From positions 1 to 51,688 of the forward strand of contig CAZDFV010000001.1 in the NCBI GenBank assembly GCA_964504495.1: 51,688 nt of DNA, in the 5' to 3' direction. This stretch comes from an uncultured Rhodothermales bacterium. GTDB lineage: Bacteria > Bacteroidota > Rhodothermia > Rhodothermales > Rubricoccaceae. Made by a program: the position numbers and the translations under genes. The notes beneath the pieces were generated by a model, which was given only the letters and a program-made list of their open reading frames with translations, did not search any database and was not told the DNA's origin. Position 1 is the first letter of the stretch. Each line of letters opens with the position of its first letter. This document shows, in pieces, positions 1-51,688 of the stretch.

Positions 1-576
1 CTCGAAGAACAGGTCGAGCAGGCCCGCGCCCGCGTCGCCACGATCCGCGCGCAGGCGACGACGTCGGACGCGCAGGCCCGCGTCCAGACCGCGCAGGCCG
101 GCGTGCCCGAGGCCCAGGCCGCCGCCGTCGACGACCAGGTCGCCGGGGTCGACGCCCAACTGGCGGCGATCGCGGACCGGATCGCGAGCGCGGCCGTCGA
201 GAACCCGACGTCCGGGACCGTCCTCACCGTCGTCGCCGAGGCCGGCGAGACCGTCCGCACCGGGACCCCGCTCTACACCGTCGCCGACCTCTCGGCCCTC
301 ACGCTCCGCGCCTACGCGACGGGGGATCAGCTCCCGCGGCTCCGGCTCAGCCAGGACGTCCGCGTGCTCGTGGACGGCGGAGACGGCGGGCTCCGCGCCC
401 TCCAGGGCACGGTCGTCTGGATCGCCGCCGAGGCCCAGTTCACCCCGACGCCGATCCAGACGCGCGACGAGCGGGCCGAGCTGGTCTACGCCTTCGACGT
501 CCGCGTGCCCAACCCGGACGGGCTCCTCAAGGTGGGGATGCCCGGCGAGGTCGTTTTCCCCGACGCCGCCCGCTAG
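1..576 (+). CDS. HlyD-family efflux membrane fusion protein (YbhG-like), 5' end outside window
   Basis: Frame open from base 1; coiled-coil then IENPTSGTV-like motif and AEAQFTPTPIQTRDERAELVYA typical of YbhG-type adaptors; precedes ABC genes. Confidence 0.9.
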   Translation, partial: LEEQVEQARARVATIRAQATTSDAQARVQTAQAGVPEAQAAAVDDQVAGVDAQLAAIADRIASAAVENPTSGTVLTVVAEAGETVRTGTPLYTVADLSALTLRAYATGDQLPRLRLSQDVRVLVDGGDGGLRALQGTVVWIAAEAQFTPTPIQTRDERAELVYAFDVRVPNPDGLLKVGMPGEVVFPDAAR

Positions 577-613
577 CCCCGCTGGCGACCGTCGCCAGCC
601 GCCCGGGCCTCCG

Positions 614-1579
614 ATGTCCCACGTTTCCGCCAGCCCCGCCCCCGTCGAGGTCCGCGACCTCGCCAAGCGCTACGGCGAGACCGCGGCGCTCGGCGGCGTG
701 TCCTTCTCCGTCGAGCCCGGCGAGCTGTTCGGCGTGATCGGGCCGGACGGCGCGGGCAAGTCGACGCTGTTCCGCATCCTCGTGACCGTCCTCACGCCCG
801 ACGCCGGCGGCGCTCGGCTCGACGGGCTCGACGTCGTGGCCGACTACCGCGCGGTCCGCCAGCGCGTCGGGTACATGCCCGGGCAGTTCTCGCTCTACCC
901 CGACCTGACCGTCCGCGAGAACCTCGAGTTTTTTGCCTCGGTGTTCGGGACGACCGTCGAGGCCGAGTACGACCTCATCGCCCCGATCTACTCGCAGATC
1001 GAGCCGTTCGATGACCGCCGCGCGGGCGACCTCTCGGGCGGGATGAAGCAGAAGCTGGCGCTCTCGTGCGCGCTCGTCCACCGCCCGCGCGTTCTCGTCC
1101 TCGACGAGCCGACGACGGGCGTCGACGCTGTCTCGCGCGTCGAGTTCTGGGACATGCTCGACGAGATGACGGCGGCCGGGATCACGACGCTCGTCTCGAC
1201 GCCGTACATGGACGAGGCCGCCCGGTGCGACCGCGTCGCGCTCCTCCAAGGCGGGCGGCTCCTCCACGCGCCCGACACGCCCAGCGCCGTCGCCGCCTCG
1301 CTCGGCGCCCCGCTCGTCCGCGCGAGGGCGGAGGGCGACCGGGCCGCGCTCCTCGCCGCGCTCCGCGCCGTCCCCGCCGTCGCCCGCGCCGAGGTCTTTG
1401 GCGAGTGGATCCACGTGACCGGCGCCGAGGACGATGCCGACCGGCTGGCGGCGCGCGTCCGCCAGTCTCTCGATGCGTGGGACGGCGTGACCGCCGAGCC
1501 GGCCGACCCGACCGTCGAGGACGTCTTCATCGCGCTCATGGGCGACCCCGACGCGCACGCCCCCGCGTCCGATGCCTGA
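614..1579 (+). CDS. ABC transporter ATP-binding protein (ABC-2/YbhF-like)
   Basis: Walker A GPDGAGKS, signature LSGGMKQ, Walker B VLVLDEPT. Confidence 0.93.
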   Translation: MSHVSASPAPVEVRDLAKRYGETAALGGVSFSVEPGELFGVIGPDGAGKSTLFRILVTVLTPDAGGARLDGLDVVADYRAVRQRVGYMPGQFSLYPDLTVRENLEFFASVFGTTVEAEYDLIAPIYSQIEPFDDRRAGDLSGGMKQKLALSCALVHRPRVLVLDEPTTGVDAVSRVEFWDMLDEMTAAGITTLVSTPYMDEAARCDRVALLQGGRLLHAPDTPSAVAASLGAPLVRARAEGDRAALLAALRAVPAVARAEVFGEWIHVTGAEDDADRLAARVRQSLDAWDGVTAEPADPTVEDVFIALMGDPDAHAPASDA

Positions 1580-2339
1580 GCACCCGATTCCGACCGAGGA
1601 CGCGGCCGTCTGGGCGCGCGACCTCACCCGCCGGTTCGGCGACTTCACCGCCGTCGACGCGATCTCGTTCGCCGTCGCACGGGGCGAGGTGTTCGGGTTT
1701 CTGGGCGCGAACGGGGCCGGCAAGACCACGGCCATCAAGATGCTGACGGGGCTCTTGGCGCCCTCGTCCGGCGAGGCCCACACGGCCGGGCACGACGTGG
1801 CCGCCGCGCCCGACGCCGTCAAGCGCCGGATCGGGTACATGAGCCAGCGGTTCGCCCTCTACGACGACCTCACGGTGCGGGAGAACGTCACGTTCTACGG
1901 CGGGGTCTACGGGCTCTCCGACCGCGAGATCGCCGACCGGATGGCGGCGGCGCTCGACCGGCTCGGGCTGGGACACGCAGCGGGCGAGCGGGTCGGGCGG
2001 CTCCCGCTCGGGTGGAAGCAGAAGCTGGCGTTCTCGGTCGCCCTCCTCCACGAGCCCGAGGTCGTCTTCCTCGACGAGCCGACGGGCGGCGTGGACCCGG
2101 TCACGCGGCGGCAGTTCTGGGAGATGATCTACGCCGCCGCCGCTGCGGGCACGACGGTCTTCGTCACGACGCACTACATGGACGAGGCCGAGTACTGCGA
2201 CCGCGTCTCGATCATGGTGGCCGGGCGGATCGCCGCGCTCGGGACGCCCGCCGACCTGAAGCGCCAGCGGGGCGCCCGCTCGATGGACGAGGTGTTCGTC
2301 GGGCTCGTCCGGCCGGAGAGCAGCCCCGACGAGCCGTGA
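1572..2339 (+). CDS. ABC transporter ATP-binding protein (second subunit)
   Basis: GANGAGKTT, LPLGWKQ, VFLDEPTGG, TTHYMDEAE; overlaps upstream stop. Confidence 0.93.
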   Translation: MPEHPIPTEDAAVWARDLTRRFGDFTAVDAISFAVARGEVFGFLGANGAGKTTAIKMLTGLLAPSSGEAHTAGHDVAAAPDAVKRRIGYMSQRFALYDDLTVRENVTFYGGVYGLSDREIADRMAAALDRLGLGHAAGERVGRLPLGWKQKLAFSVALLHEPEVVFLDEPTGGVDPVTRRQFWEMIYAAAAAGTTVFVTTHYMDEAEYCDRVSIMVAGRIAALGTPADLKRQRGARSMDEVFVGLVRPESSPDEP

Positions 2340-3430
2340 GCGCCTTCCGCAGCTTCGTCGTCAAGGAGACGCGGCACATCCTCCGCGACCGGCAGACGCT
2401 GGCCGTCCTGCTGGCGCTCCCGTTCGTCATGGTCCTCCTGTTCGGGTACGCGATTCGGACGGACGTGGAGGACGTCCGCGTGCTCGTCGTGGACCCCAGC
2501 CGGGACGCCCGGAGCGCGGAGCTGACGCGGGCCATCGCGTCCACGCCGGCGCTCCGGCTCGTCGGCGTGCACGCGAGCGTGGAGGCCGTCGAGCCCCGGC
2601 TCCGGGCGGGCGAGGCGGCCGTCGCGCTCGTCCTCCCGACCGACTTCGCGCGGCGCGTGTCGCGGGGGACGGCCGAGGTCCTCGTCGTGAGCGACGGGGC
2701 GAACGCCAACTACGCGACCTCGGCCGAGGGCTACGTCCGCGCCGTCGTCCAGCGGTGGGCGGCCGCGCAGGGCGCGGGTCCGCCGGCCGTCCGCCTGTCC
2801 GTGCGGATGCGGTTCAACCCGACGCTGGCGTCCGAGAACCTGTTCGTGCCGGGGCTGCTCGCGTTCGTCCTCACGCTCGTGAGCGCGCTCATGACGGCCA
2901 TCTCGATCGCCCGCGAAAAGGAGACGGGGACGATGGAGGTCCTGCTCGTCTCGCCGCTCCGGCCGGTCCAGATCGTCGTGGGGAAGGTGGCCCCGTACCT
3001 CGCCCTCGCGTTCCTCAACGCGCTGACGGCGCTGGGCGTGGCCGCGCTCGTGTTCGGCGTGCCCGTCCGGGGGAGCCTCACGCTCCTGCTGGCTGTGTCG
3101 CTCGTCTACGTCCTCGCCTCGCTCGCCCTCGGCGTCCTGGTCTCGGCGCGGACGCCGGACCAGCGGACGGCCATGATGGGCGTCCTCCTCGGCCTCCTCA
3201 TCCCGACGCTCGCGCTCACCGGGTTCATCTTCCCGATTGCCTCGATGCCCGGCTGGCTCCAGCCCGTGACGAACGTGGTCCCGGCCACGTGGTTCATCGT
3301 CGTCGCGCGCGGGGTCATGCTGAAGGGCGTCGGGCTGGCCGTGTTGTGGAAGGAGGTCCTCGTCCTGTGCGCGTTCGCCGCCGTCCTGCTGGCGGCCGGC
3401 GCGCGCGCCCTCAACGACCGGATCGAGTAG
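2336..3430 (+). CDS. ABC-2 transporter permease (YbhS-like)
   Basis: GTG start overlapping upstream TGA (GTGA); KETRHILRD, IAREKETGTME, multiple TM helices. Confidence 0.9.
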   Translation: MSAFRSFVVKETRHILRDRQTLAVLLALPFVMVLLFGYAIRTDVEDVRVLVVDPSRDARSAELTRAIASTPALRLVGVHASVEAVEPRLRAGEAAVALVLPTDFARRVSRGTAEVLVVSDGANANYATSAEGYVRAVVQRWAAAQGAGPPAVRLSVRMRFNPTLASENLFVPGLLAFVLTLVSALMTAISIAREKETGTMEVLLVSPLRPVQIVVGKVAPYLALAFLNALTALGVAALVFGVPVRGSLTLLLAVSLVYVLASLALGVLVSARTPDQRTAMMGVLLGLLIPTLALTGFIFPIASMPGWLQPVTNVVPATWFIVVARGVMLKGVGLAVLWKEVLVLCAFAAVLLAAGARALNDRIE

Positions 3431-3434
3431 CGCC

Positions 3435-4553
3435 ATGCGGACCCTCTTTTTCCTCATCCGCAAGGAGACGCTCCAGGTGCTCCGGGACCGGATCATGCTG
3501 GTCCAGATCTTCGTGCCGCCCGTCGTCCAGCTCCTCGTCGTGGCGCAGGCCATGACGTTCGAGGTGGCGCGGACCGACCTCGCGCTCGTCGACCTCGACC
3601 GGAGCCCGGCGTCGGAGCGGCTCGTCGAGCGGTTCACGGCGTCCGGCCGGTTCGCGGTCTCGGTCGTGACCGCCTCGGGCGACGCGGCCGACCGGGCGCT
3701 CCTGACGCGCGAGGCGAACGCCGTCCTCCGCATCCCCGACGGCTTCGGGCGGGACCTGGGGCGCGGGCAGCCGCCGAGCGTCCAGCTCGTCCTCAACGCC
3801 GAGGACGGGGCCTCGGCCGGCGTCGTCCAGGGGTACGCGAACCGGGTCCTGGCCGACTTCTCTCGGGCGGAGGCCGCGCCGGCCGTCCGACCCGCCAGTC
3901 TGGGCGGGGGCGGCGTGGCCGTCCAGACGCGGACGCTCTACAACCCGCAGGGCGAGTACCTGGGCTACATGTCCATCGGGCTCCTCGCCTCGCTGGTCAC
4001 GCTCGTCGGCGTGCTCCTGACGGCCCAGAACATCGCCCGCGAGCGCGAGGTTGGCACGCTCGAGCAGCTCAACGTGACGCCGATCACGCGCGGCCAGTTT
4101 ATCGCCGGCAAGCTGGTCCCGTTCTGGGTGCTGGGCCTGATCGAGCTGACGCTCGGGCTCGTCATCATCCGGTGGGCGTTCGGGATCCCGTTCGTGGGCG
4201 CCGTCGGGTGGGTGTACCTCGGGGCGGGCGTCTACCTCGTGGCCGCGCTCGGGCTCGGCCTCCTCATCTCGACGGCCGTGGCGACGCAGCAGCAGGCCAT
4301 GTTCGTGACGTTCTTCGTCCTCGTCACGATGCTCTTCCTAGGCGGCGTCTTTACGCCGGTCCAGTCGATGCCGGGGTGGGCGCAGGTCGTGGCCGAAGCC
4401 AACCCGATCAAGCACTTCGTCGACGTCCTCCGGACGGTCCTGATGAAGGGCGGCGGGGGGGCGGAGACGGCCGGGGCGCTCGGGGCAATGGCCGCCTTTG
4501 CGGCCGTCGTGCTCCCGCTCGCGCTCATCCGCTACCGGAAGACGGCGGCCTAG
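3435..4553 (+). CDS. ABC-2 transporter permease (YbhR-like)
   Basis: KETLQVLRD, IAREREVGTLEQLNVTP, multiple TM helices. Confidence 0.9.
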   Translation: MRTLFFLIRKETLQVLRDRIMLVQIFVPPVVQLLVVAQAMTFEVARTDLALVDLDRSPASERLVERFTASGRFAVSVVTASGDAADRALLTREANAVLRIPDGFGRDLGRGQPPSVQLVLNAEDGASAGVVQGYANRVLADFSRAEAAPAVRPASLGGGGVAVQTRTLYNPQGEYLGYMSIGLLASLVTLVGVLLTAQNIAREREVGTLEQLNVTPITRGQFIAGKLVPFWVLGLIELTLGLVIIRWAFGIPFVGAVGWVYLGAGVYLVAALGLGLLISTAVATQQQAMFVTFFVLVTMLFLGGVFTPVQSMPGWAQVVAEANPIKHFVDVLRTVLMKGGGGAETAGALGAMAAFAAVVLPLALIRYRKTAA

Positions 4554-4558
4554 CGCAC

Positions 4559-4588
4559 CGCACTACCGGAGCGCCTCGCGGTAGTGCG
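4559..4588. terminator. stem-loop between convergent genes
   Basis: CGCACTACCG (4559-4568) / CGGTAGTGCG (4579-4588), perfect 10-bp stem just after permease stop; no U-tract. Confidence 0.4.
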
Positions 4589-4703
4589 CCAGCCGCTGGT
4601 GGAGCACGGCGAGCGCGCCTTCGGTAGGCACTGGCCCTGACGTGATACGGGGGCGCTCTCCAGAGAGAACGCCCCCGCGATCCGTCGGGCGACCGGCTGG
4701 CAG

Positions 4704-5417
4704 CTACTTCGACGCCTTATCGAGGAGCGTCCGTAGAGCACCGAGGTCGCCCCCGTGCCTCGCCCCCTCGTCCGAGGAGCGGTCGAGGATCTCCTCGATG
4801 GAGCAGCCAGCCCAGTCCGTCGTACCCTGGAGGTAGCGCTGTGCGCCAGCCAATGCGGTCTCCGCAGCGGCGGCGATTCGAGCCTCCTCCCAATGCCCGG
4901 CCAGCGCGTCTAGCGAGCGGTCGAGGAGGTGGGCGTTCGGGCTTTCGTTCTCCAGGAGGTGCGTCGTGTAGAACCCGATGGCCTCCCGGCTGGCGGCGGA
5001 CGCCGGTGCGCCGAGGAGGTGGTGGTCCAGCATGAGCAGCGCGGCCGTCTGCTCGGTGATGTAGTCGGGGACGTTCGGGTGGCGCTCCATTTCGGCGCGG
5101 ACGGCGGCGTCTGCCTCCTCCCACGACTCCGAAGAGGCGACGGCGACCCGAATGGCCGTGCTCATCTCCCGCCGATGTCGCAGGGATGCCCTCGCCTCGT
5201 CCGGCGTCATCGCGCGGAGCTCCTCCAGCGACAGTCCCTTCTTCTGCTCAGAGAGCGGGACGGCGATCCTGATTGGGCTCATCACGATTGCGGGGGCCGC
5301 CTCGCTCGCGGCAGGTACCTGAGCCTGGGTTTCAGCTTCGTCGCACCCGAGCTGGAACAGGCTGAGGAGTCCGTCAAGAAGCCAAACCGGGGTATGCGGG
5401 TGGTTCGATGGAAGCAT
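4704..5417 (-). CDS. hypothetical protein, probable (possibly degenerate) lipoprotein
   Basis: 237-aa ORF with normal globular composition; hydrophobic N-terminus ending QLGC; lower GC than flanks. Confidence 0.65.
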   Translation of the reverse strand: MLPSNHPHTPVWLLDGLLSLFQLGCDEAETQAQVPAASEAAPAIVMSPIRIAVPLSEQKKGLSLEELRAMTPDEARASLRHRREMSTAIRVAVASSESWEEADAAVRAEMERHPNVPDYITEQTAALLMLDHHLLGAPASAASREAIGFYTTHLLENESPNAHLLDRSLDALAGHWEEARIAAAAETALAGAQRYLQGTTDWAGCSIEEILDRSSDEGARHGGDLGALRTLLDKASK

Positions 5418-5462
5418 GGTGGTGTAGGGGCTCTTGTTTAGAGTTAAGTCCGTAGAACTTAA

Positions 5463-5755
5463 TCATGCAAAGCAACATGGCGGCGGCGGAGTTACTGCAT
5501 CACCGCAGATAGCACTTTCTTCGTTCCACCCATGAAACCTTCTACGAAGTAGTCGAAGTACATGTCGCCATTGTAGTCGCACGCCATGTTCCATTACGTC
5601 CAGTCGTACCTCCATTCGTAATCAGCCACGCCCCAGCAAAGCTCATCTCCGTAGTAGCATACCTCATGCGCGGTAGGGGCAGCAGACATCACAAAAACGA
5701 GGGCTAGAGCGACGCGTTTCAGAATAACCTGCTCAGTGGAGTGGCGATCGTGCAT
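5463..5755 (-). pseudogene. small secreted Cys/aromatic-rich peptide gene, apparently interrupted
   Basis: Hand translation from ATG 5755: MHDRHSTEQVILKRVALALVFVMSAAPTAHEVCYYGDELCWGVADYEWRYDWT* (TAA 5594-5596), in-frame continuation WNMACDYNGDMYFDYFVEGFMGG, and shifted-frame tail EESAICGDAVTPPPPCCFA* ending 5463. Confidence 0.4.
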
Positions 5756-5922
5756 AATTAAAAAATAACCCTCCCCCCGTCAAGTGCCGATTCTCGATTT
5801 CGCATGTCACAACAGGCAGTTTCTCCTTTCCACGCCGCGTTGGACGTACGTGCTCTGCCGCGTCTCGCCGGGATGTTCAGCGGCAGTACGCTAGCGGGCG
5901 GCGGACCCTAACGGCGGGCGCA

Positions 5923-7326
5923 CTACCGCAGCGTCTCGCGGAACGCGGCCAGCCGCTGGCGGAGCGCGTCGAGCGTGTCGGCCAGCGCCGGGCGCCGGTC
6001 GAGGTCGTCCATTAAGTTGTCCGACTGGGCCGGGTCGGCGACGGTATCGAACAGGGTCTCGACGGGCGGGTCCGCGCCGGTCCAGACGAGGTAGGTGTAG
6101 CGGTCGGTCACGACGCCCTCGGACTCGGGGATGCGGCCGTCGTAGCCGAAGTGGTACTCGTAGAAGAAGTCCGTCCGCCAGTCGTCGGGGTCGCGGCCGG
6201 TTATGATCGGCGCGAGGCTCCGCCCCTGCACGCCCTCGGGCACCGCCAGCCCGGCGAGGTCGAGGACCGTCGGCGCGAGGTCGACATTGAGGGCGATCTC
6301 GTCGCGGACCTGCCCCCGCGCCTCGGCCGGCACGCGCGGGTCGTAGATCAACAAGGGGACGTGGATCGACGGGTCGTGCCCGTACCACTTCCCGGCCAGC
6401 CCGTGCTCACCCAGAAAAAACCCGTTGTCACTCGTGAACACGACGACCGTGTTCTCCTCGAGCCCCAGCCGCTCCAACTCCGCCCGGATCTCGCCCACGG
6501 CCCGGTCGATCCCGGTCACGAGCCGGTAGTACCGCTTGACGTTGGCCTGGTAGAGCGAGTCCGTCCCGAACCGGACGCGCCACCGCGCCCGGCCCTCCTC
6601 GCGGGGGTTCCGGACAAAGCCGAACGCCGGCAGACTTTCCGCCTTGTGGTACGCCGTGTCCGCCGGCGGGGGGATCGTGGCGTCGGCGTAGAGGGCGGCG
6701 AACGTGGGGTCCGGCGCGAACACGTTGTCGCCCTCGACGTGCGGGGCCTTGAACGAGACCGAAAGGAGGAACGGGGCGTCCTGGTCCGCCGCGCGGCGGA
6801 GGAAGCGGACGGCCTGCCGCCCCATGAGGCGCGTGAGGTGGACCGGCTCGCCCGTCTCGTCGTCCGTGGCGGAGTAGCTGCCCTGGCCCCCGAACCCGTG
6901 CCACACGTCGAAGAGCGTGTCCGGGAGCGCGCCGCCGAGCCCCCACTTGCCGATAAAGCCCGTGAAGTAGCCGGCCCGCTCGAACACGGCCGGGTAGCTC
7001 GCGGCGAGCTGGCGACCGGAGAGCGGCGTCCCGAAGTCCCAGATCCCGTGGCGCCGGGCGTACTGGCCGGTCAGGATCGAGGCCCGGCTCGTCATGCAGA
7101 TCGACGAGGTGACGTAGGCGTTGGCGAACCGCGTGCCATCCTCCGCGAGCCGGTCGAGCGCCGGCGTCTGGAGGACCGAACTTCCGGCGGCCGAGAGCGC
7201 GTCGGCCCGCTGGTCGTCGGTGACGAGGACGATCACGTTGGGTCGCTCGCCCGGCCCGCTGGCGGAGGGCGAGCCCGCGCAGCCGCCGACGGCGACCGCC
7301 AGCGCGGCGAAGACGGCCCGGCGCAC
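5923..7326 (-). CDS. S1 (formylglycine-dependent) sulfatase, lipoprotein
   Basis: PNVIVLVTDDQR, CMTSRASILTG, GKWGLG, SDNG, GEHGLAGKW; signal ending VGGC. Confidence 0.93.
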   Translation of the reverse strand: MRRAVFAALAVAVGGCAGSPSASGPGERPNVIVLVTDDQRADALSAAGSSVLQTPALDRLAEDGTRFANAYVTSSICMTSRASILTGQYARRHGIWDFGTPLSGRQLAASYPAVFERAGYFTGFIGKWGLGGALPDTLFDVWHGFGGQGSYSATDDETGEPVHLTRLMGRQAVRFLRRAADQDAPFLLSVSFKAPHVEGDNVFAPDPTFAALYADATIPPPADTAYHKAESLPAFGFVRNPREEGRARWRVRFGTDSLYQANVKRYYRLVTGIDRAVGEIRAELERLGLEENTVVVFTSDNGFFLGEHGLAGKWYGHDPSIHVPLLIYDPRVPAEARGQVRDEIALNVDLAPTVLDLAGLAVPEGVQGRSLAPIITGRDPDDWRTDFFYEYHFGYDGRIPESEGVVTDRYTYLVWTGADPPVETLFDTVADPAQSDNLMDDLDRRPALADTLDALRQRLAAFRETLR

Positions 7327-7333
7327 GGTGGGG

Positions 7334-9136
7334 CTACCGGACGAGCGTCATCCGCCCGGACAGGGTCTGCCCGTCGACCGTGAGGCGGTAGAGGTAGACG
7401 CCGGCCTCGACGTCGGCCCCGCGGAACGGGGCGGCGTGCGCGCCCGCGCCCTGCCGCGCGTCCACGAGCCGGGCGACCTCGCGGCCGAGCACGTCGAACA
7501 CCGCCAGCCGGACGTGCCCCGGCGCCCGGAGCCGGTACCGGATCTCCGTCTCGGCCCGGAACGGGTTCGGGACGTTCGACACGCGCACCGCCAGCGGCTC
7601 AGCCGCCACCTCCGAAGACACGAAACCCGTCCCCAGGGCGATCTCGAACGTGTTGACCGAGTAGGGGCCGATCTCGGCGGCGACGCTCCCCGACCCGCCG
7701 AGGTCCGCGCCGTCCGTCACGACCGCGTCGTTCCGGGTCTCGTCGGTCACGCGGAGGGTGTACGAGGCGAGGGCGCGCGTCCCCGCGTCCTCCTCGACTT
7801 GGACCGTGACGTCGCGGGCGCTGCCGGTCGTGTTCGTCACGCTCACGTAGACCGTGTCCTCGCCCGCCTTGCGGAAGGCGACGGCATTCGCCTGCATCCC
7901 GTTGAACGGCGTGACGCCGAGGACGGTCGACGAGTCCGGCTGCGCCGAGGTCAGCTGGCGGAAGGCGTAGTAGTGCGTGTACGGCTCGGGGTCGGGGATC
8001 TGGGGCGGACTGAGTGAGACGAGTCCGCCGGGGTTGAACCCGTCGCGGTCCGCGTCGGCCGCGTTCGGGTAGTTGGTCTGGAAGTAGTACCACGCACCTG
8101 TCCCGAAGTTGACGGCGGCCCCGAACTGCTGCGCGAACGAGAGCGCCGTGCTGAGGCCGGGGCTGATCCCCGCGTTCTGGAGGAACTGCTTCGACCCGTG
8201 CGTCTCCGACTGGTGGAGCGGCTTGTCGCCGGCCTCGGTGTTGAGGTCCCGGAAAAGGTCGCCGCGGACGCCGTTCTCGTACTGGTGCGTCGCCACGATG
8301 TCGATCTGGTCCCACGCCTCGGGCCGCTCATCCTTGAAGTAGCGGACGTAGTCGAGCGCCCCGCCTTGAAACGACGAGCCCGCCCCGCCCGGCGCGAACG
8401 TGCTCGGCCCCATGACGCGGGGGATCGGCATCCCCGTCGTGTTCACGGCCGGGTCGTTCAGGAGCGCCTTGAACGCCGGGACGGCCTGGGCGAAGATTTC
8501 GGCCACGCCGCGCCGCGTGTCGCCGGCGAACCCGTAGTGGTGCGTCCGGCACTGGTTCACGTTCCCGCCGCACACGAGGAGGTCCGGCTCGTTCACCGCG
8601 TTCAGGACGTCGACGGTCACGCCCCGCTCGTCGTAGGCGCGGAAGACCTGGAAGTACCAGTCGGCCAGCTTGTCGTAGATGTCGGGGTCGTCGGTGTCGA
8701 GGACCCGGTACGTCCGCTCGACGCCGTCGCGCCCCGTGAGCACGAGGTCCTTGCGGAGCTGGTCCGGGAACGAGTTCGTGACGACGGAGAACTCGACGCC
8801 CGGCCGGACGGCGCGGACGGCCTTCACGAAGTCGGCCCGCCGGTCGAAGTAGGTCGGGTCCTCGTCGGGGTAGAAGCCGGTGCCGTTTGGCCGGTTGGTG
8901 TACTCCTGGAGGGTTACGAGGTCGAGGTCCTCCGCGATCAGGCGGACCAGCTCGGCCTGAGCCTCCGGGCTCGCGCTGCGGTAGTTGTTGAGGAACAGCC
9001 CGAACGAGACGCCGGCCCCGTCGAACTGCTGCCGCGCGTCGTCGAGGTCGACGGTGACCGTCTGCGCGGCGGCCGGACCGCTGGCGACGACCGCCAGCGC
9101 GGCGAGGAGGACGGCGGGGCGGAGCGTCAGGGTCAT
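7334..9136 (-). CDS. GH30-like (clan GH-A) glycoside hydrolase with T9SS C-terminal sorting domain
   Basis: Signal peptide from ATG 9136; QQFDGAG strand, NAVNEPD (acid/base), LHQSE (nucleophile candidate); C-terminal VPNPF...DVLGREV...GVYLYRL. Confidence 0.75.
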   Translation of the reverse strand: MTLTLRPAVLLAALAVVASGPAAAQTVTVDLDDARQQFDGAGVSFGLFLNNYRSASPEAQAELVRLIAEDLDLVTLQEYTNRPNGTGFYPDEDPTYFDRRADFVKAVRAVRPGVEFSVVTNSFPDQLRKDLVLTGRDGVERTYRVLDTDDPDIYDKLADWYFQVFRAYDERGVTVDVLNAVNEPDLLVCGGNVNQCRTHHYGFAGDTRRGVAEIFAQAVPAFKALLNDPAVNTTGMPIPRVMGPSTFAPGGAGSSFQGGALDYVRYFKDERPEAWDQIDIVATHQYENGVRGDLFRDLNTEAGDKPLHQSETHGSKQFLQNAGISPGLSTALSFAQQFGAAVNFGTGAWYYFQTNYPNAADADRDGFNPGGLVSLSPPQIPDPEPYTHYYAFRQLTSAQPDSSTVLGVTPFNGMQANAVAFRKAGEDTVYVSVTNTTGSARDVTVQVEEDAGTRALASYTLRVTDETRNDAVVTDGADLGGSGSVAAEIGPYSVNTFEIALGTGFVSSEVAAEPLAVRVSNVPNPFRAETEIRYRLRAPGHVRLAVFDVLGREVARLVDARQGAGAHAAPFRGADVEAGVYLYRLTVDGQTLSGRMTLVR

Positions 9137-9178
9137 GGTAGGCTTCCCCCGTGGGAGTGAGTTGAGCGGGTGCAGCAC

Positions 9179-9330
9179 GAGTTCCCCTCCTGGACAGGAG
9201 TGGCCAGGGGTGGTGGATCGTCGGAGCACAGCGCCTCGCCCGGCTTCCGAACTCTGCCCGATCTACCCCCTCCCCGGAGCCTGTCCCCGCGTAGGCGGGG
9301 GCGGACTCCCCCTGTCCAGGGGGAGGACTC
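9179..9330. repeat. REP-doublet / MITE-like palindromic element, copy 1
   Basis: Imperfect terminal inverted repeats (GAGTTCCCCTCCTGGACAGG ... CCTGTCCAGGGGGAGGACTC); 9262-9329 is the exact reverse complement of 22699-22766. Confidence 0.85.
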
Positions 9331-9421
9331 GTGCGTGGCCGTCGTGCCAGACGTCACCGCGTGAGGGCTCCGCCAGCCAGAAACGGGAGTGTGGAGGCGG
9401 GGGCCGTACGGAATCATCCGG

Positions 9422-12166
9422 CTAGGGGAGCGTCGACGTGAACGTGTAGCGTCCGGGCGCGGCCTCGAACACGGCCCGGCCGTTTTCGTAGCCGAGGACC
9501 GTGAGGCCGGGCACCTCGGCCGCCGGCACGCCGCCCTCGCGGACAACCTCGGCCGAGGCCGCCGGCACACCCACCTCGGCGACGCTCCCGACCGGCACCG
9601 TGACCTCCAGCGTAAGCGCGCTGCCGTCGCGGCGCCAGCGGCTGGCGGTCTCGCCGTAGGGCGTCCGGTGCGAGGCCGTCACGAACGTCAGGTCGCCCAC
9701 GACCTCGGGCGCGACGCGGAACCGTCGCCAGCCGGGGTCGAGCGGCTGGAGCCCGGCGAGGCCGCCCCAGAACCACTCTTCCAGGTGGCCCAGCATAAAG
9801 TGGTTCTGGCTCTGGACGGGGTTCGCGTCCCACGCCTCGGTCAAGGTCGTGGCGCCGGCGAGGAGCTGGGCCCCGTAGCTCGGCGCCTCCGTCTGCGTCG
9901 CCAGCCGCCAGAGGACGTCCGAGCGCCCGGCGGCGTGGAGGGCCTGGACGAAGTAGCGGTGGCCCACGTCGCCCGCCGTCGGGTGGTAGCCGCGGCCCTC
10001 GACGTCGGCCACGAGCGTGGCGAGCGCGGCCGGCTGGCGGGCGCTCGGGACGAGGCCGAGCACGAGCGGCATGGCCTGGGCCGTCTGGCTGCCCGTGTCG
10101 TAATACCCCGTCTCGGCGTCCCAGAACGCCCGGTTAAAGGCACCGAACAGGTCGAACCGGCGGGCCCGCCAGAGGCGCGCGTCGCGCGGTCTGTCGAGGA
10201 GGTCGGCCATCTCGGCGAGGACGGCGAGGTTCGCGGCCTGCGTCGCCGTGGCGGTCACGCCCTTGCTCGTGAGCTGGCTCTCGCCCGGGAACGCCGGGCC
10301 GACGTCGTACCAGTCGCCCAGCCCGTAGCGGATGACGCCGTCGTCCCCGGCCCGCTCGCTCAGGTAGTCCGCGTAGCGGGCCATGTCGTCGTAGTGCCGG
10401 CGGAGCGGGGCCTCGTCGCCGGCCCACACGCGGAGCAGCCACGGGACCTGGACGACGGCGCTCCCCCACTCGGGCGAGTCGCGGAAGTTGCCGCCGAAAA
10501 AGGTGTACTCCGGCGCCGTCGTCGGGACGAGCCCGCTCGGCTCCTGCGCCTCCACCATGTCCTCCGTCCACTTCGCGTAGAGCGGGGCGACGGCGTAGTT
10601 GTAGAAGATGGACGGGCCCATGAGGTACGCCTCCTCCAGCCACCCCAGCTTCTCGCGGTGCGGGCAGTCCGTCATGACGTGCTGCATGTTGCTCCGGATC
10701 GCCCCGACGATCATCCCGTGGACGCCGTTGACGAGGTCGTTCGAGGTCTCCAGCGTCCCCGCCAGCGGGGCGGCGGCGTGGACCCAGTCGCTCTCGACGG
10801 CGACGACGTGGGGGACGCCCCGGGCCGCGGCGTCGGCGGCCGTCATCGCCGCGCCCTCGACCTGGACGTAGCGGTAGCCGGTGTAGGTGTAGTCCGGCTG
10901 CCACGTCTCGACCGAGTCGCCTTCAAGGGTGTAGTGGAAGAGGATCTCGCCCCAGTGCTTCATGCTCGTCTGGTCTACGAGGCCGGACGGTAGGACCACC
11001 TCGGCGGGGCGGAGCGTGACCCGCTGCCCGGCCTCGCCGCGGACGGTCAGGCGCGGCATCCCCGAGTGGTTCTGGCCGAGGTCGACCACGAACACGCCGG
11101 GCTCGGGCTCCGTCGTCTCGACGGCGCGGAACGTCTCGTGTGCGCGGAGCGGCGGGCTCGTCTGGGCTCGGAGCGTCCCACCCGGGCCGGGGAGCACGCG
11201 GACGGGCCGCCAGCCTGGGGCGGCGCCGGTGGACGCGAAGCCGGGGCGCGCCCAGCCCGGCGTCTCGCGGCGCGCGTCGTAGTCCTCGCCGCCCCAGATC
11301 GAGGAGAAGACCGTCGGGCTGGCGCCGGCCGTCCACGACCCGTCCGAGGTCACGACGGTCGTGGTCCCGTCCGGGTGCTCGACCGTCAGGTGGACGAGCG
11401 CCTGAAGCGGGCCGATCGAGTCCCAATACTTCGCGTAGCGGCCCTCGGCGTGCGGGCCGCCCTGGGGGATCCGGTAGAGCCCGCCGCCCAGCCCGATCCC
11501 CAAGGCGTTCTCGCCCTGACGGACGTGCTCCGTCACGTCGTACGTGTTGTAGAGGACGCTCTTGGCCGGCTCCGTCCACCCCGGCGCGAGCCGGTCATCG
11601 CCGACGCGCTCGCCGTTCGCCCACAGCACGTAGTGCCCGAGCCCGGTGACGTGGACGAGCGCCCGCGCCACCGGCTTCTCGACGCGGAAGTCGCGGCGGA
11701 GGCGCGGCGTCCCCGTCCGCCCCAGGCCGATCTCGTCTGCGAGCAGGCTATCGAGGCCGATCCACCGGGCGCCGCCCCAGTCGCCGAGGCGGCCCGTCGT
11801 CCACGACGAGCGGGCCCAGTCGGAGGGCTCGCCGTCGCCGTCCCACACGCGCACGTCCCAGGCGTACGTCCGCCCCGGTTCGAGCGCCGGCCCGGCGTAC
11901 GGGACGAGGTGCTGATCGTCGGACTCGACGCGGCCCGAGTCCCACACGTCCTCGTCCCCCCGCGTCACGCGGACCTGGTAGGCCGACTGGCGCCCGCCGC
12001 GGGCGTCGGCGTCGGTCGGGACGAGCGCCCAGCTCATCCGGGGCCGCTCGGCGTCGAGGCCGACCGGCGCGACGCGGTGCTCGACGCGGAGGCTGTCCGG
12101 CCGGAGGTCTTGGGCCTCGACGGCCGCGGCCGCCAGCAGGGCGAGGAGGACCGGGGCGAGGCGCAT
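9422..12166 (-). CDS. alpha-L-rhamnosidase, GH78
   Basis: Signal peptide; GLGHYVLWANG, GGEDYDAR, DLGQN, TDCPHREKLGW, GDWY, GATTLTEAW, SQNHFMLG. Confidence 0.93.
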   Translation of the reverse strand: MRLAPVLLALLAAAAVEAQDLRPDSLRVEHRVAPVGLDAERPRMSWALVPTDADARGGRQSAYQVRVTRGDEDVWDSGRVESDDQHLVPYAGPALEPGRTYAWDVRVWDGDGEPSDWARSSWTTGRLGDWGGARWIGLDSLLADEIGLGRTGTPRLRRDFRVEKPVARALVHVTGLGHYVLWANGERVGDDRLAPGWTEPAKSVLYNTYDVTEHVRQGENALGIGLGGGLYRIPQGGPHAEGRYAKYWDSIGPLQALVHLTVEHPDGTTTVVTSDGSWTAGASPTVFSSIWGGEDYDARRETPGWARPGFASTGAAPGWRPVRVLPGPGGTLRAQTSPPLRAHETFRAVETTEPEPGVFVVDLGQNHSGMPRLTVRGEAGQRVTLRPAEVVLPSGLVDQTSMKHWGEILFHYTLEGDSVETWQPDYTYTGYRYVQVEGAAMTAADAAARGVPHVVAVESDWVHAAAPLAGTLETSNDLVNGVHGMIVGAIRSNMQHVMTDCPHREKLGWLEEAYLMGPSIFYNYAVAPLYAKWTEDMVEAQEPSGLVPTTAPEYTFFGGNFRDSPEWGSAVVQVPWLLRVWAGDEAPLRRHYDDMARYADYLSERAGDDGVIRYGLGDWYDVGPAFPGESQLTSKGVTATATQAANLAVLAEMADLLDRPRDARLWRARRFDLFGAFNRAFWDAETGYYDTGSQTAQAMPLVLGLVPSARQPAALATLVADVEGRGYHPTAGDVGHRYFVQALHAAGRSDVLWRLATQTEAPSYGAQLLAGATTLTEAWDANPVQSQNHFMLGHLEEWFWGGLAGLQPLDPGWRRFRVAPEVVGDLTFVTASHRTPYGETASRWRRDGSALTLEVTVPVGSVAEVGVPAASAEVVREGGVPAAEVPGLTVLGYENGRAVFEAAPGRYTFTSTLP

Positions 12167-13665
12167 CAGCTGTCGGGCGTGTTCCAGCGGTCCGGGACCG
12201 TCGTGTTCGGGTTGTAGTTCGGGTTCGGGCGCGGCGTCCGGGCGCCCTGGGCGTCGAGGGCCGCCTCGAGCTGCGCCAGGAGGCGCGCGACGTCGTCAGG
12301 ACGCTCGGCCGAGAGGTCGGTCGTCTCACCCGGGTCGGCGGCGAGGTCGTAGAGCGCCGTCTCGTTCTGGTCGAGCCGCTGGACCAGCTTGAGGTCGCCC
12401 TCGCGGATCGACCGGGCCGGGCGCGTCCCCTGCGGGCTGTAGTGGGGGAAGTACCACGTCAGCGCGTCGCGCATCGGGGGCGCGCCGGACGTGAGGAGGC
12501 CGTAGAGGCTGGCGCCCTCCACGCCCGGCGGCGTCGGCGCCCCGATCCAGTCGGCGACGGTGGGGAGGAGGTCCATGTTCGTGACCGGGACCTCGCTTGT
12601 GGCGCTCCGCACGCCCGGGCCCCACGCGATAAAGGGGACGCGCGTGCCGCCCTCCCACAGGTACCCCTTCCCGGCCCGGAGCGGGCCGTTCGCCGTCGCC
12701 GGCGTGTGCGCCGCGAACGCCGGCACCTCCTCCACGCTCAGGCCGCCATTGTCGGAGAGGAACACGACGAGCGTCTCGTCCGCCAGGTCCAGCCGGTCGA
12801 GCGCGGCCAGCAGCCGGCCCATGTTCCGGTCGATCGCCTCGATCATGGCCGCGTACTCGGGGTTCTCGAACCCGTAGTCGCCCGCGGCCGCCTTCGCCTG
12901 GTACTTCTGCACGAGGTCCGGCGGCCCCTCGATGGGGACGTGCGGGGCGTAGTAGGCGAGGTGGAGGAGGAACGTCGTGTCGGCGTGGGCCTCCAAAAAC
13001 TCGATGGCCTCCTCGGTCAGCCGATGGGTCAGGTACTCCCCCTCGCGCGCCGGGTCGATGGGCTCGCCGAGGAGGTCCTCGGTCGGGTTTCCGGTCAGGT
13101 ACGGGTAGAAGAAGGTCGGCGGGAGGCCGCGCCCGCTCCCCCCGACGTTGACGTCGAACCCGTGGTCCTGGGGGAGCGAGTTCTGGCCGGCGTAGCCCAG
13201 GTGCCACTTCCCGACGTGCGCGGTCACGTAGCCCTCGGCCGCCGCCAGCTCGGCGACGGTCGTCGGCTCGTGCGGGAGGTGCGGGGCCTGCTCCGGTGGG
13301 ACGAGGCGCTGCCACGGCTCGACCGGCGGGCGCCCCCGGAAGTGCTCGGTGATGTTGAGCGCGACCGGCGAGCGGCCCGTCATGAGCGCCGCCCGCGACG
13401 GCGAGCAGATCGGCGAGGCCGCGTAGCCGTCGGTAAAGCGGAGCCCCTCGGCCGCCATCCGGTCGAGGTTCGGCGTCTCGTGGAACCGGTTGCCGTACGC
13501 CCCGAGGTCGTGCCACCCCATGTCGTCGGCCTGGACGAGGACCACGTTGAGCGGCCCACTGGCGGCCGGCGGCGGCGGCGGCCGGTCGACGGGCGCCTCG
13601 ACGACGGGGTTGTTGGAGCACGCCGCGAGCGCGGCGAGGAGGGCGAGGGCGGCGGCGCGGCGCAT
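12166..13665 (-). CDS. S1 sulfatase, lipoprotein
   Basis: NVVLVQADDMG, CSPSRAALMTG, GKWHLG, SDNGG, GKGYLWEGGTRVP; lipobox LAAC. Confidence 0.94.
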   Translation of the reverse strand: MRRAAALALLAALAACSNNPVVEAPVDRPPPPPAASGPLNVVLVQADDMGWHDLGAYGNRFHETPNLDRMAAEGLRFTDGYAASPICSPSRAALMTGRSPVALNITEHFRGRPPVEPWQRLVPPEQAPHLPHEPTTVAELAAAEGYVTAHVGKWHLGYAGQNSLPQDHGFDVNVGGSGRGLPPTFFYPYLTGNPTEDLLGEPIDPAREGEYLTHRLTEEAIEFLEAHADTTFLLHLAYYAPHVPIEGPPDLVQKYQAKAAAGDYGFENPEYAAMIEAIDRNMGRLLAALDRLDLADETLVVFLSDNGGLSVEEVPAFAAHTPATANGPLRAGKGYLWEGGTRVPFIAWGPGVRSATSEVPVTNMDLLPTVADWIGAPTPPGVEGASLYGLLTSGAPPMRDALTWYFPHYSPQGTRPARSIREGDLKLVQRLDQNETALYDLAADPGETTDLSAERPDDVARLLAQLEAALDAQGARTPRPNPNYNPNTTVPDRWNTPDS

Positions 13666-13744
13666 GGGCGGGCGGTGGGGACGGGCGCCGCCAGCGGGGG
13701 GGCGGCGGGCGGGGCGGAGTGGGGGAGGCCCCCGGGGCCCGCCG

Positions 13745-15328
13745 CTAGTAGCCCGCGTTCTGGGTCGCGTTCGGGTTCCGCTGGAGCTCCGAGAGCGGGA
13801 TCGGGTAGAGCACCTCCGGCTCCCCCGTGATCGGGTGCGTCGTGACCTTGGCCGGGTCGATCGTCACCCCCTGCGGCGCGAGCACGTCGGTCAGGGTCCC
13901 CCAGCGGTTGAGGTCGAACAACCGCTTGAACTCGAACGCCAGCTCCAGCCGGCGCTCGCGGCGGACGGCCTCGATGGCCTCGGCCTGGTCGTCGTCGCCG
14001 TCGCTGAACTCGTCGCCGAGCGGGTCGAGCCCGGCCCGCTGGCGGATCTGGTTGACGAGGTCGACGGCCGCGCCCGTCTGGCCGAGCTCGGCGAACGCCT
14101 CGGCCCGCATGAGGAGGACCTCCGCGTAGCGGAAGACGACGATGTTGAACGAGGTCTCGTTGTTGCCGATGTTCGAGTACCACTTCCGCACGAACCACTC
14201 GCGCTCGCCGCGCGACTCCGTGACCGGGTTCCCGGACGCCCCGAACTTGTCGAACGTGACGACGAACCGGGGGTCGCCGTCCTCGTACGCCTGGATGATC
14301 GCGTTGGGCCCGTAGGCGCCCGTCTCGAAGTCCGGGTAGTCGTTGTCGGTCGGGAGGATCTGGTTCTGGCCGTCGCGCGTGCCGCGCGGCGTGAACGCGA
14401 CGCGGATAAAGGACTTCGGCCCGTCCCCGAGCGCCGAGTACTGGACCTCGAAGATGGACTCCGGCCCGTTCTCGAGCGAGGCGTCGAGGAGGAGCCCGTA
14501 GAAGTTCTCGACGTAGCCCTCGCTGTCGTTCAGGGACCCCTGGAGGAGCGCGTACCGCCCGTCGAGGAGCGGCTCGGTCACGTCGAGCACGTCGTCCCAC
14601 TCCTCGAGCGTGAGGTGGACCTTCGCCAGCAGCGTCCGGGCCGCCCCGCTCGTGGCCCGGCCCGTCTCGTCGGCGAGCGCGTTGGCGTCGTCGCCGTAGC
14701 TCACCGGGAGGAGGTCGACGGCCCGCCGGAGGTCGTTCTTGATAAAGTCGTAGACGGCCGGGACCGGGTCGCGCGGGCGCTGCGCCTCGCTGACCTCGTC
14801 GATCTCGACCGACTCGTCGTAGATCGGGACCTCGCCGAAGAGCCGGACGAGGTTGAAGTAGTAGAACGCCCGGAGGAACAGGGCCTCGCCGCGGAGCTGG
14901 CCCTTGAGCTCGGCGTCCGCCTCGCCGTCGCCGAAGTCGATCTCTGCCTCGCGGCCGAGGTAGTAGTTGATCCGGGAGATGTGGGTCAGGCTCGGGTTCC
15001 AGACGTTCCCGAGCTGGGCCTGCGTCCCGTCGATGTCCCGCGTCTTGAGCCCCTGGAAGCTCTGAGCGAACGGCCACCCGTCGTCGGTCCCGCTCTCGAC
15101 GAGGTTCGGGACGGCCCCGTTGTAGAGGCCCGGGAGCGCCCCGTAGAGGCTGTTGACGTACTGGATGGCCCCCCGGGGGTTCGAGAGCTGGGCGTCGAGC
15201 GTCTGGACGTTGAACGCCTCGGTGTCGAGGGCGGAGTCGCAGCCGGCGACGGCGAGCACGGCCGAGAGCGCGAGCGCGGCGCGGCGGACGGGCGCCCACC
15301 GGGCGCGGGGAGAGCGGAGTCGGGTCAT
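13745..15328 (-). CDS. susD: SusD/RagB family glycan-binding lipoprotein
   Basis: ATG 15328 with lipobox VAGC; GEALFLRAFYYFNLVRLFGEVP, FRYAEVLLMRAEA, ERRLELAFE, QNAGY end. Confidence 0.94.
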   Translation of the reverse strand: MTRLRSPRARWAPVRRAALALSAVLAVAGCDSALDTEAFNVQTLDAQLSNPRGAIQYVNSLYGALPGLYNGAVPNLVESGTDDGWPFAQSFQGLKTRDIDGTQAQLGNVWNPSLTHISRINYYLGREAEIDFGDGEADAELKGQLRGEALFLRAFYYFNLVRLFGEVPIYDESVEIDEVSEAQRPRDPVPAVYDFIKNDLRRAVDLLPVSYGDDANALADETGRATSGAARTLLAKVHLTLEEWDDVLDVTEPLLDGRYALLQGSLNDSEGYVENFYGLLLDASLENGPESIFEVQYSALGDGPKSFIRVAFTPRGTRDGQNQILPTDNDYPDFETGAYGPNAIIQAYEDGDPRFVVTFDKFGASGNPVTESRGEREWFVRKWYSNIGNNETSFNIVVFRYAEVLLMRAEAFAELGQTGAAVDLVNQIRQRAGLDPLGDEFSDGDDDQAEAIEAVRRERRLELAFEFKRLFDLNRWGTLTDVLAPQGVTIDPAKVTTHPITGEPEVLYPIPLSELQRNPNATQNAGY

Positions 15329-15339
15329 CGGAGGCGTCT

Positions 15340-18300
15340 TTAGAGCGTGACGTTGAGGCGGACCCCGACGGTCTTGGCGATCGGGTACGTGGTGAGGTCG
15401 AGCCCGGGCGAGAGCGGGGCCGAGGCCGCGTCGAGGTTCCCGCTCCCGTCCCGGGCCCCGCTCGACGCCTCGGGGTCGTAGCCGGTGTAGTCGGTGAACG
15501 TGAGGAGGTTGGTCCCGATCAGGGAGACCTGGGCGCGCTGGGCGCCGACGAGGCCGGCGTACCGGCCGGGCACCGTGTAGGTCAGCCGGACCGTCCGGAG
15601 CCGGACGAAGTCGGCGTCCTGGATGAAGAAGTCGGACGGGAGCGCGTTGATGTAGCCGCGCCGGCCCTGGTACGCCCGGGGGATGTCGGTGTCCTGGTTC
15701 TCCGGCGTCCAGCGGTCGAGGACGGCCGCCCGCTTGTTGATGTTCGAGTCGCCCGAGATCCCGAACATGAGCGACGTGTCGAAGAGCTTCCGCCCGAAGG
15801 CGTAGGTGAAGAGCGTCTCGAACTCGAGCGGCCCGAACGTGAGCACGTTCGTGAGCCCCCCGAACGCCTGCGGGAGCCCGCTCCCGAGGAACACCCGGTC
15901 GGCGTCGTCGATGACGCCGTCGCCGTTGACGTCGCGGTAGATCGTGTCCCCGGGCTGGACGCCCAGGACCCCGCCGCGGGCCGTCAGCCCGGCGCACGAG
16001 TTGGTCGCCTCGTCGTACTGGTCCGTCGAGCAGATCCCGACAAAGTCCCACCCGTAGAGGTCCCCGATGGCCCCGCCGATGAGCGTGCTGTTGACCGAGC
16101 CGAACTGGAGCGGGCCGTCGTTGAGGTTCCGGCCGGGGAGCCCCTGGTTCTCGCCGAGGACGTCCTCCCGGATGTCCTCGACCTCGTTGTGGTTGTACCC
16201 GAACGTGAGCGTCGAGCGCCAGTCGAACCGGTCGGCGTCGACGGGGATGACGTCGAGGGCGAACTCGAACCCCTGGTTCAGGACCGACCCGACGTTCCCG
16301 GCCACGGCCCCGACCGGGAACGCCGGCGGAGCCGGGACCGACCCGAGGACGTCCTGGGTGAACCGGTTGTAGTAGTCGGCCGTGAGCCCGACCCGGCCGT
16401 CGAGGACGGTGAGGTCGAACCCGAGGTCGAACTGGCGGATGGTCTCCCAGCCCACGCCGTCGGGGAGGGCGATGTTGTTGATCGGGGTCTGCTGGACGCC
16501 CTCCTCGCCGAAGGCGACGAACCCGCTCCCGACGCGCGTCAGGAAGGCGTTGTCGCCGATCCCGTCGCGGTCGCCGAGGTACCCGAAGCTGCCCCGGAGC
16601 TTGAAGTCGTTGACGACGTCGAGGTCGCGGAGGAACGGGGCGTTCGAGGCCCGCCAGGCGAGCCCGACGGCCGGGAGCGCGGCCCACCGCCGCTCGGGCG
16701 AGAACTTCGAGGACCCGTCGACCCGGACGGTCCCCGTCAGGAAGTACGTGTCGGCGTAGTCGTAGGTCAGCCGGCTGAAGTACGAGATGAGCCGCTGGCT
16801 CTGCTCCCGGGCGCTCGTCCCCGTCCGCTCCGGCTGAAGGCTGACCTGCGTGAGCTCGTTGTTCGTTCCCCCCGTGCCCGAGACGAACGCGAACTCGAGG
16901 TAGTCCTCCTGGAAGCTCGTTCCGGCGAGGACCTCGACGTCGTGGGCCCCGAACTCCCGGTCGAACGTGAGCGTGTGGTCGGTGAAGTAGTTGTACCCGA
17001 GCTGGTCGAAGGCCCGGACGGTCACGAACTCCCGCTGCTGGCGGGCCCGGTCCCGGGTCGGGAGGAAGTCGTCGGCCGTGTTCGCCGAGAGGTTGGCCGA
17101 GGCGCTCCCCCGGTAGCGGAGGTCGAACGGGAGCCGGTAGGTGAAGGCCGTCGTCGCGATAAACTGCTGCCACTGCCGGTCCAGCTCGTTCTCGAGGAGG
17201 TCGGCGACCGGGTTCTGCGGGAACGGGTTCGAGTAGATGGCCCCGAGCTCGGGGTCGTTCACGTCGTAGGCCGCGAACTCGCCGTCCTCGGTGTACGGTT
17301 GCTCCCAGGGGTACTTGTAGAGGGCGTCGCGGAGCGAGGCCCCGAACGTCTGGTCGTTGGCGACGACGCTCCCCCACTGGCGCGACCCGTTGAGCCGGAC
17401 GTCGATCGTGGCCCGGTCGCTGAGGTCGACGACAGAGTTGAGCCGGATCGACGCGCGCTGGATGTCGGTCCCGATGATCCGGCCCTCGACGTCCTCGTAG
17501 TTCCCCGACGCCGCGAACTGGACGGCCCCGGCGCTCCCCCGCGCGCTCACGTTGTACCGCTGGCTCAGGCCGGTCTGGGTCACGGCGTCCTGCCAGTCGG
17601 TGTCGTTGGCCGCGAGGAACGTGGGGTCCTGGAGCGGGGCCGGGAGCTCGAACGTCGGGTTGGCCCCCTGCGAGTTCCGGACGGCGTCGCGCCGGTACTC
17701 GGCGAGCTCGGCCGAGTTGAGCATGTCGAGCTGGCGGATCGGCGAGGCCGCGTCGAACTCGGTCGAGAACTCGACGGCCGGCTCGAGCCCGGCCCCCGAC
17801 TTCGTCGTGATGATGACGACCCCGTCGGCCGCGCGGACGCCGTAGATCGAGGCGCTGCTCGCGTCCTTGAGGACCGAGATCGAGGCGATGTCCTGCGTGT
17901 TGAGCGTCGCGAGGAACGAGTTGTCCGTCGGCTCGAGCGGGATCCCGTCGACGATGTAGAGCGGGCGGTTCGTGCTCCCGAACGACCCGACGCCCCGGAT
18001 GTCGATCTGGAAGTTGCCCTGGAGGTCGCCCGAGTTCTGCTGCACGCTGACCCCGGCCACGCGCCCGGCGATGGCCTCCTCGAACGAGACGAGCGGCTTG
18101 TTCTCGATCTCCTCGGCCGTGATGGCCCCGACCGACCCGGTCAGGTCGCGGACCTCGCTCGTCCCGTACCCGATGACGACGACCTCGTCGCCGGTGTAGT
18201 TCTGCGGGCTCAGCGTCACGTTGATCTCGGCGCGTCCCAGGATCGGGATGGCCTGCGTCTCGAACCCGACGTAGGAGAACTGGAGCGAGTCGGTCTCGGA

Positions 18301-18630
18301 CGGGGCCGTGATCTCGTACCGCCCATCAATGTCCGTCGCCACGCCGACCGTCGTTCCCGGCACGACCACGTTGACGCCGGGGAGCGGCTGGCGGTCGTCG
18401 GCCGAGATGACCCGGCCGGTGACGGTAAAGTCCCGGGCCGGGCGCCACAGGTCGGCCCGGGCGCCAGCAGCGAGGGCGCGCTCGGCGGCCGGGCGGAGCA
18501 GGACGGACGTCTCCGGCTCGGCGGGCGCCACCGGATCGGCGAGGCCCTGCGCGCTGGCGGGGGCCGCAAGCAGGGCGAGTGCGGCGACGAGCCAGAAGAG
18601 GCCGCGGGGTGAGCGGGGGGAGGGTGCCAT
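15340..18630 (-). CDS. susC: SusC/RagA family TonB-dependent transporter
   Basis: VTGRV...LPGVNVVV domain, VVVIGYG, PLYIVDG, SVLKDASSASIYG..AADGVVIITTK plug, DGSSKF, C-terminal GVRLNVTL. Confidence 0.96.
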   Translation of the reverse strand: MAPSPRSPRGLFWLVAALALLAAPASAQGLADPVAPAEPETSVLLRPAAERALAAGARADLWRPARDFTVTGRVISADDRQPLPGVNVVVPGTTVGVATDIDGRYEITAPSETDSLQFSYVGFETQAIPILGRAEINVTLSPQNYTGDEVVVIGYGTSEVRDLTGSVGAITAEEIENKPLVSFEEAIAGRVAGVSVQQNSGDLQGNFQIDIRGVGSFGSTNRPLYIVDGIPLEPTDNSFLATLNTQDIASISVLKDASSASIYGVRAADGVVIITTKSGAGLEPAVEFSTEFDAASPIRQLDMLNSAELAEYRRDAVRNSQGANPTFELPAPLQDPTFLAANDTDWQDAVTQTGLSQRYNVSARGSAGAVQFAASGNYEDVEGRIIGTDIQRASIRLNSVVDLSDRATIDVRLNGSRQWGSVVANDQTFGASLRDALYKYPWEQPYTEDGEFAAYDVNDPELGAIYSNPFPQNPVADLLENELDRQWQQFIATTAFTYRLPFDLRYRGSASANLSANTADDFLPTRDRARQQREFVTVRAFDQLGYNYFTDHTLTFDREFGAHDVEVLAGTSFQEDYLEFAFVSGTGGTNNELTQVSLQPERTGTSAREQSQRLISYFSRLTYDYADTYFLTGTVRVDGSSKFSPERRWAALPAVGLAWRASNAPFLRDLDVVNDFKLRGSFGYLGDRDGIGDNAFLTRVGSGFVAFGEEGVQQTPINNIALPDGVGWETIRQFDLGFDLTVLDGRVGLTADYYNRFTQDVLGSVPAPPAFPVGAVAGNVGSVLNQGFEFALDVIPVDADRFDWRSTLTFGYNHNEVEDIREDVLGENQGLPGRNLNDGPLQFGSVNSTLIGGAIGDLYGWDFVGICSTDQYDEATNSCAGLTARGGVLGVQPGDTIYRDVNGDGVIDDADRVFLGSGLPQAFGGLTNVLTFGPLEFETLFTYAFGRKLFDTSLMFGISGDSNINKRAAVLDRWTPENQDTDIPRAYQGRRGYINALPSDFFIQDADFVRLRTVRLTYTVPGRYAGLVGAQRAQVSLIGTNLLTFTDYTGYDPEASSGARDGSGNLDAASAPLSPGLDLTTYPIAKTVGVRLNVTL

Positions 18631-18683
18631 GTCCTCGGTTCGCGGGTGGGAGGGACGGGGCGCGCGGGCCCGGACTGCCCCTA

Positions 18684-18712
18684 AGTCGGGACGCCCCCGG
18701 GGCGACCCCTAC
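18684..18712 (-). promoter_or_regulatory. putative ECF-sigma promoter of susC operon
   Basis: Minus strand GTAGGGG-N17-CGACT, about 55 bp upstream of susC ATG; motif recurs at three other starts in the locus. Confidence 0.6.
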
Positions 18713-18775
18713 ATCCGGTAGGGCTTTTTTGGGTGCCCCGCCCCGGGTCGGCGCGTCTCGATCGGCCCGCGGTCG

Positions 18776-21109
18776 CTACTCGGCCACGAGCCGCCAGCGG
18801 CCCGGGCCCACCCACAGCCGGACGGCCTCGGCGTCGGCCCCGTCGAGCGAGACGCCGGCCGGCGGCGTCCCATGCCCGTCGGCCGACCACGCCACGGCGT
18901 CGCCGACCCGGACGACGCGGCCGACGCGGGGGACCTCGACGAGCGCGCGCGCCCCGTCCGGGACGGTCACGCGGAGTGCGAACGACCCCTCCCGCTGGCG
19001 GGCCTCGACGGCGATCTCGCCCCGGATGGACGGGACCACGGCCGCGGCGTGTGCCAGCGACCCGAGCCGGGGCGCCACGCGGAACGTGGCGTAGCCGGGC
19101 GCGATGGGCTCGACGCCAGCCACGACCTGCGAGAGCAGCGTGAGCGGGCCGCCGCTCCAGGCGTGGTTGTAGGTGCCGCCGCCGAACCCCTCGGCCCCGA
19201 TCCCCCACCCCTCCCAGAGCGTCGTGAGCGGGCTCTCGATCATGGCCGCGTAGCGACTCTTGAGGCGCGCGAGCGCGTCGTCCACGTAGCCCATCTGCAT
19301 GAGGGCCTCGGCCACGTACTTCTCGAAGTAGGGGCTCGCGTGGCGCTCTCGCAGCAGGACCTCGCGGATCGCGGGGTGCTTGTCCGGGCCGGCGAGCCCG
19401 GCGACGACGGCGAGCGCGTTCCCCCGGTCGTCGGTCGGCCCCTCGTGGCCGGGCGAGCGGTAGGCCGTGCCCGTCCAGAACCTTTCGTTGAACGCCTCGG
19501 CCAGCCGGTCGAGCGCGGCGTCGATGGCGGGCACGTCGGCGTCGTGGTCGGTGAGGCGCGCCATCTCGCGCTGGCCCTGGAGGGCGAGCGCGTACCACCC
19601 GTTGTAGAGGAGCGGCATGTCCTTGTGGTCGCCCCAGTCGCCCCACGTCCACCCGCCCGGGCGCGGGACGACGAGGCCGTCGGCGTCGGTCTCCCACACG
19701 GCGAGGTAGTCGCGGACGGCGGGGTAGACGCGGCGGATCGTCTCGGCATCGCCGGTGTGGAGGTAGTACGTCCAGAACCCGTAGTGGCCGACGGACGCCA
19801 GCATCTGCGTCGGGAGCTCGGCGCTCCACATCGACGGCGTCGAGGGGACCGGCGAGTAGAGCGTCGAGTCGGGCCGCTGCCACGCCGCCAGCTCGAGGAT
19901 CCCCTTCCGGCCGAGGGCGTCGGCGCTCCGCGAGAGGGCGTAGAAGCTCTCGCCCATCTCGAGGACGACGTCGCCCCACCACTGGGCCCGCTCGCGGTCC
20001 GGGCAGTCCATGTACGTGTCGCGCATGGTGACGTAGAGCGTCCGGAGCGACTTCTGCCACAGCGTGTCGAGCGCCGGGTCGGACGACGCGAACGAGCCCG
20101 TGAAGTCCGTGTCGTAGCCCGTCTCGCGGAAGGCGAGCCCGTGGACCGTGACGCCCGCGGGGATCGCGTACCGGACGACGTGGCCGTTCATCCACCCCGG
20201 CGGCTCGGCCTGCTGGCGGCCCGCGCGCGTAACGACCTCCGAGCGGACGTTGTAAGCGCTCCCGCCGCGGTAGTTGTCCGTCCGGACGTCGATGAGCGCG
20301 CCGGCCGGGGCCTCGACGTCGAGCCAGGGCGTGATCTGCGCGTTGTAGGGGAGCGCGACGAGGACCGTGTCGCCGGTCGAGACGAACGGGAACGCCGGGG
20401 CGTCGAGGTACGGACGGAGGCCGAAGTCGCGGAACGGCGGGATCGGCCGGCGGACGAGCGGGCCCCACGGGTCGGCCCCGGCCTCCGCCAGTGCGACGGC
20501 CGCAGGCCACGCGCCGTCGTCGTAGCCGGGGTCGGCCCACCCGTCGAGCTCCGCGCGGGCGTCGTAGCGGACGTTCGTCTCGGACAGGCGGAAGTTGGGG
20601 TGCGGCGGGCCGGTGCCGCCGTAGGCGGGGTGCCGCCGCGCCCGCCAGTCGAGCGCGACGGGCGCCCCGTCCGCCTCCAAGTCGAGCAGGAGGCCGGGCG
20701 CGTCGGTGTTGTAGTGGCTGAACCCGTCCTTCCCCCACGTCCAGACGAGGACGGCCACGGTGTTCTCGCCGGCCCGGAGGTGCGGGCCGAGGTCGACGGG
20801 GTCGTAGTAGCTCGCGCCGAGCCACGGGCCGCGCTTGAGCCCGCCCTCGCGGACGACGAGGTCGCCGTTCACCCACAGCCAGTACCGCGAGTCGACGGCG
20901 ACCCGGGCCTCGGCCTCCCGGGGCGCCTCGTCCAGCCGGAACGTCGTGCGGGCCGCGGTCCAGACGTTCTGCGAGTCGGCGGGCGTGAGGTCGGCGGCGC
21001 CGACCCAGCCGGCCGTCCACACGGTGTCGGCGTCCCAGACGGCGTGGGGCTGGGCGCTGGCGGGCGCGGCGAGGAGGACCGCCAGCGCGGCGAGGAGGAC
21101 GGGGCGCAT
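18776..21109 (-). CDS. alpha-L-rhamnosidase-like glycoside hydrolase, GH78
   Basis: ATG 21109 with signal peptide; DSRYWLWVNG, MDCPDRERAQWWGD, TTLWEGW, NHAWSGGP. Confidence 0.9.
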   Translation of the reverse strand: MRPVLLAALAVLLAAPASAQPHAVWDADTVWTAGWVGAADLTPADSQNVWTAARTTFRLDEAPREAEARVAVDSRYWLWVNGDLVVREGGLKRGPWLGASYYDPVDLGPHLRAGENTVAVLVWTWGKDGFSHYNTDAPGLLLDLEADGAPVALDWRARRHPAYGGTGPPHPNFRLSETNVRYDARAELDGWADPGYDDGAWPAAVALAEAGADPWGPLVRRPIPPFRDFGLRPYLDAPAFPFVSTGDTVLVALPYNAQITPWLDVEAPAGALIDVRTDNYRGGSAYNVRSEVVTRAGRQQAEPPGWMNGHVVRYAIPAGVTVHGLAFRETGYDTDFTGSFASSDPALDTLWQKSLRTLYVTMRDTYMDCPDRERAQWWGDVVLEMGESFYALSRSADALGRKGILELAAWQRPDSTLYSPVPSTPSMWSAELPTQMLASVGHYGFWTYYLHTGDAETIRRVYPAVRDYLAVWETDADGLVVPRPGGWTWGDWGDHKDMPLLYNGWYALALQGQREMARLTDHDADVPAIDAALDRLAEAFNERFWTGTAYRSPGHEGPTDDRGNALAVVAGLAGPDKHPAIREVLLRERHASPYFEKYVAEALMQMGYVDDALARLKSRYAAMIESPLTTLWEGWGIGAEGFGGGTYNHAWSGGPLTLLSQVVAGVEPIAPGYATFRVAPRLGSLAHAAAVVPSIRGEIAVEARQREGSFALRVTVPDGARALVEVPRVGRVVRVGDAVAWSADGHGTPPAGVSLDGADAEAVRLWVGPGRWRLVAE

Positions 21110-21142
21110 CAGGGGCGGCGGGGGCTCGGGAGTCTCCCTAAC

Positions 21143-21171
21143 AGTCGGGCCGGCCCCGGGCGTACCCCGAC
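21143..21171 (-). promoter_or_regulatory. putative ECF-sigma promoter of second GH78
   Basis: Minus strand GTCGGGG-N17-CGACT, about 35 bp upstream of ATG 21109. Confidence 0.55.
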
Positions 21172-21198
21172 GCCTCGACTCCATCTCCTTCCCCCGCC

Positions 21199-22650
21199 AT
21201 GCCCAACGACGCCGCCGACCGAACGCCCGCCCCGAGTGCCACCGTCGGCCTGTTCGGGATCGGGCTCGACACCTACTGGGACCAGTTCGACGGGCTGAAG
21301 GGGCGGCTCGAAGGGTACCAGGCCCGGATCGCCGGCCGGCTGGCGGAGACCGGCGCCGAGGTCGTCGACGCCGGGCTCGTGGACTCGGTCGAGGCGGCCC
21401 ACGCGGCGGCCGAGACGTTCCGCCAGCGGGGCGTGGACGTCGTGTTCCTCTACGTCTCGACCTACGCGCTCTCGGCGACGGTCCTGCCCGTCGTCCAGCG
21501 CACGGGCGCGCCGGTCGTGGTCCTCAACCTCCAGCCGACGGCGGCCATCGACTACGCCCGGTTCAACGGGCTGAAGGACCGGCACGCGATGACGGGCGAG
21601 TGGCTCGCGCATTGTCAGGCGTGCGCCGTGCCCGAGGTGGCGTCCGTCTTCCTCCGCGCCGGCGTCCCGTTCCACCAGGTGACCGGCACGCTCGACGACG
21701 CCGAGGCGTGGGCCGAGATCGACGCCTGGACGGCGGCGGCCCACGCGGCGGCCGCCCTGCGCGAGGCGCGGCTGGGCATCCTCGGCCACTACTACAACGG
21801 GATGCTCGACATCTACACCGACCCGACGATGCAGTCCGTCGCGTTCGGGACGCACATCGTCCACCTTGAGATGGACGAGCTGCAGCGCCTCCGCGACGAC
21901 GCGACGGACGAGGACGTGGACGCGGCCGTCGAGCGCGTCCGCCAGTCGTTCGACGTGTCGCCCGAGTGCGCCGAGGCCGAGGTCCGCCGCGCGGCGCGGA
22001 CGGCCGTCGCCCTCGACCGGCTGGCGGACGCGCACGGCCTGGGCGCCCTCGCCTATTACTACGAGGGCGTCGCGGGCGGCGTCTACGAGGACCTCGTCGG
22101 CTCGGTCATCGCCGGGACGTCGATGCTCACGGCGCGGGGCGTCCCGGTCGCGGGCGAGTGCGACGTCAAGAACGTCCAGGCCATGAAGGTCCTGGACACG
22201 CTCGGGGCCGGCGGGTCCTTTACCGAGTTCTACGCGCTCGACTTCGACGACGACGTCGTCCTCATGGGCCACGACGGGCCGGGTCACATCCGGATCGCGG
22301 AGGGCAAGCCTCGCCTGAAGCCGCTCGCCGTCTACCACGGGAAGCCGAGTCACGGGCTCTCGGTCGAGATGTCCGTCAAGCCCGGGCCGGTCACGCTCCT
22401 CGCCGTCGTCCAGACGGCCCAGGGGCAGCTCAAGCTGCTCGTGGCCGAGGGCGAGGCCGTTCCGGGTCCGATCCTCGAGATCGGCAACACGAACTCGCGC
22501 TACCGGTTCTCGCTGGGCGTCAAGGGGTTCATGGACGCCTGGTGCGCCGAGGGCCCGCACCACCACTGCGCCGTCGGCACGGGCCACCACGGGGCGACGC
22601 TCGCGCGGCTGGGGGCGCTCCTCGGCCTGGAGGCCGTCCAGATCTGCTGA
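21199..22650 (+). CDS. L-fucose/L-arabinose isomerase family protein
   Basis: GLFGIGLDTYW N-terminus, AGECD, FTEFY, MGHDGPGH, GPHHHCAVG. Confidence 0.88.
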   Translation: MPNDAADRTPAPSATVGLFGIGLDTYWDQFDGLKGRLEGYQARIAGRLAETGAEVVDAGLVDSVEAAHAAAETFRQRGVDVVFLYVSTYALSATVLPVVQRTGAPVVVLNLQPTAAIDYARFNGLKDRHAMTGEWLAHCQACAVPEVASVFLRAGVPFHQVTGTLDDAEAWAEIDAWTAAAHAAAALREARLGILGHYYNGMLDIYTDPTMQSVAFGTHIVHLEMDELQRLRDDATDEDVDAAVERVRQSFDVSPECAEAEVRRAARTAVALDRLADAHGLGALAYYYEGVAGGVYEDLVGSVIAGTSMLTARGVPVAGECDVKNVQAMKVLDTLGAGGSFTEFYALDFDDDVVLMGHDGPGHIRIAEGKPRLKPLAVYHGKPSHGLSVEMSVKPGPVTLLAVVQTAQGQLKLLVAEGEAVPGPILEIGNTNSRYRFSLGVKGFMDAWCAEGPHHHCAVGTGHHGATLARLGALLGLEAVQIC

Positions 22651-22698
22651 CGGACTCGGGGTTTACGGTTGAGGAGCTGTCCAGGAACGCTCCAGAAC

Positions 22699-22849
22699 AG
22701 TCCTCCCCCTGGACAGGGGGAGTCCGCCCCCGCCTACGCGGGGACAGGCTCCGGGGAGGGGGTAGACCGGCCGGAGCACCGCTCCCAGGCCGAGCATCGC
22801 GCTCGGCCTGTCCACCACCCCTCGCCCCTCCTGTCCAGGAGGGGGACTC
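22699..22849. repeat. REP-doublet / MITE-like palindromic element, copy 2 (opposite orientation)
   Basis: 68-bp arm identical to reverse complement of 9262-9329, near-identical ~39-bp second arm, unrelated ~43-bp centre. Confidence 0.85.
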
Positions 22850-22984
22850 GACTCCGACGGTTGCTGAGCGGTTCAGTCGCACCTCCAATCCGCCTGCTGG
22901 CGCCTACCGCCGCCGTGCTCCTCGAGCCCGTAGACGCCAGCGTCATCTACACCGCGAACCCCGAACCGTCCAACCGCGAACCCG

Positions 22985-24028
22985 CTACGCCCCCGCGATC
23001 TGGCTGGCGAGGCCGATGAGGACGACCGAGGCCAGGAGCACGAAGAGCCCGAGCCCGAGCGTCCGCATCGTCCGGGGCGCCGCCCCGCGCCACTCGCCCT
23101 GCCCGACACCAATCGCGTTCGAGAACAGGATGATAAAGGCCATGTGGATGCTCCACGACGCGAACTCGTACGCCTCGCCGAGGAACGTCGTCCCCATGCC
23201 GTAGAAGAAGAACTGGAGGTACCACGTGAGCCCCGCCAGCGCGGCGAGCCCGTAGTTCCGCGCGAGGCGGACGTCGTCGTCGCCGAAGTCCCCGAACGTC
23301 CGGTTGCGCCAGCCCATCCAGAGGCACGCGAGCCCGTTCGTCGTGAGGCCGCCGGCGAGGACGGCGATGAGGACCGCGTTGTTCTGCCAGAGCGGGTCGG
23401 CCCCGGCCGCGATCGCCGCCTCCGCGATCGGCCGGCCGGCCGCGAGCCCGAACGCGAAGCACGCGCTGAGGACGCCGGCCACGACCGCCACGCCGACGCC
23501 CTTTCTCAGGTCGTACTCCTCGACCACGGCCGTTTTTTCTTCGTCCGTCACGTCGCCCTCCTTCATCATCCCAGCCCGCCCGGCCACGCCGATCCCGACG
23601 AGGCAGAGGGCCACGCCGCCGACCGTGATCCGGCCGCTGGCGGTCCCGAGGAGGTCGAGGAACGTGCCCTCCCAGATGGGCGGGACGAGCGTCCCGAACG
23701 CGGCCGTAAAGCCGAGGGCGACGGCCATCCCCAGCGAGATGCCGAGAAAGCGCATCGCCAGCCCGAACGTGAGGCTCCCGACCCCCCACAGCACGCCGAA
23801 CAGGTAGCACCACCCGAGCGCCGAGAGCGGCGCCGAGGCGAGGACGCCGGCCACGTCCGGGACCGTCAGCAGGCCCACGACCCACGGGACGACGAGCCAC
23901 GCCGCGAGCCCGTTGACGAGCCACGACGTCTCCCACGCCCAGTCCTTGATCCGCTGGATGGGCAGATAAAAACTGCCGGCCGCGAACCCGCCGAGGCCGT
24001 GGAGCAGGATGCCGAGCGCGGCGGCCAT
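22985..24028 (-). CDS. rhaT: L-rhamnose/H+ symporter
   Basis: GGFAAGSFYLP, WAWETSW, LQFFFYGMG, SWSIHM, GEW motifs of RhaT; about 10 TM helices. Confidence 0.93.
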   Translation of the reverse strand: MAAALGILLHGLGGFAAGSFYLPIQRIKDWAWETSWLVNGLAAWLVVPWVVGLLTVPDVAGVLASAPLSALGWCYLFGVLWGVGSLTFGLAMRFLGISLGMAVALGFTAAFGTLVPPIWEGTFLDLLGTASGRITVGGVALCLVGIGVAGRAGMMKEGDVTDEEKTAVVEEYDLRKGVGVAVVAGVLSACFAFGLAAGRPIAEAAIAAGADPLWQNNAVLIAVLAGGLTTNGLACLWMGWRNRTFGDFGDDDVRLARNYGLAALAGLTWYLQFFFYGMGTTFLGEAYEFASWSIHMAFIILFSNAIGVGQGEWRGAAPRTMRTLGLGLFVLLASVVLIGLASQIAGA

Positions 24029-24041
24029 CAGAGCGCCCTAC

Positions 24042-24131
24042 GGGCGGGTACGCAGTACGGGGTACGCGGTACGACGCGGGCGCCCTGCCCCCGGCGGACC
24101 GTACCCCGTACCCTGTACCTCGTACCTGCCG
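24042..24131. repeat. inverted heptamer-repeat element (GGGTACG-type)
   Basis: About 4 GGTACG(C/G)-type units facing about 4 CGTACCC-type units across a ~25-bp spacer. Confidence 0.8.
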
Positions 24132-26348
24132 TCACCGGAGGAAGGCGTCGCGGAGGCCGCCGTCCACACTGAGGATCTGGCCCGTCGTCTTGTGCATGCC
24201 GGTCACGAGGGCGAGGATGGCCTCGGCCTGGTCGTCGGGCGTGATGGGCTGGTCGGTCAGGGTCCGGGCGGCGTAGAACTTGGCGAGCTTGGCGCGGAGG
24301 TCCTCGGTCGAGTCGCCGTCGGCAAAGTCGATCCCGTACTTGGTGAGCGACGCCTTGACGCGGTCGCGGGGGAACATCGACGAGCCCTCGACGACCGTCG
24401 CCGGGGCCACGCCGTTGACGCGCACGCGCGGCGCCAGCGCCACGGCGAGTTCGCGGACGAGGTGGTTCGCCGCCGCCTTCGACGTGTCGTAGGCGAACGA
24501 CCCGGCCTTGGGGACGACCGCGTTCACGCTCGTCGTGACGACCGCCGAGCCGTCGAGCTCTTGCGCCTCCCACACGCGGCGCGCCTCGTCGAGGACGACG
24601 TACGGGCCGCTCACGTTGACGGCGAACGCCGTCGCCCACTGGCCGTCCGAGACCTCGCCGTTCTCGTCCGGCGTCGGGTAGTAGCCGGCCGTCACGACCA
24701 CGTGGTCGAGCCCGCCGTAGGCGAACACGACGTCCGAGACCATCTCGCGGACGGCCGCGCGCTTGGTCATGTCGGCGCCCAGCCCGACGACGTCGCCGGA
24801 GCCGGAGAGGCCGGAGCCGGCCACGCCGATCCCCATCCCGACCCGGTCCATCACGGCCTCGGCCGTCTCGCGCGCTGTGCCCGCGTCGAGGTCCACGCAC
24901 GCGACGACGGCGCCCTCGCCGACGAGGTGGTCCACGACCTCGCGTCCGATGCCGCTCCCGGCGCCGACGACGACGGCGACCTGGCGGGCGAGCGCCTTCT
25001 CGGGCGGCATCCGCTGGAGCTTGGCCTCCTCCAGGAGCCAGTACTCGATGTCGAACGCCTCCTGGCGCGGGAGTGCGGTGTACGACGAGACCCGCTCGGC
25101 CCCACGCATCACGCCGATCGCCGCCGTGTAGAACTCGGCCGTGACCCGGCTCTCGGACTTCGACTTCCCCCAGGCCACGAGCCCGACGCCCGGGATCAGG
25201 ACGACCGACGGCGACGACGGCCGGAGCGCGGGCGAGTCGTCGTGCTTGTGCTGCTCGTAGTAGGCACCGTAGTCCTCGACGTACTGGCGGAGGCCGTCGT
25301 CGAGCTTTTGCTTGAGCGCGTCGGCGCCCTCGTCGGGCTGCCAGTCGACGTAGAGCGGCTTGATCTTGGTGCGGAGGAAGTGGTCGGGGCAGGACGTGCC
25401 CAGCTCCGCGAGGCGCGGCGCGTCGTGCGAGCCGACGAACTCGAGCACCTCGTCCGTGGCCTGGACGGTCCCGATCATCCGCTTCTCGCCGCTCACGCGG
25501 CCGCGCAGCCACGGGAGAACCTCGTCCAGGACGGCGCGGCGCTCGGCCTCCGCCAGCGGCCCGGTCTTCTGGCCGCCAAAGTCGGGCTGGCCGTTCGCGC
25601 GGGCATCGAGGAAGTCCTGGGCGCGGCGGATGAGGTCGAGCGTCAGCTCGTAGCACGCGCGGTCGTCGTCGGCCCAGTTGATCAGGCCGTGGCCGCCGAG
25701 GACGACCCCCTTCGCGTCGGGGTGCTCCCGGCAGATCCGCTGGAGCTCCAGGCCGAGCTCGAACCCGGGCCGCTGCCAGTCGGTCCAGACGACCTCGTCG
25801 CCGTACACCTCGCGCGTCAGCGCCTCGCCATCGGCCGCCGTCGCGAGGGCGATGACGGCGACGGGGTGCATGTGGTCGACGTGTTTATAGGGGATGTAGG
25901 CGTGGAGCGGCGTGTCGATGGACGGCGCGCGCGGGTTGAGGTCGAACGTGGTGTGGGGGTACATCGCCACCATCTCGTCCTCGGCCGGCGTCTTCGGCCC
26001 GCGCTCGGGCTTGCTCGCGTAGACGTCCTGGAGCGCCATCAGCCGGTCCTGGTAGAGCGAGGCGAAGTTGGCCCGCTTCGCCGTCCGGAGGTCGCCGCCG
26101 GACCCCTTCACCCACAAGACCGTCGCCGTCTCGCCCGTGACCGGGTCGGGCATCTCGACCTTGGACGACGTGTTGCCGCCGCCGGTGTTCGTGATCCGGG
26201 CGTCCTCGCCGAGGAGGTTCGAGCGGTAGACGAGCCGGTCGACGGGGTCGTCGGGCGCCGCGGCCTCGTCCCAGCGCGAGCGGAGGTAGTCGGCGGCCCC
26301 TTCGGGGTCCGCGTCGAGGGTGGCGGCGGCGTTCAGGTCGGCGGGCAT
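24132..26348 (-). CDS. rhaD: bifunctional rhamnulose-1-phosphate aldolase / short-chain dehydrogenase (RhaEW-type)
   Basis: GGGNTSSK, WVKGSGGD, SIDTPLH, DHMHP, CPDHFLRTK, IEYWLLEEAKL followed by SDR GAGSGIG and YDTSK. Confidence 0.93.
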   Translation of the reverse strand: MPADLNAAATLDADPEGAADYLRSRWDEAAAPDDPVDRLVYRSNLLGEDARITNTGGGNTSSKVEMPDPVTGETATVLWVKGSGGDLRTAKRANFASLYQDRLMALQDVYASKPERGPKTPAEDEMVAMYPHTTFDLNPRAPSIDTPLHAYIPYKHVDHMHPVAVIALATAADGEALTREVYGDEVVWTDWQRPGFELGLELQRICREHPDAKGVVLGGHGLINWADDDRACYELTLDLIRRAQDFLDARANGQPDFGGQKTGPLAEAERRAVLDEVLPWLRGRVSGEKRMIGTVQATDEVLEFVGSHDAPRLAELGTSCPDHFLRTKIKPLYVDWQPDEGADALKQKLDDGLRQYVEDYGAYYEQHKHDDSPALRPSSPSVVLIPGVGLVAWGKSKSESRVTAEFYTAAIGVMRGAERVSSYTALPRQEAFDIEYWLLEEAKLQRMPPEKALARQVAVVVGAGSGIGREVVDHLVGEGAVVACVDLDAGTARETAEAVMDRVGMGIGVAGSGLSGSGDVVGLGADMTKRAAVREMVSDVVFAYGGLDHVVVTAGYYPTPDENGEVSDGQWATAFAVNVSGPYVVLDEARRVWEAQELDGSAVVTTSVNAVVPKAGSFAYDTSKAAANHLVRELAVALAPRVRVNGVAPATVVEGSSMFPRDRVKASLTKYGIDFADGDSTEDLRAKLAKFYAARTLTDQPITPDDQAEAILALVTGMHKTTGQILSVDGGLRDAFLR

Positions 26349-26352
26349 GGGG

Positions 26353-27804
26353 TCAGGCCGGGACGTCGGCCGGGGTGGTGGTACGGAGGGCGGCGTGGGC
26401 GCGGACGGCCTCGCGGACCGAGCCGTCGAGGTCGCCGAGGGCGCGCGCTTGGACGAGGAGGTTGCCGAGGGCCGTGGCCTCGGCCGGGCCGGCGACGACG
26501 GGGACCCCGCAGGCGTCGGCCGTGAGCTGGTTGAGGAAGGCGTTCCGGGCGCCCCCGCCGACGACGTGGAGCGTCTCGGGCCGCTCGCCGGTGAGCGACG
26601 CGAGCTCGGCGAGGACGCGGCGGTAGCTCTCGGCCAGGCTCTCGAACACGAGCCGGACGAGGGCGCCGCGCGAGGCCGGCAGCGGCACCTCGTGCTCGCG
26701 GCAGAAGGCGCGGATCTTGGCCTGCATGTCGCCGCGGAGCGCGAACGGCGGCCCGTTCAGGGCGAGGTAGCGGCCGGCGGAGGGGGCGGCCGCGGCCTCG
26801 GCCACGAGCGTCTCGTAGTCCGGCCGGTCGCCGTCGACCTCGGCCCACTCGCGGATGCACTCTTCCAAGACCCAGAACCCCGTCCGGTTCTTGAGGAGCC
26901 GGGTCGTCCCGTCGACGCCGGCCTCGTTCGTGAACCCGGCCCGCCGCGCGGCGTCCGTCAGGACGGGCCCGTCGCGCTCAACGCCGACGAGCGACCACGT
27001 CCCGGACGAGACGTAGGCCCACGGCCGCTCGCCGGTCGCGGGGACGGCGGCCACGGCCGCGGCCGTGTCGTGCGAGCACGTGGCGACGACCGTCGGCGGA
27101 TCGCCCCGCCAGCCGGCCGGGAGCGCGCTCGCGAGGACGGGCCCGAGCACGGTGCCCGGCTCCACGACGCGCGGCCAGCGCCCGACGTCGTCGCCCAACT
27201 GGCGGACGACCTCGGCGTCCCAGTCGCCCGTGCGGGCGTGGAACAGGCCGGTCGTGCTCGCCAGCGTCCGCTCGGCGACGGCCTCGCCGCTCAGCCGGTA
27301 GAGGAGGTAGTCGGCGATGAGGAGCCGCGTTTCGGTCTGCGCGACGGTCTCGGGCTCGTGCTCGAGGTCGGCGGCGACCTGGTAGACCGTGTTGAACTCC
27401 AAAAACTGGATGCCCGTCCGGCCGTAGAGGGTGGCGGCGGGGATGCGGGCGAGGACGGCGGCCATCTGGCCCTTCGTCCTCGGGTCGCGGTAGGCGTAGG
27501 GGTCGCGGAGCGCCCGGCCGTCGGCCCCGAGCGGGACGTAGTCGACGCCCCACGTGTCGACCGACACCGACCGGAGGCCCGGCGCGATCCGCAGCGCGAG
27601 GTCGAGCCCGGTGCGGACCTCGGCCCACAGCGTCTCCAGATCCCACACGAGCCGGACGCCGCCCGCGCCCGCCCGCTCCACGAGCGGCGTCCGAAAACGG
27701 TGGACCTCGCTTAGATGGACGTTCGCGCCCTCCAGCACGCCCACGACCGCCCGCCCCGACGAGGCGCCGAGGTCGATGGCGAGGTAAGAGGAGGGGAGGG
27801 GCAC
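26353..27804 (-). CDS. rhaB: rhamnulokinase
   Basis: LAIDLGASSGR, DTWGVDY, AYRDPRT, HDTAAAV, SSGTWSLVG, FTNE. Confidence 0.93.
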   Translation of the reverse strand: MPLPSSYLAIDLGASSGRAVVGVLEGANVHLSEVHRFRTPLVERAGAGGVRLVWDLETLWAEVRTGLDLALRIAPGLRSVSVDTWGVDYVPLGADGRALRDPYAYRDPRTKGQMAAVLARIPAATLYGRTGIQFLEFNTVYQVAADLEHEPETVAQTETRLLIADYLLYRLSGEAVAERTLASTTGLFHARTGDWDAEVVRQLGDDVGRWPRVVEPGTVLGPVLASALPAGWRGDPPTVVATCSHDTAAAVAAVPATGERPWAYVSSGTWSLVGVERDGPVLTDAARRAGFTNEAGVDGTTRLLKNRTGFWVLEECIREWAEVDGDRPDYETLVAEAAAAPSAGRYLALNGPPFALRGDMQAKIRAFCREHEVPLPASRGALVRLVFESLAESYRRVLAELASLTGERPETLHVVGGGARNAFLNQLTADACGVPVVAGPAEATALGNLLVQARALGDLDGSVREAVRAHAALRTTTPADVPA

Positions 27805-27834
27805 AGAGGTATGGAGCTACTGCGATCTCGGGCG

Positions 27835-27910
27835 GGGTACGCGGTACGGGGTACGGGGTACGACCACCCACGCGGCGACCCGTGTACCCTGTACCCTGTG
27901 CCCTGTACCC
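27835..27910. repeat. inverted heptamer-repeat element (GGGTACG-type)
   Basis: GGGTACG/CGGTACG units facing GTACCCT units, between rhaI and rhaB. Confidence 0.8.
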
Positions 27911-27923
27911 ATGCGGAGCATGA

Positions 27924-29171
27924 TCAAAGGCTCTGCGGCGGGGCGTAGGCGCCGGCCCCACGCTCGTCCGCGACCCGCTGGCGGTAGCCACCCGCGCGGA
28001 AGGCAGCGATCGGGTCGGCCGCGCCGCCGGCCCGGAGCCGGGCCTCCGCGACGAGGGGGCGGACGTCCGTCTCGTAGGCGTCCTTCAGCGTCCGCTCGGC
28101 CATGAGGACGTCGCCGGCGTCCTGGTACCCGGCGAGCGCGGAGCGGTCGACGAGGTGCGCCTTGGCATGGGCCTGTTGGAGCTGATCGACCGTCTGGAGG
28201 AGCGCCTCGATGGGGTCCTTCAGGTTGTGGCTCTGGTCGATCATGTACGCCGGGTCGAACCCGCCGTCTTCGGCCGCCAGCGCCAGCTCGTGGAACACGA
28301 GGAAGAGGGCGTACGGCTTGATCGAGCCGGCCGTGAGGTCGTCGTCGCCGTACTTCGAGTCGTTAAAGTGGAACCCGCCGAGCTTCCCGGCCGAGACGAG
28401 CCGGGCCACGACGAGCTCGACGTTCGTGTTCGGCAGGTGGTGGCCGAGGTCGACGAGGCACTCGGCGCGGTCGCCCAGGGCTTGCGCCAGCATCAGCGAC
28501 GTGCCCCAGTCCTGGACGACGGTGCTATAAAAAGCCGGCTCGTACGGCTTGTGCTCGGTAAAGAGCCGCCAGCCGTCCGGGAGGCCGGCGTAGACTTTTT
28601 CCAGACACCCGAGCACGCGGTCGTAGGACCGGCGGAGGTTGGCCTGGCCCGGGTAGTTCGTCCCGTCCGCCAGCCAGACGGTGATGGCGTCGGACCCGAG
28701 CGTCTGGCCCACCTCAATCGTGTGGAGGTTGTGCTCGACGGCCTGGCGGCGCACGCCGGCGTCGGGGTTGGAGAAGCTGCCGAGCTTGTAGCTGTGCGCG
28801 GCGCCGGCCGGGTCCTGAAAGGTGTTCGAGTTGACGGCGTCGAACGCCAGCCCCAGCTCGGCCGCGTGCTCGCGGAGGGCGGAGGCGTCGTCGGGCTCGT
28901 CCCACGGGATGTGGAGCGAGACGGTGGGCGTGGCGCCGGTGAGGGCGTGGATCTGGGCGCAGTCGTCGAGCTTCTCGAACACGTCGCGCGGCTCGCCCGG
29001 CCCGGGGAACCGCCCGAACCGCGTCCCGCCTGTCCCCAGCGCCCACGACGGGACGGCGACCGTGAACTGGCGGACGGCCTCGACGGCGGCCTCGGCGCTC
29101 TGGCCGGTCCGGTCCAGGCGCTCCGCCAGCGCGTCGAGGTCGCGGCGGTGGTCGGCGTCGGAGATCTGCAT
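27924..29171 (-). CDS. rhaI: L-rhamnose isomerase (RhaI type, xylose-isomerase-like barrel)
   Basis: PSWALGTGGTRFGRF, LHIPWD, NSNTFQD, EHKPYEPAFY, DLGHH, FHFNDSKYGDDDL, DQSHN. Confidence 0.93.
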   Translation of the reverse strand: MQISDADHRRDLDALAERLDRTGQSAEAAVEAVRQFTVAVPSWALGTGGTRFGRFPGPGEPRDVFEKLDDCAQIHALTGATPTVSLHIPWDEPDDASALREHAAELGLAFDAVNSNTFQDPAGAAHSYKLGSFSNPDAGVRRQAVEHNLHTIEVGQTLGSDAITVWLADGTNYPGQANLRRSYDRVLGCLEKVYAGLPDGWRLFTEHKPYEPAFYSTVVQDWGTSLMLAQALGDRAECLVDLGHHLPNTNVELVVARLVSAGKLGGFHFNDSKYGDDDLTAGSIKPYALFLVFHELALAAEDGGFDPAYMIDQSHNLKDPIEALLQTVDQLQQAHAKAHLVDRSALAGYQDAGDVLMAERTLKDAYETDVRPLVAEARLRAGGAADPIAAFRAGGYRQRVADERGAGAYAPPQSL

Positions 29172-29187
29172 GGGTCGTGGTTGGTTC

Positions 29188-29240
29188 GATGCGTGATGCG
29201 TGATCGGTTAGAAGAATCACGCATCACGTATCACGCATCA
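29188..29240. repeat. inverted heptamer-repeat element (GCGTGAT/ATCACGC-type)
   Basis: GATGCGTGATGCGTGAT facing ATCACGCATCACGTATCACGCATCA. Confidence 0.75.
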
Positions 29241-29444
29241 TTCTACTCTTCTCTGCTCCCAGAGCGCGTCGTCGGGCTTCGCCTCGCGCATCCAGAACGG
29301 GGCCGTGGCGAACCACAGGACCGTCCCGATGCCCATGAGGAGGGCGTGGGTCTCCCACGCGACGCCCGCGAAAAAGACGAGGGCGGCCGGGACGACGGTG
29401 AGGACCAGCCCGGCGGCCGAGAGGAGCTTGAGGAGCGCGGTCAT
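29238..29444 (-). CDS. small two-TM membrane protein
   Basis: 68 aa, two hydrophobic helices; ATGA overlap with permease stop. Confidence 0.75.
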   Translation of the reverse strand: MTALLKLLSAAGLVLTVVPAALVFFAGVAWETHALLMGIGTVLWFATAPFWMREAKPDDALWEQRRVE

Positions 29445-30910
29445 GACGACGGGGCGGCCGGGCTGGCGGGGACGCCGAGCGGGGTCTCGCTAGACGCGCG
29501 CACGGCCGGCTCGGCGACCGCCCCGCGCTGCTGCGCCCACGCCCCCGCGAGGTAGAGGCCGACGGCCACGAACCACCCGGGCAGCCCGAGGAAGAACAGC
29601 CCGACCCCGAACACGGCGTTGAGGACCCAGCACACGGCGAGCGTCCCCAGCCAGGCGAGCGCGGCGGGCCACGAAAAGACGAGGCTGCGCCACTCGGCGT
29701 AGAGCGGGCGGAGGCCGAGCTTCGGGACGAGCCAGAAGTCGGCGAAGATGACGGCGCCCATCGGCATGAGGATGAGGCCGTAGAGGGCCACGAGCCCGAG
29801 CAGGTTCATCACGACGGCCGGGAACAGGGCCACGACCGTCGTGACCGCCCCGACCACGGCCGTGACCTTCCACCGCTTCCAGTTCGGGGTGACGGTCTGG
29901 AGCGCGAGGCCGGCCCGGTAGATCGTCGGGTTCGCCGTCGTCCACCCGGCGATGACGACGGCCAGGACGCCGGCGTAGCCCGCTCCGAGAAAGGCGATGG
30001 GGCCGGGCGCGGGCGACGTGTTCCCCTGCTGGAGCGCGAGGGCGTACAGGATCGACGCGGCGATCCAGGCGACGAAGTGGCCGAGGTACATCCCCAATCC
30101 GGAGAAGAACCCGTACTGCCACTTCCGCGCGTAGCGGAGGATGGTCAGGTCGGCCATCCCGATGTGCATCGCCATGTTGGCGAACCAGGCGAAAAACAGG
30201 ATGTGCCAGACGGTCAGCTTTTCCTGACCTTCGAGCGGGACGCCCGTCCAGATCACGTCGTTGGCGACCCGCCAGAAGTCGCCCGGCCGCTCGACGCCGA
30301 GCTGGGGGAGGACGGCCAGCCCGCACGCGACGAACACCAGGAACATCCACGGCGCGGCCACCTTGCTAAAGGCCGCGATCTTCTCGAACCCGAGGACCGC
30401 CAGCACCGTCACGACGGCGCCCACGAACAGGACCACGACCACCCACGCCGCGCTCGTCGGGTAGACGTCGTCGAGGCCCGGCATTGGCATGTCGAACGGG
30501 AGGCCGACGGCCGTGGCGCTGACCGCGATCATGCTCCCGGCGAGGAAGCAGAACATGGCCGCGTTGACCAGGTTGTAGCCGATGAGGAGCCACGGCCCGG
30601 CGATCTTGCGGAGCTGCCAGTACAGGTTCAGCCGCGTCCGCGTGGCGATGGGCCCGGTCATGAACCCCCACGAGAGCGTCGCCAGGAGGTTGCCGACGAG
30701 GAGGCCCACGACGAGGTCGATGGCGGACGCCCCGCCGGCGACGAAGAGCGGGCCGATGACGAACTCGGTGCCCGCGACGTGCTCGCCGGCGTAGAGCCCG
30801 GCAAAGTTGCCCGGCCCCTGGAGCGCGTCGTCCGGGACGGGCTCCCGGTCGTACTCGTTGATCGCGTCGAGCCGCTCGGCGACGGAGCCTCGGGCGGGGG
30901 CGTCGGGCAT
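29441..30910 (-). CDS. purine-cytosine permease (NCS1/CodB-like) family transporter, probably sugar-related
   Basis: EYDREPV, YAGEHVAGTEF, AGWTTANPTIY; about 12 TM helices. Confidence 0.8.
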   Translation of the reverse strand: MPDAPARGSVAERLDAINEYDREPVPDDALQGPGNFAGLYAGEHVAGTEFVIGPLFVAGGASAIDLVVGLLVGNLLATLSWGFMTGPIATRTRLNLYWQLRKIAGPWLLIGYNLVNAAMFCFLAGSMIAVSATAVGLPFDMPMPGLDDVYPTSAAWVVVVLFVGAVVTVLAVLGFEKIAAFSKVAAPWMFLVFVACGLAVLPQLGVERPGDFWRVANDVIWTGVPLEGQEKLTVWHILFFAWFANMAMHIGMADLTILRYARKWQYGFFSGLGMYLGHFVAWIAASILYALALQQGNTSPAPGPIAFLGAGYAGVLAVVIAGWTTANPTIYRAGLALQTVTPNWKRWKVTAVVGAVTTVVALFPAVVMNLLGLVALYGLILMPMGAVIFADFWLVPKLGLRPLYAEWRSLVFSWPAALAWLGTLAVCWVLNAVFGVGLFFLGLPGWFVAVGLYLAGAWAQQRGAVAEPAVRASSETPLGVPASPAAPSS

Positions 30911-30935
30911 GGGGCGGTGTCAGGGGTTGCCCCAG

Positions 30936-30964
30936 AGACGGCCCGCGCCCGGCGCCACCCCTAC
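30936..30964 (-). promoter_or_regulatory. putative ECF-sigma promoter of permease-rha operon
   Basis: Minus strand GTAGGGG-N17-CGTCT, about 25 bp upstream of ATG 30910. Confidence 0.6.
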
Positions 30965-31037
30965 GCCCGACCCCGTTTTGCCCCGACCCGCTGCCGGCCC
31001 CCGCGTAGGCCGCCGGCGCCGGCGCGCCGAGGGCGCG

Positions 31038-32024
31038 TCAGGCGCCGCCTGGGGCGTCCGGCTCGGGGAGGTCGCGGGCGCACCGGAACCCGACGTGTGC
31101 GGCCGACGACTCGGCCGTCGCGTGGCTCCGGGCGCTCACGCGGTAGCCGTGGCAGTAGGCCGGGTGGCACAGGAACGAGCCGCCGCGCTGGGCCCGCTCC
31201 GGCTCGCCGGTCGGGCCGGCCGGGGCGCCCGGGCCCGTCCCCTCGTCTTCGCCGAGCGGGTACGGGCGGTACCACGAGGCCGTCCACTCCCAGACGTTCC
31301 CGCCCATGTCCTCGAGGCCGAGCGGCGTCCGGCCGAACGTGCCGACCGGGCTCGTGCCGCCGGGGTAGCCGTCGGCTCCGTCGTCGCCGCCGGGGAACGC
31401 GCCGGTCCAGGTGTTGGCCCGGAGCCGGCCGCCCTCGTCGAGCGCGTCGCCCCAGGCGTAGGGGCTCCGGTCGTCATCGGCGCCGCGCGCGGCGTGCTCC
31501 CACTCGACCTCGGTGGGGAGCCGCCCGGCCCCGCTGGCGGCCGCTCCGCCCGCGGCGCCGTCCCACGCGCAGAAGGCGGCGGCGTCGTTGAACGACACCT
31601 GCGTGACGGGGTGGCCGTCGGGCGCCGCCGGGCCGTCCGGGCCGAACGGGCGCCGCCAGTCGGCGCCGGGGACGAGCGACCACGCCATCGTCCCTTGGTC
31701 GAGGACGGCCCCGTCGCCGAACGCCTCGGCCTGCGTCTCGTACCCCGTGGCCTCGACGAACTGGCGGAAGCGGGCGACGGTCACGGGCGCCCGGTCGAGG
31801 AGGAACGGCTCGACCTCGGCCCGGAACGCCGGCCGCTCGTGCGGGAGGCCGCCCTCGCCCCGGAGCACGCCGACCGTCGTCCTCCCCCCAGGGACGTAGA
31901 CCATCCCGTCGGGGGCCTCGACGTCGAGAGAGGCGCTGCTCGTCGGCTCCGGGTCGGACGCCGGCGGCTCCCCGCCGCACGCGGCGAGGGCGAGGGTCAG
32001 GACCAGGGGGAGCGTGCGCGTCAA
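31038..32024 (-). CDS. formylglycine-generating enzyme (SUMF1/FGE family), lipoprotein
   Basis: HPVTQVS, RLPTEVEWE, GLEDMGGNVWEW, RGGSFLCHPAYCHGYRVSAR with both catalytic Cys, GFRCA; probable TTG start with lipobox LAAC. Confidence 0.92.
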   Translation of the reverse strand: MTRTLPLVLTLALAACGGEPPASDPEPTSSASLDVEAPDGMVYVPGGRTTVGVLRGEGGLPHERPAFRAEVEPFLLDRAPVTVARFRQFVEATGYETQAEAFGDGAVLDQGTMAWSLVPGADWRRPFGPDGPAAPDGHPVTQVSFNDAAAFCAWDGAAGGAAASGAGRLPTEVEWEHAARGADDDRSPYAWGDALDEGGRLRANTWTGAFPGGDDGADGYPGGTSPVGTFGRTPLGLEDMGGNVWEWTASWYRPYPLGEDEGTGPGAPAGPTGEPERAQRGGSFLCHPAYCHGYRVSARSHATAESSAAHVGFRCARDLPEPDAPGGA

Positions 32025-32100
32025 GGGGCCGAGGGGGAGCGCGCGGAGGATACTGACGGGTAGAGTGCTGCGAGAAATCGTCCGTGCGCAGACGGATGGT

Positions 32101-32128
32101 GTAGGGGCCGGGGCGCCGTCGGCGGACT
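32101..32128 (+). promoter_or_regulatory. putative ECF-sigma promoter of T9SS-sorted protein
   Basis: GTAGGGG-N16-GGACT, about 60 bp upstream of ATG 32191. Confidence 0.5.
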
Positions 32129-32190
32129 CTGAGGTGACGGGCTCCGCCAGCCGGCCGCCCTCACTCCCCCTCTCACCACAGCGACACGCC

Positions 32191-33159
32191 ATGCGCACTC
32201 TGCTACTCCTCCTCGCGGCCGCCTTCCTGGTCCCGGCGGCCCACGCCCAAACCGTCCTCTTCGACTTCGAGGGGTTCGGCGGCAGCACCGAAGGCTGGGC
32301 CCCCGACGTCCCGCCCGACACCGATCTCCCCGAAGGCGATCGGTCTCTCGTCCGCGCCGTTGATCAGAAGCTGATCGGGTTCGACGGCCCGACCCCCCTC
32401 TTTATCCCCCCCTATGAGGGGTCATACCTGCTCGAGGCCGTGCCGAACCGGCCAATCCCAGCCAATGCGTTCCGTGGCATGAAGTACACCTGGGCGACGG
32501 GTCAGGACTGGACGGGCACGCCAGTCCTGAAGATGGCCGCGTCGATGCAGGCCCGCGGCGCGAACAGCGAGCGCCATGAGTTCCGCATCCGCGTCATCTC
32601 GGGGACGGGTGCGGACGCGGACACCACCGAGATGATGTACATCGGCCTTAAGTCTGAGGGGGCCGACGACACCATCGACAACAACTCGTTCGTGAACGAC
32701 TGGGAGGTCCTTGAGTTCGACCTCAGCGGGTACAGCGGGGTCAACGCGATCACCTCCATCGAGGCCGCCGGCCGCCACGTGGACGACGGGTCGAACAACA
32801 CACCGGACTCGGGCATGGGCACCTGGGGTGGCCTCGTCCAGATAGACTCCGTGGCCGTCGACGTCCAGAACACGTCGGTCGAGGGCGAGCCCGGGCTGGC
32901 GGCGCTGAGTGACGTGTACCCGAACCCGTCCGCCTCGCGCGCCCAGGTTGGGATCGCCGTCGAGACGGCCCAGCGCGTGACGGCGACGGTCCACGACGTC
33001 CTCGGCCGGACCGTGGCGACGGCGTTCGACGGCCCGCTCGCGCCGGGCGCGACCGCGCTCCTCGGGCTCGACACGTCGCGCTTGGCACCGGGGACCTACG
33101 TGCTCCAGGTCCGCGGCGAGACGTTCACGGCCTCGCGCCGGCTGACGGTGGCCCGCTAG
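32191..33159 (+). CDS. secreted protein with T9SS C-terminal domain; unknown beta-rich (CBM-like) N-terminal domain
   Basis: Signal peptide (PAAHA-Q), LFDFE start, VQIDSV end, YPNP...DVLGR...GTYVLQV CTD. Confidence 0.85.
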   Translation: MRTLLLLLAAAFLVPAAHAQTVLFDFEGFGGSTEGWAPDVPPDTDLPEGDRSLVRAVDQKLIGFDGPTPLFIPPYEGSYLLEAVPNRPIPANAFRGMKYTWATGQDWTGTPVLKMAASMQARGANSERHEFRIRVISGTGADADTTEMMYIGLKSEGADDTIDNNSFVNDWEVLEFDLSGYSGVNAITSIEAAGRHVDDGSNNTPDSGMGTWGGLVQIDSVAVDVQNTSVEGEPGLAALSDVYPNPSASRAQVGIAVETAQRVTATVHDVLGRTVATAFDGPLAPGATALLGLDTSRLAPGTYVLQVRGETFTASRRLTVAR

Positions 33160-33221
33160 CGGCTCGGGCCTACAGGCTCCCACCACCGCGCGCCCTGGGC
33201 TCCGGCTCGGGGCGCGCGTGT

Positions 33222-34187
33222 CTAGGGCCCCCCGGCGTCGAGGAGCGCCCGGGCCGTCGCGTCGTCGGTGACGAGGACGTCGATGAGCCGGCCGGCCAGG
33301 GCGCCGCGGATGGCCCCGACTTTGGCCGCGCCCCCGGCCACGCCGACGACGCAGTCGACGGCCGCCAGCGTCTCGAGGTCCACGCCGACGATCCGGTCGT
33401 CGAGCGAGGTGGGCACCGGCCGCCCCGCGGCGTCGAAGAACCGGAGGGCCACGTCCCCGACGGCCCCGCCCTCGCGGAGCTCGGCCGGGAGCGAGTCGGG
33501 GAGGGCCACCTCGCGGGACAGGGTCCCGTCGCCGAGGACCGGGTTGGTCTCGAGCGAGCCGATCCCAACGAACGCCGTCGTCATCGCCGAGAAGGCGTCG
33601 AGGGCCGCCCGGATCTGGGGGTCGGCGGCGAGGACGGCCCGGGCCTCCGCGCTGGCGACGACGCCGGGGGCCTGGAGGAGCCGGAGGTCGGCCCCGAGCG
33701 CCGTCGCCAGCCGGCGCGGGAGGTCCGCGGCGTGGGCCTCGGCCAGGGGCGGCCCGACGCCGCCCAGCGTCTGGACGACCGTGACCCCCTCGGTCTGGCG
33801 CGGGACGACGGCCTTGACCATCTCGCGGAGCGTGGTCCCCCAGGTGACGCCGACGACGGCCCCGGGCGCCAACGTCCGCCGGAGGAACCCGGCCGCGGCG
33901 GCGCCGAGCCGGGCCGCCTGCTCGTCCCCGGCGGCGTCGGCCACGACGGCCTCGCGGAGCCCGAACCGCTCCTCGAGCGCGCCCTCCAGGTCGGCCGCCA
34001 GCCCGTCGACGTGGGCGACGGTGATCTGGACGATGCCCCGCTCGCGGGCCTCGCGGATCATCCGGGAGACGGTCGGCCGGGAGACGCCGAGGCGGTTGGC
34101 GATCTGCTGCTGGGTCTGCCCCCGGAGGTAGTAGAGCGCCCCCACCTTCGCGAGTGTGCGGGCCTGGGCGTCGGGGGGAGGGGGCAT
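33222..34187 (-). CDS. SorC/DeoR-family sugar-binding transcriptional regulator
   Basis: LYYLRGQTQQQIANRLGVSRPTVSRM HTH; GVTWGTT, FVGIG, GAVGD, GVAGG..K, LVTD. Confidence 0.93.
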   Translation of the reverse strand: MPPPPDAQARTLAKVGALYYLRGQTQQQIANRLGVSRPTVSRMIREARERGIVQITVAHVDGLAADLEGALEERFGLREAVVADAAGDEQAARLGAAAAGFLRRTLAPGAVVGVTWGTTLREMVKAVVPRQTEGVTVVQTLGGVGPPLAEAHAADLPRRLATALGADLRLLQAPGVVASAEARAVLAADPQIRAALDAFSAMTTAFVGIGSLETNPVLGDGTLSREVALPDSLPAELREGGAVGDVALRFFDAAGRPVPTSLDDRIVGVDLETLAAVDCVVGVAGGAAKVGAIRGALAGRLIDVLVTDDATARALLDAGGP

Positions 34188-34225
34188 GGGGGAGTCTAGC
34201 ACAGGCCGGGGCGCTGCACCGTGTC

Positions 34226-34254
34226 TTGACACAGCGGCCGGAAGCGGTTACAAT
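34226..34254 (+). promoter_or_regulatory. sigma70 promoter for ECF sigma gene
   Basis: TTGACA (34226-34231), 17-bp spacer, TACAAT (34249-34254). Confidence 0.8.
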
Positions 34255-34255
34255 G

Positions 34256-34287
34256 TGAACGTCTGGTTATCAGTGAACATCCGTTCA
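34256..34287. promoter_or_regulatory. candidate operator(s) for the SorC/DeoR regulator
   Basis: Perfect TGAAC-ATCC-GTTCA (34274-34287) plus degenerate TGAAC-GTCT-GGTTA (34256-34269), directly downstream of the -10 box. Confidence 0.6.
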
Positions 34288-34294
34288 GACGTCC

Positions 34295-34855
34295 ATGACG
34301 ACCACCGCTACCCCGCCCGCCCCCGCCTCCGACGGCCCGTTGACGGACCGTGGTGCGTTCGCGGCCATCTACAGCGCCCACGCCCCGTCATTAGTCGGGT
34401 TCATCACGAGAAAGGTGGGCGACGCCGAGCTGGCCGAGGACATCCTCCACGACTTGTTCCTCGGCATCTGGGCGCGGTTCGACTCGTGGGAGGTCCGCGG
34501 CGACCTCAAGACGTACCTGTTCTCCGCGGCCCGGAACCACGTCTGGAGCCACTACGCCAAGCAACGCGTCCGCCGGGACTACGCCGACGCCGAGCGGGCC
34601 ACGGCCGCGCGGAGCGAGCGCCCCGAGGCCGTCGAGCGGATCCAGGCCGAGCGGCTCGGCCGGGCGGTGGGGCGGTGGATCGGCGAGCTCCCGGAGCGGC
34701 GGCGCGAGGTCTTCGAGCTCTCGCGCTACGAGCACCTGACCTACCAGGAGATCGCGGACCGGCTGGGGATCTCCGTCAAGACGGTCGAGACCCAGATGAG
34801 CCGGGCGCTCCGCCACCTCCGCGAGCGGCTCGAGGCGTACGAGGCAGCGTCGTAG
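34295..34855 (+). CDS. RNA polymerase ECF sigma factor (FecI-like, Bacteroidota PUL type)
   Basis: AEDILHDLF..IW, LKTYLFSAARN, LPERRREVFELSR, LTYQEIA..LGISVKTVETQMSRAL. Confidence 0.94.
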   Translation: MTTTATPPAPASDGPLTDRGAFAAIYSAHAPSLVGFITRKVGDAELAEDILHDLFLGIWARFDSWEVRGDLKTYLFSAARNHVWSHYAKQRVRRDYADAERATAARSERPEAVERIQAERLGRAVGRWIGELPERRREVFELSRYEHLTYQEIADRLGISVKTVETQMSRALRHLRERLEAYEAAS

Positions 34856-35610
34856 CGCGTCCGGCCGGCGGGCGCTCTCCCAGCCGGCGCCAGCCCGACG
34901 CCTCCCACAGCCGGAGGAGCACGGCGTCGACCGCCGGCGGTCGGCCGCCCTCAGCCACGGGCGGACGGGCAGAGGCCCGCCGGACGAGGCGGTCCCAGTC
35001 GGCCAGGTCAGAGCGGGGGGGGGGCATGGGGAGGGCAGCTCGGTACCACGCCCTAGAGACCGCTCACCCCGCGCCGCCCCCCACGTCGGGTTCGAGAGGG
35101 CTCTGATACGATGGGCGTTACGGCGCTGAGGGGGACTTCTCCCGGGGCGGGCCCACGTCCCCGAATGGGCGGGGCGTCTCCGCGGAGCCCTCGGCTGGCG
35201 GCCCGTGCTGGCGGCCGTCGCCAGCGTTCGGCCGGACACCCTCCACTCGCTGACGCGGCGCCTCCCCCGAGGGCAGGGCTGCTACGTTCTCCAGTGTTGT
35301 TCGGCGATCGACGGACAAACAAACCAAGCTCTTCCCGTGTGGCCGGGAACCGCAACGCTCATGGGGCACGGCGCTCGGCCTCCCTAGATCTCCGCCTAGG
35401 CGGGGACGGCAACGGGTGCCTGTGTAGCCGTCTCAGAACGTAGCGGCCCTGCCCGAAGAAGGGGGCTCCGACCGTCATGGAGCCCCCGGACCAGGCGGGG
35501 GGGGGGCGCGCCTCTGCCGTGGATCGGTCTGGCCGAGGTCTTCTGACTCCGAGGGCGGTCCGGCCCGGAACTGCGGGGGGCCGGCGGGGAGGGACCGGAC
35601 TCAGAGGACG

Positions 35611-35642
35611 AAAAACGCCCCCGGAGGCGTCTCCAGGGGCGT
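35611..35642 (-). terminator. intrinsic terminator downstream of tRNA-Gly
   Basis: Minus strand ACGCCCCTGGAG-ACGC-CTCCGGGGGCGT followed by T run. Confidence 0.75.
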
Positions 35643-35649
35643 CGGGGGG

Positions 35650-35722
35650 AGCGGAACACGGGACTCGAACCCGCGACCTCCACCTTGGCAAGGTGGCGCT
35701 CTACCAGCTGAGCTAGTTCCGC
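35650..35722 (-). tRNA. tRNA-Gly (GCC)
   Basis: GCGGAACTAGCTCAGCTGGTAGAGCGCCACCTTGCCAAGGTGGAGGTCGCGGGTTCGAGTCCCGTGTTCCGCT; cloverleaf, anticodon GCC, CCA not encoded. Confidence 0.96.
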
Positions 35723-35853
35723 ACGGGCGCTCCGTCGGGAGCGGGCGTAAGGTACGGCCGTGTGTCGGGGCGGTCAACGCGCTCAGACCGACGGCGCCGT
35801 CTTCATCGGGTTTCAGCCGGTCCGCCCCCCGCGCTTGCCGGCTAGCTTGTCGC

Positions 35854-36774
35854 ATGGACGACGCCCCCCGCCGCTGGATCACCCTCGCCTCCCGCCGCCT
35901 CCTCGAGCGGTGGTGGATGACGCTCCGCGTCGACCGCGTGCAGATCCCGGGCGGCCCCGTCCTCGACGAGTTCCACGTGGCCGAGTACCCCGACTGGGCG
36001 TGCACGCTCGCCCTCACCGACGACGGCGCGGCCGTCCTCGTGGAGCAGTACCGGTACGCCATCGACCGGGTCGCGTACGAGCTGCCGGCCGGCGTCGTCG
36101 ACCCGGGCGAGGACCCGGCGGCGACGGCGCGGCGGGAGCTCCTCGAGGAGACCGGCTACGAGGCGCAAGGGTGGGAGCCGCTCGGCCGGCTAGCGGTCGA
36201 GCCCGGGCGGCACACGAACTGGGGGCACCTGTTCCTCGCGCGCGGCGCGCGGCGCGTCCGTCCGACCCAGCACGACGCGACGGAGGACATCCGGGTCCGG
36301 CTCGTCCCGGCCGCGACGCTCCCGGCGCTCATCGAGGCGGGGGGGGTGGTCCACGGTGTCCACGCGGCGGCCGTGTTCTGGGCGGCGGCCCGGGGGGCGC
36401 TCCCGAACCCCGGCACGGGCCCCGCGTTCACGGGCGCCCACGACCCCCCGCCCCCCATGCAGAAAGAGCAGAAGACGATCCTCGTCAGCGTCAACGTCGA
36501 GGACCACGACGACCAGGACGCCCGGATGAACGAGATCGGCCAGCGGGTCGGGCAGGGCTGGCGGGTGATCCAGGCGATCCCCGTCTCGGGCGACGAGGCC
36601 GGCCCGGGCGGGGCCTCCGAGGACTTCATGCGCTACCAGGTGACCGTCGAGCGCGAGGTCGACTCGGACAACGTCATCGTCGACGCCGACCGCGGCGGGG
36701 CGGCCGACCTCAAGGACGCTGGCCAAGTCTCGGCCGCCTTCGACGGCCCGATCAACGACGACGAGGAGGAGTAG
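35854..36774 (+). CDS. NUDIX hydrolase (ADP-ribose pyrophosphatase-like) in frame with an acidic ~105-aa C-terminal module
   Basis: VEQYRY, ELPAGVVDPGEDPAATARRELLEETGY Nudix box; second module starts at in-frame ATG 36457. Confidence 0.85.
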   Translation: MDDAPRRWITLASRRLLERWWMTLRVDRVQIPGGPVLDEFHVAEYPDWACTLALTDDGAAVLVEQYRYAIDRVAYELPAGVVDPGEDPAATARRELLEETGYEAQGWEPLGRLAVEPGRHTNWGHLFLARGARRVRPTQHDATEDIRVRLVPAATLPALIEAGGVVHGVHAAAVFWAAARGALPNPGTGPAFTGAHDPPPPMQKEQKTILVSVNVEDHDDQDARMNEIGQRVGQGWRVIQAIPVSGDEAGPGGASEDFMRYQVTVEREVDSDNVIVDADRGGAADLKDAGQVSAAFDGPINDDEEE

Positions 36775-36775
36775 T

Positions 36776-37873
36776 TCAGCGCCGCTCGGCCCGGTGGCCC
36801 GCCTCCGCCAGCGCGGCGACGGCCCGGTCGGCGTCGGCCGCGCTCGCGAACCCGAACCGGAACGTCCCGGCCACGCCGTCGCGGAGGCGGAGGAGCTCGG
36901 CGTCCTTCACGTTCAGGCCGGCCGCGGCGAGCACGCCCGTGAGCGCGTGGAGGACGCCCGGCCGGTCGTCGGCCCAGACGACGACGTCGGCGAGCGGGGC
37001 CAGGAACCCCTTCGACGAGGACGGAAGCGCGGCCCGGGTGTGGCCGGCCCGTTCGAACCGGGACCCGAGGGCGGCCGGGTCGCGCTCGACCGACCGGCGG
37101 ATCGCGGCGAGCCGGGCCTCGAACGCGGCGAGGGCGTCGGCCACGGCCGCGCGGTTGTCGCGGAGGATGGGCTCCCACATGGCGAACGGGGAGCCGGCGA
37201 TCCGGGTCATGTCGCGGAACCCGCCGGCGGCCAGCCCGAGCGCGTCGTCGCCGGTGTCGGCCGCGGCCTCGACGAGCGCGACGGCCAGGAGCTGGGGGAG
37301 GTGGCTGACCGCGGCGGCCACCCGGTCGTGCCGTTCCGCGTCGAGTACGACGGGCCGGGCGCCGGCGGCCTCGACGAGCCAGAGGGCCTCGGGTGCGTAG
37401 GCGCGGACGTCGCCCACGTCGGCGGGCGGGGTGAGGGCCCAGACCGCGTTCTCGAACAGGAGGGCGTCCGCGTGTTCCGGCCCGCTCACGGCCGCCCCCG
37501 CCATCGGGTGCCCCCCGACAAAGCGGACGCCGGCGGGGAGCGACCGGGCCGCCCGCATCACCGTTCCCTTGACCGACCCCACGTCGGTCACGAGCGTGCC
37601 CGGCCGGACGGCCGCGGCGACGTCAGTCAGGAGCGGCGGGACGGCGTCGAGCGGGACCGCCAGCACGGCGACGGCCGCCTCGCGGACGGCCTCGGCGGCG
37701 CTCGCCGCGACGGACGTGAGCGCGCCGCGCGCCCGGGCCACGGCCGCCCGCTCGGCGTCCCGGTCGTACCCGACGACGGACACGCCGGCCGTCCGCCGGA
37801 GCGCGAGGCCGAGCGAGGCGCCGATCAGGCCCGTCCCGAGGACGGCGACGCTCTGGGGAGGACCCAGGGGCAC
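36776..37873 (-). CDS. tyrA: prephenate/arogenate dehydrogenase with C-terminal ACT domain
   Basis: GTGLIGAS, TDVGSVK, GGHPMAG, HD...SHLPQ, GFRDMTRIA, DRPGVL; start approximate. Confidence 0.92.
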   Translation of the reverse strand: MPLGPPQSVAVLGTGLIGASLGLALRRTAGVSVVGYDRDAERAAVARARGALTSVAASAAEAVREAAVAVLAVPLDAVPPLLTDVAAAVRPGTLVTDVGSVKGTVMRAARSLPAGVRFVGGHPMAGAAVSGPEHADALLFENAVWALTPPADVGDVRAYAPEALWLVEAAGARPVVLDAERHDRVAAAVSHLPQLLAVALVEAAADTGDDALGLAAGGFRDMTRIAGSPFAMWEPILRDNRAAVADALAAFEARLAAIRRSVERDPAALGSRFERAGHTRAALPSSSKGFLAPLADVVVWADDRPGVLHALTGVLAAAGLNVKDAELLRLRDGVAGTFRFGFASAADADRAVAALAEAGHRAERR

Positions 37874-37944
37874 GGGGGCGCGGTTCGTGGGCGTGCCGGA
37901 GGGGGCAAGGCGCCCGCGCTCCGGGCCCGCCAACCTACCCCCCG

Positions 37945-38739
37945 ATGCTCTTCCCCATCAGCGACGACGACCGCCACCTCGACGGCCGCGCCTGGGCGAC
38001 GACGCTCCTCGTCGTCGCGAACGTGCTCGTCTACGCCTACCAGCTCGCGAACCCGGCGTTCACCTACGCCTGGAGCACGGTCCCGTACGAGGTCACGGCG
38101 GGCGTGGACGTCGTCAACGACGCCCCGATCCCGGAGGAGGACCCGACGGCCCAGATCCGCACGCCGCTCGACATCCCACAGCGGCCGGGCCCGGGGCCCG
38201 CGCCCGCGATCTACCTCACGGTCCTCTCGGCCATGTTCATGCACGGCGGGCTGGCCCACATCGGCGGCAACCTCCTCTACCTCTGGATCTTCGGGGACAA
38301 CGTGGAGCACCGGTTCGGGACCGGCCCGTTCCTCCTGTTCTACCTCGCGAGCGGCGTCGCGGCCACGCTCACCCAGATCGCCCTCGACCCGGACGGTCTC
38401 GTGCCCACGCTCGGCGCCAGCGGGGCCATCTCGGGCGTGCTCGGGGCCTACCTCGTCCTGTTCCCGCGGAACCGGGTCTACGCCGTGTTCTTCTTCCAGG
38501 TCGTGGCCGTGCCGGCGCTCGTCGTCCTCGGGCTCTGGATCGCGTTCCAGTTCGTGAGCGGGTTCGGGGCCACGGCGGCGACGGAGCAGACGGGCGGCGT
38601 CGCCTACGGGGCCCACATCGGGGGCTTCCTCGCAGGCATGGCCGTCGCGCTGGCGGCCCGCTCGATGGGGACGCGCGAGCGGCCGAGCCGGCTCTCCGGC
38701 GCCGCGCGGCAGGACCCCCGGGGGCGCCCGCTGTGGTGA
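37945..38739 (+). CDS. rhomboid family intramembrane serine protease
   Basis: MFMHGG..HIGGN..YLWIFGDNVE, GASGAISG, AHIGGF. Confidence 0.94.
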   Translation: MLFPISDDDRHLDGRAWATTLLVVANVLVYAYQLANPAFTYAWSTVPYEVTAGVDVVNDAPIPEEDPTAQIRTPLDIPQRPGPGPAPAIYLTVLSAMFMHGGLAHIGGNLLYLWIFGDNVEHRFGTGPFLLFYLASGVAATLTQIALDPDGLVPTLGASGAISGVLGAYLVLFPRNRVYAVFFFQVVAVPALVVLGLWIAFQFVSGFGATAATEQTGGVAYGAHIGGFLAGMAVALAARSMGTRERPSRLSGAARQDPRGRPLW

Positions 38740-38839
38740 GGGTGCGGGCACGGAGGTTGCTCCGAACCTCCCTTGTCTTCCGCCGTTGAACTCCCGATAT
38801 TGGAGCGTCCGGCACGTCCGCCGGCCCCTGCTCACGCCG

Positions 38840-39229
38840 ATGCGCCTTCGCCACACCCTCGCCGCCCTCGTCGCCGCTGCCCTCGTTGGGCTGGTGCCCG
38901 TGGAGGCGCCTGCGGCCGCCGTTTCCGTCCCGGACGTGCCGGCCGCCAGCGACGACCTCCCCACGCCGTTCCGGCTCTCGGCCCCCCGGCCGAACCCGTT
39001 CGCGGCCTCGACCCGCCTCGAGCTCACCGTGGACGAGCCGGTCGAGATGACGGTCGCCGTCTACGACGCGCTCGGCCGCCGCGTGGCGGTCCTCCACGAG
39101 GGGCCGCTCCGTGCGCAGACCTACACGCTCCGCGTCGACGCCGGCGACCTCCCGCCCGGGCTCTACCTCGTCCGCGCGACGGACGGGCGGGGCCACACGG
39201 CTACGCGGTCGGTCGCCCTCGTCCGCTAG
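38840..39229 (+). CDS. signal peptide plus T9SS C-terminal sorting domain only
   Basis: Hydrophobic leader, short linker, PRPNPF...YDALGRRV...GLYLVR. Confidence 0.8.
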   Translation: MRLRHTLAALVAAALVGLVPVEAPAAAVSVPDVPAASDDLPTPFRLSAPRPNPFAASTRLELTVDEPVEMTVAVYDALGRRVAVLHEGPLRAQTYTLRVDAGDLPPGLYLVRATDGRGHTATRSVALVR

Positions 39230-39322
39230 GGTCGACGCGCGCTCCGGTTTCGCGCCGGCTCCCAGACGGGGGCCGGCGCTTTCTCATTTGGCGCTAGGTT
39301 CGGACGTCCACGTCCCGCCGCC

Positions 39323-40213
39323 GTGTCCGAGCCCGCCGTCGTCCTCAGCGACTCGCCCCCCGAGGCCGCCAGCCCAGAGCGGTGCGCCGCGTGTGGGGAG
39401 CGGCTCGCCGGGCGCTTCTGCCACGCGTGCGGCGAGCGACGCCCGACGCCGGAGGACGAGCGGCTGGCGCCGTTCCTCCGCGAGCAGTTCCACGAGGCGA
39501 CGAGCGCGGACGGGAAGCTGTGGCGGTCGCTGCGGGCGTTGTTCGTCCCGGGGAAGCTGACGGAGGAGTATTTCAGCGGGCGGCGCGGGCTCTACGTCCG
39601 GCCCGTGAGGATCTTTTTGGTGGTCAACATCCTGTTCTTCCTCCTGCTCGGTGTGACGGGCGGGCAAGCGTTCCGTGGTGATGCCGAGCTCTATCGGGAC
39701 AACGCCGCTCTCTCCGAGCGGCTGGACCGGGCGGCAGCAGCTCAGGGCGTCGACCCCGAGGTGTACGATGCGGCGTTCGGCCAGCAAACCGGGACCCTCG
39801 CGACCACCTTGTTCGCGGTTTTTGTCCCTCTGTTCGCGGTCCTGTTCGCCGTTGTGCTGTCTCCGCTCCGCGTACCGCTCCTCCGGCATGTCGTGTTTGC
39901 CACGCACGCTGTAACCGTGTTGATGGGTCTGATGGTGGTCATCGGTGGGGTCCTCCTAGCGGGATCTCGCGTGGCTCGCACCCTCTGGGGGTTCACGGCT
40001 CTGGACAACTTCGACCTCATCCTCGTACCCATCCTTCTCGTCGCTTGGATTGGATATCTCGTAGTCGGGATCCAGCGTGTGCACCGGGCTCCGTGGTGGG
40101 GGGCTGGTGCGGCGGGCCTAGTCCTCGGGACCGTCGGGACGGTCCTGCTGCTCGAGGTGTATCAGTTCGTCCTGTTCTTCGCCGCGCTCTGGACGGTCGA
40201 CGTACCGGCCTGA
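39323..40213 (+). CDS. DUF3667-like membrane protein with N-terminal zinc ribbon
   Basis: CAACG...FCHACGE, DGKLWRSL..L..PGKLT.EY..GRR..YVRP; several TM helices. Confidence 0.85.
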   Translation: MSEPAVVLSDSPPEAASPERCAACGERLAGRFCHACGERRPTPEDERLAPFLREQFHEATSADGKLWRSLRALFVPGKLTEEYFSGRRGLYVRPVRIFLVVNILFFLLLGVTGGQAFRGDAELYRDNAALSERLDRAAAAQGVDPEVYDAAFGQQTGTLATTLFAVFVPLFAVLFAVVLSPLRVPLLRHVVFATHAVTVLMGLMVVIGGVLLAGSRVARTLWGFTALDNFDLILVPILLVAWIGYLVVGIQRVHRAPWWGAGAAGLVLGTVGTVLLLEVYQFVLFFAALWTVDVPA

Positions 40214-40220
40214 ACACAAA

Positions 40221-40253
40221 CCGCCCCGCTGGCGGCGGGCACCAGCGGGGCGG
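40221..40253 (-). terminator. palindromic repeat acting as probable terminator
   Basis: CCGCCCCGCTGG...CCAGCGGGGCGG, 12-bp stem followed by TTTGTGTT on minus strand. Confidence 0.7.
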
Positions 40254-40261
40254 GGGAGAGG

Positions 40262-41266
40262 CTACGGGACCGGCCCGAGCAGGAGCCGCTCGCGGACCGA
40301 CGGCGGCACCGGGCGGAGCGCGGCCGCCGCTGCCGTCTTCGTCCCGGGCGCCTCGCCGGACCGGAACTGGAGGGCCACCTCGTTCACGAACCGCCGGACG
40401 GTGCCGGGCTCGAGGCCGTAGCTGTACGCGACCCCCTCGCGGCACGAGGCGTCGCACGGGTACGGCGAGACGTCGTTGACGAAGACCAGGGCCGGACCCT
40501 CCCGGCGCACCCGGTAGGTCAGCGTCTCCGTCGACCCCTCGACGTCGAGCGGGCGCGAGAGCCGCACGACGTCGCCGTCGCGCTCCCACCGGCCCTCCTG
40601 CTCGACCGTCCGGTTCCCGTACGTCTCTCGGACGAGGAGGTCGCCGCCGCTGCGGAAGACGTACGTCAGCCGGAACGAGGCGTCGGCGGGGTAGACGTAC
40701 TCGTTGAACGGGGTCGGCGTGTCGGCCGTGAGCGTCCGGTGTCCGAACGTGAGCGCGCCCGAGACCCGGGCCGTCCGCGACGGCTCCCCGTAGGGGTCGG
40801 TCTGGAGCGGGACGTCGTCGAACCGGTACGTCCACCCCTCGCGCGCGATCGGGGCCCGTCCCTCCCCGCGGTAGGTGTAGAACGTGGCTGGGATCGTGTC
40901 GCCCTCGACGTAGAGCTGGGTGTACTGGGCCTCTGGCGAGTCCGAGACGTTGAGGTGGCGGCGGACCGGCGGGTACGGCGACCCGTTCGGGTCGAACGAC
41001 AGGACGTTGAAGGAGACGCCGGCCCCGTAGCGGCTGACGTAGCTGACGTACTCCAGCCGGCCGCTCTCGCTCCCGTCCAGGGTGAGCGCGCCCTCCGTCG
41101 GCTGCGACGCGTCGAGGATGTCCTGGGTGCGCGAGACCGTGACGAGGTCGCGGCTGGTGACGGACACGAGCGACCACGTGCCGACGAGGTCGTCCTCCGT
41201 GGGATCGCCCGAGTCGCACGCGGCGAGGGCGAAGGCGAGCGCGACGAGCGCTGCGGGTCGGGGCAT
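40262..41266 (-). CDS. hypothetical lipoprotein (lipocalin-like GxW strand)
   Basis: ATG 41266, lipobox LAAC, LVGTWSLVS, later EGRWERDGD. Confidence 0.75.
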   Translation of the reverse strand: MPRPAALVALAFALAACDSGDPTEDDLVGTWSLVSVTSRDLVTVSRTQDILDASQPTEGALTLDGSESGRLEYVSYVSRYGAGVSFNVLSFDPNGSPYPPVRRHLNVSDSPEAQYTQLYVEGDTIPATFYTYRGEGRAPIAREGWTYRFDDVPLQTDPYGEPSRTARVSGALTFGHRTLTADTPTPFNEYVYPADASFRLTYVFRSGGDLLVRETYGNRTVEQEGRWERDGDVVRLSRPLDVEGSTETLTYRVRREGPALVFVNDVSPYPCDASCREGVAYSYGLEPGTVRRFVNEVALQFRSGEAPGTKTAAAAALRPVPPSVRERLLLGPVP

Positions 41267-41346
41267 GGGGTGGGGCGGAGCCCGGTGTGATCGGCGCCGA
41301 CGATACCCCACGCCGCGGCGGCGTCAAGCCCCCGCCCGAAATAAAT

Positions 41347-41379
41347 CCGCCCCGCTGGCGGCGAGCGCCAGCGGGGCGG
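41347..41379 (-). terminator. palindromic repeat acting as probable clpC terminator
   Basis: CCGCCCCGCTGGCG-GCGAG-CGCCAGCGGGGCGG followed by ATTTATTT on minus strand. Confidence 0.7.
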
Positions 41380-41400
41380 GGGGGACGAGCGGGACGGCCT

Positions 41401-43965
<2,565 letters not shown>

Positions 43966-43974
43966 AAAAGAGGA

Positions 43975-44050
43975 GGGTACGGGGTGCAGGGTACGGGGTA
44001 CGATGAGGGGCACCGGCCGGGGCCGTACCCTGTACCGTGTACCCGGTACC
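43975..44050. repeat. inverted heptamer-repeat element (GGGTACG-type)
   Basis: GGGTACG/GGGTGCA units facing GTACCCT/GTACCGT units, between iscA and clpC. Confidence 0.8.
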
Positions 44051-44062
44051 GGCCCGGAGGGC

Positions 44063-44464
44063 CTACGCGGCGAACGAGGAGCCGCAGCCGCAGGTCTGGG
44101 TCGCCTGGGGGTTGTCGAACACGAACCCCCGGGCGTCCAGGCCGTCGTGGTAGTCGACCGTCGTGCCCATGAGGTAGAGCCCGTGGCGCTTGTCCATGAA
44201 CAGGGTCACGGGCCGGTCGTCGCCCCCGGCGTCGAGGCTGAACGACAGGTCGTGCTCGCGCCGCTTGTCGAACCCGAGCACGTAGCTCATCCCCGAGCAC
44301 CCCCCGCCCTTGACGCCGACGCGGAGCCCGAACTGCTCGGGGATCTGCTTGTTGGCGACGATCCGGCGGACCTCGGCGAGCGCCCGGTCCGTGAGCGAGA
44401 CCGGGGCGGGGCGGGCGGGGGCGCCCGTCTCGGGGGCGTCGGGCGGGGCGGTTGCGGTGCTCAT
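44063..44464 (-). CDS. iscA: HesB/IscA family Fe-S cluster assembly protein
   Basis: LRVGVKGGGCSGMSY, GFVFDNP...CGCGSSF; ATG 44464. Confidence 0.94.
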   Translation of the reverse strand: MSTATAPPDAPETGAPARPAPVSLTDRALAEVRRIVANKQIPEQFGLRVGVKGGGCSGMSYVLGFDKRREHDLSFSLDAGGDDRPVTLFMDKRHGLYLMGTTVDYHDGLDARGFVFDNPQATQTCGCGSSFAA

Positions 44465-44729
44465 GGCGGAACGGTCTGTCCTCGGGTCCTGGGGGACGGC
44501 GGTGTCGAATGGGGAACGGCGGGCGCTGTTCCGTCCGTGCCGGCCGGCGTGTGGATAATCCGTCTGCCACAACCGCCGGTCCACACGCCCCGCCGACCTG
44601 CGCAAAGGTACGGCCGGACCGCGCGCGCGGGCACTGGCCAAACGGCCGGGCCGCGACGGAGCGCCCGGCCACGGGGAGGGCCGCCCCGCTGGCGGACGGC
44701 CTCCGCCAGCCCGGCGCCGTCCGGTCGCC

Positions 44730-47492
44730 CTACGGTCCGTCGGGACGCGCGAGCACGACGGCCGCCTTGTGCGCCTCGGTCGTCCCGCCCTGGGCGTCGA
44801 CGGCCTCGACGAGGACGACGTAGATCCCGGCCCGGACCGCCCGGCCGTCGTCGCCGGTCCCCAGCCACTCGAGCGTGGCGGTGCTCCCCGAGAGCCGGCC
44901 GTCCTCCAGCTCGCGGACGAGCCGGCCGCCCCCGTCGTAGATCCGGGCGCGGACGAGGGCGGCCTCGGCCCGGAGCGTGTAGGTGATCCGCGCGACCTCG
45001 CCGCGCGTCGGCGCGAACGGGCTCGTCACCGTGACGCCGCCGCCGCGCTCGACCGGGGACCCAGAGATGCGGACGGTGTTTTCGGCCGAGGGCGTCCCGC
45101 CGAGCGGGTCCAGCGACGACGACCAGTTCTGCGCGCTGTTCGAGGGGCCCGCCGGGTCGGCCCGCTCGAGCGAGATCCCGGTCGCGTCGTCCAGCTCGAC
45201 GCGGTGCCAGTCGGGGTCGTAGAACACGGAGTCGAGGACGGCGCCGGCCGCGCGCAGGACGACGGCCTCGCCGCTGTTCGACAGGCCGACGACGGAGCCG
45301 CCCTCGACGAACGGGGCCTCGGGGAACGCGGCGCGGAACCCCCCGGCGTCGCGGACGACGGCCACGTACTCCCCGGGGAGGACCGGGGCCAGCTCGCCCG
45401 CGAGCGGGTCGCCGTCCCCGTCGCCGTCGTCGAGGGCGACGCGGCTGAGGTCGAAGACCCGGTCGGCCGTCGTGTTGAGGACCTCGAGGTACTCGCCGTC
45501 GCTCCCGACCGCCGGGTCGTACATGACCTCCGTGACGACGAGGTCGCCCGGGCCCGGCGTGTCGGCCGTCCCGAAAAAGACGCGGGCCGTCGTCGTCTCG
45601 GTCTGGTTGCCGGCCAGGTCCGCGACGCCGCTCGCGGTGAGGGTGTAGAGTGTCTGCTCCTGGAGCGGCTCGGGGAACGTGACGTCGGCGATGCGCACGC
45701 CGTCCGCGCCGCCCAGGTTGTCCGCGGACTCGACGACCTCGACCGAGGCGGCCGTGCCGACCCCGTTGTCGAGCGCGTACGTGGAGGCCGCCGCGCCCGT
45801 CCCGAACGTGACGCCCTCGGAGAACGTGACGCGAACGACCGTGGCCGACTGCGCCGTCGCCCGGACGATCACGGGCGGCGCGGTGTCGCCCTCGTACGCG
45901 ACGGTCGTGCTCGTCGCCGCGGTCGTGTTGCCCAGGAGGTCGGTCAGCCCGCTGGCGGCCACGGTCGCCGTGCCGACGTCGAGCGGGGAGGCCAGCGCCA
46001 GGAGCACGGCCGTCTCGCCCGGGACGTAGCCGACCGTCTCGACGGCCGCGCCCTCGACCGCGAAGGCGGCCGGCGTGACCGACGCCGGCGCGGCCGGCTC
46101 GTCGAGCGCGACCTCGACGCGGCGGCCGTCCGGCGAGACCTCCGCACCGACGAGCTGCGGCCCCGTGACGTCCGGGGCGAACTGGCTGTTGAGCGCGCCC
46201 GGCGTCCCGACGGCGGCCGTCGTCGTGGCCCAGTTCGCGGCCACGGTCGAGGGCCCGGCCGGGTCCTCCCGCTCGAGCGCGGCGTCCTGGCCGCCCCACG
46301 ACGGCTGGTAAAAGAGGGAGTCGATGACCTCGCCCCGGTACGTCAGGACGACGGCGTCGCCGCCGTTGTTGAGCGCGCTCCACGCCGGCTGCTCTACGAA
46401 CGCGACGCCGGGGAAGACGTCCGCGAAGGCGGCCGGGTCGTCCACGACGACGGCGTAGCCGCCGGGCTCGACGAAGACCGGTGCGGTCGTGACCGGCTGG
46501 TCCTCGCCGACGGCGTCGTTGAGCGTGAAGTCGCGGAGGTCGAACGTCTCGTCCGTCCGGTTGAACAGCTCGACGTACTCGCCCGCGTCCCGGGCTGAGG
46601 GCGGGTCGTACAGGATCTCGTTGATGACGAGGTCGCCGGGCTCGGGCGCGGCGCCCTCGCCGAAGAAGAACGACGCCGCGCCGCCGTCGAGGACGTTCCC
46701 GGCCCGGTCGGCCACGCCGGAGACGGTGAGCGTGTACGCCTGCGGGCCGGCGAGCGGGGCCGCCAGCCGGAGGACGACCCGGGCCGCGTCCGCGCCGTCC
46801 CGCTCCGCCGACGCCGGCGCCCCGACGCCGTCGCTGATCCGGTAGTTCGCCGCCGTCTCCGCCGTCGCCTCCGAGACGGGCTCGCTAAAGGTGACGACGA
46901 CGGTCTGCGCGTCGGTGGCCTCGGCCTCGTCGACGGCGGGCGGGGCCGTGTCCCGGGCGAAGACGGAGTTCTGCGCGCTCGGCGTGCCGCCGGCCGGGTC
47001 CGTCGTGGTGGCGAAGTTGCTCGCCTGCGCGCTCGGCCCGTCCGGGTCGATCCGCTCCAGCGAGGCGTCGGTGCCGCCCCACCCGGACTCGTAGGGGACG
47101 GCGTCGAGGGTCGCGCCGCCGAGCACGAGGGCGACCGTGTCGCCGGTGTTGTTGAGGCTGGGGAACCGGCCGAGCTCGGTGAACGGGACGCCGGGGAAGT
47201 CGGCCTCGAACGCCTCGCGACTCCGGCCGAGGACGGCGTACTCGCCGGGCGCCAGCACGAGCGGCCCCGGCACCGGATCGGACGGGCCCCGGGCGTCCTG
47301 GACGACCACGCCTGCGAGGTCGACGGTCCGGTCCGAGCGGTTGACGACCTCGACCCACTCGCCCGCCGCGCCGCCGGCCGGTGGGTCGTACAGGATCTCG
47401 TTGACGACGACGTCGCCGGGCGCGGGGGCCTGAGCGAGCGCCGGGCTGGCGGCGAGGGCGGCGAGGGCGACGAGGGCGGCGGTCCGGCGCAT
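44730..47492 (-). CDS. secreted lamin-tail-domain protein (3 LTD + 3 Ig-like repeats + C-terminal sorting-like domain)
   Basis: Signal peptide from ATG 47492; three (V/I)NEILYDP/VTEVMYDP...E(W/Y)xE...SLER...GTP repeats alternating with VTFSE Ig-like repeats. Confidence 0.88.
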   Translation of the reverse strand: MRRTAALVALAALAASPALAQAPAPGDVVVNEILYDPPAGGAAGEWVEVVNRSDRTVDLAGVVVQDARGPSDPVPGPLVLAPGEYAVLGRSREAFEADFPGVPFTELGRFPSLNNTGDTVALVLGGATLDAVPYESGWGGTDASLERIDPDGPSAQASNFATTTDPAGGTPSAQNSVFARDTAPPAVDEAEATDAQTVVVTFSEPVSEATAETAANYRISDGVGAPASAERDGADAARVVLRLAAPLAGPQAYTLTVSGVADRAGNVLDGGAASFFFGEGAAPEPGDLVINEILYDPPSARDAGEYVELFNRTDETFDLRDFTLNDAVGEDQPVTTAPVFVEPGGYAVVVDDPAAFADVFPGVAFVEQPAWSALNNGGDAVVLTYRGEVIDSLFYQPSWGGQDAALEREDPAGPSTVAANWATTTAAVGTPGALNSQFAPDVTGPQLVGAEVSPDGRRVEVALDEPAAPASVTPAAFAVEGAAVETVGYVPGETAVLLALASPLDVGTATVAASGLTDLLGNTTAATSTTVAYEGDTAPPVIVRATAQSATVVRVTFSEGVTFGTGAAASTYALDNGVGTAASVEVVESADNLGGADGVRIADVTFPEPLQEQTLYTLTASGVADLAGNQTETTTARVFFGTADTPGPGDLVVTEVMYDPAVGSDGEYLEVLNTTADRVFDLSRVALDDGDGDGDPLAGELAPVLPGEYVAVVRDAGGFRAAFPEAPFVEGGSVVGLSNSGEAVVLRAAGAVLDSVFYDPDWHRVELDDATGISLERADPAGPSNSAQNWSSSLDPLGGTPSAENTVRISGSPVERGGGVTVTSPFAPTRGEVARITYTLRAEAALVRARIYDGGGRLVRELEDGRLSGSTATLEWLGTGDDGRAVRAGIYVVLVEAVDAQGGTTEAHKAAVVLARPDGP

Positions 47493-47728
47493 CGGGGGGC
47501 GGAGAGACGCCCGAAGGTAGAGCCGCACGCCCAACCCCGACCGACCGGCGCCGCCCACCGCCAGCGGGGCGCCCCGCCCTCGGCCGGCCGTGGGGGACGG
47601 GCAGGACCGCTGTTCTCGGCGCTCTGCACCGATCGACGGACGGACGAACCGAGTCGCTCCCGCGCAGGCGGGACTGCAGAAGCGTCGGCGCACCCACCCG
47701 GACCGCGAGCCCTCCGACCGCGAACCGC

Positions 47729-48934
47729 CTAGGCGTCCGCGCGCCGGGCGAGGTCGCGGAGGCAGACCTCCGTCATCAGCCGCGCGGCGAGCGGGAGGGC
47801 CCCCTCGTCCAGGTCGAACCGGGCGTGGTGGAGCGGGTACCGCGTCTGCGGCCCGCTCGCCGACCCGACGCGGACCATGCAGCCGGGGACGCGCTCGAGG
47901 TAGTACGCGAAGTCCTCGCCGCCCATGCTCGGCAGGTCGATCGCCGCCGCGGCCTCCGGCCCGAACAGGTCGGCCGCCGCGGACCGCGCCGTGTCGGTCT
48001 CCGCCGGCGTGTTGACCACGGCCGGGAGGTGGTGCTCGAAGTGGACGTCCACATCGGCCCCGTAGACGGCCCCGAGGGCCCCGGCCACGCGCCGGAACTT
48101 CTCGCGGAGGAACGAGAGCGTCTCGCCGTCGACGCACCGGATCGTCCCCCCGAACTCGACCGAGGCCGGGATCACGTTGAGCGCGTCGCCGCCCCGGAAC
48201 CGGGTGATCGTGAGGACGGCCGGGCGCCGGGCGTCGGTCACGCGCCCGGCGAGCTGGTAGAGGTCGGCCGCGATCTGGTTCGCGACCCACACCGTGTCGA
48301 CGGCCTCGTGCGGCCGGGCCGAGTGGCCCGACTTGTCGCTGGCGACGGTGACCACGAACGGCGAGCACGCCGCCGTGACGGGCCCCGTGCGGAACCCGAA
48401 CCGCCCGACGGCCCGCGACGGGTCCACGTGGACGGCGAAGACGGCGTCGAGCCCGTCGAGCACGCCGTCGGCGATCATGGCCGGGGCGCCCGACGGCGAC
48501 TTCTCCTCGCTCGGCTGGAAAAAGACGCGGAGCGTCCCGGCGATCTCGTCGCGCCGGGACCGGGCGAGGACGGCCACGCCGCAGGCGATCGCCATGTGGG
48601 CGTCGTGGCCGCAGGCGTGCATGACGCCGGGCCGCTCCGAGCGGTAGGGCGTCTCGGTCGCCTCGAGGATGGGGAGCGCGTCCATGTCCGCCCGGTAGCC
48701 GACGGCCGGGCCCGGCCGGGCCCCCTCGACCTCGACGCAGAACCCGGTCCCGGCGAGCGGCGGGCCCGGCCGGAACCCCCGCTCGCCCAGCCACGACCGG
48801 AGGGTCTCGGCCGTCCCGTGCTCCTCGAACCCCAGCTCGGGGTAGCGGTGGAGCTGGCGGCGGAGCTCGACGATCTCGCGGGCGAGGCCGTCGACGGCGG
48901 AGCGGTCGGGGCGGGGGGGGGCGGCGATCTCCAC
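47729..48934 (-). CDS. M20D family amidohydrolase
   Basis: RRQLHRYPELGFEE, RADMDALP, MHACGHDAH, FQPSEE, MGGEDF, LHH; start approximate. Confidence 0.92.
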   Translation of the reverse strand: MEIAAPPRPDRSAVDGLAREIVELRRQLHRYPELGFEEHGTAETLRSWLGERGFRPGPPLAGTGFCVEVEGARPGPAVGYRADMDALPILEATETPYRSERPGVMHACGHDAHMAIACGVAVLARSRRDEIAGTLRVFFQPSEEKSPSGAPAMIADGVLDGLDAVFAVHVDPSRAVGRFGFRTGPVTAACSPFVVTVASDKSGHSARPHEAVDTVWVANQIAADLYQLAGRVTDARRPAVLTITRFRGGDALNVIPASVEFGGTIRCVDGETLSFLREKFRRVAGALGAVYGADVDVHFEHHLPAVVNTPAETDTARSAAADLFGPEAAAAIDLPSMGGEDFAYYLERVPGCMVRVGSASGPQTRYPLHHARFDLDEGALPLAARLMTEVCLRDLARRADA

Positions 48935-49065
48935 GGGGCGGGGGGCAGGGGCGGGGGGTACCGGCCGGTCGGGCCGATGTTCTCTCGGGACGGCGGAGTC
49001 CGGCGCGCCCTCACAAGCCGGGCCCAGGATCCCCCGCAACGTCCGTGCCCGGCTCCGCGGCCCGG

Positions 49066-50220
49066 CTACGCGGGCACGGCGGCGACGCTCTCGCGGAGCT
49101 CGCCCGCCAGCGCGGCGACGACGTCGGGGAGCCGCCGCGTCCGCTCGAACGTCGCCCGCTGGCGCTCGTAGGACGCGCCCCCGTCGAGCGTCCGGTGGAG
49201 GCCGCGGAGCGCGTCGAGCCCGCCGAGCCGGTCGGCCACGGGCTCGAGCTTGGCGACGAGGTCGGGGAGCTGCTCGCGGAGCGGGCCGTGGTCGCCCTCG
49301 TTGTCGCAGATGACGTCGGCGTCGAGGCCGTGCCGGCAGGCCCGCCACTTGTTCTCGCGCAAGATCCACGGCTTGAGGAGCTGGAGCGGGGCGCCGTGCT
49401 CGTACCGGTCGCCGAGGGCCACGACGAGGGCCTGGACGAGGGCCACGAGCGAGGCGATCTCGGGGAGCGTCGAGGGGGCGTCGCAGATCCTCACCTCGAG
49501 CGTCCCGAAGTTCGGGTGCGGCCGGATGTCCCACCAGATCTCGCGGATCGTCTCGATCGCGTTCGCCCGGACGAGCGTGTTCATGAACCGCTGGAACTCG
49601 CCGTAGTTGGCGAGCCGGTACGGGAGCCCGGCCGTCGGCATCCCCTCGAAGATCTTCGACCGGGTCGAGGCCAGGCCCGTGTCCTCGAAGTCGACGAACG
49701 GCGACGACGCCGAGAGCGCGAGGAGGTGGGGGAGGTAGCCCGCGAGCGCGTTCGAGACGGCGATGGCCTTCTCCCCCGACTCGACGCCGACGTGGACGTG
49801 GAGCCCGTAGATGAGGAGCCGCCGGGCCGGCCACTGGATCTTGTCGACGAGGTTCTGGTAGCGGTCGTTCGGGAAGATCTTCTGGTCCCGCCACTGCCCG
49901 AACGGGTGCGTCCCGGCCGACGAGAACGCCAGGCCCAGCTCGTCCCCGAGGTCGTAGAGCTCGCGGAGCGACTCGGAGAGGTCGCGCACGCAGTGGTCGA
50001 CGTCGGTGCAAACGCCGGTGATGACCTCGACCGTCGACTGCGTGAGCTCCTGCTTGATCTTGGCGTGATCGCCGAGCCGGTCGAGAAGGTCGACCGACCC
50101 CTGCTTGAGGTTGAACGTGACCGGGTCGACGATCTGGAGCTCGACCTCGACGCCGAGCGTGGGCTCGGGCGAGGCGTTAAACGGGATCGGGGCGAGGGCG
50201 CCGGCCGGGGAGACGTCCAT
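49066..50220 (-). CDS. ybdK: YbdK-family carboxylate-amine ligase (glutamate-cysteine ligase family 2)
   Basis: TLGVEVELQ, GTHPF, GLHVHVG, LALSASSPF, WWDIRP, GTLEVRICD, ENKWRACRHG. Confidence 0.92.
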   Translation of the reverse strand: MDVSPAGALAPIPFNASPEPTLGVEVELQIVDPVTFNLKQGSVDLLDRLGDHAKIKQELTQSTVEVITGVCTDVDHCVRDLSESLRELYDLGDELGLAFSSAGTHPFGQWRDQKIFPNDRYQNLVDKIQWPARRLLIYGLHVHVGVESGEKAIAVSNALAGYLPHLLALSASSPFVDFEDTGLASTRSKIFEGMPTAGLPYRLANYGEFQRFMNTLVRANAIETIREIWWDIRPHPNFGTLEVRICDAPSTLPEIASLVALVQALVVALGDRYEHGAPLQLLKPWILRENKWRACRHGLDADVICDNEGDHGPLREQLPDLVAKLEPVADRLGGLDALRGLHRTLDGGASYERQRATFERTRRLPDVVAALAGELRESVAAVPA

Positions 50221-50430
50221 GTAGAGCGGGGGTGAGGCGCCGTAGAGCGGGGGGGGGGCGCCGGAAAGAAACTCAACGTGTGAAGGAATGGCAAACGAGG
50301 CGACCCGCCACCCTCGCAGGGCGGGGGAGGCGGGCGGCCGCCGAGACGTTCTGGGCGGCTCCTGCCCCGCCCGACTGGCGACGGGCGCCGCCAGCCGGGA
50401 TCTTCCCCGGACCCCCAACCCCGAACCCCC

Positions 50431-51624
50431 ATGCCCTGGAGTCGCGTCGTAGGCCAGGACCGACCGAAAGACACGTTGGCCCGGGCCCTCGCCAGCGGGC
50501 GCCTGGCCGGCGCGTACCTGTTCCACGGGCCGGCCGGGGCCGGCCCGCGCGCGGCCGCGCTCGCCTTTGCCCAGGCCCTCCAGTGCGAGCGGCGGGGCCG
50601 GCCGGGCGGGCCGGAGGGCGACGCCTGCGGCGTGTGCCTCGCCTGCACCAAGGCCGCCCGGCTCGTCCACCCCGACGTCCACGTCTACCTCCCGTTCCCG
50701 CGCGTCTCGAAGCAGGCGAACAAGGACGACCGGCCGGCCGACTACGCCGAGCGCCTGGCGCGCCTCGCGGCCGACCCCTACGCCCCGGTCGACTACCGCC
50801 AGCGGGCGGCGCTCGACGAGGAGGGCGCCTCGAACAAGCAGGTCGAGCACCGGAAGCGGCCCGTCGACGAGCTCCTCCGGCGCGACATGACGTTCGTGCC
50901 CGCCGAGGGCCGCCACGTCGTCGGCGTGCTCACCGACGCCGACCGGATCCGGGCGGAGGCGGCCAACTCGCTCCTCAAGCTCTTAGAAGAGCCGGGCCCC
51001 GACGTGGTCCTCGTGCTCACGGCCGAGCGGGTCGAGAACGTGCTCCCGACGGTCCTCTCGCGGTGCCAGCGCGTCCGGTTCGACCCGCTCCCGCCCGAGA
51101 CCGTCGAGGCCGCCCTCGTCGCCCGCGACGGCGTGGAGCCGGGCCGGGCCGCGTTCGTGGCCCGGATGGCCGACGGGTCGTACACGCGGGCGCTCGAGCT
51201 GGTCGGGAGCGAGACCCTCGCGGAGCGGCGGGCCCTCGCCCTCCGCTTCGTCCGCCAGGCGTACGTCGGCCGGGCCGACCTGCTCGCGCCGCTCGTGGCC
51301 GAGGCCGCTGGGCTGGGCCGCGAGGGGCTCAAAGCGTGGCTCGACCTCGTGGCCGTCTGGGTCCGCGACCTCGTCCTCGCGCACGCCGGGGCCGGCGACC
51401 GGCTCGTCAACGTGGACCAGGCCGAGGCCGTCGGCCGGTTCGTCCAGAACCTCCCCGACGCCGACCTCCCGGCCATGGCCGCGCTCGTCGCCGAGGCCGC
51501 CGATGCCGTCGAGGCCAACGCGAACCCGACGCTCGTGCTCACGACGCTCTCGTTCGGCCTCCGCGACGCCATGCTGGGCCGGCCGGCCGGCCGGCTCGTC
51601 ACGCCGCTCGACGCGGGCGGGTAG
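50431..51624 (+). CDS. holB: DNA polymerase III subunit delta'
   Basis: AYLFHGP.G.G, CGVCLAC zinc motif, HPDVH, AANSLLKLLEEP, LPTVLSRCQ. Confidence 0.92.
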   Translation: MPWSRVVGQDRPKDTLARALASGRLAGAYLFHGPAGAGPRAAALAFAQALQCERRGRPGGPEGDACGVCLACTKAARLVHPDVHVYLPFPRVSKQANKDDRPADYAERLARLAADPYAPVDYRQRAALDEEGASNKQVEHRKRPVDELLRRDMTFVPAEGRHVVGVLTDADRIRAEAANSLLKLLEEPGPDVVLVLTAERVENVLPTVLSRCQRVRFDPLPPETVEAALVARDGVEPGRAAFVARMADGSYTRALELVGSETLAERRALALRFVRQAYVGRADLLAPLVAEAAGLGREGLKAWLDLVAVWVRDLVLAHAGAGDRLVNVDQAEAVGRFVQNLPDADLPAMAALVAEAADAVEANANPTLVLTTLSFGLRDAMLGRPAGRLVTPLDAGG

Positions 51625-51688
51625 GGGCGCCCGCTGCGGGCCTGCCGAGCGCCGCCGGCGGGCACGCATGTTGCAGTCGGCCGGGGGC

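What the first reader, a model, noticed from the sequence alone, without database searches (positions are those of the whole stretch)
33222..34855. Candidate two-tier cascade: SorC-type repressor gating an anti-sigma-less ECF sigma that drives a PUL
Seen: the SorC/DeoR gene is divergent from a FecI-like ECF sigma. In the ~107-bp gap a near-consensus TTGACA-N17-TACAAT promoter points at the sigma and is followed by a perfect TGAAC-N4-GTTCA palindrome and a degenerate copy covering the expected +1. No intact fecR follows the sigma. Known: PUL ECF sigmas are normally held by FecR-like anti-sigmas signalled through SusC, while SorC/DeoR proteins sense cytoplasmic sugar phosphates. Inference: outer-membrane signalling has been replaced by cytoplasmic sensing (e.g. 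rhamnulose-1-phosphate), which releases sigma transcription and turns on the locus. I do not know of this wiring being described for a PUL.
Basis: partly seen in the sequence, partly recalled or inferred. Interest (0 to 1): 0.82.

Follow-up and report, generated by a model that had tools for sequence, protein, structure and literature searches.

The report
Sugar repressor gating an orphan sigma
In three related environmental bacteria a sugar-phosphate-type repressor gene faces an alternative sigma-factor gene that has no anti-sigma partner beside it, and conserved DNA sites indicate that the repressor likely switches the sigma off while the sigma likely switches on about eight rhamnose/galactose-polysaccharide operons, a two-step control not found described for such loci in the papers searched.

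Summary
Observation confirmed. A SorC/DeoR-subfamily gene is divergent from a TIGR02985 (ECF240-like) sigma. TTGACA-N17-TACAAT and two TGAAC-N4-GTTCA-type sites 18 bp apart lie between them; the perfect site is unique in the genome. The same module, without fecR, occurs in all 3 of 285 order genomes that carry this sigma clade. In 10 sigma-less relatives the repressor and operator sit directly before rhamnose/PUL genes, so the sigma occupies the operator-controlled slot. A promoter motif learned blind from distant, mostly FecR-paired sigmas (GT[AC][AG]GGGT-N16-GT[AC]T) is matched upstream of all five transcription units of the window PUL and three units on other contigs (GH3/GH2, lutA, SSS-galK). 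These sites are conserved in the two relatives, and a pre-registered prediction for a distant susC held. None of these units has an operator. A genome-wide LacI/cre-like box also overlaps the sigma's -10. Best reading: repressor → orphan ECF → rhamnose/galactose regulon (about 0.75). All binding, the effector and the lack of a trans-acting anti-sigma are untested; the motif alone is weak genome-wide. The logic resembles Fur→OrbS; this wiring was not found in print for a PUL.

The parts
33222..34187 (-). SorC/DeoR-subfamily repressor (321 aa), likely rhamnose-regulon repressor
   Evidence: PF04198+HTH; DeoR 8r7y best PDB hit with near-identical recognition helix; 80% and 73% identical in G008 and G137
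34193..34198 (-). TAGACT, probable -10 box of a leaderless sorC transcript (5 nt before ATG; 6 nt in G008; not seen in G137)
   Evidence: genome-wide peak of TAnnnT 5-6 nt before ATG; inferred
34226..34254 (+). sigma70-type promoter TTGACA-N17-TACAAT for the ECF gene
   Evidence: conserved in G008/G137; this promoter type is enriched in the genome, 14 sense against 0-2 shuffled among 2226 upstream regions
34240..34251 (+). GGAAGCGGTTAC, LacI/cre-like box overlapping spacer and -10; candidate global carbon-control input
   Evidence: AAGCG-TTAC conserved in all three; 17 distinct sites in the genome, 16 intergenic, reversed-pattern control 1; family label from recall
34256..34269 (.). operator 1 (degenerate TGAAC-N4-GGTTA), over the predicted +1
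34274..34287 (.). operator 2 (perfect TGAACATCCGTTCA), 18 bp after operator 1
   Evidence: unique in G000, G008 and G137; consensus of 13 sites from sigma-less loci TGAACATATGTTCA
34295..34855 (+). orphan ECF sigma (TIGR02985, ECF240-like), 186 aa, no extension, no adjacent anti-sigma
   Evidence: clade of 28 clusters; dN/dS 0.29-0.50
30936..30965 (-). predicted ECF promoter of the permease-rhaA-rhaB-rhaD-rhaT operon (GTAGGGGT-N17-GTCT)
   Evidence: conserved in G137 and G008; shuffle p 0.005; rank 1 of 2329
18684..18713 (-). predicted ECF promoter of susC-susD-sulfatase-GH78-GH30-like-sulfatase
   Evidence: rank 2
21143..21172 (-). predicted ECF promoter of the second GH78
   Evidence: rank 3; family PWM only 3.8 bits, p 0.15
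21107..21135 (+). predicted ECF promoter of the AraA-like isomerase (overlaps the GH78 start codon)
   Evidence: p 0.02; rank 14
32100..32128 (+). predicted ECF promoter of the T9SS-secreted protein (weakest site)
   Evidence: rank 15; family PWM 3.0 bits, p 0.22
5885..5913 (-). ECF-type site right after the last sulfatase, at the place where G008 has its GH3/GH2 promoter
15340..18630 (-). SusC without STN transducer domain (CarboxypepD domain starts at residue 70)
   Evidence: TIGR04056; no STN at E<=1; in 3 FecR-linked TBDTs that domain starts at 120-157 and 2 of 3 hit STN
13745..15343 (-). SusD
   Evidence: PF07980, PF14322
22985..30910 (-). NCS1-like permease, 68-aa membrane protein, rhaA isomerase, rhaB kinase, RhaD/RhaEW aldolase-dehydrogenase, rhaT
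5923..13665 (-). sulfatase, GH78 rhamnosidase, T9SS GH30-like protein, sulfatase
18776..21109 (-). second GH78 rhamnosidase
21199..22650 (+). L-arabinose-isomerase-like protein (under cut-off)
31038..31970 (-). FGE-sulfatase domain protein (start uncertain; no clear ECF site)
32191..33159 (+). T9SS-secreted protein, CBM-like fold predicted; beside sorC in all three genomes
   Evidence: atlas structure hits TM 0.55-0.67, lead only

Best explanation
The SorC-type protein likely binds two tandem operators over the start of the divergent sigma gene and likely represses it, and the sigma, which has no anti-sigma gene beside it, would on release transcribe about eight predicted ECF promoters that serve the rhamnose/galactose polysaccharide locus. 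Shown: gene layout, promoter and operator sequences, their conservation in three genomes, co-travel of the operator with SorC, and the motif before each transcription unit. Inferred steps: (1) a SorC tetramer bound to 34256-34287 blocks the housekeeping promoter, as for B. subtilis DeoR/CggR. (2) Basal uptake yields a cytoplasmic sugar phosphate, most likely L-rhamnulose-1-phosphate (about 0.5; DHAP or another phosphosugar possible), which releases it. (3) A global LacI/cre-like factor at 34240-34251 adds a carbon-status input (about 0.5). (4) The sigma level alone sets output at GT(A/C)(G/A)GGG(T)-N16/17-(G/T)(T/A)CT promoters: susCD unit, GH78b, isomerase, permease-rha operon, T9SS protein, GH3-GH2, lutA unit, SSS-galK. 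One operator pair thus controls a regulon split over both strands and several loci.
For: Module conserved in 3 of 3 genomes with the sigma clade among 285. 13 of 19 close SorC clusters share an exact longest-contig length with a sigma-clade cluster, an indirect sign of co-location. In 10 sigma-less loci SorC and operator-like sites face susC, rhaA, rhaM, GH78, GH79 or the permease directly. The B. subtilis DeoR half-operator ATTGAACAAAATTTCAAT has the same geometry (PMC11229326 passages), and R34/R39 of its helix are kept. Family promoter learned by unsupervised EM from 77 regions downstream of distant sigmas, 64 of 86 followed by FecR. Against shuffles, Fisher p 8e-5 (G000, 5 units), 2e-4 (G137, 5), 4e-4 (G008, 2); controls 0.59 (8 other window genes) and 0.68 (10 sigma-less first genes). 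The prediction written held for G008 susC, 48 kb from its sigma (6.9 bits), and three unsought sites (14.0, 10.2, 15.3 bits) appeared before GH3, lutA and SSS. A matrix from G137/G008 sites alone ranks the eight G000 orthologous units 1, 2, 3, 4, 11, 14, 15, 19 of 2329 genes. SSS orthologues: site in 3 of 3 sigma genomes. Motif core 54 of 60 identical G000/G137 against spacer 32 of 72. No operator near any target unit. SusC lacks STN. Sigma intact, dN/dS 0.29-0.50.
Against: No binding or expression data. The family matrix is weak genome-wide: the two best sites rank 319 and 444 of 7.85 million positions and drop under 6 bits with a spacer penalty, because 53 of 54 training sites have the shorter spacer while 3 of 5 window sites have the longer one; 18 of 2204 genes score 9.3 or more. 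The GH78b and T9SS sites are not significant singly (p 0.15, 0.22), and the G008 GH78b and isomerase sites were seen only by eye, under 5 bits. The clade matrix and footprint test use orthologous, partly hand-picked sites and are not independent. One of 7 sigma-less SSS orthologues (G015) has a good site at the same distance, and G004 a weak one; the exact pattern has 3, 4 and 9 matches in three sigma-less genomes. G000 is 94% complete in 594 contigs and has a truncated FecR-like gene; G008 has 3 FecR and G137 4 FecR_C hits. FecR N-termini can be needed for sigma maturation (PMC2709373 section 17). The three genomes are kin.
Confidence: 0.75

Rival explanations
1. The cascade is real but double-gated: an unlinked FecR-like or other anti-/pro-sigma protein also binds this sigma, so it is not truly anti-sigma-less.
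For: Most relatives are FecR-paired (64 of 86). FecR genes exist elsewhere in G008, G137 and, truncated, G000. FecR N-termini can be required for maturation, and non-cognate contacts were seen in two-hybrid tests (PMC2709373 passages).
Against: All 3 FecR of the complete G008 genome lie in their own sigma-fecR-TBDT blocks. The C494 gene follows its own sigma. The PUL SusC has no STN. No gene is conserved downstream of the sigma.
Confidence: 0.12
2. SorC represses the sigma gene, but the PUL promoters are read by the housekeeping or another ECF sigma; this sigma has other targets or is a leftover and the motifs are relics of an older FecR system.
For: Motif weak genome-wide; a good site in sigma-less G015; background matches in sigma-less genomes.
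Against: Sites lie before 8 of 8 units in G000, 8 of 8 in G008 (two by eye) and 7 of 7 found in G137, with diverged spacers. This is the only over-cut-off TIGR02985 sigma in G000. In G015 the SSS gene follows an FGE gene 74% identical to the window's, which suggests a remnant of this module. Without the sigma the rha genes would have no link to their repressor.
Confidence: 0.08
3. The palindromes are mainly a sorC autoregulation or activator site, or belong to another factor, and the sigma is constitutive.
For: Divergent regulators often autoregulate (general knowledge); several sigma-less loci also have sites close to sorC.
Against: The sites lie over and downstream of the sigma promoter's +1, about 60 bp beyond the probable sorC -10 box, and follow SorC across families.
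Confidence: 0.05

Closest known systems
ECF240 (ex-ECF10) sigma / FecR / SusC trans-envelope switches of Bacteroidota PULs (PMC7826278 supplement part 24; PMC2709373 passages and section 17)
   Same: TIGR02985 sigma; sigma gene expressed from a housekeeping promoter; susCD and glycoside hydrolase targets; same promoter motif as FecR-paired relatives
   Different: No FecR at +1, no TBDT at +2, SusC without STN; sigma divergent from a SorC repressor with operators over its +1; regulon includes cytoplasmic catabolism and unlinked units
Fur → OrbS/MbaS orphan ECF control of Burkholderia siderophore clusters (PMC8908255 passages)
   Same: A repressor box in a sigma70 promoter of an anti-sigma-less FecI-clade ECF that alone serves the cluster promoters; a second repressor (MftR) on the same promoter
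   Different: Signal is iron through global Fur; here a local SorC-family phosphosugar sensor, an ECF240-like sigma and polysaccharide genes. OrbS is also reported to carry its own iron sensor (PMC9023288, listing only)
B. subtilis DeoR/CggR SorC-family repressors (PMC11229326 passages)
   Same: HTH plus sugar-phosphate-binding domain, two half-operators, TGAAC half-site
   Different: They repress catabolic operons directly; here the only operator pair sits on a sigma gene. The lysine of DeoR's VVQLKGG is Leu here; that it is the covalent-effector lysine is recalled
RhaR regulators of L-rhamnose catabolism, AraC/DeoR/LacI families (PMC3870299 passages)
   Same: Local regulator of rhaA/B/EW/T genes
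   Different: In the passages seen the DeoR-family motifs are 10-11-bp direct repeats and no SorC-type palindromic regulator or sigma tier appears
ECF203 (TetR neighbour, no anti-sigma), ECF130/201 (HTH neighbour), ECF282 sigma-AntA (PMC7826278 section 14)
   Same: ECFs thought to be controlled at transcription by a neighbouring regulator
   Different: Other ECF groups; mostly uncharacterised; no PUL link described
dCas12f-sigmaE RNA-guided systems (PMC12259090 passages)
   Same: Bacteroidota-type ECF that lost FecR and targets susCD
   Different: No dCas12f gene beside the sigma, no C-terminal extension, no conserved downstream RNA; ordinary -35/-10 motif kept

Membership tests
SorC family, DeoR subfamily repressor | N-terminal HTH plus PF04198 sugar-binding domain | tested here: met
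   NF053881 208 bits, under its equivalog cut-off 420, so not the DeoR orthologue
SorC family, DeoR subfamily repressor | two half-operators overlapping the controlled promoter | tested here: met
   sequence level only:
SorC family, DeoR subfamily repressor | tetramer binding and release by a sugar phosphate | not testable with these tools
   WG(T/S/N)T and AGG..K motifs kept in 11 of 11 aligned sequences; their role in phosphate binding is recalled
ECF240-type PUL trans-envelope system | sigma2+sigma4 ECF of the Bacteroidota family | tested here: met
   TIGR02985 over cut-off; the ECF240 group HMM itself was not available, so the group label is inferred
ECF240-type PUL trans-envelope system | FecR-like anti-sigma at +1 | tested here: not met
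   absent in 3 of 3 genomes
ECF240-type PUL trans-envelope system | signal-transducing SusC with N-terminal STN domain | tested here: not met
   no STN in G000 or G137 SusC; G008 SusC aligns only from residue 65. The STN model also missed 1 of 3 FecR-linked controls, so domain position is the stronger evidence
ECF240-type PUL trans-envelope system | ECF-type promoters before susCD and enzyme genes | tested here: met
   predicted sites:
Transcriptionally gated orphan ECF (OrbS/MbaS logic) | repressor box in a sigma70 promoter of the ECF gene, none at target promoters | tested here: met
Transcriptionally gated orphan ECF (OrbS/MbaS logic) | no anti-sigma anywhere in the genome acts on it | tested here: inconclusive
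   G008 FecRs all paired; G000 incomplete with a truncated FecR; 3 of 4 G137 FecR_C hits not examined
dCas12f-sigmaE system | adjacent dcas12f and sigma C-terminal extension | tested here: not met

The most novel reading that the evidence does not exclude
A clade of Rhodothermales has rebuilt PUL control as a transcriptional AND gate with fan-out: a SorC rhamnose-phosphate sensor and a global LacI/cre-type carbon regulator both sit on one housekeeping promoter, whose only product is a FecR-independent ECF240-derived sigma that reads at least eight promoters across separate loci. That would be a PUL sigma freed from trans-envelope signalling and from any pro-sigma partner, with a mapped promoter consensus for a family whose target motif was reported as not conserved.
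Probability: 0.45. Interest if true: 0.8.

Novelty: new variant of a known kind. Interest (0 to 1): 0.7.

Why it matters
PUL ECF sigmas are treated as outputs of SusC-FecR trans-envelope signalling. This locus shows a conserved alternative in which the sigma would be an amplifier under a cytoplasmic one-component repressor, with the simpler direct-repression state preserved in relatives for comparison. It gives exact, testable operator and promoter sequences, a natural test of whether an ECF240-like sigma works without a FecR N-terminus, a downstream-of-sigma promoter consensus usable for predicting PUL regulons, and a compact sugar-inducible sigma switch for an order with little regulatory data.

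Tried and rejected
RNA evidence: no RNA holder listed, and 3 metatranscriptome runs gave only 2 short foreign contigs on FGE; uninformative. The search for related loci in genome contigs returned 6 distant, non-orthologous SorC loci (not used). The metagenome scan returned only 32-44% sigma relatives, no clade member; these became the training set. FecR labels in the tree run were wrong through a script fault; only the topology was used (clade one-sided, SH-aLRT 97, quick tree, no root) and labels were redone. A shared contig length suggested G108 had the sigma; it does not, which shows such matches can mislead. An apparent autoregulatory ECF site at 34169-34197 (rank 10) was rejected: not conserved, and its -10 part is the reverse of the probable sorC -10 box. 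A site before susD (18.1 bits) lies in susC coding sequence and loses its -35 in G008/G137. A fecR remnant or conserved RNA after the sigma: none. Five of 18 SorC matches were left out of the rhamnose count: G037, G089, G281 (kinase/ABC operon), G175 first copy, G141 (partial). lutA not found in G137 or 4 other genomes. No structure or complex prediction was run. Earlier-findings look-ups were empty. Literature searches showed no SorC-gated or FecR-less PUL sigma other than dCas12f systems; most hits were seen as listings only and subscription journals are not covered.
Full report
OBSERVATION. The window holds a rhamnose PUL, mostly on the minus strand, from 5923 to 32000: two sulfatases, two GH78, a GH30-like T9SS protein, SusC/SusD, an AraA-like isomerase, rhaT, RhaD/RhaEW, rhaB, rhaA, a permease and an FGE-domain protein. 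A T9SS-secreted protein, the SorC-type gene (33222-34187, minus) and the ECF sigma (34295-34855, plus) follow. The degenerate copy alone is within chance. Nothing FecR-like follows the sigma. Pfam finds no FecR in the genome, but tblastn with nine FecR sequences from relatives finds one N-terminal piece at the end of contig C494, behind a different sigma; the assembly is 94% complete in 594 contigs. The genus is taken as Rubrivirga from source names on close homologues.

CONSERVATION. The repressor matches 17 of 285 order genomes, 18 loci. The sigma clade (over 300 bits, next best 164) is in 3 of 285: G000, G008 (same genus, one contig) and G137 (another family). In all three it is divergent from sorC, with TTGACA-N17-TAC(AAT/GTT), a degenerate and a perfect operator 18 bp apart, and no shared gene downstream. 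The perfect site is unique in each genome. The protein database holds 27 further sigma-clade clusters (52-78% identity) and 19 close SorC clusters (73-88%); 13 of the 19 share an exact longest-contig length with a sigma cluster. That is indirect; one such coincidence with a genome contig was false. The clade is one side of a branch in a quick tree, and dN/dS is 0.29-0.50, near that of sorC and rhaB (high-GC bias makes these rough).

THE OPERATOR BELONGS TO SorC. In 10 loci without the sigma, sorC faces susC (G026, G142, G107), rhaA (G108), GH79 then rhaA (G035), GH78 (G219, G203), rhaM (G176, G178) or the permease (G175), each with operator-like sites, five of them with a TTGAC-type promoter match. 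Their consensus is TGAACATATGTTCA. Five other loci were set aside as a different context or partial. B. subtilis DeoR is the best solved relative, with an almost identical recognition helix; its left half-operator is ATTGAACAAAATTTCAAT and it binds two half-operators as a tetramer (PMC11229326, passages). In the three sigma genomes the only operator pair in the examined regions sits on the sigma promoter; none lies near a PUL unit. Repression is inferred from the position over +1.

THE SIGMA'S PROMOTERS. Unsupervised EM on 77 regions downstream of distant sigmas (64 of 86 loci followed by FecR) gave TGT[AC][AG]GGGT-N14-[GT][TG]GT[AC]T; no locus site was used. The ECF240 description reports no conserved target motif from searches upstream of the sigma gene (PMC7826278 supplement part 24; that it searched upstream is my reading). 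Scored with this matrix against 1000 dinucleotide shuffles of 300-nt upstream regions, the five G000 units give p 0.004, 0.15, 0.021, 0.005 and 0.22 (combined 8e-5), G137 2e-4, G008 4e-4; 8 other window genes give 0.59 and 10 sigma-less first genes 0.68, the latter anchored approximately. Between G000 and G137 the core is 54 of 60 identical, the spacer 32 of 72, the flank 56 of 150 (sites partly chosen by eye). In G008 the susC unit is 48 kb from the sigma. I noted beforehand that it should keep the motif and lack operators; it does (6.9 bits), the GH78b and isomerase sites are visible but under 5 bits, and three more sites appeared directly before GH3-GH2, lutA and an SSS transporter-galK unit. 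A matrix from 11 G137/G008 sites ranks the eight G000 orthologues 1, 2, 3, 4, 11, 14, 15 and 19 of 2329 genes, three of them on contigs C116 and C465. G137's SSS and GH3 genes carry new sites as well. Against this: genome-wide the family matrix ranks the best two sites only 319 and 444 of 7.85 million and penalises the longer spacer; 1 of 7 sigma-less SSS orthologues (G015) has a good site and 1 a weak one; the exact pattern occurs 3, 4 and 9 times in three sigma-less genomes. G015's SSS follows an FGE gene 74% identical to the window's, which may mark a remnant.

NO TRANS-ENVELOPE CHAIN. SusC starts its CarboxypepD domain at residue 70 with no STN hit; three FecR-linked TBDTs start it at 120-157 and two hit STN. 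The three FecR of G008 lie in their own sigma-fecR-TBDT blocks. A trans partner is not excluded, and FecR N-termini can be needed for sigma maturation (PMC2709373 section 17).

A SECOND INPUT. AAGCG-TTAC in the promoter spacer is conserved in all three genomes. The pattern G[GTA]AA[GA]CG[CG]TT[AT]C has 17 distinct sites in G000, 16 intergenic, several before genes whose N-termini look like TBDTs, sugar transporters and LacI regulators (read by eye), against 1 for the reversed pattern. It resembles LacI/CcpA cre boxes (recalled); the factor is unknown. E. coli-type promoters are used in this genome (14 sense, 4 antisense, 0-2 shuffled), and a TAnnnT peak 5-6 nt before ATG suggests that sorC is leaderless.

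MECHANISM. Most likely: SorC holds the sigma gene off; a cytoplasmic sugar phosphate from basal rhamnose catabolism, probably L-rhamnulose-1-phosphate, frees it; a global carbon regulator may gate the same promoter; the unpartnered sigma then transcribes about eight units for uptake, desulfation, hydrolysis and catabolism of a rhamnose/galactose, probably sulfated, glycan, including lactate use. Confidence 0.75 for the cascade and about 0.5 each for the effector and the second input. Rivals: trans anti-sigma 0.12, relic motifs 0.08, autoregulation only 0.05.

COMPARISON AND NOVELTY. It works like Fur → OrbS/MbaS (PMC8908255, passages) but is built from an ECF240-like PUL sigma and a SorC sensor. 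It fails membership of the canonical ECF240/FecR/SusC switch on two tested features. Transcriptionally controlled ECFs beside TetR or HTH genes are noted for other groups (PMC7826278 section 14); rhamnose regulators described are AraC, DeoR and LacI types (PMC3870299, passages); the other FecR-less Bacteroidota sigmas seen are dCas12f-linked (PMC12259090, passages). Searches did not show this wiring; coverage is limited to open papers, and supplements other than one file of PMC7826278 (cut when stored) were not read. Verdict: real, conserved, a new variant of a known kind; interest 0.7.

Noticed in passing
window 34240-34251 and 16 other G000 sites (C6, C11, C12, C15, C23, C65, C103, C118, C128, C130, C140, C166, C242, C259, C357): A genome-wide LacI/cre-like box GGAAGCG[CG]TT[AT]C, 16 of 17 sites intergenic; a candidate global carbon regulon with unknown regulator.
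   Followed up: partly
L062-L141, L158-L163: Well-conserved promoter TGT[AC][AG]GGGT-N16-GT[AC]T just downstream of TIGR02985-type sigma genes, before fecR: 44 of 59 FecR-followed regions have a confident site.
   Followed up: yes
L004, L049, L003, L050, L051, L052, L048, L055, L059, L053: A SorC-family rhamnose repressor with TGAWCANNTGWTCA operators directly controlling rha/PUL genes in 10 Rhodothermales loci; not among the regulator families in the passages read of PMC3870299.
   Followed up: partly
G000 genome: Peak of TAnnnT boxes 5-6 nt before ATG (47 of 2226 upstream regions), suggesting frequent leaderless mRNAs.
   Followed up: no
window 4704-5913: AT-rich stretch with a 237-aa ORF of no Pfam family, 63% identical to a gene lying between duplicated GH3 starts in G137 C268; it sits behind the ECF-type site at the point where the G008 locus continues into GH3.
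   Followed up: partly
window 9230-9421 and 22651-22984: A shared intergenic repeat (CCCCCTGGACAGGGGGAG... about 70 bp) in opposite orientations, REP-like; also short TAC(C/G)/GGGTAC and ATGCGTG tandem repeats between rha genes.
   Followed up: no
window 27924-29444 vs L143 11849-13372: rhaA is 95% and the 68-aa membrane protein apparently identical between G000 and G137 (different families) while neighbours are 70-89%, hinting at recent exchange or a binning issue in G137 (80% complete, 5% contaminated).
   Followed up: no
L143 1814-4801: In G137 the second GH78 is fused to an N-terminal GDSL/SGNH esterase.
   Followed up: no
L240 1537-4445 (G015): FGE gene plus SSS transporter with an ECF-type site but no sorC or sigma in the genome: possible remnant of the regulon.
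   Followed up: partly
window 29441-30910 and 29238-29444: Highly conserved 489-aa NCS1-like permease (69-92% across rha loci) with a 68-aa membrane partner, no Pfam family; a candidate rhamnose or oligosaccharide transporter.
   Followed up: no
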